Shown one piece after another: positions 1 through 64,000 of a DNA stretch of 64,000 nucleotides (within the stretch, counting starts at the first letter, position 1; every line of letters begins with the position of its first letter). Location: assembly GCA_964433975.1 (NCBI GenBank), contig CAYSSS010000001.1, forward strand, positions 78,257-142,256, read 5' to 3'. Position numbers and translations under genes: made by a program. Origin of the DNA: an uncultured Planctomycetia bacterium. Lineage in GTDB: Bacteria; Omnitrophota; Gorgyraeia; 2-01-FULL-45-10. The notes beneath the pieces were generated by a model. It was given only the letters and a program-made list of their open reading frames with translations, ran no database searches and was not told the origin of the DNA.

Positions 1-129
1 GATCTTCCTATTCTGGTCAAGGTCGAATTTGATGAGTACTATCTAAAAAACAAATCCTTTTTAACGGATTGCAAGATCCTGCTTATGACCGTTACCAAGT
101 CAATTCGAGGAGAGGGCGTGCAGCACTAG
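1..129 (+). CDS. 3' end of a polyprenyl-phosphate sugar phosphotransferase (bacterial sugar transferase family, PglC/WbaP/WcaJ-like). The 5' end is cut off by the window edge.
   Basis: The frame-1 translation DLPILVKVEFDEYYLKNKSFLTDCKILLMTVTKSIRGEGVQH* resembles the conserved C-terminal motif (..DLYYIENWSLWLDLKILLKTV..) of Bac_transf enzymes. The stop is TAG at 127-129. Confidence 0.65.
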   Translation, partial: DLPILVKVEFDEYYLKNKSFLTDCKILLMTVTKSIRGEGVQH

Positions 130-147
130 TCTATTATCGGGGTACGG

Positions 148-2043
148 TTGACTATCCCGGTGATAAAGGATATAATCTTCACGTTATACAATATGAAGAA
201 CATACTTAATAAGCTAAGAATACCTGTGATGGTGGGCATGGACCTGATGTTAGTGAATCTGTCTATGTTCCTGGCCTTTGCAATTAGATTTGACTGGCGA
301 TTTACCAACATCATTGCATCTCCCTGTCTGTATTTTATGCTGTGGGCGGTCATTATCAGGATTACGTTATTCGCCATCTTTGGGATATATCAATGGTCAT
401 TTCGCTATGCGAGCATAAGCGAAGCAACGAATGTATTAAAGTCCATAACAATAGGTAGCTTATTACTTATTGCGGTGGCATTTTTTACACAACTCATAGA
501 GATGAGCCGGTCAGTACTGCTAATTGATTATCTGACCTGTCTTTTCCTTATAGGCATATCAAGATTCTCTCCGAGGGCTTTGATTAAATTCACGCAACTA
601 AAATCCTATAATCTCAAAAGAGTTCTTATAGTAGGAGCCGGCGCATCAGGTGAAATGGTCGTTCGTGAGATGATAAGCGCGAAAAAAAGAACTTATCAAC
701 CGGTCGGTTTTATCGACGATAACCCGACTAAGCTGCATTCCCGCATACATGGGGTAAGGGTCTTAGGTAAGATAGAAGACATTAGAGATGTGATAGGCCG
801 CCATAATGTTTCGGAAGTGATCATTGCAGTCCCATCCGCAAGCGGTAATACGATAAGGGATATTGTGTCAAAATGCGCAAAGTCGGATGTAAAGATTAAG
901 ACCGTGCCGGAGCTCCACAAGATCTTAACCGGCGAGGTAACAATAAAACAGATAAGAGACGTAAGCCCGGAAGATCTTTTAGGCAGGGAAACTGTTAGTA
1001 TAAGCATGGAAGATGTAAGTGCTTTTATCAAGGATAAAGTTGTTCTGATAACGGGCGCCGCCGGCACTATAGGGTCAGAATTATCGAGGCAGGTATCAAA
1101 ATTTAACCCGAAGCAACTGATATCATACGATCTGAATGAAAATGACGTATATTTTTTAGAGATCGAGCTCAAGTCGAGCTATCCCTATCTGAAATTTAAT
1201 ACAGTGATAGGCGATATAAAAGATATAGGACTGTTAAAAAATACATTTTCCAAGTACAGGCCCCAAATAGTTTTCCATTCCGCGGCACATAAGCACGTGC
1301 CTCTTATGGAGGGAAATCCGGTCTCTGCCATCAAGAATAATGTTATAGGCACAAGGAATCTTATTTACGCTTCGGAGCACTATATGGTAGAGAGATTTGT
1401 CATGATATCTTCGGATAAAGCGGTAAATCCTACGAATGTAATGGGGGTTTCAAAACGTATAGCGGAAATGATGATACAATCGAAAGCAAAAACAGCCAGG
1501 ACAAAATTTATGGCGGTTAGATTTGGTAATGTTATTGGTTCCAGCGGGAGCGTCGTCCCTATATTCAAGCGACAGATTGAAAGAGGAGAGCCGGTAACTG
1601 TAACCCACCCTGAGGTCAAGAGGTTTTTTATGACCGCTAAAGAGGCCGTGCAGCTTGTCATGCAAGCGGGCGCTATCGGTAAGGAAGGTGAAATCCTTAT
1701 TCTCGATATGGGCGAGCAGATAAAGATACTGGACTTGGCCAAAAGTCTCATAACTTTATCCGGACTTGAGCCCGATAAGGATGTGGGAATTAAGTTTATC
1801 GGTTTAAGACCGGGTGAAAAGATGTATGAGGAAACACTGCTTGATGTAGAGCATGATAGGGCAACCAAACATGATAAGATCTATATTGCGCAGCCAAATA
1901 ATTTTGATCCGATTCAATTGCGGGAAGATATAAAAATACTGGAAAAATTGGCTAATTTAATGGCCGAGGCCAAGATAATAGATAAAATCAAAGAGATGGT
2001 CCCAACTTACAAACCGAATGGTAAATACAATGGCAGTAAATAG
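148..2043 (+). CDS. Membrane-anchored NDP-sugar 4,6-dehydratase of the PglF/CapD/WbpM family (polysaccharide biosynthesis protein).
   Basis: 631 aa. The N-terminus is hydrophobic with multiple TM helices. There are two Rossmann motifs, LIVGAGASGEMVV and VLITGAAGTIGSEL. The SSDKAVNPTNVMGVSKRIAE motif is typical of CapD-like dehydratases. The true start may lie downstream of 148, for example the Met at 208. Confidence 0.85.
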   Translation: MTIPVIKDIIFTLYNMKNILNKLRIPVMVGMDLMLVNLSMFLAFAIRFDWRFTNIIASPCLYFMLWAVIIRITLFAIFGIYQWSFRYASISEATNVLKSITIGSLLLIAVAFFTQLIEMSRSVLLIDYLTCLFLIGISRFSPRALIKFTQLKSYNLKRVLIVGAGASGEMVVREMISAKKRTYQPVGFIDDNPTKLHSRIHGVRVLGKIEDIRDVIGRHNVSEVIIAVPSASGNTIRDIVSKCAKSDVKIKTVPELHKILTGEVTIKQIRDVSPEDLLGRETVSISMEDVSAFIKDKVVLITGAAGTIGSELSRQVSKFNPKQLISYDLNENDVYFLEIELKSSYPYLKFNTVIGDIKDIGLLKNTFSKYRPQIVFHSAAHKHVPLMEGNPVSAIKNNVIGTRNLIYASEHYMVERFVMISSDKAVNPTNVMGVSKRIAEMMIQSKAKTARTKFMAVRFGNVIGSSGSVVPIFKRQIERGEPVTVTHPEVKRFFMTAKEAVQLVMQAGAIGKEGEILILDMGEQIKILDLAKSLITLSGLEPDKDVGIKFIGLRPGEKMYEETLLDVEHDRATKHDKIYIAQPNNFDPIQLREDIKILEKLANLMAEAKIIDKIKEMVPTYKPNGKYNGSK

Positions 2044-3373
2044 GGAATGGCTTGATAGGCTGATAGTGCTGTCTTTATGCAGTATGATATTTACTCTGCC
2101 GTTTTCAAAATCAGCGGTGGAGATATGCATAATAACCGCTTTTGTGTTATGGATTTTAAAAAGATCGTTATCGTACGACCCAAAGGTCCCCCTTATACGA
2201 ATATTTAAACCGCCCAGTTCAAAATTAAATCTTCCAATATATTTATTTATTTTTGCCGGATTTTTATCGGTCGTCGCTAGCGCCTCAGTTTCGCTAAGCC
2301 TTAAAGGTATATTTTCCAAGCTGCTCAAAGAGGTGATTTTGTATTTTTTGGTGATAGAAACTATAAATAATAGAAAAAGACTGCACTTTGTTTTAATATT
2401 CATGGTACTGTCCATGCTACTTATAGGCGCGGACGGGATCTTTCAGTTCAGTACATACCGGGATTTTTTAAGGGGTTATCTGCAGGAAGGGAGGATTACG
2501 GCTTCTTTCAATACCGCCAATGGCCTAGGCGGTTGGATCACAGTTATGTTGCCGTTGGCTCTTGGCATGATCTTTACAGGAAAAGCTCCACGGCCGAAGC
2601 AGGCCTTTAAGTTTATACTATTTTTTTTATCGTGTGTTTTGTTGTTTTGTCTAGTGATGACTCGCTCGAGGGGAGCATGGGTGGGATCAGCTTTTGCCAT
2701 GATTTTTTTCATTGTATGTAAAAAAAACAGAGTATTTTTTATCGGGATGGCTATCATGTCGGTGCTGTGTATTTTTTTTCTTGCGTACTTGGTATGTGCA
2801 CATCCGGGGTTTACCGAGTTGCTCAGAGAATCTGTGAGCTTCAGCGCAAATGACGGCCATTTATCTTTTGTTAGAGATTTTTTTATCTCAGTCAAAAATT
2901 ACGCAGTCCAGATCATGCTAAAAACAGATATCGTAAGGACCCATTTATGGCGGGAGGCGCTATCGGTCATTAAAGACTTTCCTGTTTTTGGATGCGGCTT
3001 AAATACGTATTCTATTGTTGCCCCTGGTTACAAAGGTGATATTGGAGGAGAGGCCGGATTTTATCCGCACAACTCTTATCTTCAAATGGCTGCTGAAACT
3101 GGAATTGTTGGGTTGGCTTCTTTTCTTATTGTTGTGATAAGCTTATTCAGGGTCTCTATTAAGAATCTACAGAAGATCAAAGAAGCGTTTTACAACAGCA
3201 TATTGATCGGGTTATTGGCCGGATTATTCGGTTTTTTGGTGCATAGTTTTTTTGATGTTAATTTATACGCCTTGCAATTAGTTAATTTAATGTGGTTTGT
3301 CATGGGGTTGATTATTGCTGTTCAGAGAATAGCATTGAAGGAAGAAAGTAAGTCGTTAGGATATAATGCCTAA
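2018..3373 (+). CDS. O-antigen ligase / Wzy_C-domain polytopic membrane protein (WaaL or PglL-type O-oligosaccharyltransferase-like).
   Basis: 451 aa with many TM segments. The loop motif YPHNSYLQMAAETGIVGL matches the Wzy_C signature (H-N-x-Y-L-x-x-x-x-E-x-G). The start is ambiguous between 2018 and 2030. Confidence 0.7.
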   Translation: MVNTMAVNREWLDRLIVLSLCSMIFTLPFSKSAVEICIITAFVLWILKRSLSYDPKVPLIRIFKPPSSKLNLPIYLFIFAGFLSVVASASVSLSLKGIFSKLLKEVILYFLVIETINNRKRLHFVLIFMVLSMLLIGADGIFQFSTYRDFLRGYLQEGRITASFNTANGLGGWITVMLPLALGMIFTGKAPRPKQAFKFILFFLSCVLLFCLVMTRSRGAWVGSAFAMIFFIVCKKNRVFFIGMAIMSVLCIFFLAYLVCAHPGFTELLRESVSFSANDGHLSFVRDFFISVKNYAVQIMLKTDIVRTHLWREALSVIKDFPVFGCGLNTYSIVAPGYKGDIGGEAGFYPHNSYLQMAAETGIVGLASFLIVVISLFRVSIKNLQKIKEAFYNSILIGLLAGLFGFLVHSFFDVNLYALQLVNLMWFVMGLIIAVQRIALKEESKSLGYNA

Positions 3374-4178
3374 AAACAGAAAACCTCAATCGTTAAAACT
3401 TGGTTGTTTAAAGGATCCCCGTGATTTACGTGACATTCCAATGGGGCTGGTCCTGCCTCCGATACCGCTACCCGATAAAACCGATTATACGGTCAGCATG
3501 ACCCCTGTTAGAAATCAGGGCAATGAAGGAACGTGCGTGGCGTTTGCAAGTGTTGTAGGTATAAAAGAGTATCAGGATTCCAGAGAGTATAAGAAGATTA
3601 TAGATTTATCGCCGCGGTATAACTATAGCCTGTGCAAGAAAAATGACGGCAGCCCCGAAGAAGAGGGCACATATCCCAGGGTCGCAATGAAGATGCTGCT
3701 GAGCTTCGGTACGCCTCCCGAGAGATATTGGCCGTATAAGCCCCATCAAATTGATAAACCGAAACACGGTGCCGATAAGGCAGCAATGAAGTATCGCATA
3801 AAAGCCTACGCTCGTATCAAAACTAACCTTGAAATGAAACGAAGCCTGGTTATCAATGGTCCGTTCATGGCGGGCGTAGATGTGTACGAGTCGTGGTTTA
3901 CAGAGAAGGCCTCTAAAACCGGACTGATACCTATGCCTATAAAGTCCGACCAGTATCAGGGCGGTCATGCCATATGCATAGTCGGTTATGATGACAAAAG
4001 GAAGCTATTTAAATTCAAGAACTCTTGGGGTGATGATTGGGGAGATAGTGGATATGGTTATCTAACCTACGACTATATGAAACAATATTGCGTTGATGCC
4101 TGGAGCGCCACAGATTTAATTGAGAATCCGATGGCGCTGGTAAGTAAGATAGAAGAGGTTTTGGTACGGTATGCCTGA
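3366..4178 (+). CDS. Papain-like cysteine peptidase (family C1A-like), with no obvious signal peptide.
   Basis: The catalytic motifs are Q-x5-C (QGNEGTCVAFA), His (GGHAICIVGYDD) and Asn (NSWGDDWGDSGYGY). All three are spaced as in papain. Length is 270 aa. Confidence 0.8.
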   Translation: MPKNRKPQSLKLGCLKDPRDLRDIPMGLVLPPIPLPDKTDYTVSMTPVRNQGNEGTCVAFASVVGIKEYQDSREYKKIIDLSPRYNYSLCKKNDGSPEEEGTYPRVAMKMLLSFGTPPERYWPYKPHQIDKPKHGADKAAMKYRIKAYARIKTNLEMKRSLVINGPFMAGVDVYESWFTEKASKTGLIPMPIKSDQYQGGHAICIVGYDDKRKLFKFKNSWGDDWGDSGYGYLTYDYMKQYCVDAWSATDLIENPMALVSKIEEVLVRYA

Positions 4179-5765
4179 TTATATTCTGGGAATATCGGCG
4201 TTCTATAATGATTCCGCCGCCGCGCTGCTTAAAGACGGCGAGATAATAGCTGCGGCCCAGGAAGAACGCTTTACGCGTAAAAAGCACGACCCAAGTTTTC
4301 CCAAAAATGCAATATCATATTGCTTGCGCGAAGCAGGTATCGGCAAGGCAGATCTTGATCTAATGGTATTTCATGATGGCAGCTATAAAAAAGACGTAAA
4401 AAAAAACTAAAATTTCGCGGCAAGCAGCTATTTTGCAAACATCACTACGCTCAGGCGGCAAGCGCTTTTTATCCGTCCCCATTCAATAAAGCCGCGATAC
4501 TTGTAGTTGATGGATCAAATGCTCAGGTAGCGGCAGCTTTTGGCAGTGGCACAGACAATTCAATAAAAATTCACTCCTCTATAAAATTCCCGAATTCCAT
4601 AGGGTTGCTATATTCCGTATTTACGCATTATTGCGGATTCAATCCCGATGCTGATGAGTATAAGTTAATGGGGTTGGCTCCTTATGGCAAGCCGGTTTAT
4701 GTTGACCTGATTATGGAGAAGCTTATTAAGCTGAGAATCGACGGTACTTATCGTATAAATTCGAATTACTTTACTTTCCGGGCGAAGCATAAAAAATCCA
4801 ATAAGAAGTTCACAGATCTCTTCGGCGGCCCCCCAAGAAAAAAAGATGACGAGATAGAAAAAAAACATAAGGACCTCGCGCGTTCTGTCCAAGCCGTCAC
4901 GGAGATTGCTTTGATGAACATGGTGAATCGCTTGTACGGGAAAACAAGGCTGGAAAACCTTTGTATGTCAGGTGAAGTGGCGCATAATTGCGTTGCGAAT
5001 GGTAGAATATTAAGGGAAGGGCCTTTTAAGAGGGTGTGGATACAGCCAGCGCCTTCCAGCGCTGGGTGCGCTCTCGGGGCAGCATTTTTAGGTTGGCATG
5101 AATACATGGGCAAGCTCCGAAAAGTCAGCAGGGCCAGAGATTTGCAGAAAGCGAGCCTTCTGGGCCCATCGTTCTCCGATGAAGAAATAGAAAGCTATTT
5201 AGAAGAAAATAATATAAAATATCAAAAATTGGCGAGAGCGGCCCTTTTAGCAAAAGTTGCCGGTTTTCTGGCTGACCAAAGAATAGTTGGGTGGTTCCAG
5301 GGCAGGATGGAGTTCGGCCCCCGCGCTCTGGGGAACCGTAGTATTCTGGCGGATCCCAGGTCAAAAGATATGCGCGATATTATTAATTCAAAAATCAAAT
5401 TCAGGGAAAGTTTCAGGCCATTTGCGCCAAGCGTGCTTCTGGAAAAATCACGGAACTTCTTTGATCTGGAATACGAAAGCCCATACATGCTTTTTGTGTC
5501 AACGGTTAAAAGGAGCGGATTTCCGGCCATAACACATGTTGACGGCTCAGCTAGGGTGCAAACAGTAAAGCATGAAGACAACCCTCTTTTTTATGATTTA
5601 ATAGGGCAGTTTTATAAAGACCACGGTTGCCCCATGGTTATAAATACATCTTTTAACAGGATGGGGGAGCCGATAGTCTGCACGCCTGAGGATGCTTACG
5701 GATGTTTTATGAATACCGAAATGGATTATTTAGTTATGGGTTCATTTATTATTGGAAAGGTTTAG
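4171..5765 (+). pseudogene. NodU/CmcH-family carbamoyltransferase split by a frameshift at an A9 homopolymer (4398-4406). It is either a phase-variable or inactivated gene, or a homopolymer sequencing error.
   Basis: ORF 4171-4410 encodes the family N-terminus (MPDYILGISAFYNDSAAALLKDGEIIAAAQEERFTRKKHD..DLDLMVFHDGS). The adjacent frame continues without a gap with LKFRGKQLFCKHHYAQAASAFYPSPFNKAAILVVDGS..EYKLMGLAPYGKP..., running into the annotated ORF 4605-5765, which carries the C-terminal NodU motifs (GRMEFGPRALGNRSIL, NTSFN). A single +1 change (A10) in the A-run would restore one ~530 aa ORF. Confidence 0.6.
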
Positions 5766-7491
5766 TATGAGAACAATAGAAAAAATTGTTGTCGCAGTAT
5801 TGCTTCTATCATTTCTAATAGGCGGATTATATTATGCCGCCACGAATTCCATAACGTCCGATGAAAAAACGCATATGGCGGTAGGGTATATGAACCTGCG
5901 CTTTCATGATTACAGGTTCAATATCGAGCATCCGCCTCTCGTTAAACAGCTCGCTGCGCTGCCGCTTTTATTCCTGAAGCTGAATTTTCCTTTTGATGTT
6001 TACAGCGTATCGGTCCCGGACGATATCGTAAAGATCCAGAACTTATTCCTGTTCAAGCTCGGGAACAACCTCGATTTTATGCTCTTTCTCTCCCGCATAC
6101 CGAATCTACTCATAGCCCTTATTTTAGGGTTCTTCATATACCTGTACTCAAGAAGGCTCAACGGCACATTCGCCGGGCTGATCTCATTGTCGTTATTCGT
6201 ATTCTCACCCATATTCTTAGCCCACTCCTCTTTGGTCACCATGGATACTACTATAACCTGCTTCTATTTCGCGGCTATCTATTTTTTGATGAGGTATTTT
6301 GAAACGGAAAAAGAGGGATTTTTGATCGGTGTGGCGCTCTTTACGGGATTAAGCTTTATGTCGAAGTTCAGCGGCCTGCTTTTGATACCGGTAATTTATT
6401 TACTTATTTTCATGAGGAGTTTATACCCGGTCCAGGAACCGAAAAAAATTACTTTGAAGAAGTGGATAGTAAACCTGGTCATATTTTTGCCTTTTCTGTT
6501 ATTTGCCGCATCTTATAAGAAGTCTTTCAGACTAATACTTCCGGCCCTCGCCATATACGCCATCTCTTATCTCTTTTATAACAAGAAGACTCTCTTCTCA
6601 AAGATAAATTTTGTAGGTAGGTCGCTACTCTTCATCATGGTAGTGGCGTTTGTCATGGTAATACTTGATTATACCGACTATTCATGGTTCCCGTTTCATA
6701 GCGCTACAAAGGCTTATTTCAAAGGCTTTGCCTATTTTGAGGGTCACGCGCAATATGGGCAGGAGTCTTATCTATTGGGGGCCAGCTCAAAGGCAACGGG
6801 GTGGTGGTATTATTTTCCTCTCGCTATTTTATTCAAGGAGCCATTTATTACCTCAATATTCCTCTTCCTGGGGGTAATAGGGTTATGCATAAAAAGAGAG
6901 AAGATATTAACTAAAGCCGTTCTTGTGATACCGGCTTTCGTATATCTTTTTATAGCGATGTTCATCAACAATTTGAACATAGGCATCCGCCATATATTGC
7001 CGGTATATCCGTTTTTGTTTGTCATGGCCGGTTACAGCGTATCCATTATAAGAAACTCCAGGGCGGTTAAATATCTTTTATCTCTGTTGGTCATAATATT
7101 AGCCGTGGATGTGCTAAGTTCGTATCCTGCCCATCTTTCGTATTTTAACAGACTGATAGGGGGGTATAAAGATGGTTATAAGTACCTTGGTGATTCAAAT
7201 ATAGCCTGGGGTCAGGACTGGAAGAGGTTAAAAGGATACGTTGAAAAGCATAATATAGCCACAATAGGTGCGGACGGAGCTTTCAGCTATGATAAAGTGT
7301 GCGATTATTATCGTATACCGTATAGGTATCTAACGAAAGATGAAGAATTGCGTCCGAGGGAAGGATATTATGTTATCGAGACTACCGCTTTCCCGGCCAA
7401 AAGAATAAAATGGCTGGATAAGATAAAGCCTGTTGAATGGGTGGGAGGATCCTTGCTGATATATAATATTACAAAGGAAGATGCCAAATGA
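5752..7491 (+). CDS. GT-C fold membrane glycosyltransferase, ArnT/PMT_2-like (polyprenyl-phosphate-sugar dependent).
   Basis: 579 aa polytopic. The first periplasmic loop has a D-E motif (ITSDEKTH) followed by HPPL (EHPPLVKQLAALPL), as in ArnT/PMT-family enzymes. It is a paralog of the 19538-21205 protein, sharing the C-terminal motif YFN..IGG...GYKYL.DSN..WGQD. Confidence 0.65.
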   Translation: MERFSMRTIEKIVVAVLLLSFLIGGLYYAATNSITSDEKTHMAVGYMNLRFHDYRFNIEHPPLVKQLAALPLLFLKLNFPFDVYSVSVPDDIVKIQNLFLFKLGNNLDFMLFLSRIPNLLIALILGFFIYLYSRRLNGTFAGLISLSLFVFSPIFLAHSSLVTMDTTITCFYFAAIYFLMRYFETEKEGFLIGVALFTGLSFMSKFSGLLLIPVIYLLIFMRSLYPVQEPKKITLKKWIVNLVIFLPFLLFAASYKKSFRLILPALAIYAISYLFYNKKTLFSKINFVGRSLLFIMVVAFVMVILDYTDYSWFPFHSATKAYFKGFAYFEGHAQYGQESYLLGASSKATGWWYYFPLAILFKEPFITSIFLFLGVIGLCIKREKILTKAVLVIPAFVYLFIAMFINNLNIGIRHILPVYPFLFVMAGYSVSIIRNSRAVKYLLSLLVIILAVDVLSSYPAHLSYFNRLIGGYKDGYKYLGDSNIAWGQDWKRLKGYVEKHNIATIGADGAFSYDKVCDYYRIPYRYLTKDEELRPREGYYVIETTAFPAKRIKWLDKIKPVEWVGGSLLIYNITKEDAK

Positions 7492-8795
7492 AGGTTTGTC
7501 TCATACATCCGCCGCAGCCCAATTCACTGGACGATAGGCTCGATATCCCGCTTGGGCAGCTATATCTGGCCACCGTGCTAAAGGAAGCGGGCTACGAAAC
7601 CAGGGTAGTTGACCTCTCTTCCGTGCCAATGGAGCGTTGGGCCGACCTCATCGGATGGGCGGATGTCTACGGCTTCACGGTGTATACTCCGTCGTATTAT
7701 ATATGCAAAGAGATACTGAAGCTTGCCAAGCAGAATAACCCCCGCGCCATAAGCGTCGCCGGAGGCGCGCATCCATCCGCTCTTCCGGAAGAGACTTTAA
7801 AAGATTTTGATTATGTAGTTATCGGCGAGGGGGAATTTGCCATGCGTGATCTAGTCGATAACTTAGCGAAGGCCAGGCCGATGGAGTCCAGGATCATCAG
7901 GTATCCTCTCATCGCGAATTTAGATGAACTGCCATATCCAGACCTTGACTTGATCGACATACATTCATACCATAGAAAGGTGGATGGTCAGCCGAGCTTG
8001 AGCTTTGTTACGAGCCGGGGGTGCCCCAATACGTGTGCGTTCTGCTGTAACTTCATGTTCGGCAAAAAGATCAGGTTCAGGCACCTTGATAACGTTGTCA
8101 ACGAGTTATCGTCGATAAAATCGAAATATGGCGTGAGGAATTTTATTTTTTATGACGATACGATGACCCTGGACAAAAACCGGGTTAAAGAGATGTCTGA
8201 GAAGTTTAAGCGGCTTGACATACGTTTCCGGGCTAATGGCACAGTAAAGGTGAATGATCCGGAAGTTTATGAGGATCTTTACGTCGCGGGCTGCAGGAAT
8301 ATCGCGTTTGGCGTTGAGACCGGCTCTCAGGAATTACTGCGCAAGATGAAGAAGCACACAACGGTAGACCAGATAAAAAAAGCTGTTAAAAACGCCAAGG
8401 CCGCCGGATTAATAGTTAAAGTATTCCTCATAGTCGGCTTTCCCGGAGAGACCTATCAGACCATACAGGAGACCGCCGATCTGATGCTTGAGTGCCGGCC
8501 GAACCAATATACGCTCTTTAACTTCGTCCCGTTTCCCGGCTGTGATGTTTGGCACAATCCCAAGAATTACGGCGTTACCTATTTTGAAAAGAACTACGAG
8601 CAGTACTTCAACATAGCCGGGTACCAGGAGGGAGGGCTCACGGTAGATACGGAGACTATGAAGAGGGCCGATGTCAAAGATATGAGGGAAAAACTGCTCG
8701 AATCCCTGTGCCGGTTAGACTGGTCCGGTGACGTACAGAATTACCAGTATAAGCTGCAACCTAAATACACCCCCCACACCCGCCAGTCCCCATAA
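7488..8795 (+). CDS. B12-binding-domain radical SAM enzyme (class B radical SAM, candidate C-methyltransferase).
   Basis: The N-terminus MKVCLIHPPQP...LATVLKEAGYE is typical of the cobalamin-binding domain. The CxxxCxxC cluster is at TSRGCPNTCAFCC. Length is 435 aa. Confidence 0.8.
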   Translation: MKVCLIHPPQPNSLDDRLDIPLGQLYLATVLKEAGYETRVVDLSSVPMERWADLIGWADVYGFTVYTPSYYICKEILKLAKQNNPRAISVAGGAHPSALPEETLKDFDYVVIGEGEFAMRDLVDNLAKARPMESRIIRYPLIANLDELPYPDLDLIDIHSYHRKVDGQPSLSFVTSRGCPNTCAFCCNFMFGKKIRFRHLDNVVNELSSIKSKYGVRNFIFYDDTMTLDKNRVKEMSEKFKRLDIRFRANGTVKVNDPEVYEDLYVAGCRNIAFGVETGSQELLRKMKKHTTVDQIKKAVKNAKAAGLIVKVFLIVGFPGETYQTIQETADLMLECRPNQYTLFNFVPFPGCDVWHNPKNYGVTYFEKNYEQYFNIAGYQEGGLTVDTETMKRADVKDMREKLLESLCRLDWSGDVQNYQYKLQPKYTPHTRQSP

Positions 8796-8868
8796 AACTA
8801 AATAATCCGTAGAAATACACTCCCCATAATGATATACTACTAGGCTACAAGCAAAGGAGACTAAGAAT

Positions 8869-9843
8869 ATGAAGAGAGCCGTTATAACGGGCATAACAGG
8901 CCAGGATGGATCATATATGGCCGAATTTTTGGTTAAAAAAGGCTATGAGGTTCATGGCCTGGTAAGGCGGGTTGCTCTGGAGGACCCGGAACACAGGCTG
9001 TGGAGAATAAGACACCTTTTAGGCAAGATCAAGATACACGCGGCTTCGCTCGAAAGCTACGCGAGTTTATTCAATATAATAGAAAAAATACAGCCGCACG
9101 AATGCTATCATCTGGCCGCCCAGACGTTTGTCAGCTATTCCTTCGAAGACGAATTCTCTACCATAAATACCAATATAAACGGCACTCACTATGTGCTGTC
9201 GGCTATAAAACAGAGAGCCCCTAAATGCAGGTTCTACTTCGCCGCTTCCAGCGAGATGTTCGGCAGCGTGAAAAAAACGCCGCAGAACGAGTTGACGCCT
9301 TTTCACCCGCGCTCCCCGTACGGTATTTCAAAACTTGCCGGGTTTGAGCTGACCAGAAATTATCGCGAAGCTTATAATCTATTTGCCTGCAATGGTATAT
9401 GTTTTAACCATGAAAGTCCGACCAGAGGGTTTGAGTTCGTTTCAAGAAAGATCTCGTACGCCGTAGCGGAGATAAAATTAGGCTTATCTAAAAAACTGCC
9501 TCTGGGGAACCTTAAAGCCAAGAGAGATTGGGGCTTCGCCGGCGATTATGTAAAAGCCATGTGGCTCATGCTGCAGAGCGATAGAGCGGACGATTATGTA
9601 GTCGCGACGGGTGAAACGCATACGGTCAGAGAATTCGCGGAACTTGCCTTCGATCATTTGAAACTTGACTGGAAAAAGTACGTGGTAATCGACAAGGAGC
9701 TGTACAGGCCCGCCGAGGTCAATATCCTGGAAGGGGATTACAGTAAGGCAAAAAAGGACCTGGGATGGAAACCTTTGATCAGGTTCCCGGAATTAGTCAA
9801 GATGATGGTGGATGCGGATCTGAAGCGGTTAAAAAGCAAGTAG
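8869..9843 (+). CDS. gmd: GDP-mannose 4,6-dehydratase.
   Basis: The N-terminus MKRAVITGITGQDGSYMAEFLVKKGYEVHGLVRR is the Gmd signature. An RBS, AAGGAG, lies 8 nt upstream. Confidence 0.85.
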   Translation: MKRAVITGITGQDGSYMAEFLVKKGYEVHGLVRRVALEDPEHRLWRIRHLLGKIKIHAASLESYASLFNIIEKIQPHECYHLAAQTFVSYSFEDEFSTINTNINGTHYVLSAIKQRAPKCRFYFAASSEMFGSVKKTPQNELTPFHPRSPYGISKLAGFELTRNYREAYNLFACNGICFNHESPTRGFEFVSRKISYAVAEIKLGLSKKLPLGNLKAKRDWGFAGDYVKAMWLMLQSDRADDYVVATGETHTVREFAELAFDHLKLDWKKYVVIDKELYRPAEVNILEGDYSKAKKDLGWKPLIRFPELVKMMVDADLKRLKSK

Positions 9844-9858
9844 AGAATCATATAAGAC

Positions 9859-10557
9859 ATGGTCTCCATAGTTTTACCGACCTATAATGAAAGCGAAAAC
9901 ATAGTAACTCTCATCGACGCGTTATCCCGCAATATAAAAGAGCCTCTCGAGGTGATCGTCGTAGATGACGACTCTCCCGACATGACCTGGAGGGTTGCCG
10001 AGGAGCACAAGGCTAACGGGGTAAGGGTTATCCGGCGCAATGAAAGAGGCTTGCCTTCGGCAATAGAGAGGGGCTTAAAAGAATCTAAAGGAGATATAGT
10101 GGGGTGGATGGACGCCGACATGAGCATGCCGGCATCCGCGCTGCCGGAGATGTTAAAGAGTCTCGATCAATATGATATTGCGATCGGGTCGAGGTATGCC
10201 CGAGGCGGTAAAGACGCCAGGGGGGCATTCAGAGTAGTAACGAGCAGGATAATAAATTGGTTCGCTCAAGTTATGCTCGGGTTCGATATAAGAGATTATG
10301 ACAGCGGTTTCATAGTATTTAAAAAGAATGTATTGCAGAAGGTCCCGTTTCCTTCCAAAGGCGGATACGGGGACTATTTTATAGAATTTGTTTTTAAATG
10401 CAAAAAAGCGGGATATAAAATAAAGGAGATTCCCTACACCTTTCAGGATAGAAAGAAGGGGACATCCAAAACCGCCGCCAGCCTTTCGGGATTCTTTACG
10501 CTGGGATTAGGGTATTTAAAACGGATAGTCCGCATAAGATTTGCCGGGTCAAAATAA
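9859..10557 (+). CDS. GT2 polyprenyl-phosphate sugar synthase (DPM1/ArnC/GtrB-like).
   Basis: IVLPTYNESENI and VVDDDSPD motifs. The protein is short (232 aa) and soluble-type, like Dpm1. Confidence 0.8.
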   Translation: MVSIVLPTYNESENIVTLIDALSRNIKEPLEVIVVDDDSPDMTWRVAEEHKANGVRVIRRNERGLPSAIERGLKESKGDIVGWMDADMSMPASALPEMLKSLDQYDIAIGSRYARGGKDARGAFRVVTSRIINWFAQVMLGFDIRDYDSGFIVFKKNVLQKVPFPSKGGYGDYFIEFVFKCKKAGYKIKEIPYTFQDRKKGTSKTAASLSGFFTLGLGYLKRIVRIRFAGSK

Positions 10558-10574
10558 TCCAAGGAGATACTGAC

Positions 10575-10991
10575 ATGGTCGAATATATAAAATCAAAGAA
10601 AGGCAGCCTGATAGCGATAATCATGCCTCAGCATATAGATACAAAGGGGGCCACATTCTTTACTCCTCCGGAATTTTCCCAGCAGGTGGGGTTATTAAGG
10701 CACCGCAAAGGGTCAAAAGTAAGACCGCATGTCCACAAGCTGGTGAAGAGAAGGATAGAGAGAACGCAGGAAGTCCTCCATATTAAAAAAGGCAAAGTCG
10801 CGGTCTTTTTGTATGACGAGAAAGAAAAGTACCTTGGAACGCGCCTACTGAAGAAAGGCGATACGATACTTCTGGCAAGCGGAGGCCATGGGATAGAGGT
10901 CCTGGAAAACAGCTTGATCCTCGAGATCAAGCAGGGCCCGTATGCCGGAGTGGATGACAAGGAATATTTAAAAGAGAAAAAGGCGCGATGA
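10575..10991 (+). CDS. Small cupin-fold protein, possibly an NDP-hexose ketoisomerase or epimerase (WxcM/FdtA/RmlC-like).
   Basis: 138 aa with cupin motifs (PHVHK...E....G and GDTILLASGGHGIEV). It sits between gmd and a DegT aminotransferase. I cannot resolve its function further from the sequence. Confidence 0.35.
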   Translation: MVEYIKSKKGSLIAIIMPQHIDTKGATFFTPPEFSQQVGLLRHRKGSKVRPHVHKLVKRRIERTQEVLHIKKGKVAVFLYDEKEKYLGTRLLKKGDTILLASGGHGIEVLENSLILEIKQGPYAGVDDKEYLKEKKAR

Positions 10992-12118
10992 TCCCCGTAA
11001 ACGAACCTTTAATAGGAAAAGAAGAGCTAAAAAATATCACCGATTGCGTGAAGTCCGGATGGATATCTTCGAAGGGGAGGTACATAAAAGAGTTTGAAGT
11101 GAAATTTGCCGAATTTTGCGGTGTCCGGTATGGTATTTCCACGACGAGTGGAACAACGGCGCTGCATCTTGCCCTTGCTTGTTTGGGGATAAGAAAAGGC
11201 GACGAAGTCATCATGCCCACCTTCACGATGATCGCGACAGCTTACGCCGTCATGTATCTTGGCGCCAAACCGGTATTTATCGACAGCGAAGAGAGGACAT
11301 GGAATATGGATGTGTCCAAGGTTGAAGAATCGATCAACCCCAAGACCAAAGTGCTGCTTCCCGTGCATATATACGGCCATCCTGTCGATATGGATCCCAT
11401 CATGGCCTTGGCAAAAAAACATGATCTTTTTGTAATAGAGGACGCCGCTGAGGCTCATGGCGCGAAATATAAGGGCAAGGTTTGCGGCTCGATGGGCGAT
11501 ATCAATTGTTTTTCGTTCTACGCGAACAAGGTGATAACGACGGGCGAGGGGGGTATGGTGGTTACCGATGACAAAAAATTATCCGAAAAGGCGAGGCTGC
11601 TGAAAGACCTTTCCCATTCCCCGAAACAGCGCTTTTTGCATACAGCGCTTGCTTATAACTATCGTATGACAAATATGCAGGCGGCGATAGGGCTTGCCCA
11701 GACCGAAAAGGCAAGAGCTCTTATTGAGAAAAAAAGGCGCATAGCCGGCCTCTATAATGATAACCTGAAAGATATTGAAGGGTTAAGATTGCCGATAGAG
11801 GAGAAGTGGGCGAAGAGCGTATACTGGATGTATTCAATTCTGGTTGAAAAAGATTTCGGACTGGATAGAGACCGATTTAGGTCAGAATTATTGAAAGAAG
11901 GGGTCGAGACGCGTTCATTCTTCGTTCCTATGCACCGGCAGCCGGTGATACAAAAGATGGGGCTCGCGGGCAAAAAGAGGAGATATCCCGTTTCCGATTA
12001 TATTTCCGACCATGGCCTCTATCTGCCTACCGGACTTGCTCTTAAACATAAAGATGTATTGCTTGTCTGCGAAAAGATAAGAAAGATACAGAAGAGATAT
12101 GCGTCCAGAACGCGATAA
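10988..12118 (+). CDS. DegT/DnrJ/EryC1/StrS-family PLP-dependent sugar aminotransferase (candidate GDP-perosamine synthase).
   Basis: PLP-lysine region FSFYANKVITTGEGGMVVTDD. Length 376 aa. Located downstream of gmd. Confidence 0.85.
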   Translation: MIPVNEPLIGKEELKNITDCVKSGWISSKGRYIKEFEVKFAEFCGVRYGISTTSGTTALHLALACLGIRKGDEVIMPTFTMIATAYAVMYLGAKPVFIDSEERTWNMDVSKVEESINPKTKVLLPVHIYGHPVDMDPIMALAKKHDLFVIEDAAEAHGAKYKGKVCGSMGDINCFSFYANKVITTGEGGMVVTDDKKLSEKARLLKDLSHSPKQRFLHTALAYNYRMTNMQAAIGLAQTEKARALIEKKRRIAGLYNDNLKDIEGLRLPIEEKWAKSVYWMYSILVEKDFGLDRDRFRSELLKEGVETRSFFVPMHRQPVIQKMGLAGKKRRYPVSDYISDHGLYLPTGLALKHKDVLLVCEKIRKIQKRYASRTR

Positions 12119-13508
12119 AATAAATTTTATCCTGTCGCACCTGGTATTTCTCTTATCGATCATCGTAATATTCTATATCCCCCGATTCTATCCCGTAGTC
12201 CATGAAAATTTTTTGCCTCCCATGGATAGGGTTTTGCGTTTCTATATCATAGGGGTATTCTCCGTATCATTTCTGGCGTATTATCTGTGCGTCCATTTCT
12301 ATAAAAAATCCGGGATATCGGTCTTTAAGCCGGGCTCTCTATCGGTATATTTCTGGATAAGTACGATAGCCGTATTTCTAGTGCTCTGCAGCTCTTCCGC
12401 GCTATTGTCTCATGATCTGTTCGAGTATTCCGTAAGAGGCCGCATGCTCAGTATCTATAAGCTAAATCCGTACCTTCATGTGCCATTGGAGATCAAGAGT
12501 GATATCTTCTTTCCGTTGATATTCTGGAAAAGTACTCCGGAGTGTTATGGGCCGTTATGGGTGGCTATAGGGGCGGTGCATACTCTCTTTTTTAAAAACA
12601 GCGTAGCCCTGACCTCATTCATGCATAAGCTGGTGCTTCTGGCTTTTTTAGGCATGACTTCATCTGTTTTTTACAGACTATGCAAGGACAATATCTCCGA
12701 GGACGCCGGAACGATGACTTTAGCCTTTTTACTAAACCCTTTAGTCCTGGTAATGACGCTGATAGACGGCCATAACGAGATCGCCATGGCTTTTTTTATA
12801 CTTTCGGCCTTTTATCTTCTGGTTAATTCGAAATATAAGCTTTCATCTGCGTTTCTCGCGCTTGCCATAGCCGTCAAGTTCGTCTATATACTGTTCATTC
12901 CTTTATTTATCCTTCATCTCTTATCCCGCAAGGAGGTGCAGGGTTTTGGATGGAAAGTCTATACCTTGATAATGGGAGGCGCCGTCTTTCTGTTTACCAC
13001 GGCAGTCATGTGGCTTCCGTTCGGCAGGGAGAGCGTCAAAGCCATTATTTACTATTACAGCGAATTAAGTAAAAATTTCTGGGTCGATTCGATCCCTTAC
13101 GCCGTATATTTTGTTTCGGAAAAGATGGGGTTCGCGATCTCGAAAGACCTGCTCGCGAATATTTTCTTTGCACTCTTTATAGCGGCCTATCTCTGTATAT
13201 TGGGATATTTCCTGAAGAGGACGAAGATGGACAAACAGGCATTATTCACATCATCCGCTCTAATATTGCTCGCGCTGCTATTTACCAATTCATCGCCGTT
13301 CCAGACCTGGTACTTGATATGGGTGATCCCTTTCATTTTATTAAGCAGTATAAGACTGAAGTTCCAGCTCGTATTTCTCCTGTCCTATTTCTTAATAATG
13401 ACCTTCTGGAAACGCATGTTTGTACTGGCCGTGCCGATGATGGCTGTATGGCTTAGCATGTATTTAGTTGACAAAAAATTTCATAGATTCCCGCTTGCGC
13501 GGGAATGA
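12099..13508 (+). CDS. Polytopic membrane protein, GT-C-like (DUF2029/GT87-type mannosyltransferase-like).
   Basis: 469 aa with more than 10 TM helices. The loop motif HDLFEYSVRGRMLSIYKLNPY resembles the DUF2029 D-D-x-Y-R-Y...G-x-NPY signature. Confidence 0.45.
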   Translation: MRPERDKINFILSHLVFLLSIIVIFYIPRFYPVVHENFLPPMDRVLRFYIIGVFSVSFLAYYLCVHFYKKSGISVFKPGSLSVYFWISTIAVFLVLCSSSALLSHDLFEYSVRGRMLSIYKLNPYLHVPLEIKSDIFFPLIFWKSTPECYGPLWVAIGAVHTLFFKNSVALTSFMHKLVLLAFLGMTSSVFYRLCKDNISEDAGTMTLAFLLNPLVLVMTLIDGHNEIAMAFFILSAFYLLVNSKYKLSSAFLALAIAVKFVYILFIPLFILHLLSRKEVQGFGWKVYTLIMGGAVFLFTTAVMWLPFGRESVKAIIYYYSELSKNFWVDSIPYAVYFVSEKMGFAISKDLLANIFFALFIAAYLCILGYFLKRTKMDKQALFTSSALILLALLFTNSSPFQTWYLIWVIPFILLSSIRLKFQLVFLLSYFLIMTFWKRMFVLAVPMMAVWLSMYLVDKKFHRFPLARE

Positions 13509-14929
13509 CAGAAGTGAAAATACGCGAGGCTATTTTGAAGGATCGTGAGGCTATTTTGAAGGATAGGGTATTCTGGCTGCTTCTGGTATTTGCCGCTCTT
13601 TATATACTGGGTAATATAGGCACGGGAAGCCTTTCGACGTTCGACGAGGCGATTTACGCCAATATATCAAAAAACATCGTCAAAACAGGCGACTGGCTGG
13701 TAATGCGCCAGGGTGTTAAGCCATGGTTCGATAAGCCGCCCCTATATATGTGGTGTACGGCCGTTCTTTACAAAATATTGGGAGTGAGCGAATTTTCTAC
13801 AAGGCTGACATCGGGCATACTTGGCATAGCGGCGGTTATGATCCTGTATCTCTTCGCAAAAAAAATGACAGATAAGATCACGGCCTCTCTGGCCGGCCTG
13901 ATACTCTTGGCTCTGCCGCACTATATCCATTTTTCCAAGATGGGTATGATGGATGTCCCGATAACCTTTTTTACGCTGCTTACGCTTTATCTCTTTTGGC
14001 TTGGAATGGAGAGGGAAAAATATCTATTTTATTCAGGGGCGATACTCTGTGTAGCATATTTAATGAAAGGCTTTGCGGCATTTTTGCCTTTATTCATAAT
14101 CATCGTTTATGCGGTACTATCCAAAAATGTCCGCTTTCTGCTTAAGCGGCAATTCCTGCTTGGCACGGCGCTGGCTCTTTCAGTGATCTTTGTATGGCAT
14201 CTGGCACAACTTATGCTCTTGGGGCCGACCGCCCTTAAAGAATATTTTGGTTTTCATATATTTCAAAGGGCGACTTCCGTGCTCGAGGGACACAAAGGGG
14301 GATTCGATTACTATATACGGGTAATTTTTAAGAAGAACATCCCCTGGTCAATTTTGATCTTCTCCTCTATTTTTTACGCGGCTTATAGATATTTTAAAGA
14401 CAAGGACAAAAGGCTGTTGTTTTTGTTGAGCTGGGTATTTGTCACATTCTTTCTGTATAGCGCGGTAAGGACCAAATTGCAATGGTATATCATGCCTATA
14501 TATCCGGCCCTCGCGCTATTGTCGGCGTTTTTGCTGAAGGGATTTTTAAGAAAGAATCTCATTTATATCGCGTTTGTCGTTATCCTGGCAGGGATGCTGG
14601 TCCAGGTCCCGCTATCGTGGGCATTTAGGCTGGACTATACCCCTGATATAAAGAATGTTTCGCAGATAGGGAGAGGTCTTCATACAGACGGAAATGATAT
14701 ATATATGATAAGCGGGAACGACTCCGAGATATTCTATTACGACTTCGCTATAGAGCTTGATAAAGAAGTATATCGGTCCCTTATGTCGCAAGGCAAGGGG
14801 AAGATCTATTGCATAATACTGCCGGGCATGTTTAAAGATAAGAAGGAAGATTATAATTTTGACGCGGAGCCAATTTATGAGTCAAACAGGACTTCCTTTT
14901 ACAGAATAAAATTTAAGGACAGGAAATAA
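13505..14929 (+). CDS. GT-C fold membrane glycosyltransferase, ArnT/PMT_2-like.
   Basis: GSLSTFDEAIYANISKNIVKTGDWLV...FDKPPLYMW matches the ArnT D-E...KPPL loop signature. The ATGA start/stop overlap with the upstream gene indicates translational coupling. Confidence 0.7.
   Translation: MTEVKIREAILKDREAILKDRVFWLLLVFAALYILGNIGTGSLSTFDEAIYANISKNIVKTGDWLVMRQGVKPWFDKPPLYMWCTAVLYKILGVSEFSTRLTSGILGIAAVMILYLFAKKMTDKITASLAGLILLALPHYIHFSKMGMMDVPITFFTLLTLYLFWLGMEREKYLFYSGAILCVAYLMKGFAAFLPLFIIIVYAVLSKNVRFLLKRQFLLGTALALSVIFVWHLAQLMLLGPTALKEYFGFHIFQRATSVLEGHKGGFDYYIRVIFKKNIPWSILIFSSIFYAAYRYFKDKDKRLLFLLSWVFVTFFLYSAVRTKLQWYIMPIYPALALLSAFLLKGFLRKNLIYIAFVVILAGMLVQVPLSWAFRLDYTPDIKNVSQIGRGLHTDGNDIYMISGNDSEIFYYDFAIELDKEVYRSLMSQGKGKIYCIILPGMFKDKKEDYNFDAEPIYESNRTSFYRIKFKDRK
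13523..13564 (+). repeat. Perfect-but-one tandem duplication of a 21 bp unit (cgcgaggctattttgaaggat, then cgtgaggctattttgaaggat) within the 5' end of the GT-C gene.
   Basis: Read directly from the sequence. It encodes REAILKD REAILKD in frame. Confidence 0.85.
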
Positions 14930-14931
14930 AT

Positions 14932-15645
14932 ATGTCTGTTTACTTATCGATAATAATACCTGCTTATAACGAAGAAAAGAGGATAGGCCCGACCCTTTCC
15001 AATGTGTGCGGCTTTTTTAAAACAAAAAATTATGAGTACGAAGTTATTCTTGTCGATGACGGCAGCAGCGACAGGACCGTCTCGGAAGCCGAAGATAGCG
15101 AGCTGGCGAATACAGGTAAGCTGAAGATAGTCAAAAACAGCGTGAATAAGGGTAAGGGGTTCTCCGTAAAGAACGGCATATTAAAGAGCTTAGGTGAGTA
15201 CGTGCTCTTCAGCGACGCGGACTTATCTACGCCTATAGAGGAGGCGGATAAGCTCTTCGATCACATAGGCAAAGGTTACGATATAGTGATCGGCTCGCGC
15301 AGTATCGCCGGATCCAACGTAAAGGTACGCCAGCCTTTCTATAGGGAGAAGATGGGCAGGATATTCAATTATTTTATAAATAGCCTCTTGATGGGCGGGT
15401 TTATCGATACGCAATGCGGTTTTAAGCTTTTCAAGGGCAGTGTGGCCAGGCAGATCGGTAAAGAGCTTACAATAAACGGTTTTTGTTTTGATGTCGAGAT
15501 GCTCTATCTAGCCAGGAAAGAGGGCTATAAGATCGCGGAGGTAGGTATCACGTGGGAGAATTCACCTCAAAGCAAGGTGCGCGTCTTTAGCAGCTCTCTT
15601 TCTATGTTTATAGATCTTCTAAAGATAAAGAGAAGGCACGGATGA
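14932..15645 (+). CDS. GT2 polyprenyl-phosphate sugar synthase (DPM1-like).
   Basis: IIIPAYNEEKRIGPTL and LVDDGSSD motifs. 237 aa. Confidence 0.8.
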   Translation: MSVYLSIIIPAYNEEKRIGPTLSNVCGFFKTKNYEYEVILVDDGSSDRTVSEAEDSELANTGKLKIVKNSVNKGKGFSVKNGILKSLGEYVLFSDADLSTPIEEADKLFDHIGKGYDIVIGSRSIAGSNVKVRQPFYREKMGRIFNYFINSLLMGGFIDTQCGFKLFKGSVARQIGKELTINGFCFDVEMLYLARKEGYKIAEVGITWENSPQSKVRVFSSSLSMFIDLLKIKRRHG

Positions 15646-17363
15646 GATTTCATAAATCAAATTACCCGATATTAGTCATCATAGCCATAGGATTGTCTCT
15701 TCGTATATGGGGAATCAATTTTGGTCTGCCATACCAATTTCACCAGGATGAACCGATCATAGTCAATCATGCCCTCGCATACGGGACGGGGGACCTAAAC
15801 CCGCATTTTTTCATAATTCCACCACTCGCTTCTTATCTACTGTTCGGTTTTTATGTCCTTTATTTTTTTATAGGCAGCATATCCGGCATATTCACAGGCG
15901 TGGAACAGTTCTCCTTAAGTTTCTTCAGAGATCCAACGCCTTTTTATATTATCGGGAGGGTTATCCTTGGCGTATTGCCGAGTATCTTGAGCGTATATTT
16001 AATATATAAGCTGGCGATAAGGTTTTTTTCAAAGAAAGCTGCGCTTTACGCGTCGCTTATCATGGCCGTTACATTTTTAAACGTTATCAACGCGCATTAC
16101 GCGTATGCCGACAACCTGCTCGTATTTTTTGTGCTACTGGCCTATCTGGCAATGTCGATGCTTATGGACAGTCCAAAAATATCCAATTATGTTATTGCGG
16201 GGATATTAACCGGTCTGGCTATTGCCACGAAATATAATGCCGTATTGCTTGTTGTGCCATTGCTTGTTGCTCACATCGTAACTTTCCGTCATTGCGAGGA
16301 GTCCCGCCGCTTTTTGGCGGGACGACGAAGCAATCTCATTAACCTAAATTTGCTGATATTCGGCGCAACGGCCGTCTTTACGTTTATCATATGCAATCCC
16401 TACTCTCTTCTCGATGCAGGCTTCTTCTGGGAGTCACTGACCCACAGGATAAGGGGCGGCTACAGGGGGATGGGACATCACCTTACATATTCATTATTTG
16501 AAGGCGCTGGAGCTGCTCCGGTCATATTGGGAATCATAGGATTGGGCTGGCTCTTAAAAAAAGATCTTAAGAAAGGGATCTTTCTCATCTCTTTTCCGGC
16601 TATTTTTTATCTGCACCTTATTTTCAAAAGCCAGTCGTTCCCGAGGTATGCGCTGCCCGTGATCCCTTTTTTGGCCATCGGACTATCGTTTTTACTCTTC
16701 GGTCTATACGAAAGACTGAAGACGAACGCTTTAAAGGCGGCCATAGTCGCCGTCTCGTTGATTCTTGTTATGCCTACGGCCGCGAAGTCTATCAAGGCGG
16801 ACATGCTCTTTGCGGGCAAAGATACGCGTATAGAGGCAAAGGAGTGGATGGAGAAGAATATACGGCCCCGGACGCGTATAGCGCTTGCCCACACGTTCTT
16901 CAGTCCTCCGCTTGAACAGACGACGGAACAGTTGAAAGAGAAAGAGGGCATACTTTCAGGGCAGCCGGAACTGAAGGATCTGAAGAGCAAAAAACTGGAA
17001 CTTCTCATAAAAGGCCGTAAGGCCCCCATTACATATCAGGTATACTACTTAAGGGGTGACAATGAAGCTCCCGGCCAATTCCTGAATTTCTGGCCGGTGA
17101 TAGAGAATTCAGTGAACGATCTACGGAAAAATGATATCACTTACGTAATCTTTAATAATACGGACCCGTCCGAAGCGTTAAAAGAGTTGCAAAAGGAAGC
17201 GGGTAGTATATTTAAGCCGGTTGCCGTATTCAGCCCTTATGTGGATGATAAATTCAGGCTTCCATACGACCCGATAGAGCTTACATGCTTGCCCGCGGGG
17301 ACTAAAGAGCTCTTCTCAAGGCGCGCCGCGGGGCCATATCTGGTCATCTATAAAATAAAATGA
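15642..17363 (+). CDS. GT-C fold membrane glycosyltransferase, ArnT/PMT_2-like. It carries an in-frame hairpin repeat insertion.
   Basis: 573 aa polytopic, with the loop YQFHQDEPIIVNHALAYGTGDLNPHFFIIPPL (D-E...PPL). Confidence 0.6.
   Translation: MRFHKSNYPILVIIAIGLSLRIWGINFGLPYQFHQDEPIIVNHALAYGTGDLNPHFFIIPPLASYLLFGFYVLYFFIGSISGIFTGVEQFSLSFFRDPTPFYIIGRVILGVLPSILSVYLIYKLAIRFFSKKAALYASLIMAVTFLNVINAHYAYADNLLVFFVLLAYLAMSMLMDSPKISNYVIAGILTGLAIATKYNAVLLVVPLLVAHIVTFRHCEESRRFLAGRRSNLINLNLLIFGATAVFTFIICNPYSLLDAGFFWESLTHRIRGGYRGMGHHLTYSLFEGAGAAPVILGIIGLGWLLKKDLKKGIFLISFPAIFYLHLIFKSQSFPRYALPVIPFLAIGLSFLLFGLYERLKTNALKAAIVAVSLILVMPTAAKSIKADMLFAGKDTRIEAKEWMEKNIRPRTRIALAHTFFSPPLEQTTEQLKEKEGILSGQPELKDLKSKKLELLIKGRKAPITYQVYYLRGDNEAPGQFLNFWPVIENSVNDLRKNDITYVIFNNTDPSEALKELQKEAGSIFKPVAVFSPYVDDKFRLPYDPIELTCLPAGTKELFSRRAAGPYLVIYKIK
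16288..16335 (+). repeat. Small MITE/RPE-like palindromic element inserted in-frame in a GT-C gene (copy 1).
   Basis: gtcattgcgaggagtcccgccgctttttggcgggacgacgaagcaatc. The hairpin is GTCCCGCC-N8-GGCGGGAC. The termini gtcattgcgaggagtcccgccg and gggacgacgaagcaatc are shared exactly with copy 2 at 20170-20237. Confidence 0.7.
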
Positions 17364-19534
17364 CGACACTTAAAAATCATATAGGGTTCGTAGCGTTTTT
17401 TTCTTTCATAATAGCGGTATTCTTATACCCCCTCATAACCATGCGGGGAGGATTTATATGGGGAGATTCATTCGTTCAATTCTATCCTTGGTCGAAGGTT
17501 TACGCCGAAAGCATAAAATCTTTTTCATTTCCCTACTGGATAAGAGCAATGGGCAGCGGATTTCCTCTCATGGCCGAAGGCCAGGTGGGAGGTTTTTATC
17601 CGCTTAATATATTGTTATTCTTTATCCTGCCGTTCAAGATCGCGTATAACTATTCGGTCGTCCTTCACTTCGTAATGGGGGGTATTTTTACTTATCTCTA
17701 CAGCCGTAAGTTGGGCGCGGATCAATCCGGCGGCAGCCTCGCTGCGCTGCTCTTCTGTTTCGGTAGCGCTTACGCCGGATGTTTTTATAATATAGTTACG
17801 CTACGCACTCTGGCGTGGTTCCCTCTGGTTCTACTACTGATAGAGCGCTATTTTGAGAAGGAAGAGCCAAGATATATATTGTTCGGCGGTGTAATACTGG
17901 GATTGCAGTTTCTTGCGGGATTCGTGCAGATGGCCGCATACAGCGCTATTTTCTATTTAGCGTATTTTATTTATAAGGCGATAATAGAGAAGAAGAGCCT
18001 ATGGAAGATCGCAAGGTCTTTATCAGTCTTTTTTACCACAGCCATTTTGATAGCATTGCCTCAACTTTTGCTTACCTATCAATTGGTCGGATTATCGAAC
18101 AGGGAAGGGGCCACAGCGGGATTTGCGCTATGGGGATCGGTCTTTCCTTCGGGATTATTGGGAACCGTCTTTCCTTACTCCTTCTCTTTTAAGGGAGATC
18201 TTTATGTAGGCATATTGAGCCTTTTATTTGTTATATTCAGTGCCTACTCACTAAAAAAATATAAAAATACAAGGCCGCTTGTGTTGATCCTGATACTGTC
18301 TCTCTTCATGGCTCTCGGGAGGTACAACCCTATTTATTTTGCGTTAATAAAGATCACCAAATTATATATCTTCAGGAATCCGTCCAAGTTCTTATTTTTC
18401 GCCTCCTTTTCATTATCGGTCCTGGCCGGGATAGGGTTGACCCGGTATTTTAATGCCAAAGATGCCGCACCAAAACGAAAAAGTAATTTTTTATTTTTCA
18501 TTACTCTAACCACAGCGGGAATTGCGTTTTTTGCGGTAAAACTTTCACTGATCTTGTTCAGGCGCAATATTATCAGTTTTGGAGATTATTTTGTACGCAA
18601 TTTTATATACAATAAACCGCATCACCGTTACAGCCTGGAATTTTATATAGATAAGTTCAGGATGTCGTATGACGCGATATTGGGCAATTTTTCCTTCTCG
18701 AGCGTTTTCGTGATTTTGTCATGGGTTGTGTTTATTGCAGCGTTTTTATTCTGTTTGATACGTTTAGGGAGAAAGTCGAAGTATATTGCTATCGCGTTGA
18801 TATTTATCGATATCTTTATATTCAGTCTTTACGGAAAAGGTTTTAGCCATAATATAAAGCCATTTTCATATTTGGCTGCGGAAGATAGGGTCTTTCTGGA
18901 ATACCTTAAGAGGGACCGCGATATATATAGAGTGCTCCCATTTAATATAAGGTCCGGAAGATTGCCCAATTGGGCCATGCCTAATTCGAATATCATTCAT
19001 GGAATAGATAGCGTCGCGTGCTACACGCCGCTTGTAACCAGGGCCTATAGAGATAAGCTTCTTGATCTTGGGGCAATAGATGATTCTCTGGGGTTTGTTA
19101 ACGCCAAAGAAGGCGCGATAAGCGCCGATACCCAGATGCTGCGGTTACTGAACGTTAAGTATATAATATCGCCGGATGAGTTGAATGATCAAGTGCTGGA
19201 AAAGGTATATGCGGATAACAGTCTATTCCTGTACAGGATGAAGGGGTCTTATCCACGGCTATTCTTTTCCTCTAGTATAGCGCCAGATGTAAGGCAGTCG
19301 CCTTTAGCGAGCACTAAAATATTAACATATAGAGATGGATTTATCGAAGCTGAGATAACGGCATATGATGATGGATTTGTAGTCTTTTCTGAAAACTACT
19401 ATCCGGGATGGCGCGTGTTTATCGACGGGAAAAAGAAAGATATAATAAAAGTAATGGATATCCTGCAGGCCGTTGCGATAGACAAAGGATATCATAAAGT
19501 TTTGTTCATCTACAGACCACGGTTTTTAGGATAA
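17360..19534 (+). CDS. YfhO-family GT-C membrane glycosyltransferase.
   Basis: 724 aa. The N-terminus ...GGFIWGDSFVQFYPWSKVYAESIKSFSFPYWIRAMGSGFPLMAEGQVGGFYPLN resembles the YfhO signature (…QHYPF…WNPY…G.P). There are many TM helices and a large C-terminal domain. Confidence 0.6.
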   Translation: MTTLKNHIGFVAFFSFIIAVFLYPLITMRGGFIWGDSFVQFYPWSKVYAESIKSFSFPYWIRAMGSGFPLMAEGQVGGFYPLNILLFFILPFKIAYNYSVVLHFVMGGIFTYLYSRKLGADQSGGSLAALLFCFGSAYAGCFYNIVTLRTLAWFPLVLLLIERYFEKEEPRYILFGGVILGLQFLAGFVQMAAYSAIFYLAYFIYKAIIEKKSLWKIARSLSVFFTTAILIALPQLLLTYQLVGLSNREGATAGFALWGSVFPSGLLGTVFPYSFSFKGDLYVGILSLLFVIFSAYSLKKYKNTRPLVLILILSLFMALGRYNPIYFALIKITKLYIFRNPSKFLFFASFSLSVLAGIGLTRYFNAKDAAPKRKSNFLFFITLTTAGIAFFAVKLSLILFRRNIISFGDYFVRNFIYNKPHHRYSLEFYIDKFRMSYDAILGNFSFSSVFVILSWVVFIAAFLFCLIRLGRKSKYIAIALIFIDIFIFSLYGKGFSHNIKPFSYLAAEDRVFLEYLKRDRDIYRVLPFNIRSGRLPNWAMPNSNIIHGIDSVACYTPLVTRAYRDKLLDLGAIDDSLGFVNAKEGAISADTQMLRLLNVKYIISPDELNDQVLEKVYADNSLFLYRMKGSYPRLFFSSSIAPDVRQSPLASTKILTYRDGFIEAEITAYDDGFVVFSENYYPGWRVFIDGKKKDIIKVMDILQAVAIDKGYHKVLFIYRPRFLG

Positions 19535-19537
19535 ATA

Positions 19538-21205
19538 ATGAAGATAAAAATATTTGTAATAATTCTACTGTCGATATTCGCCGTATTAACGATATCGAGT
19601 ATGCGGCAAAATTCGGCTACTTGCGACGAGATAGCGCATCATATACCCGTAGGATATGTTTTATTGAATAAATGGGATTTCAAGATGGATACATCGCAAC
19701 CGCCACTGCCGCGATATATAGTAGCTTTACCGTTGAAACTATTTATGAATATAAATATGCCCGATGACAGGGCTCTTTGGAGGGTGCAAGACCGGTCTAT
19801 TTTCGGCAGGGATTTTTTCTACAAATATAATCGTGATCAGATCAAGATGGTCTTTTTTGCCAGGATGGCCGTTGTTTTTATAGGTATGTTATGCGGTCTG
19901 CTGCTATTTATATGGGCAAAGTCACTTTGGGGCGAAAGAGCCGCTCTATTTAGCCTGTTTTTTTACGCTCTTTCTCCAAATATATTGGCTCATGCCGGTC
20001 TTGCCACCACTGATATGGTAGCGACGTTTTTTATACTCCTCTCTTGTTATTCATTCTGGCTCTTCCTGAAGAATGCTTCAATCACAAATATCATATTCGC
20101 GGCTGTCTGTCTTGGGCTGGCTGAGCTCTCTAAATACACGGCCATCCTGCTTTATCCGATATTCTTACTGTCATTGCGAGGAGTCCCGCCGAAGACCCTC
20201 GACCTCGCCGAGAGGCGAGCGGGACGACGAAGCAATCCCACAATTTCAAAGTTCCTGTCCGTTATCTTTTTATCTTTGATCGTTGTGTGGGCCGCCTATG
20301 GATTTGAATTTCAACCATTACTTAAAGATTCGATGCGCCTCGATGAAAAACTTCAGATCGCACACAATATCGCTAAAAAAGTATACCCGCATATCAGCCC
20401 GGCGGCAATTGACCGCCTGGACGATTTTTTACTGAAGGTCCCGGTGCCGTTGGGCAGCCACATTCTCGGGATAATGGGCGTGTTTCGTCACGGTTACGAA
20501 GGGCATAGTACTTATTTTTTGGGGAGGTGGTCAAGTCACGGCGATCCGCTCTATTTTTTAGTCGCTTTTTTGATAAAGACACCCATACCGCTAATCATTT
20601 TTTTGCTCATTGGTATTTTCATATTTTTGAAGCAGAGATCGCAGATGGGAGAGAGGTTTATTTTTATCGTAGCGGCCGTATTCTTTGTGGCGTCATCTTT
20701 AAGCGGGCTGAAGTTGGGGTTAAGGCACATATTGCCCCTTTACCCGTTCTGTTTCATGATATGCGGCGGTGCCGTAGTGCTATTGAAGAAGAAATATGTT
20801 AATATACTATTGTATAGTCTAATGGCATGGTATGCGTTTATATCGGTCAAAACATGGCCGCATTATTTGGGCTACTTTAATGAAGCGATAGGCGGTCCGG
20901 CAAACGGATATAAATACCTCAGGGATTCAAACGTTGATTGGGGGCAGGACCTGCCGTCACTATCGCGGTATATGGAGAAAAACGGTATAAAAGAGATAGC
21001 GCTTGAATATTTCGGACAGGCGGACCCGGTTGTTTACGGCGTTCATTACAGAAAGTTTATGCCGGATGAATTTGAAAAGCCGCATGACGCGGTTTATGCC
21101 GTAAGCGCCCAATATCTGGAGGGTGTCAAATGGACGAAGGATCATAAACCTGCGGCAGCCGCAGGCTATTCTATATTTATCTATGATTTTGCCAAGGAAA
21201 AATAG
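19538..21205 (+). CDS. GT-C fold membrane glycosyltransferase, ArnT/PMT_2-like. It is a paralog of 5752-7491 and carries an in-frame hairpin repeat insertion.
   Basis: ATCDEIAHHIPVGY...QPPLPRYIVALPL, and the C-terminal YFNEAIGGPANGYKYLRDSNVDWGQD, shared with the 5752 gene. Confidence 0.65.
   Translation: MKIKIFVIILLSIFAVLTISSMRQNSATCDEIAHHIPVGYVLLNKWDFKMDTSQPPLPRYIVALPLKLFMNINMPDDRALWRVQDRSIFGRDFFYKYNRDQIKMVFFARMAVVFIGMLCGLLLFIWAKSLWGERAALFSLFFYALSPNILAHAGLATTDMVATFFILLSCYSFWLFLKNASITNIIFAAVCLGLAELSKYTAILLYPIFLLSLRGVPPKTLDLAERRAGRRSNPTISKFLSVIFLSLIVVWAAYGFEFQPLLKDSMRLDEKLQIAHNIAKKVYPHISPAAIDRLDDFLLKVPVPLGSHILGIMGVFRHGYEGHSTYFLGRWSSHGDPLYFLVAFLIKTPIPLIIFLLIGIFIFLKQRSQMGERFIFIVAAVFFVASSLSGLKLGLRHILPLYPFCFMICGGAVVLLKKKYVNILLYSLMAWYAFISVKTWPHYLGYFNEAIGGPANGYKYLRDSNVDWGQDLPSLSRYMEKNGIKEIALEYFGQADPVVYGVHYRKFMPDEFEKPHDAVYAVSAQYLEGVKWTKDHKPAAAAGYSIFIYDFAKEK
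20170..20237 (+). repeat. Small MITE/RPE-like palindromic element inserted in-frame in a GT-C gene (copy 2, the longer variant).
   Basis: gtcattgcgaggagtcccgccgaagaccctcgacctcgccgagaggcgagcgggacgacgaagcaatc. It has the same 22 bp and 17 bp termini as copy 1. Relative to the element it is read in a different frame (SLRGVPP... versus HCEESRR...). Confidence 0.7.
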
Positions 21206-21229
21206 GAGAGAAATAGATCAGGCTATTTT

Positions 21230-22804
21230 ATGAAGATATTGCTGATATATCCTAATAAAACGATGACTACCCGCATACCTATAGGGATAGGTTATTTAAT
21301 CGCTTACTTGAAACATGCGGGGCATGAAATAGATATTTTTGATACGACTTTCATGGATTGCGGCAGCGGAGTAAGCGATGATAATTTGCGCGCCGCTTCA
21401 CTTCAAGTGCGTAACCCTGATTTCGCTCAATATAATCTGGTTACAAAAAAAACTGATATAACGAATGAATTATACGAAAAAGTAGAAGTTTTTAAGCCTG
21501 ATATAGTCGCGGTAAGTGTGGTCGACCCAAACTATCGCTTTGGTTTAGTGCTAGCAAAAAAAATAAAAGAAATAAATAAAAATATTTTTGTAATTTTTGG
21601 CGGTCCTACTGCTACATTTTCTCCCGAAGAGGTGATCATAGAAGATGTTGTCGACGCGATTTGTGTGGGCGAAGGAGAGCAGGCCTTGCCCGAATTATGT
21701 GCCGCTATTGAGAAAGGCTGGGAAATAAAGAATATAAAAAATATTTGGTGTAAGGAGAAGGGGGGTATTTATCGTAATGATGTCCGTCCATTGATCGATC
21801 TGGATACGCTTCTGCCTCCGGACTGGAGCATGTTCGATGAGCGTCACCTTATACGCCCTTTTGGCGGCAAGATGTACCGCATGGGTGTTTTTGCCATTAC
21901 CAGGGGGTGTCTGTTCCGATGTACGTATTGCGCTAATTTTGCCTTGTCAAGTATTTACAAAGGAAAAGGATCCCTTTATCGTATTCAGGACCCGGAAAAG
22001 ATGGTAAACCAAATAGCGGAGTTTAAGCACCGTTATAATTTAAACTTTGTTTTTTTTGTAGATGATATTTTCCCATTACATAAGCCGGATGTTTTAGATA
22101 AATTTTGCTCGCTCTATAAAGAAAAAGTACGCCTTCCGTTTAATGTCAGTTTGCATGCCGAGCTTGTCAATGAAGCACAGTTTGCTAAGCTGGTTGATGC
22201 GGGATGCCGTAACGTTTGTTTAGGTTTAGAATCGGGCAGTCCCAGGATAAGAGAAGCGATCTTTGATCGAAAATGCAGCGATGCCCAGATTATAGAGGCT
22301 TTCCGTCTGGCGCATAAATATAAAATACGAAGTTCGACATTTAATATTATCGGCATACCCGGAGAGTCCAGAAAAGATATTTTTCAAACCATTGATTTAA
22401 ATCGCAAGGCAAACCCCGCCACCGCTACCCTTACTTTTTTACATCCTTATCGCGGCACTAAAGTCAGAGATATTTGCATAAAAGAATCAATATTTGATAT
22501 TGGTAAAGAAAAGGAGCATGAGGACGGTTACCGGACAGATTCTTGTTTAAATCTCAAAAATATTTCCGCCAAAGAATTAAAAGGTATTTTTAAAACATTC
22601 CAGATGTATTTGAAAATGCCAAAAATATGCTACATTTTTATACGTCTGGCCGAAGGCGAATCAATTTTTTCTAAAATAATTTTTTCTTTTTTAAAGAAGA
22701 TATTTTACTGTATTACCTACAAAGAAGCGGTATGGGATTTTAGTAATGATCTTGCATTTTCTTCGAATAATTATGATAAATCGGCAGAAGGAACCCAAAA
22801 ATGA
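21230..22804 (+). CDS. B12-binding-domain radical SAM enzyme.
   Basis: N-terminus MKILLIYPNK...IGYLIAYLKHAGHE. CxxxCxxC at ITRGCLFRCTYCAN. 524 aa. Confidence 0.8.
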   Translation: MKILLIYPNKTMTTRIPIGIGYLIAYLKHAGHEIDIFDTTFMDCGSGVSDDNLRAASLQVRNPDFAQYNLVTKKTDITNELYEKVEVFKPDIVAVSVVDPNYRFGLVLAKKIKEINKNIFVIFGGPTATFSPEEVIIEDVVDAICVGEGEQALPELCAAIEKGWEIKNIKNIWCKEKGGIYRNDVRPLIDLDTLLPPDWSMFDERHLIRPFGGKMYRMGVFAITRGCLFRCTYCANFALSSIYKGKGSLYRIQDPEKMVNQIAEFKHRYNLNFVFFVDDIFPLHKPDVLDKFCSLYKEKVRLPFNVSLHAELVNEAQFAKLVDAGCRNVCLGLESGSPRIREAIFDRKCSDAQIIEAFRLAHKYKIRSSTFNIIGIPGESRKDIFQTIDLNRKANPATATLTFLHPYRGTKVRDICIKESIFDIGKEKEHEDGYRTDSCLNLKNISAKELKGIFKTFQMYLKMPKICYIFIRLAEGESIFSKIIFSFLKKIFYCITYKEAVWDFSNDLAFSSNNYDKSAEGTQK

Positions 22805-23532
22805 GCGAGAGTATCCTTTTAACAATTGTTATACCGGCTTATAACGAAGAAAGAACCATTGGCAATACGCTTGAAGAAATAGCCGGTTATTTGGATAAGA
22901 GAGGCTTTTCTTATGAAATGATCGTTGTGGACGACGGATCTACAGACGGGACGTTTGAAAACGCTCAAAGTTGCGCAAAGCTTTTCGGTGATTTGAAAGT
23001 TTTGAAAAATAATATCAACATGGGCAAGGGTTATTCGGTAAAAAGGGGCATTCTTTCCGCGCGCGGGGAATATACGCTTTTCATGGATGCGGACAATTCC
23101 ACGTCAATCTATGAATTTGACAAATTCTTACCTTATCTTAAAGACAGGTGCGATGTGGTGATCGCTTCAAGGCGTCTAAAAAATTCAGACGTTAAAGAGC
23201 CGCAGCCGTTCTTAAGAGCAATCATGGGATTATTCTATATAATCCTGTCAAAGATCATGCTGGGCATGCAGATCAACGATTTCAATTGCGGATTTAAAGC
23301 ATACCTGAGCAAGGCGGCAAAGTTTTTATGCGAAAAACAAAAAATGGATGACTGGAGCTTTGATACGGAGCTATTATTTATCGCAAAAAAGCATGGTTTC
23401 AGGATAAAAGAGGTGCCTGTCAGATGGGTCCATAAAAGCGGCTCCAAGGTAAACCCCTTCAAGGACGGCGTAGGATCTTTCCTGAGCCTTATAAAAATAA
23501 AACGGAACGATACAAGTCGCAAATATGACTAA
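22801..23532 (+). CDS. GT2 polyprenyl-phosphate sugar synthase (DPM1-like).
   Basis: IVIPAYNEERTIGNTL and VVDDGSTDGT motifs. 243 aa. Confidence 0.8.
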   Translation: MSESILLTIVIPAYNEERTIGNTLEEIAGYLDKRGFSYEMIVVDDGSTDGTFENAQSCAKLFGDLKVLKNNINMGKGYSVKRGILSARGEYTLFMDADNSTSIYEFDKFLPYLKDRCDVVIASRRLKNSDVKEPQPFLRAIMGLFYIILSKIMLGMQINDFNCGFKAYLSKAAKFLCEKQKMDDWSFDTELLFIAKKHGFRIKEVPVRWVHKSGSKVNPFKDGVGSFLSLIKIKRNDTSRKYD

Positions 23533-25576
23533 GCATAAGAGCAGGGAAAATTGCCTGATATATTTAGCCGACCTCGTGCATAATTATGCCTCGAAGGGCC
23601 CTTATACCTTCCCCATTAATATAGGGTATCTGGCTTCTTACGCAAAGAAACTATACGGTGGTAAAGTCCGGATAAAACTTTTTAAATTCCCGCTTGATTT
23701 AATAAATGCTATAAAAAAACAGAGGCCCGACATCGTTGCCCTCAGCAATTATACCTGGAACATAGATATCAACAATAAAATAATTTCCTGGGTCAAAGCG
23801 GCTTACGAAGGCATAGTAACGGTATTCGGCGGCCCGGATTACCCTGTTACATACGGGGAATCGCTGGATTATTTGAAAAGAACCAAAGACCTTGATTTTT
23901 ACGTCCTTCAGCAGGGCGAAAAAGGCTTTGTCAATATTATTCAAAGATATTTTGAAAGCCCGTCTTTAAACGATATGAAGGAAAAAGTATTGGAAAATTG
24001 CTCTTTTTATAATAGGCGCACGGGCAAGCTTGTTGTTTCTGAGAGGTATAATTGGATAGAGGATATAGGAGAAATACCGTCTCCATATCTGACAGGTGTC
24101 CTGGATGATTTTTTCAAGGATAATCTCATACCGTTAATCGAGACTAACAGGGGCTGTCCTTATTCATGTATTTATTGCGCATGGGGCAAAGCGAGCCAAA
24201 AAAAAGTATTTCGGTTTCCGGCCAAAAGAATAAAGGAAGAGCTTGAATATATCTCAAAAAAAATAGACAATGTCAGTCTTCTTATGATAGCGGATGCGAA
24301 TTTTGGAATATTCGAGAGCGACGCGGATATCGCTAAATTTTTGAAGCATGTCAACAGGAAGTACGGATATCCTAAAGATATTAATCTTACATGGGCGAAG
24401 ACCAATCCTAATCGTGTCGTTAAAATCGCAGAGATATTGGGTGACATGATCAGCGCATCCAGCGCTTTCGGATCATTTCAGACTACAGACCCGGAGGTAA
24501 TGGCTAATATCAAGAGGACAAATTTTACCCTGGAGCAATTTAAAAAAATTCAGGATGTCTTTATTAAAAAAAATATTTCCACGTCCTCAGAATTAATACT
24601 GGCACTGCCGGGCGAAACCAAAAAATCGCATTTGAACGGCTTAAAAGAAATGTTTGAATGCGATACCAACGCTATAGTTAACTACAATTTGCGTCTTTTA
24701 GGCGGGAGCGAATTGAACACAGCCGCAAGCAGGGAAAGATTCGGTATTAAGACAAAATTTAGGCTGATAGACGGCGGATTCGGCAAGTATGGTGACATCC
24801 TTTCTATAGAAAGCGAAGAGATGGTGCTCGGCAATAATACTATGTCCATGGATGATATTCTGTATTTCAGGCCGGCGCATTTTCTGATACAATTTTTATG
24901 GAATTACGGATATTATAAAGAGCCGCTATTCTATCTGAAATCGAAAGAGATTAATCCCATCGATCTTATAATTTCTTTGATCGAAAATAGAAAAAAAGCA
25001 CCCTTATCCATAAAAACAATCCTGGATGACTTCATAAATGAATCATATGGTGAGTGGTTTGACTCAAAGGAGGGGCTATTTAAGCACTACGCCATGCCGG
25101 ATAATTTTGAAAAGTTGAAAAAAGGCGGCTTTGGCAAACTGAACTATAAGTATACATACAAAATATTATTAGAGCGAAAAAATGATTTTGACGAATATCT
25201 ATATGGCATGCTGCGGAATATGCTTGAGGCAAGGAGGCCGGTAACATCCGATGTCAAAGAACAGATAGATGATTTATTTAGCTATACCCGCAATATATTC
25301 ATAGATTTCGAAGATCTTGTTAATGATCGTACCGAGGACAAGGTGATAGGACTTAGATATGATATTTTGGCATGGAAAAAAGAACGCTATAAAAAGGCGT
25401 TGGGAGAATTTAAGTCTGCCGGCCTAAAATTAAGATTTTACCTGCCTGAAGAACAGGCGCTGGCTCTGAAAAAGCTTTGTTTGCAATTTCAGGGGATAGA
25501 TCTCAACCAGACCTTGCGAAAGATGTCGGAATATATCAACGAAAAAGACCTCACTAATAAAGTAGACTACGCATAA
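23525..25576 (+). CDS. Large B12-binding-domain radical SAM enzyme.
   Basis: CxxxCxxC at ETNRGCPYSCIYCAW. The N-terminal region before the cluster is consistent with a cobalamin-binding domain. 683 aa, with a long C-terminal extension. Confidence 0.75.
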   Translation: MTKHKSRENCLIYLADLVHNYASKGPYTFPINIGYLASYAKKLYGGKVRIKLFKFPLDLINAIKKQRPDIVALSNYTWNIDINNKIISWVKAAYEGIVTVFGGPDYPVTYGESLDYLKRTKDLDFYVLQQGEKGFVNIIQRYFESPSLNDMKEKVLENCSFYNRRTGKLVVSERYNWIEDIGEIPSPYLTGVLDDFFKDNLIPLIETNRGCPYSCIYCAWGKASQKKVFRFPAKRIKEELEYISKKIDNVSLLMIADANFGIFESDADIAKFLKHVNRKYGYPKDINLTWAKTNPNRVVKIAEILGDMISASSAFGSFQTTDPEVMANIKRTNFTLEQFKKIQDVFIKKNISTSSELILALPGETKKSHLNGLKEMFECDTNAIVNYNLRLLGGSELNTAASRERFGIKTKFRLIDGGFGKYGDILSIESEEMVLGNNTMSMDDILYFRPAHFLIQFLWNYGYYKEPLFYLKSKEINPIDLIISLIENRKKAPLSIKTILDDFINESYGEWFDSKEGLFKHYAMPDNFEKLKKGGFGKLNYKYTYKILLERKNDFDEYLYGMLRNMLEARRPVTSDVKEQIDDLFSYTRNIFIDFEDLVNDRTEDKVIGLRYDILAWKKERYKKALGEFKSAGLKLRFYLPEEQALALKKLCLQFQGIDLNQTLRKMSEYINEKDLTNKVDYA

Positions 25577-25807
25577 TCACCCCATCCTAATGATAACGAA
25601 TAACTAGTAATGATTTTTGTTGCATTCATAGCGATATGGGGTAAACTGTGAGGCAGCGATAACGTCAAATAACGCTTGACTTCGCATAATGTTTCTATAA
25701 AATGCTATATACGGTTGACAAGCTTATCAAAATTTAGAGGCATACCGGTTGTAAAAATTGAGGACTGTCATTTGATTAAACAAGAAAAATCGACAAAAGG
25801 ATAGAAT

Positions 25808-26539
25808 ATGAAATTAAACTTAACATCCATAAACAACAGGCTAAAATCCTGTTTGGCAAGAATCTTATCGAACATACAGATTAAGCATAAGATACCCGTA
25901 AACAATGGCTATGTATATTTGAATGATGGCTGCTTCCTGGACGCCTACAAGGCAGAAACATTCATGGTGGACTGGATAAACTCAATAGGCGGTGGTGTAG
26001 TTTACGACATAGGCGCGAATGTAGGAACCTATTCGATCCTTTTGGCGAAGAAATGCAAAGTATACTCCATAGAACCCTCCATAAAAACGCTTAATATACT
26101 ACAGAAAAATCTCGTATCTAACAACGTGTTTGACAAGGTAACCATACTACCTTTCGCGGTATCCGATAGCTGTAAAGTACAGAAATATGGCCATTATGCT
26201 ACGGTTGTTAATATTGACGCAAGAGGATATACCGAAGATTCTAAATACTTCACGGACAGAAAAATGACGCAAACCCACGATCTATTGTCGTTTGACCTCG
26301 ATACATTAGTCAAATTATTTAATCTCCCATATCCTGACTATATAAAAATTGACGTAGACGGCGCCGAACTTAACGTATTAAAAGGCGCCAAGGAAACTAT
26401 GAAGCATGCCAAGGTTATGATAGTAGAAATAAATGACAAAGAGGCGCTAAGCCTATTAAAGGATTTCTCGGTTACACGGTTGACCAATTACGATAACGAA
26501 CATGACTATTATCTATGCAAAAACAAACAAGTAGAATGA
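25808..26539 (+). CDS. FkbM-family SAM-dependent methyltransferase.
   Basis: VYDIGANVGTYSILLAKKC motif I, typical of the Methyltransf_21/FkbM family. 243 aa. An RBS, AAAGGA, lies upstream. It is preceded by a 231 bp intergenic gap. Confidence 0.75.
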   Translation: MKLNLTSINNRLKSCLARILSNIQIKHKIPVNNGYVYLNDGCFLDAYKAETFMVDWINSIGGGVVYDIGANVGTYSILLAKKCKVYSIEPSIKTLNILQKNLVSNNVFDKVTILPFAVSDSCKVQKYGHYATVVNIDARGYTEDSKYFTDRKMTQTHDLLSFDLDTLVKLFNLPYPDYIKIDVDGAELNVLKGAKETMKHAKVMIVEINDKEALSLLKDFSVTRLTNYDNEHDYYLCKNKQVE

Positions 26540-26717
26540 GTATAACCTATATTCAAGCGTTCTGAACCCGACATCAAAAGGCAATCTATCAAGATCGTGT
26601 CTTAACCCTACCATAAATGATGTAACTCTCTACGCCACATACAGAGGCCTCTTCAGCGTATTCGCCAAATGGACCTCTCGTCACAATTGGCTCCTCTTTT
26701 AGTGTGATTCAGCAACT

Positions 26718-26757
26718 CTAATGACTACTAATGACTAGTAATTACTAGTAATGAATT
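26718..26757 (+). repeat. Four tandem imperfect 10 bp repeats (ctaatgacta / ctaatgacta / gtaattacta / gtaatgaatt) immediately upstream of a promoter. Candidate operator or iteron-like site.
   Basis: Read directly from the sequence. The related motif ctaatgata...actagtaatga recurs at 25588-25614. Confidence 0.6.
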
Positions 26758-26760
26758 CAG

Positions 26761-26789
26761 TTGACATTTGCAATGATCTGGGGTATCAT
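26761..26789 (+). promoter_or_regulatory. Near-consensus sigma70-type promoter, TTGACA-N17-TATCAT.
   Basis: -35 TTGACA at 26761-26766, a 17 bp spacer, and -10 TATCAT at 26784-26789. The RBS AAAGG at 26801-26805 lies 7 nt before the ATG at 26813. Confidence 0.55.
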
Positions 26790-26812
26790 AAGTCAAAAAG
26801 AAAGGTGTGATC

Positions 26813-27052
26813 ATGGAAATAAACCCGCATGAGGTGTACACCACCGAAGAGGCTCAGCGCATTCTTAAGATAAGCCCTTCTACTACAATGAGGCTGATTA
26901 AGAAAGGGATGATACGAACTGCTAAGGTCGGCAAACAATATCGTATTCTTGGTAAGGAGCTATTGAGGGTGGTCTCTCCTAAGCTTGAGGATAAGGTTGG
27001 CAGGATCTATAATAAAGGACGGAAGTGGGTCCACGAGGGCATTGAGGAGTAA
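26813..27052 (+). CDS. Small helix-turn-helix DNA-binding protein (excisionase/MerR-like HTH_17 family). Putative transcriptional regulator.
   Basis: EVYTTEEAQRILKISPSTTMRLIKKGMIRTAKVGKQYRILGKELL matches the excisionase-family HTH pattern. The six-frame track starts at the GTG at 26807, but the ATG at 26813 has the better RBS. Confidence 0.65.
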   Translation: MEINPHEVYTTEEAQRILKISPSTTMRLIKKGMIRTAKVGKQYRILGKELLRVVSPKLEDKVGRIYNKGRKWVHEGIEE

Positions 27053-27060
27053 GGATATTT

Positions 27061-28044
27061 ATGTCTAAAGTCTTGATTACCGGCGGTGCCGGATACATAG
27101 GATCTGTTATGAGTAATTTTTTTCTACTGAACGGATACGATGTAAAAGTGGCAGACCTGCTATGGTTTAAAAAAGATGCGCCTTCTCTTTATCGGGGCAA
27201 CCCGCGATACTCGTTTGTTAAGGGCGACATATGCGACGCTGCTTTTAGAGATAGCCTTTTAGAAGATATAGATTTTGTGGTCCATGCCGCGGCGGTTGTA
27301 GGCGATCCCGCAAGCAAAAAATTTCCGGATTTAACATATAAGATCAATTACGAAGCCTCTATTAAACTTATCGATAAAGCGAGAAATTCCAGCGTAAAAG
27401 GTTTTATATTTCTTTCGACATGCTCAAATTATGGTATTTCGGAAGGCCTGGCAAATGAAGAATCGCCCCTTAAGCCGCTCTCTCTGTACGCCGAGACCAA
27501 GGTTGACGTGGAGCGGTACCTGATAGACAAGGTTAGCGACCTGGATTGGGTTATTTGCAGGCTGTCTACTGTGTACGGAGTATCACCAAGAATGAGGTTT
27601 GATCTCACGGTGAATGATTTCGTATTAAATGCTCTTACCACTAAATACCTCAATATATTCCTGCCTTATACATACAGGCCATATATACATGTTTCTGACG
27701 CGGGCCGGGTAATTTCGGAGATTGTAAAAAAATTTGATAAAACAAAAAGAAATATTTTTAATATAGGCTTTGATGGCGAGAATTACCAGAAGATAGAGAT
27801 CGCAAACGCGATCTCCGGATTTATCCCGGACGTCAAGATCAGCGTTACGGAGAAGGGCGCCGATAGCAGGGACTACCAGGTTGATTTTTCTAAACTGCAA
27901 AAATATGTAGATTTAAAAAATTCCTTCAGAGTGGAAAGTGGCATCAAGGAAGTCCTGGGTTTGTTGAATTCCGGCAAAATTACGGATCCTAAAGAGGATA
28001 TTTATTATAACACCTCACCGGACACAGGAGGTCTAACGGGATGA
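27061..28044 (+). CDS. NAD-dependent epimerase/dehydratase (SDR). Candidate LegB/PseB-type NDP-HexNAc 4,6-dehydratase.
   Basis: ITGGAGYIGS Rossmann motif and the YAETK catalytic Y-x-x-x-K. It is first in a nonulosonic-acid gene set. Confidence 0.7.
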   Translation: MSKVLITGGAGYIGSVMSNFFLLNGYDVKVADLLWFKKDAPSLYRGNPRYSFVKGDICDAAFRDSLLEDIDFVVHAAAVVGDPASKKFPDLTYKINYEASIKLIDKARNSSVKGFIFLSTCSNYGISEGLANEESPLKPLSLYAETKVDVERYLIDKVSDLDWVICRLSTVYGVSPRMRFDLTVNDFVLNALTTKYLNIFLPYTYRPYIHVSDAGRVISEIVKKFDKTKRNIFNIGFDGENYQKIEIANAISGFIPDVKISVTEKGADSRDYQVDFSKLQKYVDLKNSFRVESGIKEVLGLLNSGKITDPKEDIYYNTSPDTGGLTG

Positions 28045-29132
28045 AGCTTGAGCTGGATGCCCCCAACGTAGGAGAGCTGGAAAAGCAGTATATTAACGAC
28101 GCTATTGATAGGGGTTTTGTCTCTACGTTCGGGCCCCTGGTAGCCGAATTCGAAGAAAAATTTGCGGCTTTATTAAATATCAAAAATGGAGTTTCAGCGC
28201 AGAGTGGTACGGCAGCCATCCACATAGCTTTGCATGAGCTTGGAATAGGCAAGGACGACGAAGTAATAGTCCCCGCGTCAACATTTATAGCAACGGTTAA
28301 CCCTATTATTTATGTCGGCGCAAAGCCGGTTTTCGTTGACGCGGATTTAAATACATGGAACATGGATCCGTGGGCCATAGAAAAAAATATTACAAAAAAG
28401 ACAAAAGCCATACTCCTGGTCCATCTTTATGGTAATCCCTGTGATATGGATGCGATAATGAAGATAGCTAAAAAAAATAAGTTATTTGTGATCGAAGACG
28501 CGACCGAGAGCCTGGGTTCAAAATATAAGGGAAAATATACGGGAACATTTGGCGATCTCGGATGCTTCAGTTTCAACGGCAATAAGACGATTACCACGGG
28601 TGGCGGTGGCATGGTGGTCGGAAACGATGAAGAAAGGATGGCCCACATAAAATTTCTTGTAAACCAGGCCAGGGAAGATAAGAAGGGGTATTATCACCCG
28701 GAGGTCGGGTTCAACTACAGGATGACTAATATAGAAGCGGCATTAGGCCTTGCTCAGCTGGAAAGGCTGGGAGCTTTCCTGTCCAAAAAGAGATCTTTTG
28801 TTCAGATATATAGGAGCGAACTTAAAAAAGTACCGGCTATACGTTTCCAGGAAGAATGTGACGGCGCAGAATCAATCCCGTGGCTTACTTGCGCGACTTT
28901 TGAGAGCATAACCGATATGGATTTATTGCAGAAAAAATTAAAAGAAAAAGGGATACCGACAAGGAGGGTTTTTATGCCTATAACTAATTTCCCTCCTTAT
29001 AAAAAGTTTAAAATTGAAGAATGCGCCAATGCCGAGCATATCTATGAAAAAGGGCTATGCCTGCCAGGCTCCACCGTGAACAGCGAAGATGATATAAGGT
29101 ATGTATGCAGAACAATAAAAGAGGTAATGTAA
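28041..29132 (+). CDS. DegT/DnrJ/EryC1-family PLP-dependent aminotransferase (LegC/PseC-like).
   Basis: GCFSFNGNKTITTGGGGMVV with the PLP lysine. It is a paralog of the 10988 protein. Confidence 0.85.
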   Translation: MKLELDAPNVGELEKQYINDAIDRGFVSTFGPLVAEFEEKFAALLNIKNGVSAQSGTAAIHIALHELGIGKDDEVIVPASTFIATVNPIIYVGAKPVFVDADLNTWNMDPWAIEKNITKKTKAILLVHLYGNPCDMDAIMKIAKKNKLFVIEDATESLGSKYKGKYTGTFGDLGCFSFNGNKTITTGGGGMVVGNDEERMAHIKFLVNQAREDKKGYYHPEVGFNYRMTNIEAALGLAQLERLGAFLSKKRSFVQIYRSELKKVPAIRFQEECDGAESIPWLTCATFESITDMDLLQKKLKEKGIPTRRVFMPITNFPPYKKFKIEECANAEHIYEKGLCLPGSTVNSEDDIRYVCRTIKEVM

Positions 29133-29134
29133 AG

Positions 29135-29731
29135 ATGAAGAAGATCGTGCTGGTGGGTGGCGGTGGGCATTGTAAGGTTGTCATTGATGCGATAGAATCC
29201 TCCGGCGAATTCGACATATGCGGAATCGTAGATCCTTCGCTTTCCAAAGGAAAATCGGTTTTAAATATAGCGGTATTAGGGAAAGATGATATTTTGCCGG
29301 AATTATTCAGGAAAGGAATAGCACATGCTTTTATAAGCGTCGGTTCTATCGGTAATTGCGATATAAGGAAGAAGATATATAAGGATCTGAAGGATACAGG
29401 GTTTAAATTACCGGTTATTGTACACCCGAAGGCAGCGGTCTCTAAGTATGTCGAATTTGGCGAAGGCGCCTTTGTTGCTGCCGGAGCAGTTATTAACGCC
29501 GATACGAAGATCGGCAAGAACGCGATCATAAATACCTCGTCTTCTGTAGATCATGATTGTGAAATAGGCGATTTCGTGCATATTGCGCCCGGAGCAATCT
29601 TAAGCGGAGGAGTTAAGATTGGCGACGGGGCCCATGTTGGTGTCGGCGCGAGGATAGTTCAGTGTTTAAGCATAAAGGAAAATTCTTTTATCAAGGCCGG
29701 CGCGTTAATCACAGAAAGTACCCTTAAGTAA
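29135..29731 (+). CDS. Hexapeptide-repeat N-acetyltransferase of the NeuD/PglD/LegH family.
   Basis: MKKIVLVGGGGHCKVVIDAIE N-terminal Rossmann-like region, then a left-handed beta-helix repeat region. Confidence 0.75.
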   Translation: MKKIVLVGGGGHCKVVIDAIESSGEFDICGIVDPSLSKGKSVLNIAVLGKDDILPELFRKGIAHAFISVGSIGNCDIRKKIYKDLKDTGFKLPVIVHPKAAVSKYVEFGEGAFVAAGAVINADTKIGKNAIINTSSSVDHDCEIGDFVHIAPGAILSGGVKIGDGAHVGVGARIVQCLSIKENSFIKAGALITESTLK

Positions 29732-30738
29732 TGAATAACAGAACGCTTATTATAGCTGAGGCCGGCGTAAATCACAACGGAAGCGTAAAAACGGCCAAGA
29801 AGCTGGTGGACGCGGCGTTAAGGTCCGGCGCTGATGCCGTGAAATTCCAGACTTTCAGGGCCCAAGACCTTGTTGGCAAATTGGCTTCCAAGGCTCCTTA
29901 TCAGAATAGGACAACCTGCCGGAATGAAACACAACTTGAGATGCTGAGAAGATTAGAGTTAAATGCGGACGATCACAGAACGCTTATAGGCTACTGCAAA
30001 AAAAAGCGCATACAATTCTTATCATCTCCTTTCGATCTATTTGGCGTAGAAATGCTTGATGGCCTGGGGCTTAATATTTTCAAGATCCCATCTGGTGAAA
30101 TTACCAACTTGCCATATCTTCGTAAAATAGGGGGTCTAAACAAAAAGATAATCATGTCAACAGGTATGGCGGACTTGCGCGAGATCAATGACGCCCTGAG
30201 CGCATTAGTGAAGGCAGGAACAAAAAAAGAGAATATAACAATATTGCATTGCAACACAGAATACCCGACTCCGTCGGAAGACGTTAACCTTTTAGCCATG
30301 CTCAGCATAAAAAAACACTTTAATACAGATGTTGGTTATTCGGACCATACGCTTGGCATAGAAGTTCCCGTCGCGGCAGTAGCCTTAGGGGCAAAGATCA
30401 TAGAAAAACACTTAACGCTTGATAGGAATATGAAGGGCCCGGACCATAAAGCGTCATTAGAACCGCATGAATTTGCCATGATGGTAAGAGCCATAAGGAA
30501 CGTGGAAAAAGCGCTAGGGAGCGGGGTAAAGAGGATATCCCGCTCAGAGCTTAATAATATAAAAGTTGTCCGTAAAAGCATAGTCGCAACAAGGCCTATT
30601 AAAAAAGGAGAGATCTTTACAAGCGAAAATCTCGGCGTCAAAAGGCCGGGGACCGGATTAAATCCGATGGAATGGGACAGGGTGATAGGCGGTATAGCAA
30701 AAAAAGATTTTGTCGCGGATGAATGGATCGTATTATGA
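29731..30738 (+). CDS. NeuB-family nonulosonic acid synthase (N-acetylneuraminate / legionaminic / pseudaminic acid synthase-like).
   Basis: LIIAEAGVNHNGS N-terminus and a C-terminal SAF/antifreeze-like domain. 335 aa. Confidence 0.85.
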   Translation: MNNRTLIIAEAGVNHNGSVKTAKKLVDAALRSGADAVKFQTFRAQDLVGKLASKAPYQNRTTCRNETQLEMLRRLELNADDHRTLIGYCKKKRIQFLSSPFDLFGVEMLDGLGLNIFKIPSGEITNLPYLRKIGGLNKKIIMSTGMADLREINDALSALVKAGTKKENITILHCNTEYPTPSEDVNLLAMLSIKKHFNTDVGYSDHTLGIEVPVAAVALGAKIIEKHLTLDRNMKGPDHKASLEPHEFAMMVRAIRNVEKALGSGVKRISRSELNNIKVVRKSIVATRPIKKGEIFTSENLGVKRPGTGLNPMEWDRVIGGIAKKDFVADEWIVL

Positions 30739-31913
30739 GAAAAAAAATATGTATTATTACCGGCAGCAGGGCAGAATGGGGGCTCTTTTATCCGCTTGCG
30801 AAGGAGATAAGGCGCCAAAAAAGCGACTTCGCGCTCCAGATAATAGCTACCGGAGCGCATTTTTCTCAAAGACACGGTCTTACATATAAAGAGATATGCC
30901 GCGATGGCTTCAAAATAACCAAAGCAGTTCCATTGACGGTATCGCAGGATACAGAACAGGGTATATTAAGGGCCTTTGGCGGCGCCGTGATCAGTTTAGG
31001 TAAAGCGCTAAGGTCAGCGAGGCCCGATTTGGTCATTCTGCTGGGGGACAGGTTCGAGACATTTGCCGCGGCCGTAGCGTGCCTTTTTGAGAAGATACCC
31101 GTGGCGCACATACACGGCGGCGAATTAACGGAGGGATCCCTTGATGACATGATGAGGCATTCGGTTACTAAGCTGGCGCATATACATTTTACGTCCCATG
31201 AAGAGCATAAAAAAAGGGTCATTCAGATGGGGGAGGATCCTTCAAGGGTATTCTGCGTCGGGGCGCTTGCCCTTGATAATATCAACGGCAGAAAATTATT
31301 GAGTAAAAAAACTTTGGAAGACAAGCTGCGTTTTAAATTGGGAAAAGACACGCTAATGGTCACATTCAATCCGCCTACAGCCAGCGGAAAACTTAAGATC
31401 GAACGCCAGTTTAAAAATTTACTGGATGCTCTTGATGAATTAAAAAGCATAAAGGTGATATTTACAAAATCTAGTCCCGACATCCATTCAAAAACCATTG
31501 CGCGCCTATCAGACAGATATATATCCTCCAGGTCGAAAAAATGCATAGTGCGGTCTTCGCTGGGGCGAGAAGTTTATTTAAGCCTTTTAAAATACACGGC
31601 TGCAGTCGTGGGAAATTCATCGAGCGGCCTGATTGAAGCGCCTTCGTTGGGCGTACCTACGGTTAATATAGGCGACAGACAGAAAGGGAGATTGTGCGCG
31701 AGATCAGTGATCAATTGCGAACCTGAAAAACTATTGATATTAAAGTCCATAAGAAAAGCGCTCGGCAAGAATTTCAGAGAAGAATGCAAAAAAGTCAAAA
31801 ATCCTTATGACAAGGGAAGCGCCTCTAGATCGATAGTTTCAGTCTTAAAAAGGACACGCATAGACAGTGATTTTATAAAGAAGAGATTTCATGACCTATG
31901 GCGATACGAATAA
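30723..31913 (+). CDS. Hydrolysing UDP/GDP-N-acetylhexosamine 2-epimerase (NeuC/LegG-like).
   Basis: KICIITGSRAEWGLFYPL and HIHGGE motifs of NeuC-type 2-epimerases. Confidence 0.8.
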   Translation: MDRIMRKKICIITGSRAEWGLFYPLAKEIRRQKSDFALQIIATGAHFSQRHGLTYKEICRDGFKITKAVPLTVSQDTEQGILRAFGGAVISLGKALRSARPDLVILLGDRFETFAAAVACLFEKIPVAHIHGGELTEGSLDDMMRHSVTKLAHIHFTSHEEHKKRVIQMGEDPSRVFCVGALALDNINGRKLLSKKTLEDKLRFKLGKDTLMVTFNPPTASGKLKIERQFKNLLDALDELKSIKVIFTKSSPDIHSKTIARLSDRYISSRSKKCIVRSSLGREVYLSLLKYTAAVVGNSSSGLIEAPSLGVPTVNIGDRQKGRLCARSVINCEPEKLLILKSIRKALGKNFREECKKVKNPYDKGSASRSIVSVLKRTRIDSDFIKKRFHDLWRYE

Positions 31914-33217
31914 TACCAAGATTGGATATTAAAGGACCCAACCTCGTGAAGGGTATTCATCTTGAGGGTTTGAGGGTGTTAGGGAAGCCCGAAGATTTTG
32001 CGCGGTATTACTACGAACACGGCGCCGATGAATTGATATACATGGACGTTGTCGCCAGTCTTTACGGAAGAAACAGTGTTTTAGAAATAGTGCGGCGGGC
32101 CTCAAAAGAGATCTTCATACCTTTGACGGTCGGCGGGGGCTTAAGGACTCTCGACGACATCCGCAAGGCGTTGCACGCGGGTGCTGATAAAGTTTCTCTG
32201 AATACCGCGGCAATACAGGATCCCCAGCTCATAAGAAGGGCCGCGCGTAGGTTCGGTTCATCTACTATTGTAGTATCCATCGAGGCTATAAAAAAAGAAG
32301 AAGGTATCTATGAAGCGTACACTAATAATGGCCGCGAAGAAACGGGTGTCGATGCCCTGAATTGGGCTATGCGCGCAGCTGAACTGGGCGCCGGAGAGAT
32401 GCTCGTAACCTCTATCGACAAGGAAGGGACCGGAGAAGGTTTTGATATAGAATTGACAAGAAAGATAGCCGAATCGGTGCCGATCCCTGTCATCGCCTGC
32501 GGAGGCGCGGGGAAGATCAGCCATATACACGATGTCATACAAAAGGGAAAGGCTGACGCGGTAAGCATAGCGTCTATCCTCCACTATAAATTTATTCAGG
32601 GAGCCACAAAACATGGGGATTTTTCGGAAGAAGGGAATGTCGAATATCTTAAAAGCGGGCGCATGTTTTCAAGCATTCAGGGGGCTTCTCTTGATAGTAT
32701 TAAAAAAAATTTGATCGAAAGAAACATTTTTTGCAGGTTCGAAGAAATTGATGTTTTATGCGACTCGATGAAACTTTCAAAACCTTTTTTGGGCATATGC
32801 CTGGGAATGCAGCTTCTGATGAGCGACAGCGATGAATTTGGAATCCACAAGGGATTGAATATCATAGATGGGCACGTAAAGAGGTTTCCGGATTTTAACG
32901 ATAAGAAAGAGCGTATTAAGGTTCCCCATATAGAATGGAACAAGTTATTTTTTAACGAAAGCATTGGCGTTGAGGGGTCGATTTTGCGCAACTTTCGTAA
33001 CGGGGAATTTATGTATTTTGTGCACTCTCATTTTGTAAAACCAGATGCGGAAGATATCACTATAACATATACCGATTATTGCGGGATCCTTTATTGTTCC
33101 GGCATAAGGAAGGATAATCTCATGGCATTTCAATTTCATCCGGAAAAGAGCGGGTCGCGCGGCGTACAAATATACAAAAACTTCAAAGAGATTATATTAA
33201 AAGGGAGGGCGCAATGA
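31898..33217 (+). CDS. Fused imidazole-glycerol-phosphate-synthase-like protein. An N-terminal HisF-like cyclase (WbuZ-like) is joined to a C-terminal HisH-like glutamine amidotransferase (WbuY-like).
   Basis: The N-terminus MAIRIIPRLDIKGPNLVKGIHLEG...GADELIYMDV is HisF-like. The C-terminus has LGICLGMQLL (the GATase nucleophile Cys) and VHSHF...FQFHPEKS (His/Glu). The domain order is HisF then HisH. Confidence 0.8.
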   Translation: MAIRIIPRLDIKGPNLVKGIHLEGLRVLGKPEDFARYYYEHGADELIYMDVVASLYGRNSVLEIVRRASKEIFIPLTVGGGLRTLDDIRKALHAGADKVSLNTAAIQDPQLIRRAARRFGSSTIVVSIEAIKKEEGIYEAYTNNGREETGVDALNWAMRAAELGAGEMLVTSIDKEGTGEGFDIELTRKIAESVPIPVIACGGAGKISHIHDVIQKGKADAVSIASILHYKFIQGATKHGDFSEEGNVEYLKSGRMFSSIQGASLDSIKKNLIERNIFCRFEEIDVLCDSMKLSKPFLGICLGMQLLMSDSDEFGIHKGLNIIDGHVKRFPDFNDKKERIKVPHIEWNKLFFNESIGVEGSILRNFRNGEFMYFVHSHFVKPDAEDITITYTDYCGILYCSGIRKDNLMAFQFHPEKSGSRGVQIYKNFKEIILKGRAQ

Positions 33218-34371
33218 TTGAAGCAAAGGATCTTCTGACGATGTATAATTTGCCGTCTACGGTTAAGTTTTGTAAAAAATGCACGATGTCCAACCAAAGA
33301 CCTCGGATCACTTTTAACGAAGAAGGGGTTTGCTCAGCCTGTCAATTTTCCGATTATAAGAAATCGAAAGTCGATTGGTCCCAGAGAGAGGCCGAATTAC
33401 AGGCGCTTTTAAAGAAGCATAAAAGAGATGATGGAGGATACGAGATATTGGTCCCTTCAAGCGGCGGGAAAGACAGTGTCCGCGTTGCCCACGAATTAAA
33501 ATATAAATACGGGATGAACGTCTTGACGGTAACTTGGTCGCCGCATCTTTACACCGATATAGGGTTTAAAAACTTTCAGTCCATGATACACGTAGGCGGT
33601 TTCGATAATATTTTAGGGACTCCCAATGGAGTTATTCATCGTAAACTGACCAAATTATCGTTTGAGATTCTAGGTGAACCATTTCAGCCTTTTGTATATG
33701 GGCAGACTAATTTCCCCTTACAGATCGCGGTTAGGTACAAGATCCCGCTCATAATGTATGGTGAGAACGGAGAAGTCGAATACGGCGGAGACATGAAAAA
33801 CGCCTTTAAGCCAACTCGGGATTATAGATCTGACCACAAGAAACACTATTTTTCCGGTATTGCCCCCGAAGATTTTGTACATTTCGGTATTAAAGAATCG
33901 GATTTAGCGCCTTATAAGGCCCCGCCAAACGAAGAATTGGACGCATTAGGCGCCCAGATCCACTTTTACAGTTATTATCGTAAATGGATACCGCAGGAAA
34001 ATTTTTATTATGCCGTAGAGCATACGAACTTTATCCCCAATACCATAAGAAACGAAGGCACGTATTCCAAATATGCTTCTATTGACGATAAGATAGACGG
34101 ATTTCATTACTATCTCTCATTCATAAAATTCGGTATAGGAAGGGCTACGTCAGATTCGGCCCATGAAATCCGCGACGGGCATCTGACAAGAGAAGAGGGC
34201 GTAAAGCTCGTAAGAAAATTTGACGGGGAATTTCCACAAAAATATTTCGATGTTTTTTTGGAATATTGCGGGATTGATGAAAAATATTTTTGGGAAGCTA
34301 TAGATGCCTGGCGTTCTCCGCATATCTGGAAAAAAGAAGGCATGAAATGGATGCTGCGCTGTCAGATTTAA
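33214..34371 (+). CDS. PP-loop ATPase N-acetyl-sugar amidotransferase (WbuX/WbpG/PseA-like).
   Basis: N-terminal zinc ribbon (CKKCTMSNQRP...CSAC) and the PP-loop SGGKDS. Confidence 0.8.
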   Translation: MIEAKDLLTMYNLPSTVKFCKKCTMSNQRPRITFNEEGVCSACQFSDYKKSKVDWSQREAELQALLKKHKRDDGGYEILVPSSGGKDSVRVAHELKYKYGMNVLTVTWSPHLYTDIGFKNFQSMIHVGGFDNILGTPNGVIHRKLTKLSFEILGEPFQPFVYGQTNFPLQIAVRYKIPLIMYGENGEVEYGGDMKNAFKPTRDYRSDHKKHYFSGIAPEDFVHFGIKESDLAPYKAPPNEELDALGAQIHFYSYYRKWIPQENFYYAVEHTNFIPNTIRNEGTYSKYASIDDKIDGFHYYLSFIKFGIGRATSDSAHEIRDGHLTREEGVKLVRKFDGEFPQKYFDVFLEYCGIDEKYFWEAIDAWRSPHIWKKEGMKWMLRCQI

Positions 34372-34402
34372 TGAATCCCGGACTAAAAAGAGAGGAAGGA
34401 AT

Positions 34403-35509
34403 ATGGAGAAAAAAGACTTAATTAATGTCATCGTTAAAGAAGGCACATCTATTAAGACGGCCATGAAGCAAATGGACTCCACGGGACTCAAGATACTCTT
34501 TGTAGTCGATTCATCAGGCAGTCTCATAGGTGCGATGACTGACGGGGATTTCCGCAGGTGGATCCTGGATGGTAAAAGTTGTAACGAGGACGTACGAAAC
34601 CCGTGCAACAAAAATCCAATAACATTTTCATCTGAAGATTATGACATAGAAAAGATAAAACAGATAATGATAAAGGAGAGATTGGAATGCGTCCCCATAA
34701 TTGACGGCAACCGGACGATTACGGACGCGCTTTTCCGGGAAGATGTTTTCGGGAATAAATATAAGAAGGCAAAGAAAGCGCTGACGGTCCCAGTTGCCAT
34801 AATGGCAGGCGGAGAGGGATCCAGGCTGTCACCCTTTACAAAGATATTGCCGAAACCTCTCATACCGTTAAACGAAAAGCCTATTGCAGAAGTTATCATG
34901 GACCGTTTTGCCGAATTTGGTTGCGACGAGTTTTATCTTCTTCTGGGATATAAGGGCGTGATGATACAGTCGTATTTTGACAATGCCAAGAGTGGCCATA
35001 AGCCCATATATATGTATGAGAAGGAGCCCAGCGGGACAGCGGGCTCGCTCAAGCTGCTGTCCGACAAGCTCTCGACCGACTCTCTTTTTGTTTCCAATTG
35101 CGACATCCTGATCGAGGCCGACTATGCTAATATGTATGAATCTCACCTGAAGAATAACTGCGACATAACCATAGTAGGGGCCATGAGGCATTTTGTCATT
35201 CCTTACGGCGTTATAGATATGGGACCAGGCGGTAATATAGGTAAGTTAATCGAAAAACCGGAGTACGATTTTCTTGTGAACACAGGAATGTATATATTGA
35301 ATAAAAACACACTTTCCTATATTCCTAAAAAAGGAAAGTTTGATTTTACGGAGCTTATTAAAAAAACGCGGGAAAAAGGCGGTAAGATCAGCGTGTATCC
35401 CGTCAGTGAAAAATCATGGTTAGATATAGGTCAGATTGAATTACTGGAGGAGGCTGTTTCGGGAACGCTTGGAGAGAAATGGAGCCGCATGAAAAGAGGG
35501 GCCGCATGA
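34403..35509 (+). CDS. CBS-domain-pair plus sugar-phosphate nucleotidyltransferase (PtmE-like).
   Basis: The N-terminus has paired CBS repeats. The nucleotidyltransferase motif is VAIMAGGEGSRLSPFTKILPKPL. Confidence 0.75.
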   Translation: MEKKDLINVIVKEGTSIKTAMKQMDSTGLKILFVVDSSGSLIGAMTDGDFRRWILDGKSCNEDVRNPCNKNPITFSSEDYDIEKIKQIMIKERLECVPIIDGNRTITDALFREDVFGNKYKKAKKALTVPVAIMAGGEGSRLSPFTKILPKPLIPLNEKPIAEVIMDRFAEFGCDEFYLLLGYKGVMIQSYFDNAKSGHKPIYMYEKEPSGTAGSLKLLSDKLSTDSLFVSNCDILIEADYANMYESHLKNNCDITIVGAMRHFVIPYGVIDMGPGGNIGKLIEKPEYDFLVNTGMYILNKNTLSYIPKKGKFDFTELIKKTREKGGKISVYPVSEKSWLDIGQIELLEEAVSGTLGEKWSRMKRGAA

Positions 35510-36231
35510 TCGAGAATAAAAAAATATTGGCCCTCATACCAGCCCGCGGCGGCTCAAAAGGGATTCCCGGAAAGAACATAAAGAACTTTAATGGAAAGCC
35601 TTTGATAGCCTGGACCATAGAAGAAGCTAAAAAGAGTAAATATCTGGATAAGATAGTGGTTAGCACCGACTCCGGCGCAATAGCCGATATCGCAGTTAAA
35701 TATGGCGCCGAAGCCCCTTTCATTAGGCCCGGAGGACTGGCAAGTGATAATGCCAATATGATGGATGTCGTTCTTCACTGCATCAATTTTTTTCAAGATA
35801 CAGGCGACAACTATGACATCATTGTTCTGCTCCAGCCCACTTCTCCGCTTAGAAGGGCGGATGATATTGACGGAGCAATTGAATTTTTCATTGAAAAAAA
35901 TGCGAATGCTGTCTTAGGCGTTGTAGCGTGTGACCACCCCCCGCAACTTGCAGGGATATTGCCGAAAGACTTAAGTATGAATAATTTTGTTCAGGGAAAT
36001 AGCGGGAATAAAAACCGCCAGGAACTGAGGGCCTATTACAGAGTCAATGGCGCGCTTTATTTAGCCGACATAGATTTCATTTTGCGTAAACGGGACTGGT
36101 ATGGAGCAAAAACATTTGCCTATATCATGAAAAAAGAACGCTCAGCGGATATAGACGATCTTTTCGATTTTATGTTAGCGGAATTCGTTATGAAGGCACA
36201 GGGTCCTCTAGGTATGGGGGATGGCTTATGA
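35506..36231 (+). CDS. CMP-nonulosonic acid synthetase (acylneuraminate cytidylyltransferase family, NeuA/LegF-like).
   Basis: ILALIPARGGSKGIPGKNIK motif. The ATGA overlap with the upstream stop puts the likely start at 35506, not at the track start 35479. Confidence 0.8.
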   Translation: MIENKKILALIPARGGSKGIPGKNIKNFNGKPLIAWTIEEAKKSKYLDKIVVSTDSGAIADIAVKYGAEAPFIRPGGLASDNANMMDVVLHCINFFQDTGDNYDIIVLLQPTSPLRRADDIDGAIEFFIEKNANAVLGVVACDHPPQLAGILPKDLSMNNFVQGNSGNKNRQELRAYYRVNGALYLADIDFILRKRDWYGAKTFAYIMKKERSADIDDLFDFMLAEFVMKAQGPLGMGDGL

Positions 36232-38075
36232 TCTTGGCAGTGATATCTGACATGGAGCAATATTGGTTATTGGCGGATGCGGTCCCCGACATAAAACAAG
36301 TGCGCATCTTGTGTGATAACCCGGGAATCCATGATTTTTTGGAGGAAAAGAGAATATCATTTGATGCTTTAGATGAAGAGATATTGCGGAAAGAATGGAA
36401 TTCTATAAATATGTGGGCTTGCGAAAAGGCGCTCCTATTTGATCTTTCGGCCGGCGACAGGTCTATTCTGAATGGCATAGAGCTTAACAAAGCCTTGAAC
36501 GCCTATTTTTCCTTTTATCTGGTCAGTTTTTTGAAAAATTATCTTTTTTCGATATACGTAATAGACCGGTATAAGCCGAGCGAAATGTTTATATTCGAGA
36601 ATATCCATTGTCCGCCATTCCCCGCTTTTAATGGAAATTATTTTTTAAATAGTTTCCTGAAAGGACTAGCCCAAAAGAACGGCATCAAGGTGAACCAGCT
36701 AAAGTGCGGTACGCGCAAAGAAGAGAAGGCGTCCATGAAAGACCGCCTCAGAGTATTATTGCAGAAATCCTATGGTGGATTACCGGTTGCGGTAGATAAG
36801 AAAAAGATACTTATTGCATGCGGAGATGCAGGCCATCTGGGCCCGGTTCTTAAAAAACTTAAATATAAGGAGAAAGATATATTTGTTTATAATGATGAAT
36901 TTCGTTTTGGCCAGCTCAAATCCTGCTTAAAGGAAAAGATGCACTATGTGATTTCCGATTCTTTCCTCAAAAAAAGCCGGCAAGTAGAAGACGGCCCTGA
37001 TCACAAGAAAGAGTTTACGGACATGATAAAGCATTTATGCGGCGATAAATGGTTCACCTACGAAGGATATGATTTAAATCGCCGTATAGAAAATGCCATC
37101 CTGGATAACATAAATCCATATATCGACAATGTCCGCCAATGGACACGGATATATTCTGAAATGGTAAATAAATTGGATGTCTGTGGGGTCATCATGAACC
37201 AGGACGAGATGCCGGACAGGGCGTTCATGGCAGCCTTTTTCAAGTCCCGGAAAATCCCCGTATTCTGTATTTCACACGGTTACGGCACCGTACGGTTTTC
37301 TTTACCTATTTCAAATCGACGCTTTGACCTTTCGTATACATTTCTGCATTCCGAGCTTGAAAAACATGTCTTTACATCCAGGGGCTGGGATGAAAAAAAT
37401 ATAAGGGTCATGGGTATACCCAGGTATGACAGGCTAATGAAACTAATGGATGAAAAAAACAGGAATAAAACAAAACCGGAAAGAATGAGGATCCTGTATT
37501 CCGGTGGAATGATGCCTTATTATACTCCCTCCGTACCCTCATGGATAGGTGTATGCAAATATTCATTTGGAACTACGATGAGGAGGGATTTGAAGTTTGT
37601 AATGAAGGCATTAGAAGGCTATCCGGTTGAACTTGTAATAAAACCGCGTTATCTTGTAGATGAGGGCCCGCTGGCAGATTTTGTTATGAAGCATAAGGGC
37701 AAAAGCAATGTCACCATAGCAAAAGCTAAAACGGATTTTTTTAAACTTTTATCGGGCTGTCAGGCCATATTTTTGGCGCACTGGTCGACCGCGGTCATGG
37801 AAGGGATCATCGCACGGATTCCCACGGTCGTCTTGAATTACAACGGGATAGAAGATGATTTTCCGTTCGCCGATCACGACCTGTGCACCGTTACCCGGGA
37901 TCCGCGTGAACTCAAAGATATAATAGCGGAAATATATTCGGCTTTTATTTCCGGCAAAAAGTCCGCTCATGCACCTGTTTTTGGCAAGGACAAGGCGTTC
38001 TATACGGGCATTAATGACAGCCTGAATACTGAAAGAGTGACGGACTGTATAATGGAGACGATTGGGGCAAGATGA
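36228..38075 (+). CDS. Hypothetical protein. Possible TagF/Capsule_synth-like (CDP/CMP-activated donor) transferase. Paralog of 39550-40836.
   Basis: 615 aa with no TM helices. The C-terminal region ...RILYSGGMMPYYTPS...ELVIKPRY parallels KILYICPNLE...LLIKPHPRY in the 39550 protein. Both resemble the ...LYAPT.R ... K.HP pattern of glycerophosphotransferase/KpsS-type enzymes. Confidence 0.3.
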   Translation: MILAVISDMEQYWLLADAVPDIKQVRILCDNPGIHDFLEEKRISFDALDEEILRKEWNSINMWACEKALLFDLSAGDRSILNGIELNKALNAYFSFYLVSFLKNYLFSIYVIDRYKPSEMFIFENIHCPPFPAFNGNYFLNSFLKGLAQKNGIKVNQLKCGTRKEEKASMKDRLRVLLQKSYGGLPVAVDKKKILIACGDAGHLGPVLKKLKYKEKDIFVYNDEFRFGQLKSCLKEKMHYVISDSFLKKSRQVEDGPDHKKEFTDMIKHLCGDKWFTYEGYDLNRRIENAILDNINPYIDNVRQWTRIYSEMVNKLDVCGVIMNQDEMPDRAFMAAFFKSRKIPVFCISHGYGTVRFSLPISNRRFDLSYTFLHSELEKHVFTSRGWDEKNIRVMGIPRYDRLMKLMDEKNRNKTKPERMRILYSGGMMPYYTPSVPSWIGVCKYSFGTTMRRDLKFVMKALEGYPVELVIKPRYLVDEGPLADFVMKHKGKSNVTIAKAKTDFFKLLSGCQAIFLAHWSTAVMEGIIARIPTVVLNYNGIEDDFPFADHDLCTVTRDPRELKDIIAEIYSAFISGKKSAHAPVFGKDKAFYTGINDSLNTERVTDCIMETIGAR

Positions 38076-39553
38076 CGCATAAGAAAAGGATAATAAAAGA
38101 CAGCTTCAATCTCACCTCTGCGCGATATGCGTCGCAGTTCATAGGTTTTTTTACTTCGATAGCCATGAAGAGATTCCTCGGCCCGTTTTATACGGGAATC
38201 TGGAGCCTGTTAAATATAATATCGGATAACGCCTCTTACTTATTATTGGGTATTGGCGAAGGAGTGTGCTACAAGATTCCGTTTTTGTTGGGAGAAAAAA
38301 AAGAACAGGAGGCGGAAGAGGTAAAGGACGTAGCTTTTAATTTTGTATTCGCGGTGTCATGCCTGACAAGCCTCGCGGTGCTGGTTGCGGCCGTAATATT
38401 ACGCCACAGATATCCTGTCGAAGTCATCGTGGGTCTTTGCGCCGTTTCCCTTTATATGCTGGTAGACAGGATATGCGGTTATTACATGACGCTTTTAAGG
38501 GCCAGGAAGAATTTTTCAGTATTAAGCCTTTCCATTATATTCGACGCCGTGGTCAATCTCTGCCTTGTCATATTGCTGGTAAAGAATTTCAGGATATACG
38601 GCCTCTACGCCGCACTGATAATACTGACCGTACTCAATGTAATCTTCGTGCACCTTTTTGTGCGCTACAGGCTTTGTTTTAATTTCAAGTTTAAAGGCGC
38701 CGGCGGCCTAATCAAGATCGGTTTTCCGTTGTCCTTTTTGGGTTTCCTGCAGGGTGTGGCGCCAATCCTGGATACGATAATGATAACAAAGATGATAGGC
38801 GTGACTTTCGTGGGGTATTACAGCGTATCGGTCATGACAAAAAATTATATATCCCAGCTCTCAAGCTTCGGCACCGTGTTATATCCCTGGCTACTGGAGA
38901 CTTTTGGCAGAAATCAGAGTATTGAAGACATAAAGAAGTACGCTATTATACCTCCGAAGGTCAATGCGTACCTGCTCCCGTTGTTATTGGGCTGGATATT
39001 CTTTATCGTGCCCGTTTTGATAAAGGCGGTGTTGCCTAAGTTCATACCCGGAATCCTTGCGATACAGATCCTTCTGATCGACATGTTTTTCCGCTCATGC
39101 TACCCCCAGGCCATGCATTTTCTTATTGCGTTAAAGAAGCAGACGAAGATGATGACGATCATGATACTGTCGATCATTTTGACGGCATTATTAAATTATG
39201 CGCTGATAAAGGCGGGGTACGGGATATACGGCGTAGCTTGCGCTGCGTCGGCGGTCTCTTTTATCATGTTCTTTTTAATGCAGACATATGCGATGCGCCA
39301 TTTTGCCGGCGGGAGGGAAATCGCCTTGTTTTTCTTAGAAGTAATAGCGCCTTTTTTATATACCACCCTGTTCGTATTGTTGATAGAGAATTTTATAAGG
39401 CTTCCCAATATGTATGTCAATGCCGCGGTTAAATGCTTCACTCTGTTTATCTTCTCAATACCGCTGCTTATATATATTGATAGCCGGACACAAGTTGTGC
39501 GCCTCGTGCTTGATATGGTAAAAGGCGCCATTTTGCGAAAGGCCGATCGATGA
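38072..39553 (+). CDS. Wzx-like oligosaccharide flippase (MOP superfamily polysaccharide biosynthesis protein).
   Basis: 493 aa with about 12-14 TM helices. The N-terminal region ...SFNLTSARYASQFIGFFTSIAMKRFLGPFYTGIW is typical of Wzx/PST family members. Confidence 0.6.
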   Translation: MTHKKRIIKDSFNLTSARYASQFIGFFTSIAMKRFLGPFYTGIWSLLNIISDNASYLLLGIGEGVCYKIPFLLGEKKEQEAEEVKDVAFNFVFAVSCLTSLAVLVAAVILRHRYPVEVIVGLCAVSLYMLVDRICGYYMTLLRARKNFSVLSLSIIFDAVVNLCLVILLVKNFRIYGLYAALIILTVLNVIFVHLFVRYRLCFNFKFKGAGGLIKIGFPLSFLGFLQGVAPILDTIMITKMIGVTFVGYYSVSVMTKNYISQLSSFGTVLYPWLLETFGRNQSIEDIKKYAIIPPKVNAYLLPLLLGWIFFIVPVLIKAVLPKFIPGILAIQILLIDMFFRSCYPQAMHFLIALKKQTKMMTIMILSIILTALLNYALIKAGYGIYGVACAASAVSFIMFFLMQTYAMRHFAGGREIALFFLEVIAPFLYTTLFVLLIENFIRLPNMYVNAAVKCFTLFIFSIPLLIYIDSRTQVVRLVLDMVKGAILRKADR

Positions 39554-40836
39554 AAGATGCGCCGCGATATGATGTGATTTTTTGGGGCCATATAAGCAAT
39601 GGAATCGAGAGGTGTCTCCCCTTGATGGTTAGTTTAAAAGAGAAGGGCCTGAAGCCGCTTTTGTTTTATCAAAATTATAATTTTAGAGACGGGCTCTCCG
39701 GGTTGCAGATCAGGATCGTCCAGGCATACGGCCTTGATGTCATGGATTATTCCCATTTCCTTAAACGCGACCTACTATTAAGAATCATAACTTTTTTTGT
39801 TAATATGTTCAAGCACACGGCCAGATGCATGTTTTTTTATAACAAGTTCATAGGGCTCCGCTCAAAATTACTGCAATTGCGTATTAATGAGGGTTTTATA
39901 GGGCGGATGCTCGGCGAATTAAGGCCGAGGATCGGTTTTTTTGATAATATTTCATTGATAGAATACTGCGCGTATCCTTATGGCAGCTACTATATAAAAA
40001 AAGTATCGGATAAAATGGGTATTAAGAGTTTTGATATCTTTAACGGCATGCCCAATCATCCGCTTAAACTTGAGAGAAAGTACATAGATTTTGACAGGTA
40101 TTATGTCCCGCATGAATATGAGAGGCAAAAATACTATGCCGAGCACATCGAAAGAGACGCACCTATACTTGTATTTGGAGATCCGCGTTTTGACACAAAC
40201 TGGAAGGAAAATATCAAAAGAATTTTCTCGGAAGATATCAGGGCCGGAATAAAACGGCTCGGCATCGGGTCCAAGAGAAAAATATTGTATATATGCCCGA
40301 ACCTTGAATGCATCGGGGGTGATTCCGAAAAATACAGGAATATCGCGGATGTTGCAAGGGCGGCGAAAGCATTAGGCAATACGGCGCTGCTTATCAAGCC
40401 CCACCCCAGATACCGCTATGAAGAGAAGATAAGGCTTGTTATGAAGAAGAATAGTTTTAAAGATTTCTTTATTTTAGAAGATGACCCGCTGATATGTTAT
40501 TTGGAGCACGTGGATTTTATAGTATCGTTGGCAACGGCCGCGTTCTTTGACCTTCTGCCGGAAGGCCATAAAAAGATAGTCATATATGACAGAGGCGATT
40601 TTTGCCAATCCACGACTCTTATAAATATATTCAAGGAGGGTTTTAATTATTTTACTGGATATGACGACTTCCTGGCTTTTTTGAACGGAAAGAACGCGGC
40701 AGGAAGCGCGCATCCGGATATTGAGGGATTCTGCAGACAATGGATAGCCGGCGGAAACGGGCTTGATACCGTGGTGGAAAACATGTCAAGCGATATTTTG
40801 AACGAGTTCGATAAATTGAGAAAGGGGCAAATATGA
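39550..40836 (+). CDS. Hypothetical protein. Possible TagF/Capsule_synth-like transferase with a K-P-H-P motif. Paralog of 36228-38075.
   Basis: 428 aa, soluble. It has LLIKPHPRY and ILVFGDPRFD motifs. I cannot confirm the family assignment. Confidence 0.3.
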   Translation: MKDAPRYDVIFWGHISNGIERCLPLMVSLKEKGLKPLLFYQNYNFRDGLSGLQIRIVQAYGLDVMDYSHFLKRDLLLRIITFFVNMFKHTARCMFFYNKFIGLRSKLLQLRINEGFIGRMLGELRPRIGFFDNISLIEYCAYPYGSYYIKKVSDKMGIKSFDIFNGMPNHPLKLERKYIDFDRYYVPHEYERQKYYAEHIERDAPILVFGDPRFDTNWKENIKRIFSEDIRAGIKRLGIGSKRKILYICPNLECIGGDSEKYRNIADVARAAKALGNTALLIKPHPRYRYEEKIRLVMKKNSFKDFFILEDDPLICYLEHVDFIVSLATAAFFDLLPEGHKKIVIYDRGDFCQSTTLINIFKEGFNYFTGYDDFLAFLNGKNAAGSAHPDIEGFCRQWIAGGNGLDTVVENMSSDILNEFDKLRKGQI

Positions 40837-41594
40837 ATTTAAAAAAGAAGCTTGCGGAAGGCAGCATGACGATTGGATCATGGATTACCCTGGGCGACTA
40901 TGCTGCGACGGAGATCATGGCAAAGGCCGGTTTCGACTGGCTTGTTATAGATATGGAGCACAGCGCTATAGAGCTGGAGCGGGCGCAGAATCTCATCAGG
41001 ATAATAGAGTTAAGCGGATGCGTGCCACTGGTCCGGGTTTCTGAAAACAACGCCAACATTATTAAGAGGGTTATGGATGCGGGTTCGCACGGAGTGATTG
41101 TACCTATGGTTAACAACAGAGAGGATGCGTTACGCGCGGTAAGCGCGGTAAAATATCCGCCCAGGGGGACGAGAGGCGTAGGGCTCGGCCGCGCCCAGAA
41201 TTACGGCCTGGACTTCGAAAAATATAACAGGTGGCAGGAGAAGAGCTCCGTAGTCATCGTCCAAATAGAGCATATAGATGCTGTAAATAATCTGGAGGAG
41301 ATACTCGAAGTAGAAGGTGTCGACGGTTTCATGATCGGCCCGTACGATCTGTCCGCTTCTTTAGGGAGGCCGGGCGGGTTTGGCCACACGGACTTTAAAA
41401 AGGCGCTTGCCAAGGTCACTGCCGTTTCCAGGCGCATCGACAAAGCCCGCGGCATTCATGTTGTCCAGCCCGACAGTATTGAGGTTGATAGAAGGATAAA
41501 GGAAGGATATAATTTCATCGTATTCAGCTTTGACGCGCTTTTTTTGGGCAGCTGCTGCGCAGACAAGCTTTCAAGGGTAAGGAGAAGAAAATAA
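40833..41594 (+). CDS. HpcH/HpaI-family class II pyruvate aldolase.
   Basis: GSWITLGDYAATEIMAKAGFDWLVIDMEHSAIE...VRV..........GSHGVIVPMV...ED.......KYPPRG.RG matches the HpcH/HpaI aldolase core. 253 aa. Confidence 0.75.
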   Translation: MNLKKKLAEGSMTIGSWITLGDYAATEIMAKAGFDWLVIDMEHSAIELERAQNLIRIIELSGCVPLVRVSENNANIIKRVMDAGSHGVIVPMVNNREDALRAVSAVKYPPRGTRGVGLGRAQNYGLDFEKYNRWQEKSSVVIVQIEHIDAVNNLEEILEVEGVDGFMIGPYDLSASLGRPGGFGHTDFKKALAKVTAVSRRIDKARGIHVVQPDSIEVDRRIKEGYNFIVFSFDALFLGSCCADKLSRVRRRK

Positions 41595-43090
41595 TGAAGG
41601 GTAGCGACTTTAAGGTATTGTTTATATATCCCAATGCAATGATGGCAACGCTCGTGCCGCTCAGCATATCATCGCTTTACGCGAGTCTTAAATCGAAAGG
41701 TTTCAATACGGATATATTTGATACCACGTATTACAAGACCGAAGATATAAGCTTTGAGCAGAGGAAGGTGGACCTTCTGATGGTAAAGCCGTTCAGTTTT
41801 AATGACCAGGGTATCAAAATAAAGGAAAATGATATCTATAAGGACCTCGCCAAGAAGGTCTCCGAGTATAGGCCTGATCTTATAGCTATTACGATAGTAC
41901 AGGACATGCAGGAGCTTTCCCAGTCGTTATTGGAAAGCATAAAGGATTTTGATATACCGGTTGTGGCCGGAGGGGTATTTGTGAGCCTTTCGCCGGAAGA
42001 GGTTATCGCTGATGAGAACATAGATATTATATGTATCGGAGAAGGCGAGGAGCCTTTGACGGAGCTTTGCAAAAAGATGTCAAAGGGCGAGGACTATTCC
42101 GGGATAAAGAACCTGTGGGTTAAGCAGCAAGGCAGGCTTATAAAGAATAGCTTAAGGCCCCTCATGGATATAAACAAGCTACCATTCATAGATTATGATA
42201 TATTCGACAAGGATCGCCTTTACAGGCCGATGTTCGGCAAGGTCTACACCATGATACACGTGGAACTGGACCGGGGATGCCCATACACGTGCACCTTTTG
42301 CTGCGCTCCGGCCCTGAAAGAGGTGTACCGCAGAAATAATTGCGGACAGTATTACCGACGCAAGTCCGTTGACCGGATAATGGCTGAGATGAGGCACCTT
42401 GTAAAAAAATACAAGCCCGATTATGTAAATTTCAATTCCGAGACGTTCCTGGCGAAGCCTATGTCGGAGCTTAGGGAGTTCGCCAAAAGATATAAGAAGA
42501 TAGCTGTGCCTTTCTGGTGCCAGACGCGACCTGAAACCGTGACCGAAGAGAAGATAAAATTATTAAAAGAGATGAACTGTAATAGCTTGCAATTCGGCAT
42601 AGAGGTAGGCAACGAAGAATTCAGGAACAGGGTCCTCAACCGCAAAGACACCAACAAGCAGATGCTGAAGGCCTTCAAGCTGGTAGAGAAGTATAAAATA
42701 CCATATACCGCGAACAATATAATAGGGTTCCCGGACGAGACGAGAGACCTGATCTTTGAGACGATAGAATTTAATCGTAAGATTAATCCGCGCACGATGA
42801 ACTGTAATATAATGGCGCCGTATAAAGGCACCACGATATACAAATGTTGCATGGACAAAGGATACCTTGACAAGGACAGCAAGGTGCACCAGGTAATAGA
42901 CGGGGCGGAGCTAAATATGGATTCCATAAGTTATAAGGAATTAAAGGGGCTTCAGAGAACGTTCGCGTTATACGCAAGATCCCCTAAAACAGAATGGCCG
43001 AAGATCAAGATAGCAGAAAATTTTGACGAGGAGGGCAATCGCATGTTCGAGGAATTAAAACAGGCATATCAGAAGAAATACTTTTCATGA
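41594..43090 (+). CDS. B12-binding-domain radical SAM enzyme.
   Basis: N-terminus MKGSDFKVLFIYPNAMMATLVPLSISSLYASLKSKGF (B12-binding domain). CxxxCxxC at LDRGCPYTCTFCCA. 498 aa. Confidence 0.8.
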   Translation: MKGSDFKVLFIYPNAMMATLVPLSISSLYASLKSKGFNTDIFDTTYYKTEDISFEQRKVDLLMVKPFSFNDQGIKIKENDIYKDLAKKVSEYRPDLIAITIVQDMQELSQSLLESIKDFDIPVVAGGVFVSLSPEEVIADENIDIICIGEGEEPLTELCKKMSKGEDYSGIKNLWVKQQGRLIKNSLRPLMDINKLPFIDYDIFDKDRLYRPMFGKVYTMIHVELDRGCPYTCTFCCAPALKEVYRRNNCGQYYRRKSVDRIMAEMRHLVKKYKPDYVNFNSETFLAKPMSELREFAKRYKKIAVPFWCQTRPETVTEEKIKLLKEMNCNSLQFGIEVGNEEFRNRVLNRKDTNKQMLKAFKLVEKYKIPYTANNIIGFPDETRDLIFETIEFNRKINPRTMNCNIMAPYKGTTIYKCCMDKGYLDKDSKVHQVIDGAELNMDSISYKELKGLQRTFALYARSPKTEWPKIKIAENFDEEGNRMFEELKQAYQKKYFS

Positions 43091-43824
43091 CCATGAAATT
43101 CAACGCAGAATCTTTAAAAAACAGGCTTAAATCTTATTTGTCGGACGTGATAAAAAAGATAAGGATAATCCACAGGCTGGATTATGATAAATATCCCATA
43201 TATCTGCATGACAATATAAGGTTGGGCGCCTGCGGGAAAGAACCGGATACGGTAAAATGGATAGAAAGTTTTGATAAAAGCGATACAGCCTTTGACATAG
43301 GCGCCAACATAGGCGCGTATTCGTTGATAATGGGGAAATATGCGAAGATGGTTTTTGCCTTTGAGCCATCAGTATTTACATTCAGTACTCTGGTTAAAAA
43401 CATATATACAAATACAGCTTCGAATGTCATGCCGGTCAACATGGCGTTATCGGAACGTAAAAAAATAGGGGAATTTGCTTATTCATCAATTGATTTAGGA
43501 AGTTCCGTGCATGGTTTAGACGTGAAATTAGAAAAAGAGGCGCATAGACAAAAAATCTTATCCTATAGCATAGACGATTTTATTACCGATTTTGGCATAG
43601 AGAGCCCAAATCATATTAAACTTGATGTCGATGGCAATGAATTTGACATATTAAAAGGCGCGGCCAAAACCATCTCAACCAAGGCCTTTAAGTCTTTAAT
43701 GGTAGAAGCGGATGACAAGAGAAAAGATATGTTCGATTTTCTAGAGTCGCTAGGTCTTAAGCAGAAAGCCAAATATCATATCGGCGACGCGGGCATGTAT
43801 AACTGTCTTTTTGTAAGGGGATGA
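43087..43824 (+). CDS. FkbM-family SAM-dependent methyltransferase. Paralog of 25808-26539.
   Basis: AFDIGANIGAYSLIMGKYAK motif. The N-terminus (NAESLKNRLKSYLSDVIKKIRI) parallels the 25808 protein. Confidence 0.75.
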   Translation: MTMKFNAESLKNRLKSYLSDVIKKIRIIHRLDYDKYPIYLHDNIRLGACGKEPDTVKWIESFDKSDTAFDIGANIGAYSLIMGKYAKMVFAFEPSVFTFSTLVKNIYTNTASNVMPVNMALSERKKIGEFAYSSIDLGSSVHGLDVKLEKEAHRQKILSYSIDDFITDFGIESPNHIKLDVDGNEFDILKGAAKTISTKAFKSLMVEADDKRKDMFDFLESLGLKQKAKYHIGDAGMYNCLFVRG

Positions 43825-43828
43825 CATT

Positions 43829-44596
43829 ATGAGGATCATAGGTATTGTACCTGCAAGGATGGCATCGACGAGATTTCCGGGCAAACCGCTTGCCAAAATA
43901 CTCGGCAAGCCCATGATAGAGCATGTCTATTCGAGGAGCATGCTTTGCAAAAAATTGAACTTTGTTTACATAGCTACTCCGGATAAAGAAATACAAGACT
44001 ACTGCAAAAATAACAATATGAATGTTGTAATGACTCGCGATACCCACGAGAGGGCATCGGACAGGGCTGCCGAGGCAGTGCTCAAGATAGAAAAAAAAAG
44101 CGGAAAAAAAATAGAAATAGTCGTCATGATACAGGGCGACGAGCCGATGCTGCAGTATGAGATGATAGATAGGGTTATAAGGCCCATGATAAGCGATAGA
44201 AGTATCAACGCGGTTAATCTGACGGCGCCGCTGAAATCTAAACAGGAGCAGAACGACCCCAACCAGGTCAAAGTAGTCGTGGATAAAAAAGGTTTCGCGC
44301 TCTATTTTTCAAGAGAGCCGATCCCATCGCGGAAGAAGGGCGCCAAGGATGTGCCGATGCAAAGACAGATAGGCCTTATTGCTTTCAGAAGAGATTTTCT
44401 TATAAAGTTCAATGAACTTGCCCCAACACCGCTCGAAAAGATAGAATCAGTTGATATGCTCAGGATATTGGAGCACGGGTACAGGCTCAAGATGGTACCC
44501 GGCGCGTTTAATGCCTATGGCGTGGACACACCGCAAGACTTAAAAAAAGTGGAGCGATTGATGAAAGCTGAGGTGAGAAGCAATGCGCAAAAATAA
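43829..44596 (+). CDS. kdsB: 3-deoxy-manno-octulosonate cytidylyltransferase (CMP-Kdo synthetase family).
   Basis: MRIIGIVPARMASTRFPGKPLAKILGKPMIEHV...IQGDEPM...VKVVVDKKGFALYFSREPIP...GVDTPQDL aligns motif for motif with KdsB. Confidence 0.85.
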   Translation: MRIIGIVPARMASTRFPGKPLAKILGKPMIEHVYSRSMLCKKLNFVYIATPDKEIQDYCKNNNMNVVMTRDTHERASDRAAEAVLKIEKKSGKKIEIVVMIQGDEPMLQYEMIDRVIRPMISDRSINAVNLTAPLKSKQEQNDPNQVKVVVDKKGFALYFSREPIPSRKKGAKDVPMQRQIGLIAFRRDFLIKFNELAPTPLEKIESVDMLRILEHGYRLKMVPGAFNAYGVDTPQDLKKVERLMKAEVRSNAQK

Positions 44597-45635
44597 GATC
44601 TTACGTGTAGGTATAGCGGGATATGGAGTAGTGGGCCAGCGCCGCAGGCAATTTATCGATGCGCACCCAAATTTGCGCACGCAGGCTGTTTGTGACCAAA
44701 AGTTCGGCAAGTCGTATGTTATGCCGGACGGCGTTAAATGCTTCAACAATTACAAGGAACTGCTGGAGGAAGAGCTTGACGTGCTGTTTGTATCCCTGCC
44801 CAATTATTTAGCCGCTGATGTGACCATTGCCGGATTAGAAAAAGGATTGAATGTATTCTGCGAAAAACCTCCGGGCCGGGACGTGGCCGATATAGAGAGA
44901 GTGATAAAAGTTGAAAAGAAGCACCCTCGCCAGGTGTTAAAATACGGGTTTAATCACCGTTATCACTATTCCGTACGTGATGCTTTAAAGATGGCAAGAT
45001 CCGGAGAACTTGGGGAGATCGTTAATCTGCGCGGGGTATACGGCAAAAGCAAGATTCATCATTTTTCCGGCCCCGGAGCCTGGCGCGCGGAGAGAAAATA
45101 CGCGGGCGGAGGCATATTACTTGATCAGGGCATTCATATGGTGGATCTGATGCGGCTATTTTGCGGAGATTTCAAGGAAGTTAAAAGCTTTATATCGAAT
45201 AAACACTGGAACCATGATGTAGAGGATAATGCATATTCTATCATGTGTGATGATAAGGGCCGCATAGCCATGCTGCATTCAAGCGCGACGCAATGGCAGC
45301 ACAAGTTTAATCTGCACATAGCGCTTACTCAAGGTTATCTTGAGCTGCGCGGCATACTTTCAGGTTCTAAAAGTTACGGCGAGGAGAAGCTTGCCATAGG
45401 CAGGCGAATAGATGAGTCAGATGTGGGTAGCTTGCACGAAGAGGTTGTATCTTATTTTGAAGATGACTCTTGGCGTGATGAAATTAATGAGTTCGTGGAT
45501 ATTATAATTAACGGAGGCAGGATAAAGCACGGCGGAAGCGCCGATGCTCTTGAGACCATGAAGCTGGTCTACCGCATATATTACGCCGATCAGAAATGGC
45601 GCAAGAGCTATAATATTGTTGATCCTGATAAATAA
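44583..45635 (+). CDS. Gfo/Idh/MocA-family NAD(P)-dependent oxidoreductase.
   Basis: LRVGIAGYGVVGQRR Rossmann N-terminus, with a C-terminal alpha/beta domain typical of the family. Confidence 0.75.
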   Translation: MRKNKILRVGIAGYGVVGQRRRQFIDAHPNLRTQAVCDQKFGKSYVMPDGVKCFNNYKELLEEELDVLFVSLPNYLAADVTIAGLEKGLNVFCEKPPGRDVADIERVIKVEKKHPRQVLKYGFNHRYHYSVRDALKMARSGELGEIVNLRGVYGKSKIHHFSGPGAWRAERKYAGGGILLDQGIHMVDLMRLFCGDFKEVKSFISNKHWNHDVEDNAYSIMCDDKGRIAMLHSSATQWQHKFNLHIALTQGYLELRGILSGSKSYGEEKLAIGRRIDESDVGSLHEEVVSYFEDDSWRDEINEFVDIIINGGRIKHGGSADALETMKLVYRIYYADQKWRKSYNIVDPDK

Positions 45636-45658
45636 GCAGCAAGAACACGAGGAGAATC

Positions 45659-46270
45659 ATGGAAAATATAGAAAAGATTTTTAAAAACTCAGCAGATATA
45701 CAACAATTTAGCAAAGGTTATTTCAGGTACCTCTGTGGATTGATGAACTGTATCGATACAAAACAGATTGAAAGTGTTGTCAGCGAATTTAGCAAGGCGC
45801 AAAAAAATCGGAATACGGTTTTTTTTATTGGAAACGGCGGTTCGGCATCTACCGCTTCACACATGGCCAATGATTTTGGATTAGGCACGCGAAAGGACGA
45901 GAAGCTGCCTTTTCGCGCCATATCTCTTACCGACAATGTCGCGTCTATGACCGCTATTGCTAATGATTGTAGTTACGACGATATTTTTATCAGACAGCTT
46001 AATCTCTATTTTAAGAAAGGTGATAAGCTGGTGGCTATCTCGGCAAGCGGCAATTCACTAAATGTGGTAAATGCCGCCAATTGGGTCAAGAAACGTGGCG
46101 GAAAGGTCATAGGCCTTGTCGGTTTTGACGGAGGAAAATTAAAAAAGATAAGCGACGTTTGCATACATGTAAAAACACCCAGAGGCGAATACGGCCCCGT
46201 TGAGGACATCCATATGATAATGGATCACCTTATATACACGTGGCTATGGTTTAAAAAACGAAAAGGATAA
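45659..46270 (+). CDS. SIS-domain sugar-phosphate isomerase, GmhA-like (sedoheptulose-7-phosphate isomerase family).
   Basis: FFIGNGGSASTASHMANDF...ISASGNS...VIGLVGFDGGKL...VEDIHMIMDH parallels E. coli GmhA motifs. Confidence 0.75.
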   Translation: MENIEKIFKNSADIQQFSKGYFRYLCGLMNCIDTKQIESVVSEFSKAQKNRNTVFFIGNGGSASTASHMANDFGLGTRKDEKLPFRAISLTDNVASMTAIANDCSYDDIFIRQLNLYFKKGDKLVAISASGNSLNVVNAANWVKKRGGKVIGLVGFDGGKLKKISDVCIHVKTPRGEYGPVEDIHMIMDHLIYTWLWFKKRKG

Positions 46271-46277
46271 AGCCGGG

Positions 46278-47201
46278 ATGAAGTCTCTTTGCGGAGAAAA
46301 TATACTCATAAGCACCTCTTCATTTGCCGCTTCTGACAAAGGGCCGCTGGAGATGCTTAAAGAGGCGGGCTGTGAAGTGATAAACAACCCCTATAAACGA
46401 AAGCTTACAAAGCCCGAGTTAACCGAGTTATTATCGAATAGTGTAACGGGCCTGATAGCAGGATTAGAAATTTTAGACAAAGAGGTGCTGTCTAAGTCTA
46501 AATTAAAGATTATATCCAGATGCGGTTCCGGGTTGTCTAATGTAGATATTGAGGCCGCCAAGGAACTGGGGATCATTGTATGTTCGACTCCGGATGCTCC
46601 GGTGGATTCAGTTGCCGAGCTTACGCTGGCAGCCATGCTGAGCCTTTTAAGAGCGATGCCCGCCATGGACAGAGAGCTTCATGATGGCAGATGGACCAAG
46701 CGAACAGGTCTTTTACTGGAAGGTAAAACCGTGGCGATCATAGGCTTTGGGCGTATCGGTAAAAAGTTGAGTCAGCTATTAGCGCCTTTTAAGGTCAGGC
46801 TATTGGTAGTAGATCCGTCTATAAAGAGCGGAGATGTTAAAACGGTTACTGTATCGCTTGAAAAAGCATTGTCAGAAGCCGATATTATCAGCATACATTC
46901 CAGCGGTAATGCTTGCCTGATGGGCGAAAGCGAATTGCGGAAAATAAAAAAAGGCGCATTTATTCTTAACGCGGCACGTGGTGGAGCTATAAATGAAGAC
47001 GCCCTCGTAAAGGCGCTGGAAGAAAAACGCGTTGCCGGGGCATGGCTTGACGTATTTGAAGAAGAGCCGTATATGGGGCCGCTGACAAAATATCCTCAAG
47101 TCATACTTACACCGCACGCGGGTTCGTACACGGTTGAGTGCAGAAAGCAGATGGAGATGGAAGCGGTCAAAAACCTTATCGGGGCTTTAAGGAAATATTA
47201 A
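46278..47201 (+). CDS. D-isomer-specific 2-hydroxyacid dehydrogenase (NAD-binding).
   Basis: GKTVAIIGFGRIGKKLSQLL NAD-binding motif and the catalytic R/E/H region ...ARGG...TPHAGSYT. Confidence 0.8.
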   Translation: MKSLCGENILISTSSFAASDKGPLEMLKEAGCEVINNPYKRKLTKPELTELLSNSVTGLIAGLEILDKEVLSKSKLKIISRCGSGLSNVDIEAAKELGIIVCSTPDAPVDSVAELTLAAMLSLLRAMPAMDRELHDGRWTKRTGLLLEGKTVAIIGFGRIGKKLSQLLAPFKVRLLVVDPSIKSGDVKTVTVSLEKALSEADIISIHSSGNACLMGESELRKIKKGAFILNAARGGAINEDALVKALEEKRVAGAWLDVFEEEPYMGPLTKYPQVILTPHAGSYTVECRKQMEMEAVKNLIGALRKY

Positions 47202-47968
47202 TGGCCAGGGAAATGCGTGAGTTAGAGAAATTGTTATTTGTTGCTGAAAAAGCGGCATGCCGCGCCGGCGCGTTCTTATCCCGGACGAAAATAAAAGATA
47301 ATAAAATACTGACCGATCTTGGAAAAGACGTAAAGATTTCCGCTGATCTACATTCGGAAAAGATCATCATAAATATGTTAAGAGCTAAATCTGAATTTGA
47401 TATTCTTACGGAGGAGAGCGGGTTTCTGCCGGGAGCTTCCGGAAAGCATTTACTTTGGATCGTTGACCCGATTGACGGAACGATGAATTTTTTACGCGGG
47501 ATCCCGATAAACTGCGTTTCTATAGGGCTATGGAGAGGCAATGAGCCTTTGCTCGGGGTAATTTATGACTTCAATAAAAATGAACTTTTTTCCGGCATAG
47601 CCCGTAAAATCGCGTACTTGAACAAAAAACGTATAAAAGTGAGCGCTCTTTCCAAAGAAGCCAGCGCCGTACTTTGCACGGGTTTTCCGGTAAATACAGA
47701 TTTTTCATCGAGAGGGCTATTAAGATTTACAAAGCAAATCCAAAACTATAAAAAGGTCCGGCTGATCGGGTCCGCTGCTTTGTCGCTCGCCTATGTTGCG
47801 GCGGGTAGAGCTGATGTTTATCGTGAAAACAATATAATGCTCTGGGATGTTGCCGCCGGCGCAGCAATTATTACCGGGGCCGGCGGAAATGTTCAGATGC
47901 TGCCTTTGGCAAAAGAAAATGCTTTTTCGGTATACGCTTCTAATAGGCGGTTATTCAGGCAGAGGTAA
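47201..47968 (+). CDS. Inositol-monophosphatase-family sugar phosphatase.
   Basis: WIVDPIDGTMNFLRGIP and ...WD.AAG motifs. The start was moved to the ATG at 47201, which overlaps the upstream stop (TAATG). Confidence 0.75.
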   Translation: MAREMRELEKLLFVAEKAACRAGAFLSRTKIKDNKILTDLGKDVKISADLHSEKIIINMLRAKSEFDILTEESGFLPGASGKHLLWIVDPIDGTMNFLRGIPINCVSIGLWRGNEPLLGVIYDFNKNELFSGIARKIAYLNKKRIKVSALSKEASAVLCTGFPVNTDFSSRGLLRFTKQIQNYKKVRLIGSAALSLAYVAAGRADVYRENNIMLWDVAAGAAIITGAGGNVQMLPLAKENAFSVYASNRRLFRQR

Positions 47969-47971
47969 AGA

Positions 47972-48766
47972 ATGGTCGTTCAAAGGGAACTGTATAAAAA
48001 GATAGAATCGAATACAAAGAAATCCTGGGAGCTCAACTGGAGCAGGGTGGACCAGAAGTCCATTACCGAAATATTTGATTACCCGAGGGTCAGAAAGCTC
48101 GCGGCGGACTATCTTAGATATCTGCCCAGAGAGGGGATCGCTCTGGAGGCAGGTTGCGGGCTGGGGCAATGGATGGAATATTTTCGCTCCAATGGTTACA
48201 ACATGGTAGGAGTGGATTACAATGAAGCTACTATCTTTCAGGCGAAGAGTTATGGTGCCGGCCTCTCTTTGGCTACCGCCGATGTGAGGGCATTGCCGTT
48301 TAAGAACGAAAGTGTTGATACGTATATCTCCTTTGGAGTGATCGAGCATTTTATAGAAGGCCCTGAGGTGGCGTTAAGCGAGGCGTACAGGGTGCTGAAA
48401 AAAGGCGGGACAGCACTTATAACGGTCCCCCACAGAAACATCTTCACCGTTATCAAAAGTCCGGTAGAGTGGCTGAAGAGATCTTCTCTTTTAAGAAGGA
48501 TCTTTTCAAAAGAAAAAAGGATATATTATTATCAGAAATATTTTGAGCCGAAGAGATTGATGGCAAAATTCCGGGATGCGGGGTATGAGGTAATGCTACA
48601 TAAGCCGGTAGACCACACATTCTCTTTGGTGGAATTTTCAGGTATCTTCAGGGATAAAAAGACGTATGACGGTGAAAATGCTTTTGCTGTAAAGTTAGGT
48701 GGCGTGCTGGAAAAATTTTTCCCGCATATGTGCGCCGGAAGTAACTTATTTGTCCTTAAAAAGTAG
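47972..48766 (+). CDS. Class I SAM-dependent methyltransferase.
   Basis: LEAGCGLGQWMEYF (motif I), ...VDTYISFGVIEHF (motif II) and LKKGGTALITVP (motif III). Confidence 0.75.
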   Translation: MVVQRELYKKIESNTKKSWELNWSRVDQKSITEIFDYPRVRKLAADYLRYLPREGIALEAGCGLGQWMEYFRSNGYNMVGVDYNEATIFQAKSYGAGLSLATADVRALPFKNESVDTYISFGVIEHFIEGPEVALSEAYRVLKKGGTALITVPHRNIFTVIKSPVEWLKRSSLLRRIFSKEKRIYYYQKYFEPKRLMAKFRDAGYEVMLHKPVDHTFSLVEFSGIFRDKKTYDGENAFAVKLGGVLEKFFPHMCAGSNLFVLKK

Positions 48767-48790
48767 GAACGCTAAATAAAGAGGTGAGAA

Positions 48791-49738
48791 ATGAGATTAA
48801 TAGTCCAGATACCCTGTTATAACGAGGAAAAGACATTGCCGCTTGTTTTGAATAGCATACCCAGAAAGATAAACGGCATAGATGACGTAAAGATCCTGGT
48901 AATAAACGACGGGAGCAGTGACAAGACCGTAGAGGTGGCGAAGAAGTTGGGAGTCGACCATATAGTAGATATGCCTTTTCACCGGGGTTTAGCCGAGGCG
49001 TTCAGGAAGGGTCTCGATAAAAGTCTGGAATTGGGGGCCGATATCATAGTGAATACTGATGGGGATAATCAGTATAAAGGAGAGGACATACCGCGGCTGG
49101 TAGAGCCTATCCTCAATAAAAGAGCCGAGATAGTTATAGGGTGCAGAGATATCTTCGCGATCTCCCACTTCTCTGTTTTAAAGAAGCTGCTTCAGGGAGT
49201 GGGTAGCTATATCGTAAGGAAATTTTCCAACACCGCGATACCCGACACTACAAGTGGTTTCAGGGCCTACTCCAGGGACGCCGCGCTGCGCCTGAATATC
49301 TTTTCAGCCTACACGTATACCCTTGAAACTATTATACAGGCGGGGAGAAAAGAGATCCCGTTAGCGCATATCGACATCAAGACAAACGAAAAGACGAGAG
49401 AGTCCAGACTGATAAAGAGCATAACATCCTATATCAGAAGGTCAATAGCGACTATCTTGCGCATATATCTCATGTATGAGCCGATGAAGTTCTTTGTAAA
49501 GATAGGATCGGTCTTTTTAGCGCTCGCGGCAATATTAGGCGGGCGCTATGTCTATTTCTTTTTCTTTGGCGCGAAGCGAGGCGGACATGTACAATCGCTT
49601 ATCCTGGCGATCATCCTGACCATAATAGGCGCTCAGCTGGTCTTTACCGGATTTTTGGCGGACATAATAGCCGCTAACAGGAAACTGGCGGAAGAGAACC
49701 TGTACAGGCAGAGGAAGGAGCAGCTTAAGGTAAAATAG
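48791..49738 (+). CDS. GT2 polyprenyl-phosphate sugar synthase with C-terminal TM helices (GtrB/ArnC/DPMS-like).
   Basis: IVQIPCYNEEKTL and VINDGSSDKT motifs. The C-terminal 90 aa contain two hydrophobic helices, as in GtrB. Confidence 0.8.
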   Translation: MRLIVQIPCYNEEKTLPLVLNSIPRKINGIDDVKILVINDGSSDKTVEVAKKLGVDHIVDMPFHRGLAEAFRKGLDKSLELGADIIVNTDGDNQYKGEDIPRLVEPILNKRAEIVIGCRDIFAISHFSVLKKLLQGVGSYIVRKFSNTAIPDTTSGFRAYSRDAALRLNIFSAYTYTLETIIQAGRKEIPLAHIDIKTNEKTRESRLIKSITSYIRRSIATILRIYLMYEPMKFFVKIGSVFLALAAILGGRYVYFFFFGAKRGGHVQSLILAIILTIIGAQLVFTGFLADIIAANRKLAEENLYRQRKEQLKVK

Positions 49739-49746
49739 AGCCCATC

Positions 49747-50853
49747 ATGAAAATTTTATATATAACACGCAAATTCCCCCCCACTATAGGCGGGATGCAG
49801 ACCCAAAGCAGGCAATTTTACGAAAATATCAGTAAGCGTAATGATGTTTTTCTGATAGCCTGGGGCCATTCTCAATTTTTTCTGCCGTTTTTCATTATTT
49901 ACGCTTTTGTAAGGGCGGCCATAATATTATCAACAAAAGATGTCGAGATAATTCAGCTGGGGGACTTTGTACTCTCGCCCCTGGGGTCATTGCTGAAAAC
50001 TTTATTCAAAAAACCTGTTCTGACCATATCACACGGCAGGGACTCTGTTTACACTAGTCCGTTTTATGATCATTTCATACTGGGCTCCGCAAAAAAACTG
50101 GACAGGGTCATATGTGTAAGCCGCAATAACATGAAGACGCTTGCCTCCAGGGGCATCCCGGAAGATAAGCTGAGAGTTATACCTAACGGGATAAACTTAG
50201 GTGATGCAAACATCAATGATCTAAATAGAGAGCAGTCTCTCGATCTGATAGAAAAAAGATTCGGTATCAATTTGAGGGAGAAGAATAATATTCTTTCGGT
50301 ATCCCGGCTCGTTCCCAAGAAGGGCATAAGGGAGTTCGTAGAAGACGTGCTGCCTTCGATCAGCAAAAGAGTGGATAACGCGTGCTTTGTGATAGCGGGC
50401 GACGGATGCGAAAAGGAGAGGATCTATCAGGCGGTGAACAGGCTCAATCTTAAGGATAGGGTCTATCTGCTGGGAAACGTTGAGCACGGTTCTGCCATAT
50501 ACAGAGCGTTATTTTCGGTGAGTAATGTATTCGTTATGCCGAACATACGGGTCAGTGATGACGCCGAGGGTTTCGGTGTAGTGGCGTTGGAGGCGGCTGT
50601 CAACAAAACGCCTCTTGTCGCTTATGATGTAGATGGCATAAGCGAGGCGGTGCACGACAAAGAGAACGGCATCCTGATCAAAGAAAAGAACGCGGAGCTT
50701 TTTTCGGACGCCGTGTGCGGTTTTTTAAAAGACAGCGTATTGCGCCAGAATTTTACGAACAGGGCAAGAGAATATGTCGCAAAAAAATTCTCCTGGGATC
50801 GCATCATAGGCATGTATGAAGAGGAATACCTTCAGCTTTTAAAAAGAGGATGA
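49747..50853 (+). CDS. GT4-family glycosyltransferase (GT-B fold).
   Basis: N-terminus KILYITRKFPPTIGGMQT. The C-terminal EX7E region is EGFGVVALEAAVNKTPLVAYDVDGISEAV. Confidence 0.8.
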   Translation: MKILYITRKFPPTIGGMQTQSRQFYENISKRNDVFLIAWGHSQFFLPFFIIYAFVRAAIILSTKDVEIIQLGDFVLSPLGSLLKTLFKKPVLTISHGRDSVYTSPFYDHFILGSAKKLDRVICVSRNNMKTLASRGIPEDKLRVIPNGINLGDANINDLNREQSLDLIEKRFGINLREKNNILSVSRLVPKKGIREFVEDVLPSISKRVDNACFVIAGDGCEKERIYQAVNRLNLKDRVYLLGNVEHGSAIYRALFSVSNVFVMPNIRVSDDAEGFGVVALEAAVNKTPLVAYDVDGISEAVHDKENGILIKEKNAELFSDAVCGFLKDSVLRQNFTNRAREYVAKKFSWDRIIGMYEEEYLQLLKRG

Positions 50854-50856
50854 TAT

Positions 50857-51543
50857 ATGGCCGGGACCGCATATACGAAGACTACCGAAAAGAACAAAGA
50901 GTTCTATAACAAGCTTTATAAAAAGTCCAGAGTCAAGAGGGCGTATTTTGGGGAATTGAAGTACTTCCTCGACATGGCGGGCGACACAATGGGTAAGGTC
51001 GTAGTATCGATAGGGAACGGAGATAACGAGCCTCTATTTCAGAAGCAGATAGTTTCCGATATATCTTTGGAGGGCATGAGGAATGTGCGATCCGGGCCCA
51101 AGTGCGTTATTGACGCGCACAACATGCCCTTTAAGCAGGATTCGGTAGACCTTATTTACGGTTGGCAGGTTGCCCATCACCTGGATGTTAACAGGTTCCT
51201 CGCGCAGTTGAAATATGTGCTTAAGGCCGGCGGCAAGGCTATCTTTGTGGATAATGCCTACTCTCCGCAATGGAGGTACTTAAGAAAGCTGTTACCCAAA
51301 AGTAAAGTAGACCCCAAAGAGGATCTCGGAGAAGAGTACCTGTCCGAGAAGGCCGGTGAATACGGTTTTTCGCATTTCAGTTCGAAGAGGTTCAATTTTT
51401 TCGCGTATCTCGTGAATAAATTAATGAGAAACGCAGGCCTGAATGTAAAGCTGGATTTTCTTGAGCATCTGGACAATTATTGTTCCAGATGGAAAATATT
51501 CCGGGATAACCTGAGGAATATGGTATGGAGCCTGGAAAAATGA
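50857..51543 (+). CDS. Probable class I SAM-dependent methyltransferase (degenerate motif I).
   Basis: Motif-II-like DAHNMPFKQDSVDLIYGWQVAHHL and motif-III-like LKAGGKAIFVDN. Motif I is atypical (VVVSIGNGD). Confidence 0.4.
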   Translation: MAGTAYTKTTEKNKEFYNKLYKKSRVKRAYFGELKYFLDMAGDTMGKVVVSIGNGDNEPLFQKQIVSDISLEGMRNVRSGPKCVIDAHNMPFKQDSVDLIYGWQVAHHLDVNRFLAQLKYVLKAGGKAIFVDNAYSPQWRYLRKLLPKSKVDPKEDLGEEYLSEKAGEYGFSHFSSKRFNFFAYLVNKLMRNAGLNVKLDFLEHLDNYCSRWKIFRDNLRNMVWSLEK

Positions 51544-51559
51544 GAGGCAGTCTACCGCT

Positions 51560-52684
51560 ATGAGGATATTTTCTGTTACAATGGCGCCGATAAGCCCTCC
51601 TTATGACGACGGGCCGAAGAATATTGTGATGGCGCTGGCGAAAAAACTGCCCATGCACGATTATTATTTTGTTTCATCGCGCAAACGAAGCTTTCCGCAC
51701 ACAGCTAATACCATATTTATCAAATCCCCTTTTCAAAGAACAGGGCGGCACAGCATGGCGTTATTTCAAAAAATTTATATATTCTTCCTGACCGTTCTTT
51801 ACAAGAGCAGGATGGACCTCTTCCAGTTCTTCTTTACGCCGCAGCCATATTTTTCGTTTATCTTCAGAAGGCTCCTAAAGAATAAGAGGTCAATACAGAT
51901 AGTCTCATCGATACATACATTATTGGAAAAAAATGGAGAGGACGCGATCGGCTCTCTCTTCTTTTCGGATTATGTAGTGGTGCATTCCGAATATGCCAGG
52001 CAAAAACTTGCCGAAAAGAATGTAAAGAATATAGTAAAGATCTATCCGGCCATAGAAGAAGAGCGTTTTAACGGCGTAACGGCGCCGGATTCCTGCGGAG
52101 AGGTAAGAATAGTATACCCGGGGACATATAAAGTGCTGGCCGATGCTTATTCGCTGGGGGATTTCTGTAAAATAGCTCTGCGCGTGAAAGACGAGGTAAG
52201 CAACGCGAGGTTTGTTATGGCCTGCCGGATAAGGACAAGGGAAGACTCAGGTCTTGAGAAGAGATTCAAGTCGCTGGTAAGAGAATGCGGTCTTGAGAGA
52301 TCGTTTACTTTTCTTAATACCATAGACGAGATGCCGTCATTTTTAAAAGGATGCTCCATTGGTATAATGCCGGCCAGGCGTCCGATGAGCGGTATACTGG
52401 AGATTCCACTCGTTCTGCTCGAACTCGCGATCCTCGGTAAGCCGGTAGTCTACGGGAACGTTCCGCCGCTTGGGGAACTTGACAGCAGGGGGCTGGGCAT
52501 AATGGTATCCGATGATTCGTGCGAATCTTACGCTAAAGCGATTATAAAGTGCGTCAACGACGGCGGTTATGCTTCGATGGTTGGCGAAAGGTCAAGGAAT
52601 GCCGTAAGGGTGGATTTCACAATAGATATCGCCGCAGGCGAGTATCAACGATTATATAAAGTACTTCAGGATAAAGATGAATAG
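51560..52684 (+). CDS. GT4-like glycosyltransferase (GT-B fold).
   Basis: The C-terminal region GIMPARRPMSGILEIPLVLLELAILGKPVVYGNV...GIMVSDDS resembles the GT4 donor-binding domain. Confidence 0.55.
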   Translation: MRIFSVTMAPISPPYDDGPKNIVMALAKKLPMHDYYFVSSRKRSFPHTANTIFIKSPFQRTGRHSMALFQKIYIFFLTVLYKSRMDLFQFFFTPQPYFSFIFRRLLKNKRSIQIVSSIHTLLEKNGEDAIGSLFFSDYVVVHSEYARQKLAEKNVKNIVKIYPAIEEERFNGVTAPDSCGEVRIVYPGTYKVLADAYSLGDFCKIALRVKDEVSNARFVMACRIRTREDSGLEKRFKSLVRECGLERSFTFLNTIDEMPSFLKGCSIGIMPARRPMSGILEIPLVLLELAILGKPVVYGNVPPLGELDSRGLGIMVSDDSCESYAKAIIKCVNDGGYASMVGERSRNAVRVDFTIDIAAGEYQRLYKVLQDKDE

Positions 52685-54179
52685 CGATCAAAGAGTACGT
52701 CTGATAACGCACGACTCCTATCCGCCGGATGCCAGGACTAAAAGAGCGCTCTCCGGAATGGCCGATGTGGAGGGCGTGGTAAAACCCATTGTGGCCCTTC
52801 CCGACATTCATTTTAAGCACTCGTACCACACGCCGACGGGCGTCGTTGTAATGACAAGAGACAGAATAATACCGAAATTTGTCAACGCAAATTGCGGCAT
52901 GTCTTTTATTAAAACGCCATTCTTCGAGCGCGATATAAACAACGATACCCTGGACACGATATTCAATCACTTGCGAAATAATATAGCGGTCTCTGCCAGG
53001 AGTGCGCCTATTATCAGCAGTTCCGATCTTAAAGATATAGTAAGAAGAGGCGCAGAGTGGTCTATTGAAAAGTACGGACTCTCTCCCGACGACCTTGGCA
53101 GTTTTGAAAATAACGGCTCACTCTTAAAGGATGACACAAGAAGCATAGACGAGATCATGTCATATATACCCCAGGCCTGTCAGCAGATGGGGCTGTTGAG
53201 TTGGGGGGTCTTGGGATACGGCAATCATTTTGTGGAGCTTCATGTTGTGGAAGAGATAGTTAATGCCGAGATAGCGCAACAATTCAATATATCAAAAGGT
53301 CAGATCTGTTTTATGATCCACGGGGACTCACGCGCCTTCGGGCAGTCCATATTTGACTTTTACTCCGGCAAAGCGAAGAAGCTGTTCGGGCTGCAGCAGG
53401 TCTACAAGAAGCTGCACTATAAAATATTTTCTTCGCCGCACAGCTCACCAATAATGAAAAGTGTTCTCGATAAGCTTAATTATTATCTCAACAGGGCGAA
53501 GTCGACGGTCTATTGGAAGATGGATGGATGGAAGAAGAACGGACGCGCCTCCTTCGGCGGCTTTGACGCCCAGAGCGAGGAGGGGGTGGCTTATCTGACG
53601 AGCACTTACTCGGCCATAGATTACGGTTATGCTAACAGGGCCTACATGGCCTCCATAATCCGGGACTCCTTAAAACATGCGTTCAAAGATGATTCGGCAG
53701 AGGTGAATATTCTGTACGACGGGAACCACGATGCCCTGCAGAAGGAGGTCGTTGATGGCGTTGAATTCTATGCGCACAGGAACGGAGCGAGCAGGGCATT
53801 GCCTGCCGGTTATTTTAAGGACCATCCCGTATTTTCACAGACCGGACAGCCGATATTACTGCCAAGCTCTCTGGGAAGCCCCTCTTTTTTATGCGCCGTT
53901 ACAAAGGGATGCAAGGACTCCTATTACTCCTCCTGCCACGGTACGGGCAGGATAGTGGACAGGGGCCAGGCGAGGCAGCTCTTCACGGCAAAAGATATAT
54001 TCGAGGATATGAAGAGCAAGAATGTCAGGATATACGATTATGGAAAAGGCAACGCGTCGGAAGAGGCGCCCGGCGCTTTTAAGGACGTGGAAAAGATCCT
54101 CGAGTCTGTGATAAAGCACGGGATCGCGGAGCCGGTGGCAAGGTTAAAGCCTCTGGCGTCCCTTAAAGGTTGGAGGTAA
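52677..54179 (+). CDS. Divergent RtcB-family protein (3'-phosphate/5'-hydroxyl nucleic acid ligase superfamily).
   Basis: The RtcB metal- and GTP-binding motifs are conserved: ALPDIH (as MPDVH), NCGM (as GCGM), GYGNHFVELH (as GTGNHFIE), HGDSRAFG (as HSGSRGIG), NHDALQKE (as HHNYVQKE) and SSCHGTGR (as SCSHGAGR). Length is 500 aa. Its start overlaps the upstream GT4 gene by 8 bp. Confidence 0.75.
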   Translation: MNSDQRVRLITHDSYPPDARTKRALSGMADVEGVVKPIVALPDIHFKHSYHTPTGVVVMTRDRIIPKFVNANCGMSFIKTPFFERDINNDTLDTIFNHLRNNIAVSARSAPIISSSDLKDIVRRGAEWSIEKYGLSPDDLGSFENNGSLLKDDTRSIDEIMSYIPQACQQMGLLSWGVLGYGNHFVELHVVEEIVNAEIAQQFNISKGQICFMIHGDSRAFGQSIFDFYSGKAKKLFGLQQVYKKLHYKIFSSPHSSPIMKSVLDKLNYYLNRAKSTVYWKMDGWKKNGRASFGGFDAQSEEGVAYLTSTYSAIDYGYANRAYMASIIRDSLKHAFKDDSAEVNILYDGNHDALQKEVVDGVEFYAHRNGASRALPAGYFKDHPVFSQTGQPILLPSSLGSPSFLCAVTKGCKDSYYSSCHGTGRIVDRGQARQLFTAKDIFEDMKSKNVRIYDYGKGNASEEAPGAFKDVEKILESVIKHGIAEPVARLKPLASLKGWR

Positions 54180-54180
54180 T

Positions 54181-54801
54181 TTGATAATAGCATTTTCCGG
54201 CATTGACGGCTCAGGCAAGACCACATACGCGGTCTCGGTGGTCGAATACATAAGGGGTAAGAGCCTGAAGGCCAGGTACAGGCACAATGTAAGAGATACT
54301 TTCTATCACCTGATCCTTCATAAGGGTATAGGAGGCGTTTCGGAATCATCCAGGGCGTCCATAGAAACGGCCTTAAGAAACAAAAAGAACAGGGCGTATT
54401 TTTCTTTTGCCGGGTCCATAAAAAAAATCCTCCTTCTTATGGACCTAATCTTCTTTAATATCAGGTACGGAAGCTACAAAGGGTCCAGGGCGAAGACGCT
54501 GGTTTGCGACAGGTATTTTTATGACGAAATCGTGCAGATGAGATATCTTGGCCTTTCGCGGGAAAAGTTCATCCGTTTTTATGAGAGCCTTATAATAAGT
54601 CCGGATACGCTATTCTTCGTAAAGAGCGATCCGATGGTCGCGTACGAAAGAAAGAGCGAGTACGACAAAGAATATTTTCTGAAAAAAACGGATCTCTATT
54701 CGGACGCGTATAAGACGATAGGACACGTGGAGATAGAAGACAGCGATCTTAAAGTTAATGAGCGCTCCATAAAGGCCAAGATCGACAGGGTGATATGTTA
54801 A
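54181..54801 (+). CDS. Thymidylate-kinase-like P-loop nucleotide/sugar kinase.
   Basis: Walker A IAFSGIDGSGKTTYA and a DRY motif (VCDRYFYDE), as in dTMP kinases. It has a TTG start immediately after the RtcB-like stop. Confidence 0.6.
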   Translation: MIIAFSGIDGSGKTTYAVSVVEYIRGKSLKARYRHNVRDTFYHLILHKGIGGVSESSRASIETALRNKKNRAYFSFAGSIKKILLLMDLIFFNIRYGSYKGSRAKTLVCDRYFYDEIVQMRYLGLSREKFIRFYESLIISPDTLFFVKSDPMVAYERKSEYDKEYFLKKTDLYSDAYKTIGHVEIEDSDLKVNERSIKAKIDRVIC

Positions 54802-55745
54802 ATATGACAAAAAAACGTTTTTTACAGAAATTGCTTATAGTGATCATTACGCTGGCGTTCGCCTTTTATATCAAAAAGAACTTTCATCATCTTAGGGATA
54901 CGGTCTCTATACGGCCTTCATTTCTTATATTCCTGGTCCTGCTGAATCTGCTGAATAAGCTATTTCTCGGTTTCAAGACACGCAGAATAATGGAGTCGTT
55001 CGGCATACGCCTTTCGTTCAAAGAATGGTTCGGCATGTCATGTGTAGGTAATTTTTATAATTATCTCGTACCAAAAAGCGGCACGGCGGTCTGCGGCGTA
55101 TATATGAAGAATAAGTATGGCCTTAACTATCATAAGTACCTTAGCGTGCTGATAACCACGGGATTGATCACGATATTTACTTCCGGGCTGGTAGGCCTGG
55201 TGGTCAGCCTATTTTTCCGCTTACCTCATTTTATGGACACGGTGATCTTTATGATATTGTTCACGGGCATGATCGCGGGGCCGTCCGCTCTCTTTCTCCT
55301 GCCGAGGATCAGGCTTCCCGAAAAAGGTCTCTTTATAAAAATAAATGAATTTTTCGAAGGGTGGGAGATATTGCGCAAGGATCTTAAGACAATTATAGCG
55401 ATCTCCATGGTAGATCTTCTGGTTCTGTTATCTGTGGCGGCGCGCTACTTTATCATATTCAAGATCTTCTCCTTGCCGATCGCTTTCGCGTCTTGTGTAC
55501 TGCTTTCACCGTTTAATATAATCACTCATTTCGCCACGATAATTCCGGGTGGTTACGGTATAAAAGAGGCTACGGTAGGGGCCGTCTCAACCTTGACCAA
55601 TATATCATTTGCGGCCGGGGCGCTGGCTACTCTTACCGACAGGGTGGTCATGATGGCGGTCGCATTTATTCTGGGCCCGATCTTCAGCTTTATCCTGCTA
55701 AAGCATAGTTTTAAAGATAACAAAGGGGGAGCGCTTCATGAATAA
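54795..55745 (+). CDS. Polytopic membrane protein, possibly flippase-like (UPF0104/MprF-TM-like).
   Basis: 316 aa with about 8 predicted TM helices and no catalytic motifs I recognise. Confidence 0.3.
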   Translation: MLNMTKKRFLQKLLIVIITLAFAFYIKKNFHHLRDTVSIRPSFLIFLVLLNLLNKLFLGFKTRRIMESFGIRLSFKEWFGMSCVGNFYNYLVPKSGTAVCGVYMKNKYGLNYHKYLSVLITTGLITIFTSGLVGLVVSLFFRLPHFMDTVIFMILFTGMIAGPSALFLLPRIRLPEKGLFIKINEFFEGWEILRKDLKTIIAISMVDLLVLLSVAARYFIIFKIFSLPIAFASCVLLSPFNIITHFATIIPGGYGIKEATVGAVSTLTNISFAAGALATLTDRVVMMAVAFILGPIFSFILLKHSFKDNKGGALHE

Positions 55746-57306
55746 TCAAGGCTCATGCGCCGTAGCAATAGCCGTATTTTTTATATCGCTGTACTCTCTA
55801 TTCTGTATAGGCCATTACGGTGGTGACGGTTACGAGGATTTTCTGACGGCCAAAAGTATTGTGCTGCATCGTAGTCTGGCGCTCGGCGGCGGCCCTGATA
55901 GCGTCGGGCATGGCGATATGGACGAGTTAAATTATAAAAAAGACGCAGGAATAGAAGGACGGGATGGAAGAAAGTACAGCTCACGGGGAGGCCTTATAAT
56001 TCCGGCAATACTCTCCTTCTTTTATCTCGCGGGGCATGTCGTGTCCGGATTTTTCAAGAATATACCGCATGACTTTATAACGATCTTCTTTGTTTCGTTT
56101 TCAAACCCTGTTATTTCCGCCGTCAACTGCTTATTAATATTTCTTATTTCTTTGGGTCTCTCTTTTTCAAGGCGTACATCTATAGCGTTGACCATGATAT
56201 ACGGCCTCGCTACGATGGTGCCGGTATATTCAAGGACGGGATTCGGAGAGCCGGCAATGACATTATTCATTCTTCTGGCGGTATATTTTGCCTTAAGGTT
56301 TCAAAATACTGCTAAAATAGGATATCTCGCCGCCGCAGGCGCCGCGATAGGGCTAGCCGTTTTTACAAGATCAACGGCTATAATATTTTTACCGGCTCTT
56401 ATTTTTTATATCGGATGGATTATATTGTCAGGCAGGAAAGAGAGGGGAGGCCTCCTTAAAGAAATGGCGACGTTTGCTGTGCCATTGCTTGTTATTCTGG
56501 TCGCGGTAATCGGATGCAATTATTTCATATACGGGAAGATACTGAAGTTTGGCGGCAGGGAGGCGTTAGGCGTTACGGGACGCGTCATGGAAGCGCCTCA
56601 TCTTTTAAAAGGTTTGTACTATTATCTATTCAGCACGGGTAAAGGTTTTTTCCTGTTCAATCTTCCGCTGGTACTTTCATTCGCCGGGTTATTATTGGTA
56701 CCTTTAAAGAGAAAAAAAGAGGCGGCGCTTTTTATCCTGATATTTATCTGCAACCTTCTATTCTTCAGCATGTCCTTCAGGCGGGGGTCTCTTTTCGCGT
56801 GGGGCCCAAGGTATCTTTATCCTTCGGTTGCCGCGCTTGTGCTTTTGGCGGGATTTTTTATCGACAACAATAGAAGTCTTAAAGGCAAATTAAGTACGGC
56901 CGTTCTTTCTATAGTGGGATTTTTGATCATGGCGCCCTGCATGTTTATCAATCAATCGAAGTTCTATTTTTTTGTTAAGGAAAAGCTTAATCTGCCGGAA
57001 TATATGATCAACTTTATCCCGGATCTTTCGCCCATTCTTGGCGCATGGAAGATGTTTATATCGCGCCTGGTTTTTATCGCGAAGGGCGTGGAAGCGCCTT
57101 TCATATACAATCCTGATTACAGGCTCGTATCTCCGATAAGCGCCAGCATGGCCGAATATAATGATTTCGATTTTTGGTTTACTAAGGTGTTCTATTACAA
57201 TAGCGAATACGCTCCCGCGGTATATGGAGCTGTGTTCGCGCTTACGGCTGCAGCGTTAATATCGCTTGCCTTTATTTTAAGAGAAGCGCGCAAGAGGAGC
57301 GTTTAA
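55738..57306 (+). CDS. GT-C fold membrane glycosyltransferase-like protein (ArnT/PMT_2-like).
   Basis: 522 aa polytopic. The first loop has an acidic GDGYED motif after TM1. Confidence 0.5.
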   Translation: MNNQGSCAVAIAVFFISLYSLFCIGHYGGDGYEDFLTAKSIVLHRSLALGGGPDSVGHGDMDELNYKKDAGIEGRDGRKYSSRGGLIIPAILSFFYLAGHVVSGFFKNIPHDFITIFFVSFSNPVISAVNCLLIFLISLGLSFSRRTSIALTMIYGLATMVPVYSRTGFGEPAMTLFILLAVYFALRFQNTAKIGYLAAAGAAIGLAVFTRSTAIIFLPALIFYIGWIILSGRKERGGLLKEMATFAVPLLVILVAVIGCNYFIYGKILKFGGREALGVTGRVMEAPHLLKGLYYYLFSTGKGFFLFNLPLVLSFAGLLLVPLKRKKEAALFILIFICNLLFFSMSFRRGSLFAWGPRYLYPSVAALVLLAGFFIDNNRSLKGKLSTAVLSIVGFLIMAPCMFINQSKFYFFVKEKLNLPEYMINFIPDLSPILGAWKMFISRLVFIAKGVEAPFIYNPDYRLVSPISASMAEYNDFDFWFTKVFYYNSEYAPAVYGAVFALTAAALISLAFILREARKRSV

Positions 57307-57312
57307 ATATAG

Positions 57313-58923
57313 ATGGACGAACTCGTCAATATACAGGTTGGCCTATTAGGCAGGTCGTTTGAGATCTCTTCTATGCTCAAACAAGAGGGCGTTCCGTATT
57401 TTGAGCACGACCCCAGGGTGTCCGGTAGCCTGGATGGCATCGGGTCTATGCTTATCATAGACAAGGTGACCGGCCGCGATACTGAGTTATTGAAAGTCTA
57501 TCTGCGCAAAAAGGGCGCGATCATATGCGATGTTCTGAACAAGGAGTTAATATCCGCTCTTTGCGCTAAAAGGCTGGATCGCGGCGATAACGCACATGAT
57601 GAGTGCATCGAGCTTTACGAATCAGGGGGCGGCCATGTTATATATGTAAGCAAATATCTGCGTAGGTCGGCCGGGGACAGGAACGCTGTCGTTAAAGAGT
57701 TTTACACATCAGCCGGGATAGTAAGGGAAAGAGTGGCGTTGTTTCCCGGGTATAGAGACAGGGATATTCTGTCGCGCGCTCTGATGATGTCGTTTCACGT
57801 GCGTGGCCTGCCATTCGTCAGGCTATGGTATTATCCCAAAAGCTGCAAGTCCGTCTTTAATTTTCGGTTTGATCTGGACGAAGATACCGGCAATGACCTG
57901 GAACATATAGCGGAGGCCTCGAAAGAATTCAAAGATTGCACGACGTGGTTTGTCTCATGCGCGTCTTTCGAAAAGAATGCTCACAAAATAAAGAGGCTGA
58001 TCGATGACGGGTTTGATGTGCAATCGCATGGCTACTACCATCACACTTACGGTGACAGAAGTCAGAATGAATTAAATATAAGAAAATCGATAGATTATAT
58101 TGCCGGCCTTAGCGGGTTGGTCGAGGGCTTTGCCGCGCCCATGGGAAGATGGAACGAAGGCCTTCAGCTTGTACTGGAAAGGCTTGGGCTTCTATATAGT
58201 TCCGAGTTCTCGCTCGATTACGATGATTTGCCGTTTTATCCTGTATTGCATGGCAGGCCTTCAAGTGTATTGCAGATACCCATCCACCCTATATGCTGGG
58301 GCATTTATAAGGATGCCGGAATAGGGGATGACAATGCCATAAAAGAATACATGCAGAAAGTCATAATTAACAAACATTATGCCCGGTTGCCAGTGCTTAT
58401 TTACGGGCATCCGAGCGAAAGTATAGGCAAGAACCCTGCTTTGTTAAAGGCGATATATAAAACAGCCGGTTCTCTGTCAGATGTAAGTCGGGTGAGGTTG
58501 TCCGATCTGGCGAAATGGTGGCGCAACAGAGATAAGGTAAGATTTAAGGACGTTGTATTCAATGCCTCTAAAAAGACAATCAGCTATGCTATCAAAGGGG
58601 GCACCCATATTTCAGATCTTTGTCTCAATATACAGATAAAACCGGATAAAGTATCCTATCATAGTATTGCCGGGCCTTGCGGTGAAATATGTCTGGACGG
58701 GCTTAAATATGAAGAGATACGCAATCTCAAGGCGGATCCGGACCTGTATAGAGAGGCTGTCTGTAAGAAAAGTCGGCTGAAGAGGCTGAAAGAAGGCGTC
58801 GTTGCCATGCTCGACTGGGAAGAGTGCACACCATTAGGCGAAATAAAAAGAAATTCAATAGCGTCTAATCTAAAGTATGTGCTTAGAAGATGCGGTTTTG
58901 ATAAAGTAAAATTAAACGTCTAG
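57313..58923 (+). CDS. Polysaccharide deacetylase-like (NodB/CE4 homology) protein with N- and C-terminal extensions.
   Basis: NodB-like motifs: FRFDLDED (as TFDDG), SHGYYHH (as H-S/T-x-x-H) and AAPMGRW (as R-P-P-x-G). Confidence 0.55.
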   Translation: MDELVNIQVGLLGRSFEISSMLKQEGVPYFEHDPRVSGSLDGIGSMLIIDKVTGRDTELLKVYLRKKGAIICDVLNKELISALCAKRLDRGDNAHDECIELYESGGGHVIYVSKYLRRSAGDRNAVVKEFYTSAGIVRERVALFPGYRDRDILSRALMMSFHVRGLPFVRLWYYPKSCKSVFNFRFDLDEDTGNDLEHIAEASKEFKDCTTWFVSCASFEKNAHKIKRLIDDGFDVQSHGYYHHTYGDRSQNELNIRKSIDYIAGLSGLVEGFAAPMGRWNEGLQLVLERLGLLYSSEFSLDYDDLPFYPVLHGRPSSVLQIPIHPICWGIYKDAGIGDDNAIKEYMQKVIINKHYARLPVLIYGHPSESIGKNPALLKAIYKTAGSLSDVSRVRLSDLAKWWRNRDKVRFKDVVFNASKKTISYAIKGGTHISDLCLNIQIKPDKVSYHSIAGPCGEICLDGLKYEEIRNLKADPDLYREAVCKKSRLKRLKEGVVAMLDWEECTPLGEIKRNSIASNLKYVLRRCGFDKVKLNV

Positions 58924-58940
58924 AGCGCGGGAGCCGGAAG

Positions 58941-60839
58941 ATGAAAGAGATTGCCGATAAATTTATCGCGTTGGCCGCGAACAAAAAAAAGAACGAAGAA
59001 GCGAGGTCGTTTTTTTTGAAAGAGATAGAAGGCGAATATAATCCGCTTCTATGGAAATGTTATATATCCCATATGACAGAAAAAAGGGATAGATTTAAAA
59101 AGAAGGAGCGAATAGCTCTTCTCGGCTCATCCAACATAACGCCCGTAAAGAACATGTTGCGGTCGGTTTTTGACGCGAATAAGATCTCGACAGATTACTT
59201 CGTAGGGGAATATGGCAATTATCTTCAGGAGCTGATGCTGGATGGGTCGAAGCTCTATTCGTTTAATCCCACGATGACGATCATCCTGCTTAGCCTTCCA
59301 GATATCATGCCGTCAGTTTATGAATATCCCTTTTCGCATAACAAGAAGAGCGTTGACGATCTGCTGGCGAAGCTGTCCCGGGACTTGAGGACGGCTCTGG
59401 GCAAATATTCTTCCGCTCTTGCGAAGAACACCACTTATGTGGCCATTGTCCCATCTTATGAGGAGCCGTGCAACTACGTCTACTCTCCCGGGAGTTCGTT
59501 CAAAAGCGATAACTACTTAATGAAACTGCAGGATGCCGTTGAAAGTCTGGAGAAAGAAAAGAATAACATTGTGATGATGAATGGCAGAAGATGCGTCAGC
59601 AAGCATCCGGCCCGCAGGATCGAGGACAAGCGATACTGGTACCTTGGGAGGATCCGCTATACGGACCTATTCTTCTCTGAGGTCGCCAAAGAACTCATGG
59701 GGCTCTACAGGATCATCAATACGCCCTCAAAAAAATGTTTAATACTGGACCTCGATAATACACTGTGGGGGGGAGTGATAGGACAAGACGGCTTTGAGAA
59801 TATAGAGCTTGGCCAGGATGGCATCGGCAGGGCATATCAGGACTTTCAAAGAGAGGCCTTAAAATTGCACAAAAAAGGGATTATACTCGCGATCTGCAGT
59901 AAAAATAACGAATCGGACGCTATGGAATTCTTTAAAACGCACACGGAGATGATACTGAAGCCGGAGCATTTCGCGGCAAAGCGGATAAACTGGAGTGACA
60001 AGGCCTCCAACATAAAAGATATCGCCAGGGAGATCAATATCGGGCTGGACTCCGTGGTCTTTTTTGACGATGATCCGGCGGAGAGAAAGTGGGTGAGGGA
60101 TAGCCTGCCGCAGGTCACCGTTCCGGAGCCACCGCAGGATCAATTTTTATACGCTGAATTTCTAAAAAACTCCGAATGGTTTAAGTCCTATAAGCTTAGC
60201 GAGGAGGACCTTTCCAGAAATATTACTTATGAAGCTATTGCCAGAACGAAAGGCCTGAAAAGTTCCTCGAGTAACGAAGGCGCCTTCTTAAAGAGCCTCG
60301 CTCAATCCTTGACAATTGAACGTGTTGATGCGTCAACGGTTTCGAGAGCCGTTCAGCTTTGCCAAAAGACGAACCAATTTAACCTGACCACCAGGAGATA
60401 TCAGTTGGCGGATATTAAGGATGTTATGTCTTACAAACTTAATCATGTCTATACGATAAGGGCCAAAGACTGTTTTTGTGACTACGGTATCGTCGGCGTC
60501 TTGATCCTGAAGGGGCAGGCCTCAGACAGGTCTCTAACGATAGACACGTTTCTATTGAGCTGCAGGATCATAGGGAGAAAGATAGAGAACGTTCTATTGG
60601 ACTGGGTTAAGAGCAAGGCCAAGGCCGAAGGATACGCCAGGTTATACGGCGTATATTCAAAAACAGAAAAAAATGCCGTTTGCGCAAATATCTATAAGGA
60701 CAGCGGCTTCACTGTCGTCTACAGGCGCGGTAGAGATATTAAATACGAATGCTCCCTTGATAAAAGATTGGGGCTTTATCCGTTTGGGAAATTCGTCAAA
60801 GTAGAACTGAAGAAGAGTAGAGATGGAAAAAAAACTTAA
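58941..60839 (+). CDS. FkbH-like HAD-superfamily (subfamily IIIC) phosphatase / acyl-ACP-forming enzyme.
   Basis: LILDLDNTLWGGVIGQDG (the DxDxT HAD motif I) and ...VFFDDDPAE (motif IV). A C-terminal domain is present. It is immediately followed by an ACP gene. Confidence 0.75.
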   Translation: MKEIADKFIALAANKKKNEEARSFFLKEIEGEYNPLLWKCYISHMTEKRDRFKKKERIALLGSSNITPVKNMLRSVFDANKISTDYFVGEYGNYLQELMLDGSKLYSFNPTMTIILLSLPDIMPSVYEYPFSHNKKSVDDLLAKLSRDLRTALGKYSSALAKNTTYVAIVPSYEEPCNYVYSPGSSFKSDNYLMKLQDAVESLEKEKNNIVMMNGRRCVSKHPARRIEDKRYWYLGRIRYTDLFFSEVAKELMGLYRIINTPSKKCLILDLDNTLWGGVIGQDGFENIELGQDGIGRAYQDFQREALKLHKKGIILAICSKNNESDAMEFFKTHTEMILKPEHFAAKRINWSDKASNIKDIAREINIGLDSVVFFDDDPAERKWVRDSLPQVTVPEPPQDQFLYAEFLKNSEWFKSYKLSEEDLSRNITYEAIARTKGLKSSSSNEGAFLKSLAQSLTIERVDASTVSRAVQLCQKTNQFNLTTRRYQLADIKDVMSYKLNHVYTIRAKDCFCDYGIVGVLILKGQASDRSLTIDTFLLSCRIIGRKIENVLLDWVKSKAKAEGYARLYGVYSKTEKNAVCANIYKDSGFTVVYRRGRDIKYECSLDKRLGLYPFGKFVKVELKKSRDGKKT

Positions 60840-61062
60840 ATTTCTGATAGCGAACTGCTGCCAGATAGAGCCATCGGATGTGGGAGACGATGCCGGTGTA
60901 AATGCCACACCTAACTGGGATTCTTTCGGGCACCTTCAGATAATGGTATGTGTCGAGCAGGAGTTTGGCGTCGTATTGGATACAAAGACCATAGCGCAGC
61001 TGACATCGTATAAAGATATTATCAGATACTTGAAAGCGACCAGGAAGAAGAATGGAAAGTAG
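60823..61062 (+). CDS. Acyl carrier protein.
   Basis: 79 aa. The phosphopantetheine attachment motif is WDSFGHLQIMV (DS). Confidence 0.75.
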   Translation: MEKKLKFLIANCCQIEPSDVGDDAGVNATPNWDSFGHLQIMVCVEQEFGVVLDTKTIAQLTSYKDIIRYLKATRKKNGK

Positions 61063-62176
61063 TGTAAGGATTCGTGGTTATGAGGCGCAGGACAAAGGCG
61101 CGGTATTCTCCCTTCTGTCCTCGTTTTACGCCAACATGGATAGCGAGGCAAGCTGGGAGCGCCTTTATATGGACAATCCATCCGGCAGGGCAATAATATC
61201 CGTAGTTCAAGAGCCGCTTAAAAAAAATATAATCGGCCACTATTCCGTGATAAAAATGCCAATGACCGTATTTGGCAAAGAACGCATGGGGGGTAAAGGG
61301 GAAGGAGAGATAGTCGACTTTTCCGTAGTTAAGCAGCTGCTGCGCGACAGAAGCATACCGAATCGCTCTTTTTCCGCGGAGTTATTGAGTCACACCGTTA
61401 TGGAGTCGCTCAATGAAGGACTGAAGCTTATATGTACAAATCCCAGCAACTTGGCCCTTAAATCACATCTGGAGGCGGGATTTAAGGCCATCAAGCAAAG
61501 ATTCGACATATTCATATTCGTATTAAGCGCGAAATATTTTGCGCATCTACTGTCAGAAAAGTCCCGGTTAAAAGTTCTTAGCGCCGCAGCAGGTTTTGCT
61601 TTATGCGCAATATATAAATTATTCCACGCGATCACTATCCTGTATTACAGAGACAGTTCTATATCTCTTGAGCCATTCGAATCATTTGGCGATGTGACGG
61701 ATGAGCTGTACGAAAAGTTTTCCAGGAGCTATACGTTCATAGCTATAGAAAGAAAGCGCGCCCATCTGAACTGGAGGTTTGGCGCGAATGAGTACAGCAA
61801 ATTCATAATAAAGATCGGTGAAGAAGCGGTCGGCTACATGGTCCTGCATATATTTGTAAATCCTAACGGCTTTAAAGAAGCTAATATCGTGGACTATATC
61901 CTGCTGCCGCGATCCTGGGGCAAGTTCGCGGCGATCGTCGTGGAGGCGCTGAGAATCGCGAGGAAAAACAGCTGCGATTTTATAAGATTAAATTATATGT
62001 ACGACATGAAAGAAAAGTTTATGCTTTCAAAGCTTATAAAGAAGCTTCGTTTTATCGGCCGGGAAGATAAGAGAAATATCGTCGTATTCTTATCACCGGA
62101 GCTTAAGCAATTGGAAGCGAAGATTCTGGATGTGGATAATTGGTATTTTACGGACCTGTATTTTGAGAACTACTGA
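61052..62176 (+). CDS. Putative acyltransferase (GNAT / FemAB-like fold).
   Basis: 374 aa with no TM helices. Its position after the FkbH-like and ACP genes suggests an acyl-transfer role. I did not identify a definitive motif. Confidence 0.3.
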   Translation: MESSVRIRGYEAQDKGAVFSLLSSFYANMDSEASWERLYMDNPSGRAIISVVQEPLKKNIIGHYSVIKMPMTVFGKERMGGKGEGEIVDFSVVKQLLRDRSIPNRSFSAELLSHTVMESLNEGLKLICTNPSNLALKSHLEAGFKAIKQRFDIFIFVLSAKYFAHLLSEKSRLKVLSAAAGFALCAIYKLFHAITILYYRDSSISLEPFESFGDVTDELYEKFSRSYTFIAIERKRAHLNWRFGANEYSKFIIKIGEEAVGYMVLHIFVNPNGFKEANIVDYILLPRSWGKFAAIVVEALRIARKNSCDFIRLNYMYDMKEKFMLSKLIKKLRFIGREDKRNIVVFLSPELKQLEAKILDVDNWYFTDLYFENY

Positions 62177-62178
62177 AA

Positions 62179-63141
62179 ATGGATAAGAAAAAAGTAAATA
62201 TAATAGTATTGAATTATAACGGGAGGCAGCTTCTCGAAAAATATATACCGTCGATCATCGAGGCAGGGAGACACTCCGATCATCTTTGCAGGGTTTCGGT
62301 GGTAGATAATAAAAGCACGGACGGCAGCGCAGAGTTTCTAAAAGCAAATTATAATGGCCTCGATGTTTATGAGGCCAAAGAAAACAGGGTGCTGTGTTCG
62401 CAGAACGACTATCTCTCTTCCATCGATGACGATATTGTTATATTTCTTAATAATGACATCAGGGTTGACCGCAATTTTGTAGATCCTTTAATTGGCCATT
62501 TTCATGACGAGAACCTGCTATTCGTAGCTCCAAAAGAACTGAGCCCGGAAGGTAAATATCAGGGAAATCTTAATAAGCTGTCATTCAGGCTCGGGCTTAT
62601 TTCTACCTCGGTCATGAGAGAAGGACGGGATAGCGTACAATATGACAGCTCGATAGGGGGCGGCGCGTTTGACAGAAAAAAGCTCGTGTATTTAGGCGGT
62701 TTTGACGATCTGTACCTACCCGGAATATTTGAGGACCTGGATGTGTGCTATCGAGGCTGGAAGCATGACTGGAAAGGGATATACGAGCCGGCAAGTTTTT
62801 ATTACCACGAGCAGGGGACAAGCTTCAGGGCAAAATACGGCGACGAGGGAAAGGCGATACTTGCCCACAGAAACGCATTCTTGTTTTTCTGGAAAAATGT
62901 GACGTCCAAGAGGATGCTTTTTATCCACATAATGTTTATACCTGTTTTATTGGCATGGAATCTTTTGAGGGGCAGAACGCTTTTTATAAAGGGTTTTTTT
63001 CAGGCGCTTGACAAATTAGGAATAGCTATAAATAAAAGGGCTTCGGTAAAAAAACAATTTCGCATCACGGATGAAGAGGTGTTACGAAGGCCGCGGATGC
63101 CGTATCAGATCATTACTGATCCGCCGCATACGAGCATCTGA
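62179..63141 (+). CDS. GT2-family glycosyltransferase (GT-A fold).
   Basis: VNIIVLNYNGRQLLEKYIPSI...VVDNKSTDGS...DDDIVIFLNNDIRVD (DxD). Confidence 0.8.
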   Translation: MDKKKVNIIVLNYNGRQLLEKYIPSIIEAGRHSDHLCRVSVVDNKSTDGSAEFLKANYNGLDVYEAKENRVLCSQNDYLSSIDDDIVIFLNNDIRVDRNFVDPLIGHFHDENLLFVAPKELSPEGKYQGNLNKLSFRLGLISTSVMREGRDSVQYDSSIGGGAFDRKKLVYLGGFDDLYLPGIFEDLDVCYRGWKHDWKGIYEPASFYYHEQGTSFRAKYGDEGKAILAHRNAFLFFWKNVTSKRMLFIHIMFIPVLLAWNLLRGRTLFIKGFFQALDKLGIAINKRASVKKQFRITDEEVLRRPRMPYQIITDPPHTSI

Positions 63142-63887
63142 TTGCCTATGACATAATCTGTGTAGTGCGACGCCATTACAAGTACTGTCTTGGCGATGTC
63201 TATGGGCTCGGCGTTCCTTTTTTGTGGAACTTCGGTTGCCAGTTTGCTCTTTAGCCAGGCAGGTATGTGCGCGCCCAGATCGGTCTCTGTTAAACCCGGC
63301 GATACAACATTGAAAAATATGTTCTTGGAGGCATACTCCACAGCAAGCGCTCTGGTAAATCCTAACAACGCGGTCTTGGCTGTGACGTATTTGGTAAATC
63401 CGGGAGGCGGCGTGCTGTTCGAATAGACGGTTGTAATATTTATTATCTTCCCATATCCGTTCTTTAACATTATTGGTAGTACGGCTTTTGTGGTATTAAA
63501 GGCGCCCTTTAAGGCGACATCGATGTCTTTTTGCATGTCATCCCACTCTATTTTTTCGAACGGGACAGGCAATGCGTCGCTCATGGCGTTATTGACTATG
63601 ATGTCTATCTTTCCGAATTTTTGGACGACTTTTTTTATCATTGCGTTGACATCGGATATTCTTCCGACATCGGCTTTTATTGCAATGGCTCTTTTCCGGC
63701 AGCTCTTTATATCAGCGACCACATTTACAGCGTCTTTTTCGCCGTGGTTATAGTTGACTATAACGGTGGCTCCGTGGGACGCGAAGAGTTTTGCAGTTGC
63801 GGCGCCTATGCCGCGGCTTGCGCCGGTAACAAGTACTATTTTGCCGCTAAAGTCGATACCGTGAGTCATTTTTTTTATATCGCTCAT
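63105..63887 (-). CDS. Short-chain dehydrogenase/reductase, FabG-like (3-oxoacyl-ACP reductase family).
   Basis: KIVLVTGASRGIGAATAKLFASHGATV, ...NNAM..., and the Y-x-x-x-K catalytic motif at YVTAKTA. The track extends the ORF to 63983, but the internal Met (MSDIKK) at 63887 is the more plausible start. This is the only − strand gene. Its 3' end overlaps the GT2 gene convergently. Confidence 0.7.
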   Translation of the reverse strand: MSDIKKMTHGIDFSGKIVLVTGASRGIGAATAKLFASHGATVIVNYNHGEKDAVNVVADIKSCRKRAIAIKADVGRISDVNAMIKKVVQKFGKIDIIVNNAMSDALPVPFEKIEWDDMQKDIDVALKGAFNTTKAVLPIMLKNGYGKIINITTVYSNSTPPPGFTKYVTAKTALLGFTRALAVEYASKNIFFNVVSPGLTETDLGAHIPAWLKSKLATEVPQKRNAEPIDIAKTVLVMASHYTDYVIGNQMLVCGGSVMI

Positions 63888-64000
63888 GTCTATCCCTTTC
63901 TTTGGAGGAGGGTTTACCATGACAGTGATAGTTCCGTCAGTCACGGTTTCGCCTCTTTGGTTTGTTATAGAAATATTCAGCACGATCTTGCCTAAAAGTG

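Follow-up and report, generated by a model that had tools for sequence, protein, structure and literature searches.

A widely shared gene cassette with a candidate aldolase route to a CMP-activated acidic sugar

Gene content of the cassette

The window considered here is a stretch of DNA of 64,000 nucleotides. Positions 40833–47968 are one cassette, unstudied yet widely shared, within a giant surface-glycan operon. The cassette genes all lie on the + strand with starts and stops that overlap or nearly abut, and are translationally coupled. The domain assignments made for this segment in the original prediction all hold against Pfam and NCBIfam profiles. The genes, with one neighbor on either side, are:

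39550–40836, + strand: soluble GT-B fold protein of 428 aa with a KPHPRY motif; candidate transferase for a CMP-containing donor (TagF-like)
40833–41594, + strand: HpcH/HpaI class II aldolase (PF03328, 1.2e-36)
41594–43090, + strand: B12-binding and Radical_SAM enzyme (Pfam PF02310 and PF04055)
43087–43824, + strand: FkbM-family SAM methyltransferase (PF05050, TIGR01444)
43829–44596, + strand: KdsB-type cytidylyltransferase (PF02348, 4.5e-51; NF009905; TIGR00466)
44583–45635, + strand: Gfo/Idh/MocA NAD(P) oxidoreductase (Pfam)
45659–46270, + strand: GmhA-like SIS isomerase of 203 aa (TIGR00441, 114.5 bits)
46278–47201, + strand: PGDH-like D-2-hydroxyacid dehydrogenase (TIGR01327, 210 bits)
47201–47968, + strand: IMPase-family phosphatase (PF00459, 5.9e-47; ORF callable from a GTG at 47138)
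47972–48766, + strand: class I SAM methyltransferase (PF08241, 3.9e-20)

The likely start of the phosphatase is the ATG at 47201, which shares TAATG with the stop of the dehydrogenase. The class I methyltransferase is probably a tailoring enzyme and is syntenic with the downstream GT2/GT4 genes; an MT-GT2-GT4-MT order 3' of the cassette is also found in a Patescibacteria locus (L002). Another locus, L003, is 78–92% identical across the cassette genes. Upstream of the cassette, the window also encodes a nonulosonic pathway of the legionaminic type (27061–36231). The NeuB of the window (29731–30738) belongs to this separate set and not to the cassette.

The original prediction held that neither KdsA nor KdsD is encoded in the window, and this is borne out. 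A Pfam scan of all + strand ORFs of at least 150 aa plus the SDR at 63105–63983 (– strand), with antisense nested short ORFs and a window-edge fragment left out, identified no DAHP_synth_1/KdsA, no SIS+CBS KdsD and no KdsC in the window, and a tblastn search with E. coli KdsA returned nothing there at E ≤ 0.01. KdsA was likewise without a tblastn match in 82 genome loci and 80 metagenome loci (~160) that were searched. A kdsA gene elsewhere in the genome would matter less, since the cassette also occurs in lineages without LPS.

The aldolase and its cytidylyltransferase partner

Across bacteria and archaea, the gene for the aldolase is almost always paired with one for a CMP-forming cytidylyltransferase. 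In a one-genome-per-species collection, the aldolase family was present in at least 575 loci from Omnitrophota, CPR, Dehalococcoidia, Planctomycetota, Firmicutes and Archaea (7 archaeal MAGs). Where at least 7 kb was available on either side of the aldolase (full loci, n = 45), a same-strand CTP_transf_3 cytidylyltransferase lay within 7 kb in every case (45/45). The reverse search, which collected metagenome loci by the KdsB-like motif ESVDM, found the aldolase in 28 of the 35 with enough upstream DNA. The cytidylyltransferase is always of the KdsB or the NeuA/PseF type, with about one third of the cassettes carrying a PseF/NeuA-like enzyme instead of KdsB. The cultured Acuticoccus sp. I52.16.1 carries a minimal five-gene cassette on a plasmid; it consists of the aldolase, a NeuA-family cytidylyltransferase, a PGDH-like dehydrogenase, a HAD hydrolase and an SDR. 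Hydrosulfovibrio ferrireducens CB1MN is a further cultured carrier of the aldolase. NeuB was absent within 7 kb in 39 of the 45 full loci and present in the other 6.

KdsB had been grouped with the isomerase, the two oxidoreductases and the phosphatase, with the aldolase and a B12-rSAM/FkbM pair nearby. While these genes are all present, the conserved unit is the aldolase plus the cytidylyltransferase, and the B12-rSAM/FkbM pair is a variable insert between them. The aldolase and KdsB genes are directly adjacent in 30 loci, and 14 loci have at least one methyltransferase between them, sometimes together with a B12-rSAM or another gene. The suggestion of a methylated product agrees with methyltransferases being commonly inserted at this position. 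The B12-binding radical SAM enzyme, which lies near the aldolase in only 13 of the 45 full loci, is probably a C-methyltransferase with a variable tailoring role, and the predicted FkbM methyltransferase is a variable tailoring enzyme as well.

The aldolase is a member of the HpcH/HpaI superfamily (PF03328, 126.5 bits, cutoff 25). Across 77 family members the metal ligands and catalytic residues H49, R74, Q151, E153 and D179 (YfaU numbering) are invariant or nearly so, and S154H, A178Y and L216H are family-specific changes. Orthology to HpaI, GarL or RhmA was rejected, with scores of 191 versus 369, 171–178 versus 393–407 and 161 versus 441, all under the NCBIfam equivalog cutoffs. Median identity within the family is 58%; identity to YfaU or GarL is 33–38%, and these two are 44% identical to each other. 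Set against YfaU, HpaI and GarL, the aldolase is a distinct family that falls under the catabolic cutoffs and does not exceed 38% identity to YfaU or GarL. The catabolic enzymes HpaI, GarL and YfaU/RhmA share its fold and its catalytic His, Arg, Gln, Glu and Asp, and the 2-keto-3-deoxy sugar acids that are substrates of GarL and YfaU are compounds of the same class as the product proposed below; however, the cassette enzyme departs from them in identity, in the three pocket positions, and in a context of glycan biosynthesis. It is proposed to be a ulosonic acid synthase of the metal-dependent class II 2-oxoacid type.

Three family models support the earlier identification of KdsB at 43829–44596: NF009905 (297.9, cutoff 255), NF003952 (285, cutoff 193) and TIGR00466 (173.2, cutoff 155.2). 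The closest solved structure is KpsU (1GQ9), and the protein is ~40% identical to KpsU and KdsB. In an alignment of 52 members, R10, R15, K19, Q98, D100, R157, R213 and D235 are invariant; R10, R15, K19, Q98, D100 and D235, present in 52/52, are the CTP/Mg2+ residues. The sugar pocket carries H181Q, Y185I/M, E210D, Q211M and S74R (S74-G75 becoming R-A) in 49–52 of the 52 members, and H181, Y185, E210-Q211 and S74-G75 are retained in all five solved KdsB/KpsU enzymes that were aligned. In KdsB, Q98 and Y185 contact the C5 hydroxyl of Kdo (PMC12199768). Since the pocket differs from that of Kdo-specific enzymes, the product is probably a sugar other than Kdo.

Accessory enzymes

The Gfo oxidoreductase is 59–74% identical among related cassettes. 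It co-occurs with the SIS protein and with one of two further enzymes, an IMPase or a DHQS-like protein, giving accessory variants V1 and V2. When compared to GmhA and KdsD, the SIS protein is GmhA-like, scoring 114.5 bits against the TIGR00441 cutoff of 209.45, and it has no CBS domain and no match to a KdsD model in Pfam or NCBIfam. An alignment with 5I01 shows conservation of H61, H180 and the ISxSGNS phosphate loop, with E65D and Q172E as differences. On the basis of the score and of the altered E65 and Q172, orthology to GmhA was rejected.

The closest solved structure to the dehydrogenase is P. horikoshii PGDH (1WWK, 187 bits). R240, E269 and H292 are kept, and the anion site R60-S61-R62 of SerA is replaced by I-A-G. 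With R60/R62 gone and a score of 210 bits versus a cutoff of 454, identity with SerA (D-3-phosphoglycerate dehydrogenase) was rejected. The protein also resembles glyoxylate/hydroxypyruvate reductases.

A dehydrogenase occurs in 38 of the 45 full loci and a phosphate-removing enzyme in 33. In every related locus carrying an IMPase, the phosphatase lies directly 3' of the dehydrogenase; elsewhere a HAD phosphatase takes the place of the IMPase, or in variant V2 a DHQS-like TIGR04425 protein (440 bits) plus an SDR does so. The HAD variant accounts for 20 full loci, which contain neither SIS nor Gfo, and six loci consist of the aldolase, the cytidylyltransferase and an SDR with no dehydrogenase and no phosphatase. 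Among the 45 full loci, a phosphate-removing enzyme is found in 33 of the 38 with a dehydrogenase versus none of the 7 without (Fisher p = 1.7e-5), and this co-variation hints at a sub-pathway. In a simple scheme of aldolase and CTP, the near-universal dehydrogenase would be dispensable, which weighs against that scheme.

Proposed pathway and alternatives

With moderate confidence, the segment is read as one form of a biosynthetic cassette that moves horizontally and would make an acidic sugar, built by way of an aldolase and activated with a nucleotide. The assignment of the aldolase to the formation of a 2-ulosonic acid, and of the cytidylyltransferase to its conversion to a CMP-sugar, is predicted from sequence and well supported by gene context; the product is probably a Kdo-like acidic sugar activated by CTP. 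The aldolase route followed by CMP activation in the original prediction is partly supported, by gene linkage, conserved residues and the lack of a nearby KdsA; the heptulosonic or octulosonic acid suggested there is a candidate product, while the remodelled pocket makes authentic Kdo improbable. No description of an aldolase/cytidylyltransferase pathway was found in the open-access literature. Against this reading, no anabolic glycan pathway is known to employ a pyruvate aldolase.

The chemical steps are proposed from gene content, linkage, the conservation of catalytic residues and the altered KdsB pocket. The Mg2+ site of the aldolase would accept a 2-oxo acid, of which pyruvate is the simplest and hydroxypyruvate is possible, and join its enolate to a polar aldehyde (an aldose or aldose phosphate) to form a 2-ulosonic acid (a 4-hydroxy-2-oxo acid). 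This aldol step would stand in for PEP-dependent KdsA or NeuB. In the KdsB-type enzyme, the anomeric C2 hydroxyl would attack CTP to give the CMP-sugar. Pyruvate aldolases are thermodynamically poor synthases, which weighs against the route; the release of PPi would draw the reversible aldol step forward. The GmhA-like isomerase, Gfo and IMPase would most likely convert a ketose phosphate to a free or modified aldose partner, or else provide a KdsC-like dephosphorylation of the aldol product, and the dehydrogenase may provide the 2-oxo-acid donor or tailor the product. The B12-rSAM, FkbM and class I methyltransferases would methylate the sugar. A transferase using the CMP donor, possibly the GT-B protein at 39550–40836, may then add it to a glycan beside the legionaminic-acid-type sugar encoded upstream.

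The canonical CMP-Kdo pathway (KdsD, KdsA, KdsC, KdsB) follows the same logic of isomerase, condensation of a C3 unit with an aldose, phosphatase and CTP activation. Its KdsB shares catalytic residues with the cassette enzyme, in which the sugar pocket is remodelled. In contrast, its condensation is performed by PEP-dependent KdsA (PF00793) and not by a class II pyruvate aldolase (PF03328), its KdsD isomerase has CBS domains that the GmhA-like isomerase lacks, and its phosphatase is the HAD-IIIA enzyme KdsC where the cassette has an IMPase type. The cassette further contains two additional oxidoreductases and is found in organisms without LPS. By contrast, the Gram-positive B. coahuilensis has acquired a Kdo island with canonical kdsA, kdsC, kdsD and kdsB (PMC4744853).

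Nonulosonic pathways (NeuB/LegI/PseI with NeuA/LegF/PseF) also combine a free aldose with a C3 unit prior to CMP activation, and resemble the cassettes in the PseF/NeuA-like cytidylyltransferases and in the Maf/MptE-like transferases nearby; the cassette differs in having no NeuB-family synthase, aminotransferase or N-acetyltransferase of its own. In chemoenzymatic practice, NanA paired with CMP-sialate synthetase can give net formation of a CMP-ulosonic acid, the reversible pyruvate aldolase being coupled to activation with CTP. NanA itself belongs to the DapA family of class I Schiff-base aldolases and is catabolic in vivo, whereas the cassette aldolase, a metal enzyme of class II, is apparently dedicated to biosynthesis.

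Of the alternatives, a hydroxypyruvate donor survives best, yet is unlikely. The dehydrogenase and phosphatase would make hydroxypyruvate from D-glycerate or a phospho-acid, and the product would be a 3-hydroxy-2-ulosonic (Ko-like) acid, not 3-deoxy, that is still CMP-activated. Some HpcH-family members accept hydroxypyruvate as donor, and the solved structures of this family include a 'hydroxyketoacid aldolase' (6R62). The frequency of the dehydrogenase with its adjoining phosphatase, the co-variation of the two, the similarity to glyoxylate/hydroxypyruvate reductases and a remodelled KdsB pocket that suits a non-Kdo substrate are consistent with such a donor; the missing PGDH phosphate-site arginines are not, nor is the DHQS-like phospholyase of V2, which depends on a sugar-phosphate tail in its substrate and cannot use 3-phosphohydroxypyruvate. 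The six loci with only aldolase, cytidylyltransferase and SDR also argue against it.

It is quite improbable that the ulosonic acid arises by oxidation of an aldonate. The SIS protein would convert a ketose phosphate to an aldose phosphate, Gfo would yield the aldonate phosphate, the dehydrogenase the 2-keto-aldonate phosphate and the IMPase the free 2-ulosonic acid, with a logic as in Epd/PdxB or KguD. Each accessory enzyme would then carry out a reaction usual for its family, with a phosphorylated intermediate as substrate, in keeping with the retained SIS phosphate loop, with a phosphate-removing enzyme that is always 3' of the dehydrogenase, and with a DHQS-like replacement that naturally takes 2-ulosonate omega-phosphates such as DAHP. 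However, the aldolase, the most conserved gene, would be left without a necessary function, in a side role of chain editing or epimerization by retro-aldol and aldol reactions. Neither the six cassettes without dehydrogenase and phosphatase nor the 20 full HAD-variant loci without SIS or Gfo fit this scheme.

An equally doubtful possibility is a substituent that is not a sugar. A 2-oxoacid reductase is a natural partner for an aldolase acting before it, and the two could make a small hydroxy acid (for example a 2,4-dihydroxy acid or glycerate-like acyl group) that decorates a legionaminic-type or other residue; the target of the cytidylyltransferase would then be another compound, or a phospho-acid used in phosphodiester transfer by the TagF-like protein. 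N-glyceroyl nonulosonates are known (PMC5378307), a weakly TagF-like protein is encoded upstream of the aldolase, and NeuB is nearby in the six full loci given above. Most cassettes, including that on the plasmid, have no NeuB nearby. The cassettes share no conserved enzyme for acyl activation or acyl transfer, and their KdsB- or NeuA/PseF-type cytidylyltransferases have the full set of residues for ulosonate activation.

A chance neighborhood of a housekeeping CMP-Kdo synthetase for LPS and a catabolic HpcH enzyme is very improbable and largely refuted: while the KdsB-like protein passes the NCBIfam KdsB models and the host, given its similarity to L003, is probably diderm and Omnitrophota-related, linkage in both directions extends over phyla that include archaea and monoderms, the residues that contact Kdo have been exchanged, the aldolase lies under all catabolic equivalog cutoffs with a pocket signature of its own, and the genes are translationally coupled within a glycan operon.

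For the proposed aldolase and CTP route, the candidate transferase at 39550–40836 has a generic GT-B fold. Its PF04464 match is weak and below cutoff (E = 0.0027), 2-epimerases outscore TarL, Bcs3 and TagF, and it accompanies the cassette only occasionally. Several cassettes hold Maf/MptE-like transferases, which are users of CMP-nonulosonate donors.

Cassette genes and their surroundings

The 64 kb window is essentially a single plus-strand operon for glycan biosynthesis. The cassette genes, in which neighbouring starts and stops abut or overlap, are as follows.

Cassette genes in the window (coordinates, strand, description and supporting match)
40833-41594, +, HpcH/HpaI aldolase (PF03328, 1.2e-36)
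41594-43090, +, B12-binding radical SAM enzyme (Pfam)
43087-43824, +, FkbM methyltransferase (Pfam)
43829-44596, +, KdsB-type cytidylyltransferase (NF009905, 297.9 bits, cutoff 255; TIGR00466, 173, cutoff 155)
44583-45635, +, Gfo/Idh/MocA oxidoreductase (Pfam)
45659-46270, +, GmhA-like SIS protein (114.5 bits, below the GmhA cutoff of 209)
46278-47201, +, D-2-hydroxyacid dehydrogenase (top match PGDH, 210 bits, below the cutoff of 454)
47138/47201-47968, +, IMPase-family phosphatase (Pfam)

Called mechanically, the IMPase reading frame would start at a GTG codon (47138), giving a 64-nt overlap with the dehydrogenase. The most likely start is an in-frame ATG at 47201, which forms a TAATG overlap with the dehydrogenase stop.

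The domain assignments of the original prediction were borne out by Pfam and NCBIfam. It had also placed neither KdsA nor KdsD in the window, and this was confirmed: no KdsA, KdsC or KdsD was found by a Pfam scan of all plus-strand ORFs of at least 150 aa and the minus-strand SDR at 63105-63983 (short antisense ORFs nested in plus-strand genes and a window-edge fragment were set aside), and a tblastn search of the window with E. coli KdsA returned no match.

The region upstream of the cassette (27061-36231) encodes a full legionaminic-acid-type set, with a NeuB and a CMP-synthetase of its own; a Wzx-like flippase comes next. Besides these two enzymes, the set contains an SDR dehydratase, a DegT aminotransferase, a PglD-like acetyltransferase, a hydrolysing 2-epimerase, a PtmE-like CBS-NTP transferase, a HisF-HisH fusion and a 385-aa partner with no Pfam match; the last two may take part in acetimidoyl group formation. 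Downstream of the cassette are methyltransferase, GT2 and GT4 genes.

A 428-aa protein is encoded immediately upstream, overlapping the aldolase start. Only 25 homologues of it could be detected, and some of these carry a PF04464 annotation; the protein itself shows a weak TagF-family match and a KPHPRY motif. The AlphaFold2 model is confident (pLDDT = 88.5) and presents a generic GT-B fold, for which two fold searches ranked UDP-GlcNAc 2-epimerases/NeuC best and TarL, Bcs3 and TagF slightly lower. From the model, the protein may be either a CMP-donor transferase or a sugar-releasing, NeuC-like hydrolase/epimerase. With an occurrence of 4 in 77 loci, it is not a conserved cassette member. Proteins of approximately 612-615 aa were also observed upstream of the cassette in the window (36228-38075) and in three related loci (L053:7966-9804, L056:8063-9910 and L002:4072-5910). 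These fall into separate clusters at 30% identity, have either no Pfam match or a weak Epimerase_2 match only, and are possibly large GT-B transferases for CMP-sugars.

Linkage and active-site signatures of the aldolase and cytidylyltransferase

The nearest proteins to the aldolase are 59-89% identical, and a scan of one genome per species identified at least 575 loci. The best 80 of these are distributed among Omnitrophota, Patescibacteria/Saccharibacteria/Nealsonbacteria, Dehalococcoidia, Planctomycetota including anammox lineages, Desulfobacterota, Nitrospirota, Elusimicrobia and Firmicutes, with seven from archaeal MAGs (Hadarchaeia, Thermoplasmata, Methanomicrobiales and Methanoperedens). 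CPR, Dehalococcoidia, Firmicutes and Archaea are not generally known to have a Kdo/LPS pathway. The nearest relative, an Omnitrophica MAG (L003), retains the gene order with cassette genes that are 78-92% identical (aldolase, 80%).

ORFs were called in 77 aldolase loci and clustered, and the recurrent clusters were annotated. All 45 loci with at least 7 kb on each side of the aldolase (full loci) encode a CTP_transf_3 cytidylyltransferase on the same strand within 7 kb, bearing in mind that the loci are phylogenetically non-independent. The cytidylyltransferase is KdsB-like in 33 of the full loci and PseF/NeuA-like in 22, with some having both. The aldolase directly adjoins KdsB in 30 loci; at least one methyltransferase lies between them in 14, sometimes with a B12-binding radical SAM enzyme or other gene, and an acetyltransferase in two. 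The linkage was also evaluated in reverse from metagenome loci retrieved by the LExxESVDM motif of the KdsB-like clade and having at least 2.5 kb of upstream DNA; an HpcH aldolase was present in 28 of 35, usually immediately upstream. A KdsA homologue was absent from all of the approximately 160 related loci, whereas the true Kdo island gained by a Gram-positive Bacillus includes canonical kdsA, kdsC, kdsD and kdsB genes (PMC4744853).

Within the family, pairwise identity of the aldolases has a median of 58% and a minimum of 46%, while identity to E. coli YfaU or GarL does not exceed 38% (YfaU and GarL are themselves 44% identical). Scores against the HpaI, GarL and RhmA NCBIfam equivalogs were all far under their cutoffs. 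Judged by sequence, the aldolase belongs to the HpcH superfamily, yet falls in none of its characterised orthologue groups. The pyruvate-aldolase catalytic residues H49, R74, Q151, E153 and D179 (YfaU numbering) are invariant, and family-specific polar residues appear near the active site: S154H in 74 of 77, A178Y in 77 of 77 and L216H in 77 of 77. The equivalents of A178 and L216 presumably line the aldehyde pocket in HpaI structures. PhpK-like radical SAM matches had raised the prospect of phosphonate biosynthesis; this was rejected because PEP mutase is absent and the aldolase has the residues of a pyruvate aldolase.

An alignment of 52 cassette KdsB-like members to E. coli KdsB (whose numbering is used) demonstrated that R10, R15, K19, Q98, D100, R157, R213 and D235 are invariant. 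At other positions, H181 is replaced by Gln (52/52), Y185 by Ile or Met (49/52), E210-Q211 by Asp-Met (51/52) and S74 by Arg (49/52), while the five best solved KdsB/KpsU structures all retain His, Tyr, Glu-Gln and Ser-Gly at these sites. In the E. coli KdsB complex, the C5 hydroxyl of Kdo is hydrogen-bonded by Q98 and Y185, and H181 is in the active site (PMC12199768). With the invariant residues kept and the Kdo-contact residues changed, the chemistry, CMP transfer to the hydroxyl of an alpha-carboxy hemiketal, is predicted to be conserved and the sugar is therefore very probably not Kdo. An additional anionic group, together with deoxy or methylated positions, could account for the gained arginine and for a pocket that is more hydrophobic. 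In short, the enzyme scores above the cutoffs of the KdsB family models but is not a standard Kdo enzyme, with Kdo-pocket residues replaced in 49-52 of the 52 members.

Accessory gene sets and a proposed pathway

Clustering of the related loci distinguished three interchangeable sets of accessory genes.

Accessory gene sets
V1 (window): Gfo, GmhA-like SIS and IMPase
V2: Gfo, SIS, FabG-like SDR and DHQS-like enzyme; no phosphatase
V3 (commonest): GalE-like extended SDR and HAD phosphatase, sometimes with a PF04199 'cyclase' hydrolase

The DHQS-like enzyme of V2 matches TIGR04425, an 'AroB-related putative sugar phosphate phospholyase' (440 bits, cutoff 400). Together with the FabG-like SDR it replaces the IMPase in six loci (L012, L013, L025 (7545-8603), L028, L031 and L038), which may point to the sugar being made there in an omega-deoxy or carbocyclic form. 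The D-2-hydroxyacid dehydrogenase occurs in all three sets (38 of 45 full loci), and the phosphate-removing enzyme always comes directly after it. The two co-vary strongly (33/38 versus 0/7, Fisher p = 1.7e-5, uncorrected for relatedness). Six loci have an aldolase, KdsB and SDR only, and Pfam analysis of their neighbours identified nothing but tailoring enzymes, with no clue to the acceptor.

A minimal V3 cassette of five genes is carried by a 97-kb plasmid of the cultured Acuticoccus sp. I52.16.1 (L085, NZ_CP094833.1 40686-45138), inside an exopolysaccharide region. It encodes the aldolase, with the same Y178/H216 signature, a NeuA-family cytidylyltransferase, a PGDH-like 'phosphoglycerate dehydrogenase', a HAD hydrolase and an NAD(P) oxidoreductase.

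The comparative evidence for a putative cassette pathway is strong. It is reasonably likely that the aldolase serves as the synthase and the cytidylyltransferase as the activator of its product; any specific sugar identity is much less certain. The aldolase would join the enolate of a 2-oxo acid, pyruvate by default, to a polar aldehyde to give a 2-ulosonic acid, and the cytidylyltransferase would convert this product to a CMP-sugar, pulling the equilibrium. Methyltransferases and radical SAM enzymes would tailor the sugar and a CMP-donor transferase would put it in place. In the window, the SIS, Gfo and IMPase proteins could plausibly convert a ketose phosphate to the aldose partner or, in the manner of KdsD and KdsC, dephosphorylate the aldol product. 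That a phosphatase can be exchanged for a DHQS-type phospholyase and reductase argues for a phosphorylated intermediate with a sugar-phosphate tail, and for an omega-deoxy (or cyclised) analogue as the product of some cassettes.

The main gap in this scheme concerns the dehydrogenase, which may supply hydroxypyruvate as the aldolase donor, oxidize a phospho-aldonate or tailor the product. Its catalytic Arg, Glu and His are kept, but the anion-site arginines of SerA (R60/R62) are missing, which weakens the case for a bona fide PGDH producing 3-phosphohydroxypyruvate. The SIS protein keeps the phosphate loop of GmhA and differs by E65D and Q172E. A role for SIS and an SDR as PtmF/PtmA in the GDP-GlcNAc legionaminic route is not favoured since cassettes with SIS and Gfo occur without any NeuB or aminotransferase.

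The cassette follows the 'condense, dephosphorylate, CMP-activate' logic of Kdo- and sialic-type pathways. It differs from the canonical Kdo pathway in having no KdsA, KdsC or KdsD and a changed Kdo pocket, and from NeuB-type pathways in having no NeuB of its own. More tentatively, and with the balance leaning somewhat against it, the cassette family may produce a hitherto undescribed class of acidic sugars, formed through a class II aldolase independently of PEP and activated with CMP; the products would be distinct from both Kdo and the nonulosonic acids. These could include 3-hydroxy sub-variants, with omega-deoxy or even carbocyclic ulosonic acids possible where the TIGR04425 enzyme replaces the phosphatase. 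If so, such sugars would be found on the surfaces of CPR, Omnitrophota, Dehalococcoidia, anammox bacteria, Thermoplasmata, Hadarchaeia and Methanoperedens, among many uncultured lineages.

All characterised CMP-ulosonate routes known to us (Kdo, sialic, legionaminic, pseudaminic and Kdn) use PEP-dependent KdsA- or NeuB-type synthases. A dedicated pyruvate-aldolase route, if true, would be a third, independent solution for ulosonic-acid bond formation. Genome surveys that count NeuB and KdsA would then overlook a class of acidic sugars that is widespread on cell surfaces, above all those of uncultured bacteria and archaea. 'KdsB' would cease to serve as an LPS marker in archaea, CPR and Gram-positive MAGs, and new aldolases and cytidylyltransferases would be available for chemoenzymatic sugar-acid synthesis. 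The five-gene plasmid version in a cultured marine bacterium makes the idea directly testable. Searches of open-access full texts found no paper that describes the pairing of an HpcH aldolase with KdsB or NeuA; a preprint on Maf and Kdo deals solely with promiscuous transfer in E. coli.

Other features of the glycan operon

Four B12-binding radical SAM genes (7488-8795, 21230-22804, 23525-25576 and 41594-43090) and two FkbM methyltransferases (25808-26539 and 43087-43824) are present in the glycan locus, which suggests that the glycan is C- and O-methylated to an unusually high degree. The window also encodes seven membrane proteins of the GT-C type, of which five are PMT_2, one is YfhO and one is GT87-like (5752-7491, 12099-13508, 13505-14929, 15642-17363, 17360-19534, 19538-21205 and 55738-57306). 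Small GT2 genes are interleaved with them in what looks like repeated pairs of a polyprenyl-phosphate-sugar synthase and a transferase.

An RtcB RNA-ligase homologue (PF01139, 1.6e-82) and a thymidylate-kinase-like protein are found amid the glycan genes at 52677-54801, on the operon strand and with starts and stops that overlap the adjacent glycosyltransferase and LPG_synthase_TM genes. A glycan operon is an odd place for RtcB, an RNA repair enzyme. Within 58941-62176, a 632-aa protein with only weak matches to HAD/NIF-type phosphatase cores (E ~1e-4) may be FkbH-like, and the 374-aa protein encoded after it matches GNAT weakly; the two might add an acyl (glyceryl-type) decoration. At 3366-5765, a papain-family C1 cysteine peptidase (PF00112, 1.1e-22) and a carbamoyltransferase are situated beside a Wzy_C O-antigen ligase-like protein.

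Follow-up and report, generated by a model that had tools for sequence, protein, structure and literature searches.

The window analysed here, a stretch of 64,000 nucleotides from an uncultured Planctomycetia bacterium, encodes an RtcB-like protein that sits in a distinct branch of its family. Several lineages of uncultivated bacteria and archaea conserve this gene, together with one for a small P-loop kinase, in operons that assemble sugar polymers. Neither the branch nor its association with a kinase and glycan operons was found described in the literature searched. In our judgement there is an even chance that the members of this branch work with their P-loop kinases in glycan or glycolipid assembly operons, and not in RNA repair.

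The translational coupling of the RtcB-like and kinase genes within a glycosyltransferase operon was confirmed (Table 1); the genome is Omnitrophota-like. The stop of the GT4b gene overlaps the start of the RtcB-like gene by 8 bp, as read from the sequence; the RtcB-like stop codon TAA (54177-54179) is followed, after a spacer of 1 nt, by the TTG start of the kinase at 54181, which is confirmed by the N-termini of homologs (MIIAFSGIDGSGKTT). The open reading frames, the GT4 overlap and the kinase start adjoining the RtcB stop were thus as given in an earlier note on this DNA. Further downstream, the kinase stop overlaps the flippase-like gene by 7 bp, and the latter overlaps the GT-C gene by 8 bp. 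The best NCBIfam matches of the GT2 protein were AglJ (102 bits), ArnC (58.7 bits) and PpgS (56.8 bits), all below the equivalog cut-offs, and that of GT4a was BshA-like (108 bits, below cut-off). Genes for conventional nucleotidyltransferases are present in the window as well (CTP_transf_3 at 43829 and 35479, NTP_transferase at 34403). Family profile searches of the window ORFs found no RtcA, RtcR, archease, PrfH, Pnkp, Hen1 or tRNA-splicing gene, and there was no tRNA or Rfam match in the window. The RtcB-like protein, the kinase, both GT4 enzymes and the flippase-like protein gave no match to PADLOC defence models.

Table 1. Features of the operon and their best-supporting family matches (positions in the window).
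Feature	Position	Strand	Evidence
GT2, polyprenyl-phosphate-sugar synthase-like (AglJ/ArnC/PpgS-like)	48791-49738	+	PF00535, 80.7 bits
GT4a glycosyltransferase	49747-50853	+	PF00534, 109.8 bits
SAM-dependent methyltransferase, variable module slot	50857-51543	+	PF08241, 33 bits
GT4b, divergent GT4 glycosyltransferase	51560-52684	+	PF13692, 44.6 bits; PF00534, 42 bits
RtcB-like enzyme, 500 aa, ATG start	52677-54179	+	PF01139, 278.4 bits
GGAGG, Shine-Dalgarno-like for the kinase, within the final RtcB-like codons	54173-54177	+	read from sequence
Tmk-fold P-loop kinase (predicted), 206 aa, TTG start	54181-54801	+	PF02223, 37.4 bits
Flippase-like membrane protein, LPG_synthase_TM family	54795-55745	+	PF03706, 92.4 bits; TIGR00374 flippase-like domain, 36.8 bits
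GT-C glycosyltransferase (PMT_2, ArnT-like)	55738-57306	+	PF13231, 35 bits; PF02366, 25.4 bits
Polysaccharide-deacetylase-family protein, ArnD-like position	57313-58923	+	PF01522, 32 bits

The assignment of the protein to the RtcB family, made earlier from the sequence, was borne out by the PF01139 profile (E=1.6e-82, cut-off 27 bits), which aligned over its full length (residues 27-498 with profile positions 4-426 of 426), and by the AF2 model (pLDDT 93.5), which resembles Pyrococcus horikoshii RtcB (4dwq_A; Foldseek E=8.5e-36, TM 0.77/0.80); RtcB structures were the sole matches of this model below E=1e-3. The NCBIfam RtcB equivalog scores were not reached (NF007153, 143 vs 407 bits; TIGR03073, 107 vs 271.8 bits). 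Residues were mapped by phmmer alignment to PDB 1uc2/4dwq and are given below in P. horikoshii (Pho) numbering unless assigned to the window protein, and alignment columns of the clade were compared with those of 110 canonical RtcB sequences. The window protein carries the motifs LPDIH (41-45), NCGM (72-75), GNHFVE (182-187), HGDSR (215-219), NHD (350-352) and CHGTGR (420-425). Its nucleophile H421 (Pho His404) is invariant across the clade, as are F185, E187, S403, F468 (Tyr in Pho) and K497, corresponding to Phe204, Glu206, Ser385, Tyr451 and Lys480, which we take to form the guanine pocket. Fourteen positions (D65, H67, C98, N202, H203, F204, E206, H234, S237, H329, P378, S385, H404 and K480) are invariant or nearly so in both the canonical and the kinase-linked groups, and R408 is kept by all Tmk-linked sequences and by 22/27 of the others. 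The binuclear manganese site of RtcB consists of Mn1, bound by Cys98, His234 and His329, and Mn2, bound by Asp95, Cys98 and His203 (PMC8051266, PMC10630183); the Mn1 residues are present in the window protein as C73, H215 and H351, and H184 is also present. The histidine-guanylylation core is predicted to be intact, and with moderate confidence we regard the 500-aa protein as an RtcB-fold enzyme that has probably kept its catalytic competence.

The earlier note had all hallmark RtcB motifs preserved, and all those that it quoted are indeed present, but the Mn2 ligand Asp95 is replaced by Asn70 in the window protein, within a motif KFVNANCGM instead of the canonical GFDINCGV. Asn occupies this position in 10/11 clade members and Asp in 110/110 canonical sequences. 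An enzyme lacking this Mn2 carboxylate could be impaired in its guanylylation by GTP. Asn330 is in turn replaced by Asp in all 11 clade members (Asp352 in the window protein), and this may be the carboxylate relocated from the Asp95 site. The length of the protein, taken earlier as a sign of divergence by comparison with Escherichia coli RtcB, proved ordinary, as archaeal/eukaryal-type RtcBs have 480-505 aa; what really sets it apart in size is the stretch at residues 230-297, 69 aa long vs 25-34 aa in canonical sequences, with about 44 aa inserted. This clade-specific insertion is strongly basic, aromatic-rich and helical, with 14 K+R vs 3 D+E, and would suit RNA as much as an anionic membrane or glycan.

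In the structure of PhoRtcB with an oligonucleotide, the 5'-OH strand is contacted by Asn202, Arg238, Arg190, Gln194 and His242 (PMC8051266). Arg190, found in 109/110 canonical sequences, is Met in the window protein and M/I/V/A across the Tmk-linked clade; His242 (105/110 canonical) is Gln in the window protein and Q/R/L/K across the clade. Gln194 is replaced by Ser in the window protein and Ser200 by Y/F in the clade. Asn202 is invariant, and Arg238 is kept in 9/11 clade members. Arg238, Arg408 and Arg412, which bind nucleic acid or phosphate in canonical RtcB, are retained by the Tmk-linked clade. The full catalytic core, these three arginines and the basic character of the insertion would agree with a protein that is still a 3'-P/5'-OH ligase or end-capper of RNA or DNA, with the kinase acting on polynucleotides or nucleotides and the repair pair travelling with, or regulating, glycan operons; the loss of Arg190 and His242 speaks against it, and further evidence comes from the neighbourhoods of homologs.

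The close clade comprises 11 independent loci (the window, L001-L004, L162, L163 and L165-L168), with homologs of 39-82% identity that span bacteria and at least one archaeon. The Tmk-like kinase gene lies directly downstream of the RtcB-like gene in 11/11 loci, and kinase homologs share contigs with the RtcB-like clade; a GT4 (GT4b) gene lies directly upstream in nine loci, and glycosyltransferase, flippase or GT-C neighbours are found in ten. The earlier note had considered that the closest homologs might lie in rtcBA or RNA-repair contexts and the glycan setting be unique to this contig, which is not what these loci show. Most of them add GT2, LPG_synthase_TM, PMT_2, deacetylase and B12-radical SAM enzyme genes. 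A GT2 gene of 64-75% identity precedes the RtcB-like gene in L001, L002, L003, L013 and L015. The GT-C gene is conserved in L001, L002, L013 and L015 (44-54% identity) and the LPG_synthase_TM flippase-like gene in L001, L002, L162, L163, L166 and L168; GT4a is also kept in related loci. The methyltransferase slot is occupied in relatives by a B12-binding radical SAM enzyme or is empty, and the deacetylase position by a fusion of Formyl_trans_N and Polysacc_deac_1 domains. In the minimal modules, L165 (archaeal) and L167, GT4 and GT2 genes accompany the RtcB-like/kinase pair, and the fetched flanks showed no gene for a nucleotidyltransferase; L37e and LSM genes lie near L165. No RtcA/RtcR, archease, PrfH or tRNA-splicing genes were found among the called genes of L162-L168.

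More distant RtcB-like proteins (26-34% identity) have glycan genes and a P-loop kinase related to HprK as neighbours, and such branches were found in KSB1, Calditrichia, Nitrospinota, Chloroflexota, Acidobacteriota and Omnitrophota. In L013 and L015 a GT4 is fused with the HprK-like kinase, and in P0185 and P0237 this kinase is fused with the RtcB-like domain. Among loci with canonical motifs, such a kinase occurs within two genes in 0/111 and a glycosyltransferase within five genes in 1/111, compared with 35/44 and 26/44, respectively, of the non-canonical loci. The split between canonical and kinase-linked RtcBs was recovered in 100/100 NJ bootstraps; bootstrap support for a monophyletic Tmk-linked subclade was weak (56/100).

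The product of the downstream gene (54181-54801) is, judging from its sequence and model, a Tmk-fold P-loop kinase and not a true dTMP kinase. This agrees with the earlier note's Tmk-like kinase: the Foldseek top matches of the AF2 model (pLDDT 87.7) were thymidylate kinases throughout (TM 0.6-0.7, 15-22% identity), and the PF02223 score was barely above cut-off, covering residues 102-165 only, whereas the dTMP kinase equivalog scores were not reached (TIGR00041, 33 vs 83.25 bits; NF005923, 19.5 vs 193 bits). Invariant features include the motifs GxDGxGKTT and DRYFYD and the residues G7, D9, G10, G12, K13, D110, R111 and lid R157. The FYD after DRY, with an invariant Asp115, is presumably unlike the Tmk pattern. 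The stretch between the P-loop and DRY (about residues 35-100) could not be aligned to Pfam or NCBIfam profiles, and part of it was modelled at low confidence (pLDDT 55-57). Since the P-loop Asp and the DRY Arg, which bind nucleotide in true Tmk enzymes, are kept, the acceptor of the kinase could still be nucleotide-like. The protein might even act as an NMP kinase, recycling the GMP that leaves the RtcB-like enzyme, or convert a phosphomonoester to a diphosphate, and not be the maker of the RtcB substrate, as all its closest folds act on a phosphate acceptor and the P-loop Asp, DRY Arg and lid Arg are invariant. We regard this as very improbable given the unalignable region, the short Pfam match, the failed equivalog cut-offs and the sister branches, in which an unrelated HprK-like kinase takes the same place, in some cases fused to a GT4 or RtcB-like domain, which argues for a substrate-directed role of the kinase.

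The same observations bear on the possibility of an RNA or DNA ligase. A kinase paired with a ligase follows the classical RNA healing-and-sealing logic, and the Tmk-like protein has a nucleotide-kinase fold. However, different phyla repeatedly show the pair in a glycan setting, with two unrelated kinase folds and coupled to GT4 and flippase-like genes, the GT4-HprK-like fusion ties the kinase to glycosyl transfer, the window lacks matches to the RNA-repair families, tRNA and Rfam searched for, and a 5'-kinase would block RtcB-type ligation instead of readying the ends. A nucleic acid ligase therefore appears improbable. Because the kinase pair and its glycan context recur and no RNA-repair genes were found in the window, a captured RNA-repair cassette, the alternative offered earlier, is disfavoured, and repurposing for a glycan pathway is favoured, to which the loss of canonical RNA-strand contacts also points; the phosphodiester chemistry that the earlier note attached to this repurposing is something we infer.

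The best reading is that the RtcB-like protein would use GTP to activate or ligate a phosphomonoester that the kinase makes on an intermediate of glycan or glycolipid synthesis. The conserved place of the pair in glycan operons suggests that the RNA chemistry of "phosphorylate, then ligate" was reused for a non-RNA substrate. A sugar-containing intermediate would be built by the adjacent GT4 glycosyltransferases and phosphorylated by the Tmk-fold kinase to a phosphomonoester. The RtcB-like enzyme would guanylylate itself at His421 with GTP and Mn2+ and move the GMP onto the phosphomonoester, giving R-O-P-P-5'G. A second sugar, alcohol or lipid would then attack with its hydroxyl, GMP would leave and a phosphodiester bridge would remain, after which the product might enter the neighbouring export and transfer module formed by the GT2 polyprenyl-P-sugar synthase, the flippase-like protein and the GT-C enzyme. 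We infer both the identity of the substrate and the progress to a phosphodiester rather than a halt at a GMP-activated intermediate. RtcB paralogs can switch their phosphate acceptor, as Myxococcus xanthus RtcB3 caps 5'-phosphate ends (PMC10630183).

Such a halt would mean that the kinase makes X-phosphate, to which the RtcB-like enzyme adds GMP from His421, stopping at GDP-X (X being a sugar or alcohol), a donor for the adjacent GT4s or a phosphotransferase. Step 2 of the RtcB pathway yields exactly the required R-O-P-O-P-5'G linkage, the equivalent of "capping" to RNA(3')pp(5')G or DNAppG, and stable DNAppG caps are among the known products of RtcB (PMC8051266, PMC10630183). The minimal modules with GT4 and GT2 but no nucleotidyltransferase in the fetched flanks agree with this, and the loss of Arg190 and His242 fits an enzyme that needs no second polymeric substrate. 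Yet the residue that orients the attacking hydroxyl during sealing, Asn202, is invariant, Arg238 is mostly kept, and the window already has its own nucleotidyltransferases. Nor are we aware of any described anomeric sugar kinase with the P-loop Tmk fold, which also counts against GDP-X formation, and we consider this route unlikely.

Compared with P. horikoshii PH1602 and human RTCB, the window protein shares the fold (TM 0.75-0.80, 24-26% identity), Pfam family, His nucleophile, Mn1 ligands, guanine pocket and Asn202, and is similar in length (500 vs 481-505 aa), but differs in the substitutions of Asp95, Asn330, Arg190 and His242, in the additional basic helical insertion, and in its context, a glycan operon with a P-loop kinase instead of tRNA splicing, rtcBA or archease. 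M. xanthus RtcB3 and E. coli RtcB2-PrfH set a precedent for RtcB paralogs that diverge in the phosphate or hydroxyl acted on, but they act on nucleic acids in RNA-repair or ribosome-rescue contexts, whereas the present branch keeps company with glycosyltransferases, flippases and GT-C enzymes. T4 Pnk/Rnl and Pnkp/Hen1 follow the same principle, a P-loop kinase coupled to a nucleotidyl-transfer ligase, and the genes can be adjacent or fused, as with the HprK-like fusion in P0185 and P0237, although the kinases here are Tmk-fold or HprK-like and not Pnk-type, and the neighbourhood is one of carbohydrate biosynthesis. Since RtcB chemistry needs a donor-side phosphate, the kinase would create the substrate of the ligase, not a 5'-P end.

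The LicA/LicC/LicD phosphocholine, TagF-type and Stealth phosphotransferase systems use a separate nucleotidyltransferase and phosphotransferase and CDP- or UDP-activated donors. The outcome proposed here, a glycan phosphodiester formed after kinase phosphorylation and nucleotide activation, would be the same, but a single RtcB-fold enzyme with covalent His-GMP would perform both steps. The layout of the flanking GT2, flippase-like, PMT_2 GT-C and deacetylase genes matches that of the Arn module (ArnC GT2, flippase, ArnT GT-C, ArnD deformylase), although all the window matches are below equivalog cut-offs and the flippase-like protein is LPG_synthase_TM, not ArnE/F. We know of no Arn system with an RtcB-like enzyme or Tmk-like kinase.

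For the branch as a whole we propose tentatively, and leaning slightly towards doubt, that its members may use GTP to ligate or activate phosphomonoesters outside nucleic acids and, each with a Tmk-like or HprK-like kinase, in some cases fused, install phosphodiesters or GMP-activated phosphates in glycans or glycolipids. If true, phosphodiester-linked glycoconjugates would have a new route of synthesis, bypassing CDP- and UDP-activated donors, and RtcB chemistry its first function outside RNA and DNA.

The RtcB-like gene and the Tmk-like kinase gene exist exactly as the earlier note described them, and the upstream GT4 gene runs into the first of them by 8 bp. The TTG of the kinase gene is located one base after the TAA of the RtcB-like gene and is preceded by GGAGG, and the two genes that follow the kinase overlap by 7 and 8 bp. 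Co-transcription is argued from the gene overlaps, as a promoter and terminator scan was uninformative, giving only weak, mainly intragenic matches near shuffle expectation. The products are a small, soluble pair. Pfam RtcB matched the RtcB-like protein along its full length (278 bits, E=1.6e-82), in agreement with the proposed assignment, and profile, fold and catalytic core all place this protein in the RtcB family. Its length, which had been taken as a sign of divergence, is normal, since archaeal and eukaryal-type RtcB proteins have 481-505 aa. The kinase gave a weak match to Pfam Thymidylate_kin (37 bits, residues 102-165 only), and neither protein reached an NCBIfam equivalog cut-off (143 vs 407 bits for RtcB, 33 vs 83 for dTMP kinase).

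According to family profile matches of the ORFs, nearly the whole 64-kb window is one single-strand glycan mega-locus, with hardly any intergenic space. The gene order around the pair is MTase, GT2, GT4, MTase, GT4, RtcB-like, kinase, LPG_synthase_TM, PMT_2, deacetylase and FkbH. The window encodes at least seven GT-C membrane glycosyltransferases, several of them adjoining small GT2s, as well as Polysacc_synt_2, Wzy_C, Wzx-like flippases and five B12-binding radical SAM enzymes (counting the slot of the relatives). This glycan locus is unusually large and methylation-rich.

Several other parts of the locus deserve mention. A complete-looking nonulosonic-acid pathway of the legionaminic/pseudaminic type comprises an epimerase/dehydratase, DegT aminotransferase, PglD-like acetyltransferase, NeuB, a NeuC-like 2-epimerase, a HisF/HisH-like fusion, CBS-NTP_transferase and CTP_transf_3. 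A carbamoyltransferase gene (NodU/CmcH-like) is broken in two, either by a frameshift, by a deletion that made it a pseudogene, or through an error of assembly. Between it and a Wzy_C O-antigen-ligase-like gene lies a papain-family cysteine protease, an odd member for a glycan operon. After the gene of the FkbH-domain protein (TIGR01686, 288 bits) come a 79-aa ORF without a Pfam match and a gene whose 374-aa product matches GNAT weakly; this trio is kept in another Omnitrophota locus, L013, and may form a side branch of the glyceryl/acyl-carrier type in the glycan pathway.

Coordinates of features in the window (no prefix) and in homolog loci (prefix L)
Feature	Position	Strand	Remarks
About 53 consecutive genes	148-63141	+	
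Peptidase_C1 cysteine protease	3366-4178		
Broken carbamoyltransferase gene	4171-5765		
Carbamoyltransferase N-terminus	4171-4410		79-aa ORF
Second carbamoyltransferase ORF	4605-5765		386 aa, TTG start, begins at Carbam_trans_N profile position 190
PMT_2 GT-C genes	5752, 13505, 15642, 19538, 55738	+	
GT87 GT-C gene	12099	+	
YfhO GT-C gene	17360	+	
B12-binding radical SAM enzymes	7488, 21230, 23525, 41594		plus relatives' slot at 50857
Nonulosonic-acid pathway	27061-36231		
Upstream GT4 gene	51560-52684	+	8-bp overlap with RtcB-like gene
RtcB-like gene	52677-54179	+	500 aa, ATG start
Tmk-like kinase gene	54181-54801	+	206 aa, TTG start
FkbH trio	58941-62176		
79-aa ORF after FkbH gene	60823-61062		
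GT4-kinase fusion	L013:6773-9046		
GT4-kinase fusion	L015:6806-9049		
CDP-alcohol phosphatidyltransferase gene	L168:899-1612	-	

A set of 168 homolog loci was gathered by a genome-contig scan, a metagenome scan and exact-protein look-ups, and the context evidence rests on the first and the last of these. The metagenome scan gave at least one close relative, the partial L081, among the matches listed, alongside canonical RtcBs (sequences with a GFD(I/V)NCG motif), and the look-up of the window's own protein returned only a 1.7-kb duplicate contig. The closest relatives, with up to 82% identity, belong to Candidatus Omnitrophota MAGs. Kinase homologs were found on the same contigs as the RtcB-like homologs, and in all 11 independent loci of the Tmk-linked clade (the window, L001-L004, L162, L163 and L165-L168; 39-82% identity to the query) the Tmk-like kinase gene is located immediately downstream of the RtcB-like gene, with a GT4 gene immediately upstream in nine. 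Loci of the Omnitrophota type repeat nearly the entire window block (MTase, GT2, GT4, MTase or rSAM, GT4, RtcB-like, kinase, LPG_synthase_TM, PMT_2, GT2 and a deacetylase or formyltransferase-deacetylase). L165, which is archaeal judging by the nearby Ribosomal_L37e and LSM genes, has a module reduced to GT4, GT4, RtcB-like and kinase genes adjoining a Wzx-type flippase and a GT2, and the module of L167 resembles it. Thus, the closest homologs are not found in RNA-repair contexts and the glycan setting is not unique to this contig, as all 11 close loci keep the pair and ten of them have glycan-assembly neighbours. In L168, whose RtcB-like gene is the most distant Tmk-linked one (39% identity), the divergent neighbour of this gene encodes a CDP-alcohol phosphatidyltransferase, another phosphodiester-forming enzyme.

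More distant RtcB-like proteins (26-34% identity) occur in KSB1, Calditrichia, Nitrospinota, Anaerolineae, Dehalococcoidia, Acidobacteriota, Planctomycetia and other Omnitrophota. Their loci are also glycan loci, with GT4, GT2, epimerases, Wzx, ABC exporters and radical SAM enzymes, and directly beside the RtcB-like gene stands one for another type of P-loop kinase, which shows weak similarity to HprK-related kinases (TIGR04352). L013 and L015 come from further Omnitrophota MAGs and encode a GT4 that carries an HprK-like kinase domain at its C-terminus. Two genes downstream of it lies a member of another RtcB-like subfamily, 28% identical to the query, and the LPG_synthase_TM and PMT_2 genes on either side of this member are homologs of the window genes. 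Two proteins from a profile search, P0185 (755 aa) and P0237 (885 aa), combine an N-terminal HprK-like P-loop kinase domain (351 and 291 bits, respectively, against the c4 profile) and a C-terminal RtcB-like domain in one polypeptide, and these natural fusions give Rosetta-stone support to a kinase/RtcB-like partnership. In six loci of KSB1, Calditrichia and related MAGs (L005, L006, L008, L010, L082, L094) the HprK-like/RtcB-like pair has conserved histidine kinase, response regulator, APH-family kinase and GT4 genes upstream and HlyD-like, TolC-like, DUF5666 and Kelch-like genes downstream; one KSB1 MAG, PMV_1_maxbin.001, has two such loci (L008 and L010).

A P-loop kinase gene was present within two genes of the RtcB homolog in 35 of 44 non-canonical loci and in 0 of 111 canonical ones, and any glycosyltransferase within five genes in 26 and 1, respectively. 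In a neighbour-joining tree all 38 kinase-linked/non-canonical sequences fell into one clade without any of the 110 canonical ones, this split being recovered in 100/100 bootstraps; the Tmk-linked subclade was present in the full-data tree, with a bootstrap of only 56/100. The family is small: when 1.84 billion representatives were searched with a profile, about 10 clusters at 50% identity fell to the Tmk-linked clade (>480 bits) and a few dozen more scored about 280-420 bits. Taken from gene order and fusions, a functional link of the pair to a glycan pathway is strongly supported.

The Tmk-like kinase retains invariant G-x-D-G-x-G-K-T-T and D-R-Y-F-Y-D motifs and the lid arginine. Its model (pLDDT 87.7) has thymidylate kinases as the nearest folds (TM 0.6-0.7), at only 15-22% identity, and the segment from the P-loop to the DRY motif, which binds dTMP in Tmk, did not align to Tmk profiles. 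The protein is a Tmk-fold enzyme and not the dTMP kinase of the cell. Since an unrelated HprK-like kinase fills the same slot in sister branches, the required function would be generic, the transfer of phosphate onto a pathway intermediate, which argues against a role in nucleotide metabolism. A long hydrophobic helix (residues 71-99) was considered as a membrane anchor and dropped, as in true Tmk enzymes this position, just ahead of the DRY motif, is taken by a helix that is buried.

The AF2 model of the RtcB-like protein (pLDDT 93.5) superimposes on the GMP complex of Pyrococcus horikoshii RtcB (PhoRtcB) with TM 0.77-0.80. The active site was assessed, in place of pocket inspection, by mapping residues onto published PhoRtcB contacts and by setting the kinase-linked sequences against 110 canonical ones. 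In all groups the residues of the guanylylation machinery show little or no variation (PhoRtcB Asp65, His67, Cys98, Asn202, His203, Phe204, Glu206, His234, Ser237, His329, Pro378, Ser385, His404 and Lys480, corresponding to D43, H45, C73, N183, H184, F185, E187, H215, S218, H351, P396, S403, H421 and K497 of the query). The motifs quoted in the earlier note are indeed all present, but one catalytic hallmark is changed: Asp95, a Mn2 ligand touching the GTP gamma-phosphate (PMC8051266, PMC10630183), is Asp in 110/110 canonical sequences, Asn in 10/11 Tmk-linked ones, and Gly, Ser or Ala in the HprK-linked groups. Asn330, next to the Mn1 ligand His329, is Asn in 110/110 canonical sequences and Asp in 11/11 Tmk-linked ones. 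Around the metal centre this amounts to a reciprocal exchange (canonical Asp95/Asn330, query Asn70/Asp352), by which the Mn2 carboxylate may have been moved rather than lost.

Other changes concern the 5'-OH strand. Arg190 (109/110 canonical), which contacts the second phosphodiester and the third base, is M, I, V or A in the Tmk-linked clade; His242 (105/110), which packs on the 5' nucleoside, is Q, R, L or K; and Ser200 (91/110), with a main-chain contact to the first phosphodiester, is Y or F in 9/11 (PMC8051266). Our reading of these alignments is that nucleotidyl-transfer chemistry is probably preserved, while the site for the hydroxyl-bearing partner appears remodelled. A further feature of the clade is an insertion of some 44 aa (residues 230-297), modelled with lower confidence as two helices, which is basic (14 K+R vs 3 D+E), aromatic-rich and carries a conserved pattern (GLQQ, YKK, NR-KS, YWK). 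Its moderate amphipathicity (muH 0.31-0.45) fits membrane binding and polyanion binding alike. This basic insertion, together with Arg238 (kept in 9/11 Tmk-linked sequences, lost in most HprK-linked ones), Arg408 and Arg412 (kept in the Tmk-linked clade), would suit a polyanionic or nucleotide-containing substrate, and the enzyme might have retained a nucleic-acid function. This is less likely: the protein failed the RNA-ligase tests of equivalog score, 5'-OH strand contacts and genomic partners. None of RtcA, RtcR, archease, PrfH, Pnkp and Hen1 was found among the ORFs of the 64-kb window, ARAGORN (tRNA and tmRNA genes) and an Rfam scan detected no RNA gene or element in it, and no defence-system model of PADLOC matched.

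RtcB acts in three steps: formation of His-GMP, transfer of GMP to a phosphomonoester giving R-pp-G, and attack by a hydroxyl, which sets GMP free. By analogy, the GT4 enzymes would build a sugar-containing intermediate, the kinase would phosphorylate it, and the RtcB-like enzyme would activate this phosphate and join it to a second hydroxyl. Further processing of the resulting phosphodiester in a glycan or glycolipid would fall to the neighbouring Arn-like module of GT2, flippase-like protein and GT-C. The main alternative is that the reaction halts at the second step, in which case R-pp-G would serve as a GDP-activated donor for the GT4s. The earlier note suggested repurposing for glycan modification; comparative genomics bears out the glycan link, and the use of RtcB chemistry to build phosphodiester-linked glycoconjugates, modelled on the known ligase, is a tentative possibility.

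To our knowledge, RtcB is known only for joining or capping nucleic-acid ends. Full-text literature searches, with the RNA-repair survey of Burroughs and Aravind outside their scope, gave no paper tying RtcB to glycan loci, Omnitrophota or HprK-like kinases. The enzyme family is known, and this RtcB-like branch is undescribed in the literature searched; it comes with a conserved partner kinase, its genomic setting is new, and so, probably, is its substrate class. Members of the branch and true RNA ligases now share one annotation, 'RtcB family protein'. Four signatures set the branch apart: KFVNANCG for GFDINCG, Arg190 replaced by a hydrophobic residue, Asn330 by Asp, and the neighbouring kinase gene. 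Their use would make for better annotation of Omnitrophota, KSB1, Chloroflexota, Acidobacteriota and some archaea. A separate, glycan-wired branch, if true, would extend His-GMP phosphate activation to carbohydrates or lipids and would represent an unrecognised way to make phosphodiester-linked surface polymers.

Follow-up and report, generated by a model that had tools for sequence, protein, structure and literature searches.

Characterised FkbH enzymes use 1,3-bisphosphoglycerate as their C3 unit, and the FkbH systems of the classical type are associated with polyketide synthases (PKSs). Among the systems closest to the locus described here are the DH-KR-FkbH-ACP loading modules of trans-AT/hybrid PKSs, such as those of bryostatin (BryA) and FR901464. 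In the FR901464 loading module the DH and KR domains reportedly convert glyceryl-ACP to lactyl-ACP (He et al., Angew Chem 2014). FkbH forms glyceryl-ACP via a glyceryl-S-enzyme intermediate (PMC9057759), and the FkbH loading domain has been encoded as a reaction of 1,3-bpg and ACP to D-lactate-ACP (PMC7901079). In the methoxymalonyl-ACP pathway (FkbG/H/I/J/K; OzmB/D/E/F/G) a glycolytic glyceryl unit is likewise loaded, through a Cys thioester, onto a small dedicated ACP (PMC9057759), and an HADH-family dehydrogenase, an acyl-CoA dehydrogenase and an O-methyltransferase turn it into hydroxymalonyl or methoxymalonyl. FkbH proteins are also found in sugar-modification loci, among them the uncharacterised BF1531 of Bacteroides fragilis (PDB 3slr) and the equally uncharacterised product of cj1302, an FkbH-domain gene in the flagellar glycosylation island of C. 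jejuni (PMC7099621). Glyceroyl-type N-acyl groups occur on pseudaminic acid (PMC5378307). Our literature search returned no description of an association of FkbH with a MaoC-SDR protein and a tandem GNAT.

Two further parallels come from glycan acylation. In Nod-factor N-acylation (NodC GT2, NodB, NodA, NodF), as with LpxC/LpxD, HexNAc is deacetylated and then re-acylated from a dedicated acyl-ACP; the Nod HexNAc is built or handled by a GT2 and de-N-acetylated by a CE4 enzyme. In the Dlt/MBOAT O-acylation of cell-wall polymers a small dedicated carrier protein is the acyl donor for a surface glycopolymer.

In this work we analysed a stretch of 64,000 nucleotides, hereafter the window. Within a giant Omnitrophota surface-sugar cluster, its last part apparently holds the components of a polyketide 'lactate loading module' (FkbH, carrier protein, dehydratase-reductase) as free-standing proteins. 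There they are apparently reused for sugar acylation, to place a C3 acyl group, probably lactyl, onto a sugar. The five ORFs described for this region were all found in the ORF list of the window at the coordinates given. The module has the same four catalytic parts as the PKS loading modules, and it is very likely that these act as a single functional unit. Unlike in the PKS modules, they are separate (FkbH, ACP, MaoC::SDR) and not followed by a ketosynthase, and the acyl group is predicted to go to an acyltransferase in a glycan locus instead of priming a polyketide. For the complete route, from FkbH through glyceryl-ACP, pyruvoyl-ACP and lactyl-ACP to a sugar via the tandem GNAT, we estimate a probability of about 0.5. 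The window also contains a gene set of the legionaminic-acid-type (nonulosonic-acid) pathway at 27061-36231, 25-30 kb upstream of the module, and a homologue of the RNA ligase RtcB 7 kb upstream.

The gene at 58941..60839 (plus strand) encodes a long-form FkbH of 632 aa. The first-pass annotation had called it an FkbH-like HAD-IIIC enzyme, to be verified with HMMs, and NCBIfam profile searches agreed, with 288 bits against TIGR01686 (cutoff 146.65) and 68.4 bits against TIGR01681 (cutoff 35.75). With both models above cutoff, the protein is not an FkbH without a C-terminal domain; that domain is present by profile. An alpha/beta domain at the N terminus is followed by the HAD-IIIC phosphatase domain and, at the C terminus, by a GNAT-fold acyl-transfer domain that carries Cys541 and resembles small GNATs in an AlphaFold model (pLDDT 87). 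The extra N-terminal domain of about 260 aa does not occur in the short PKS-type OzmB (366 aa), and some of its homologues match Lipase_GDSL_2. Residues 55-421 match PDB 3slr (E=5.6e-50); with BF1531 and cj1302 the protein shares the long form, the HAD-IIIC label and the setting in a sugar-modification locus. Across 24 homologues D270/D272, S320, K321, D377 and S540-C541-R542 are invariant, and D376 nearly so.

A dedicated acyl carrier protein of 79 aa is encoded at 60823..61062 (plus strand) by a gene that overlaps both the FkbH stop (17 nt) and the start of the tandem-GNAT gene (11 nt). It had been recognised earlier as a discrete ACP with a DSFGH serine site, rightly so: it aligns over its full length with the solved ACP 1x3o (E=4e-5), and its phosphopantetheine serine, Ser34 in the motif N-W-D-S-F-G-H, falls on the DSL serine. 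The PP-binding HMM suggested as a check was less clear-cut, with a Pfam score just under threshold (17.9 vs 20.8) beside this positive alignment; the NCBIfam ACP models matched at E=3e-5. ACPs that accompany FkbH genes elsewhere share the motif W-D-S-x-x-H, and a profile of such partners gave at least 100 bits for partner ACPs and at most 50 bits for AcpP beside FabG. Across the Omnitrophota loci the ACP is 72-91% identical.

On the minus strand, convergent with the GT2 gene and overlapping it by 37 nt, lies the 3' part of a MaoC dehydratase::SDR fusion gene (63105..64000). The whole gene, read from the source contig (L001:14165-15406), encodes 413 aa and extends from window position 63105 to 64346, past the window end. 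Its SDR domain is at about 63105-63842, and residues 116-153 (hot-dog tail and linker) lie inside the window at 63885-64000; what follows past the window end, at the contig equivalent of 64002-64346, is the Pfam MaoC core with the start codon. Pfam matched MaoC_dehydratas over residues 26-115 (65.5 bits) and adh_short over residues 169-364 (169.6 bits). Invariant in 24 fusion homologues are D43 and H48 (G-D-x-x-P-x-H) in the MaoC part, and T174-G175, R178-G179-I180-G181, Y320 and K324 in the SDR part. Of the convergent FabG-like reductase annotated here in the first pass, the opposite-strand overlap stands; its boundary at 63887 is an internal Met, and the FabG assignment gives way to the fusion. 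The best NCBIfam matches of the SDR are FabG models, but it stays under every FabG equivalog cutoff (189 vs 297.75), and we rejected a FabG of fatty-acid synthesis for this C-terminal half of a MaoC::SDR fusion. The KAS III or other fatty-acid-like genes that were to be looked for past 63983 were not found among the next genes of the source contig.

Directly upstream of the module, in six of six Omnitrophota loci, is the gene for a CE4-type polysaccharide deacetylase, here of 536 aa (57313..58923, plus strand; Pfam Polysacc_deac_1, 32.2 bits, cutoff 23.1). The closest relative with a solved structure is H. pylori PgdA (3qbu), and the deacetylase sequence shows no visible signal peptide. The FkbH-ACP pair is placed exactly between this gene and the tandem GNAT, with overlapping reading frames. 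The GT2 glycosyltransferase of 320 aa (62179..63141, plus strand), already named as such in the first pass, matched Pfam Glycos_transf_2 with 37.2 bits (cutoff 23.3); it is syntenic in all six loci, 55-75% identical, and invariably directly 3' of the tandem GNAT. Glycosyltransferases, the deacetylase, and flippase-like and GT-C proteins make up the neighbourhood of the module, which is kept in the six loci.

The tandem-GNAT acyltransferase (374 aa; 61052..62176, plus strand) is recognised as a GNAT in Pfam below threshold only. In its AlphaFold model (pLDDT 90) the top Foldseek PDB matches are N-myristoyltransferases and Eis-like tandem GNATs. It had been described as Fem/GNAT-like: the GNAT half of this label is retained, as a tandem fold, and the Fem half is dropped, neither Pfam FemAB nor Acetyltransf_6 being matched; a profile search of PDB sequences gave no match. 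The family is small and has been found in Omnitrophota only (23 close homologues, those named being from Omnitrophota MAGs). Distant relatives carry Acetyltransf_9 and include a CE4 deacetylase fusion (P0126) and a GT2 fusion (P0085), and the QxxGxG CoA loop, canonical in one distant relative, is replaced in the window protein. The tandem GNAT is the candidate enzyme to transfer the acyl group from the ACP to the sugar, and we give it an even chance of being this transferase.

We compared six Omnitrophota loci (the window, L005, L006, L007, L008 and L010). Each of them has the deacetylase, tandem GNAT, GT2, epimerase and hexapeptide transferase. FkbH, ACP and MaoC-SDR occur together in four (the window, L005, L007 and L008), and L006 and L010 have none of the three, so that these are gained or lost as a set while deacetylase, tandem GNAT and GT2 form a constant backbone. 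An insertion directly 5' of the deacetylase gene in L010 encodes an ACP-like protein (weak matches to DltC models), an SDR and an AMP-ligase, a swap to another ACP-loading cassette instead of the FkbH set. No carrier protein appeared within 10 kb in L006. Conservation of the backbone in this locus is lowest for the tandem GNAT (40% identity vs 54-89% for its neighbours), which reaches 46-48% in more distant FkbH-positive loci. This minimum in an FkbH-negative locus suggests that the donor site of the tandem GNAT tracks the cassette. Since L006 and L010 keep the protein while lacking both FkbH and its ACP, it cannot depend absolutely on this ACP.

A wider comparison showed strict coupling. An FkbH homologue lies within about 2 kb in all nine independent MaoC-SDR fusion loci (the window, L005, L007, L008 and L011-L015), and in the same scan near none of 78 plain SDR loci, 46 of them at least 6 kb long. 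Both long-contig FkbH homologues looked up have an adjacent MaoC: L094 carries a MaoC-SDR fusion, an ACP, an MBOAT and GDSL proteins, and the thaumarchaeal L095 a stand-alone MaoC, an ACP, a PPTase, a deacetylase and a GT2. The MaoC of L095 has no fused SDR, so that some systems may stop at pyruvoyl. In L013 and L015 the genes run MaoC-SDR, FkbH, ACP, an order collinear with that of the PKS module. The Ensifer canadensis pT173a PKS (WP_203528975.1) starts with MaoC-SDR-FkbH-PP-binding-KS; like the window it uses a MaoC-type DH and a classical SDR as KR, the identity of these domains to their window counterparts being only about 25%. In Erwinia, MaoC-SDR-PP-binding forms one protein, adjoining an Antibiotic_NAT::FkbH fusion. 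In other phyla GNAT, Antibiotic_NAT or MBOAT acyltransferases adjoin the same parts. The coupling of the four parts is thus well supported. Co-gain and co-loss, the cassette swap and the acyltransferase neighbours uphold the core of the first-pass proposal, in which FkbH loads a C3 unit onto a dedicated ACP for glycan acylation.

In the proposed mechanism, FkbH would take a glycolytic C3 unit, dephosphorylate it, hold it as a Cys541 thioester and pass the glyceryl group to the Ser34-phosphopantetheine of the ACP. The MaoC hot-dog domain would then dehydrate 2,3-dihydroxypropanoyl-ACP, the enol tautomerising to pyruvoyl-ACP, and the fused SDR would reduce the 2-keto group to give lactyl-ACP, the sequence also predicted for the PKS loading modules. 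It is because the reductase is fused to a MaoC dehydratase that we predict a lactyl group, formed via pyruvoyl, and we regard this product as rather likely. Finally, the tandem GNAT, whose gene overlaps that of the ACP, would attach the acyl group to a sugar. As acceptor we tentatively favour an amine that the neighbouring cytoplasmic CE4 deacetylase would expose on a residue handled by the GT2 of the module; amines of legionaminic-acid-type sugars are alternative acceptors. The overall logic would be to deacetylate and then reacylate, as in NodB/NodA/NodF. Unlike in those systems, the acyltransferase is a tandem GNAT without kinship to NodA or LpxD, and the acyl group is predicted to be C3 and FkbH-made, whereas that of Nod factors is a ketosynthase-made fatty acid. 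The Dlt/MBOAT parallel is closest in L094; the window contains no MBOAT, and transfer there is predicted to be cytoplasmic, by a soluble GNAT.

Other readings were weighed against this one. The decoration foreseen in the first pass was an unmodified glyceroyl group from FkbH and ACP, or a 3-hydroxyacyl group from the SDR, with a FabG-type reductase; in this reading MaoC would stand outside the C3 chemistry. N-glyceroyl sugars are indeed documented, for example Pse5Am7Gra in Tannerella forsythia, of unknown genetic basis (PMC5378307), cj1302 lies in a glycosylation island (PMC7099621), and FabG models are the best matches of the SDR. However, this SDR falls below the FabG cutoffs and is always fused to a dehydratase with invariant catalytic Asp and His; FkbH accompanies the fusion in nine of nine loci and is joined with it and ACP in Ensifer and Erwinia; and no KAS, malonyl transferase, enoyl reductase or other chain-extension gene was seen nearby, within or past the window. 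We therefore predict lactyl and consider this alternative quite unlikely. A hydroxymalonyl- or methoxymalonyl-ACP, tetronate or lactate-primed fatty chain unrelated to glycans would suit the PKS association of classical FkbH systems, a Methylosinus KASIII-FkbH-ACP set adjoining a PKS, and L015, where the same parts lie beside KS, FabZ and ACP genes. It is nevertheless very improbable here: no ketosynthase is present among the annotated ORFs of the 64-kb window or the 8 kb past its end, the neighbours in six loci are those of a glycan cluster, and, unlike in the methoxymalonyl-ACP pathway, no FkbI-type acyl-CoA dehydrogenase, FkbK-type HADH or FkbG O-methyltransferase was seen beside the module, which has a dehydratase-reductase fusion instead.

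The transfer step leaves more room. The C3 acyl-ACP may be made as proposed and delivered by another enzyme, such as the FkbH N-terminal domain or an unlinked protein, possibly to a legionaminic-acid-type sugar, the tandem GNAT being an ordinary acyl-CoA-dependent N-acyltransferase. Consistent with this are the two loci in which tandem GNAT and GT2 are kept but FkbH and its ACP are missing, distant relatives with canonical CoA-type motifs (Acetyltransf_9, QGKG loop), the Lipase_GDSL_2 matches of N-terminal-domain homologues, the nonulosonic-acid gene set of the window, and L011, where the same parts lie beside NeuB and CMP-transferase genes and a small GNAT. The exact placement of FkbH-ACP between deacetylase and tandem GNAT, the substitution in L010 of another carrier-protein cassette and not of nothing, and the low identity of the tandem GNAT in L006 argue the other way, and we hold this variant to be unlikely. 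That the 374-aa protein is a Fem-type aminoacyl-tRNA-dependent transferase placing an amino acid onto a sugar amine, separate from FkbH and ACP, is extremely improbable. The earlier Fem label, the tandem-GNAT fold of FemABX enzymes and the nearby RtcB homologue speak for it; against it are the empty Pfam and PDB-sequence searches, the best 50 Foldseek matches, which are NMT and Eis-type and none of them Fem, and the loci L007 and L010, which lack RtcB and yet have the tandem GNAT. By comparison, lactyl transfer by the tandem GNAT remains our preferred reading.

Past the window end, the next genes encode an NAD-dependent epimerase/dehydratase, a hexapeptide acyltransferase, an AGE-like protein and a UDP-GlcNAc 2-epimerase, followed by GT4, GT9 and GT4 glycosyltransferases.

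At the 3' end of the window, the first-pass annotation had described an FkbH-like enzyme, an acyl carrier protein (ACP), a Fem/GNAT-like protein, a GT2 glycosyltransferase and a convergent FabG-like reductase as a module that decorates glycans with glyceroyl or 3-hydroxyacyl groups. The ORF positions were correct, and the proteins are true members of the FkbH, ACP, MaoC, SDR and GNAT families. The interpretation was right in outline, but the reductase was wrong and the acyl group is probably wrong as well.

The 632-aa product of the gene at 58941..60839 (+) can be assigned from its profile matches as a bona fide FkbH, a TIGR01686/HAD-IIIC member with predicted glyceryl transfer. It scored 288 bits with TIGR01686 (cutoff 146.65), matching profile positions 2-320 of 323, and 68.4 bits with TIGR01681 (cutoff 35.75), so that the FkbH call and the HAD-IIIC profile check held, the C-terminal domain being covered. 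In an alignment of 24 homologues the HAD catalytic motifs D270-L-D272-N-T and S320-K321 and residue D377 were invariant, D376 nearly so, and the C-terminal motif S540-C541-R542 was also invariant. The AlphaFold model (pLDDT 87) comprises three domains, the last of which is a GNAT fold that contains this C-terminal motif, and PDB entry 3slr (Bacteroides fragilis BF1531) matches residues 55-421. Where FkbH genes occur in glycan loci, they have to our knowledge been described by annotation only (cj1302, BF1531). The FkbH enzymes that have been characterised make glyceryl-ACP from 1,3-bisphosphoglycerate via a glyceryl-S-enzyme intermediate (PMC9057759). By analogy with this intermediate in OzmB (PMC9057759), Cys541, which on our reading of the motif lies where GNAT motif A is expected, would carry the glyceryl thioester.

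The following 79-aa ORF (60823..61062, +) is best read as an ACP. With 17.9 bits it falls just under the gathering score of the phosphopantetheine-binding family PF00550 (20.8), but its length of about 80 residues and the phosphopantetheine Ser34, found where helix II begins and in a D-S-(L/F) context, speak for it. Aligned over the full length, Ser34 falls on the DSL serine of the solved ACPs 1x3o and 2ehs. Partner ACPs of FkbH from five loci outside the Omnitrophota set (L011, L012, L013, L094 and L095) pass PF00550 with 22-26 bits. The FkbH-partner ACPs share the motif W-D-S-x-x-H, and a profile made from them tells them apart from housekeeping AcpP. In L095, a thaumarchaeal locus, a holo-ACP synthase gene adjoins the homologous cassette.

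The convergent gene (63105..64346, -) was not the FabG-like reductase previously proposed. The window end falls inside it, and the end coordinate first assigned to it corresponds to an internal methionine. The part lying just outside was read from the source contig, ENA metagenome contig ERZ27248937:k141_168704 (295,816 bp), which carries the exact FkbH protein. There the gene encodes 413 aa, where a free-standing FabG would have about 245; a MaoC hot-dog dehydratase domain (PF01575, 65.5 bits vs 27) occupies the N-terminal part and an SDR the C-terminal part. Among 24 such fusions, the catalytic D43 and H48 of the hydratase motif G-D-x-x-P-x-H are invariant, as are the TGxxRGIG and YxxxK signatures of the SDR superfamily. 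The SDR part stayed below every FabG equivalog cutoff (TIGR01830, 189 vs 297.75 bits; NF004198, 182 vs 296 bits) and is not a FabG. The architecture is uncommon, with about 50 full-length cluster representatives among the top matches, and both active sites are conserved. The GTG at 63983 (-) is an edge artefact and not a gene start, the frame being open to the window edge (63984-64000). None of the KAS III or further fatty-acid genes suggested for the region past the window end was found there; on the source contig the MaoC domain is followed by sugar-nucleotide genes.

The 374-aa protein encoded at 61052..62176 (+) is modelled by AlphaFold (pLDDT 90) as two GNAT folds in one chain, and we accordingly describe it, on the basis of this model, as a putative tandem GNAT. 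By sequence it reaches PF00583 only below threshold (19.8 vs 20.7). Foldseek placed it nearest to N-myristoyltransferases and Eis-like enzymes, with E-values of about 1e-13 to N-myristoyltransferases, 3n7z and 2i00. A Fem-type (FemABX) identity, implied by its first label, failed in three respects: there was no FemAB/Acetyltransf_6 match in Pfam, no PDB sequence match with the family profile, and the top 50 fold matches were of the N-myristoyltransferase and Eis types. The closest genomes that encode the 374-aa protein are MAGs of Omnitrophota; Omnitrophica RIFCSPHIGHO2_02_FULL_46_20 has a version with 75% identity. In an hhalign alignment, the YQGKG loop of a distant relative (P0100) is replaced by a longer L-R-D-R-S-I-P-N-R-S stretch without Gly-x-Gly, a change that would be consistent with a non-CoA donor without proving one. 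Distant relatives of the tandem GNAT include fusions with a deacetylase and with a GT2.

The GT2 itself (62179..63141, +) was confirmed. Its best family matches are MftF and EpsD-type enzymes, no relative was found among PDB sequences, and on our reading of the sequence its E-D-x-D...R motif resembles that of WbbL-type enzymes more than that of polyprenyl-phosphate GT2 enzymes. For its gene content, an Arn-like undecaprenyl-phosphate amino-sugar pathway, with the GT2 as ArnC, the deacetylase as ArnD and the PMT_2 protein as ArnT, was considered and not adopted.

Six independent tandem-GNAT loci of Omnitrophota, the window included, were compared by tblastn. All six contain LPG_synthase_TM, PMT_2, a 536-aa deacetylase (57313..58923, + in the window), the tandem GNAT, the GT2, an epimerase and a hexapeptide transferase. 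The FkbH, ACP and MaoC-SDR genes are together present in four loci and together absent from the other two, and this co-variation holds although they flank the tandem GNAT and GT2 genes on both sides and lie on opposite strands. One of the two FkbH-negative loci, L010, carries a different cassette just upstream of the deacetylase gene, between it and the PMT_2 gene (3099-5461), comprising a DltC-like small protein, an SDR and an AMP-dependent ligase. The small protein has no Pfam match and matches DltC models weakly (E=2e-4); its putative role as a carrier protein rests on these matches, an LDSIG motif and the neighbouring AMP-ligase. Compared with the FkbH loci, L010 looks like a case of acyl-donor cassettes exchanged around a fixed acceptor-side machinery. 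In the other FkbH-negative locus, L006, the deacetylase stop is adjacent to the tandem GNAT start. Its tandem GNAT is unusually diverged, with 40% identity against 54-89% for the neighbouring proteins, a value below that found in more distant FkbH-positive loci.

The association of FkbH with MaoC extends beyond Omnitrophota. Every MaoC-SDR fusion locus examined (L011 to L015) has an FkbH homologue, with 31-34% identity, within about 2 kb of the fusion. A metagenome scan with the fusion alignment returned mostly plain FabG-like SDRs, because the TGxSRGI motif had been chosen as pattern; 78 such loci served as negative control, and FkbH was nearby in none of them. The accompanying genes vary. 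In L011 the MaoC-SDR and FkbH genes lie beside a small GNAT, CMP-transferases and NeuB, and L012 is from KSB1. On a high-GC contig (L015, 2506-9711), MaoC-SDR, FkbH and ACP genes follow a divergent KS/CLF-like pair, a FabZ-like hot-dog protein and a second ACP; these roles, read from translations, suggest a type II fatty-acid or polyketide system primed with lactate or glycerate.

Sampling from the FkbH side covered two homologues, picked only for their long contigs, and MaoC adjoined FkbH in both. The first, on an unrelated metagenome contig (L094, 1243-8686), lies with a MaoC-SDR fusion, an 80-aa carrier protein (GWDSLSH), an MBOAT and two GDSL/SGNH-like proteins, apparently a Dlt/Pat-like O-acylation system fed by the same C3 chemistry. 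In the second, the thaumarchaeal L095, a stand-alone MaoC, an ACP, the holo-ACP synthase, a CE4 deacetylase, a hexapeptide transferase and a GT2 are found beside FkbH. Not every FkbH gene has a MaoC partner, as a Methylosinus plasmid carries a KASIII-FkbH-ACP set next to a PKS. On an Ensifer canadensis plasmid a PKS starts with MaoC (19-96), SDR (293-507), FkbH, PP-binding (1159-1220) and KS domains. On the Erwinia rhapontici plasmid pERA53 (L097, 5143-9047), an Antibiotic_NAT::FkbH protein (837 aa) is directly followed by MaoC::SDR::PP-binding (464 aa). Through these fusions all four parts can be placed in one pathway, which in Erwinia is also linked to an N-acyltransferase. The Erwinia locus looks like a small-molecule cluster; its neighbours include an ATP-grasp enzyme, an MFS transporter, a CDP-alcohol phosphatidyltransferase and an aminotransferase, and the two fusions are annotated only as 'HAD-IIIC phosphatase' and 'SDR'.

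In FR901464 biosynthesis, the DH and KR have reportedly been shown to turn glyceryl-ACP into pyruvoyl-ACP and then lactyl-ACP. PKS loading modules containing FkbH are treated as producers of D-lactate-ACP (PMC7901079). Because the window has the same parts as the FR901464-type loading module, here as separate proteins, lactyl-ACP would be the most economical product, and the MaoC-SDR fusion would allow the labile alpha-keto thioester to be reduced at once. All four domains of the DH-KR-FkbH-ACP module, fused in the Ensifer PKS, are found in the window as three genes with strict co-occurrence. Unlike in a PKS, there is no megasynthase, and no ketosynthase follows, none being present among the annotated ORFs of the window or of the 8 kb beyond; the module is therefore not a PKS module. 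It also differs from the methoxymalonyl-ACP pathway in that the FkbI-type acyl-CoA dehydrogenase, FkbK-type HADH and FkbG O-methyltransferase are not adjacent, their genes being absent from the block 51560-64000 and downstream.

The product, the transferase and the acceptor of the module are inferences. The tandem GNAT would be the obvious candidate for acyl transfer, since its reading frame overlaps that of the ACP, acyltransferases lie beside the same parts elsewhere and the cassette is swapped in L010; this step is less certain. Its retention in L006, with no visible carrier protein at that locus, counts against an ACP-using transferase. As to the acceptor, the deacetylase::tandem GNAT and GT2::tandem GNAT fusions of the distant relatives point to deacetylation followed by reacylation of a HexNAc, as in Nod-factor synthesis, and the module would work like NodB/NodA/NodF. 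Alternatively, the C3 acyl group could go to the nonulosonic acid whose genes lie upstream, its amino groups being other potential sites. The legionaminic-acid-type pathway concerned (27061-36231, +) comprises a dehydratase, a DegT aminotransferase, a PglD-like N-acetyltransferase, NeuB, a hydrolysing 2-epimerase, a HisF/HisH-like amidotransferase, a CBS-NTP-transferase and a CMP-transferase.

A bolder reading, to which we give a probability of roughly one in three, is that FkbH, the W-D-S-x-x-H ACP and MaoC, with or without the SDR, form a portable cross-phylum generator of C3 acyl-ACP that is related to the PKS lactate loading module but free-standing. In bacteria and archaea it would be coupled to a tandem GNAT, a small GNAT, an Antibiotic_NAT or an MBOAT, so that surface glycans receive lactyl or pyruvoyl groups. 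The acyl-ACP would be used in Omnitrophota by a new tandem-GNAT family that has lost the CoA loop, with sister lineages swapping in an AMP-ligase/ACP cassette.

Immune and phage recognition of bacteria is shaped by the unusual N- and O-acyl groups that their surface sugars carry. No genes are known for C3 acyl groups of the glyceroyl kind, a gap that a 2017 Tannerella study regarded as a major challenge (PMC5378307). The module is a plausible answer to the origin of such groups on microbial sugars, and a portable C3 generator, if real, would provide the missing genetic basis of C3 N-acyl sugar decorations. Together with its relatives, the locus offers a concrete four-part enzyme set with predicted carrier-protein mass shifts of +88 Da, then +70 Da, then +72 Da. 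PKS loading modules and glycan-tailoring cassettes share these parts, a likeness hidden by annotation as 'HAD-IIIC family phosphatase' and 'SDR family oxidoreductase', and the very large Omnitrophota glycan loci present a case of modular acyl-donor cassette exchange that is open to testing. In the limited library that could be searched we found no paper linking FkbH with MaoC, and nothing usable on lactoyl sugars or on HAD-IIIC with glycosylation.

The remainder of the window was annotated by Pfam scans. The long ORFs between 148 and 63141 lie almost all on the + strand, and those scanned form a very large glycan locus with a PglF-like dehydratase, an O-antigen ligase, a carbamoyltransferase, six PMT_2 GT-C proteins, YfhO, four B12-radical-SAM enzymes, the nonulosonic set, a flippase and many GT2/GT4 glycosyltransferases and methyltransferases. 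The carbamoyltransferase is split on the + strand into a 79-aa ORF (4171-4410), read from its sequence as the N-terminus, and a 386-aa ORF (4605-5765) lacking the first ~190 Carbam_trans_N positions. The split reflects either a pseudogene, a frameshift or an error of assembly, and the carbamoylation predicted for the locus may therefore not occur. The O-antigen ligase and carbamoyltransferase genes are separated by one for a papain-family cysteine protease (3366-4178, +; Peptidase_C1, 81.7 bits). Within the glycan operon, between a GT1 and a flippase-like gene, a full-length homologue of the RNA ligase RtcB (Pfam, 278 bits) is found with a thymidylate-kinase-like P-loop protein (52677-54801, +). 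RtcB also occurs in three related loci (L005, L006 and L008), two of which (L006 and L008) have the RtcB/Tmk-like pair, whereas L007 and L010 lack both genes; the presence of an RNA ligase at a sugar locus is puzzling.

The six PMT_2 proteins, a weak GT87-like match and YfhO (5752-7491, 12099-21205 and 55738-57306, +) make up an unusually large set of periplasmic-face transferases. The four B12-binding radical SAM enzymes (7488-8795, 21230-22804, 23525-25576 and 41594-43090, +) belong to a class also found in the related loci L006, L007 and L010; these enzymes, along with methyltransferases of the FkbM type (two) and of class I (several), suggest heavy glycan methylation, possibly including C-methylation. 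Finally, an HpcH/HpaI aldolase, a second CMP-sugar synthetase, a GFO/IDH oxidoreductase, an SIS isomerase, a 2-hydroxyacid dehydrogenase and an inositol-monophosphatase-like protein (40833-47968, +) may constitute a second acidic-sugar pathway.
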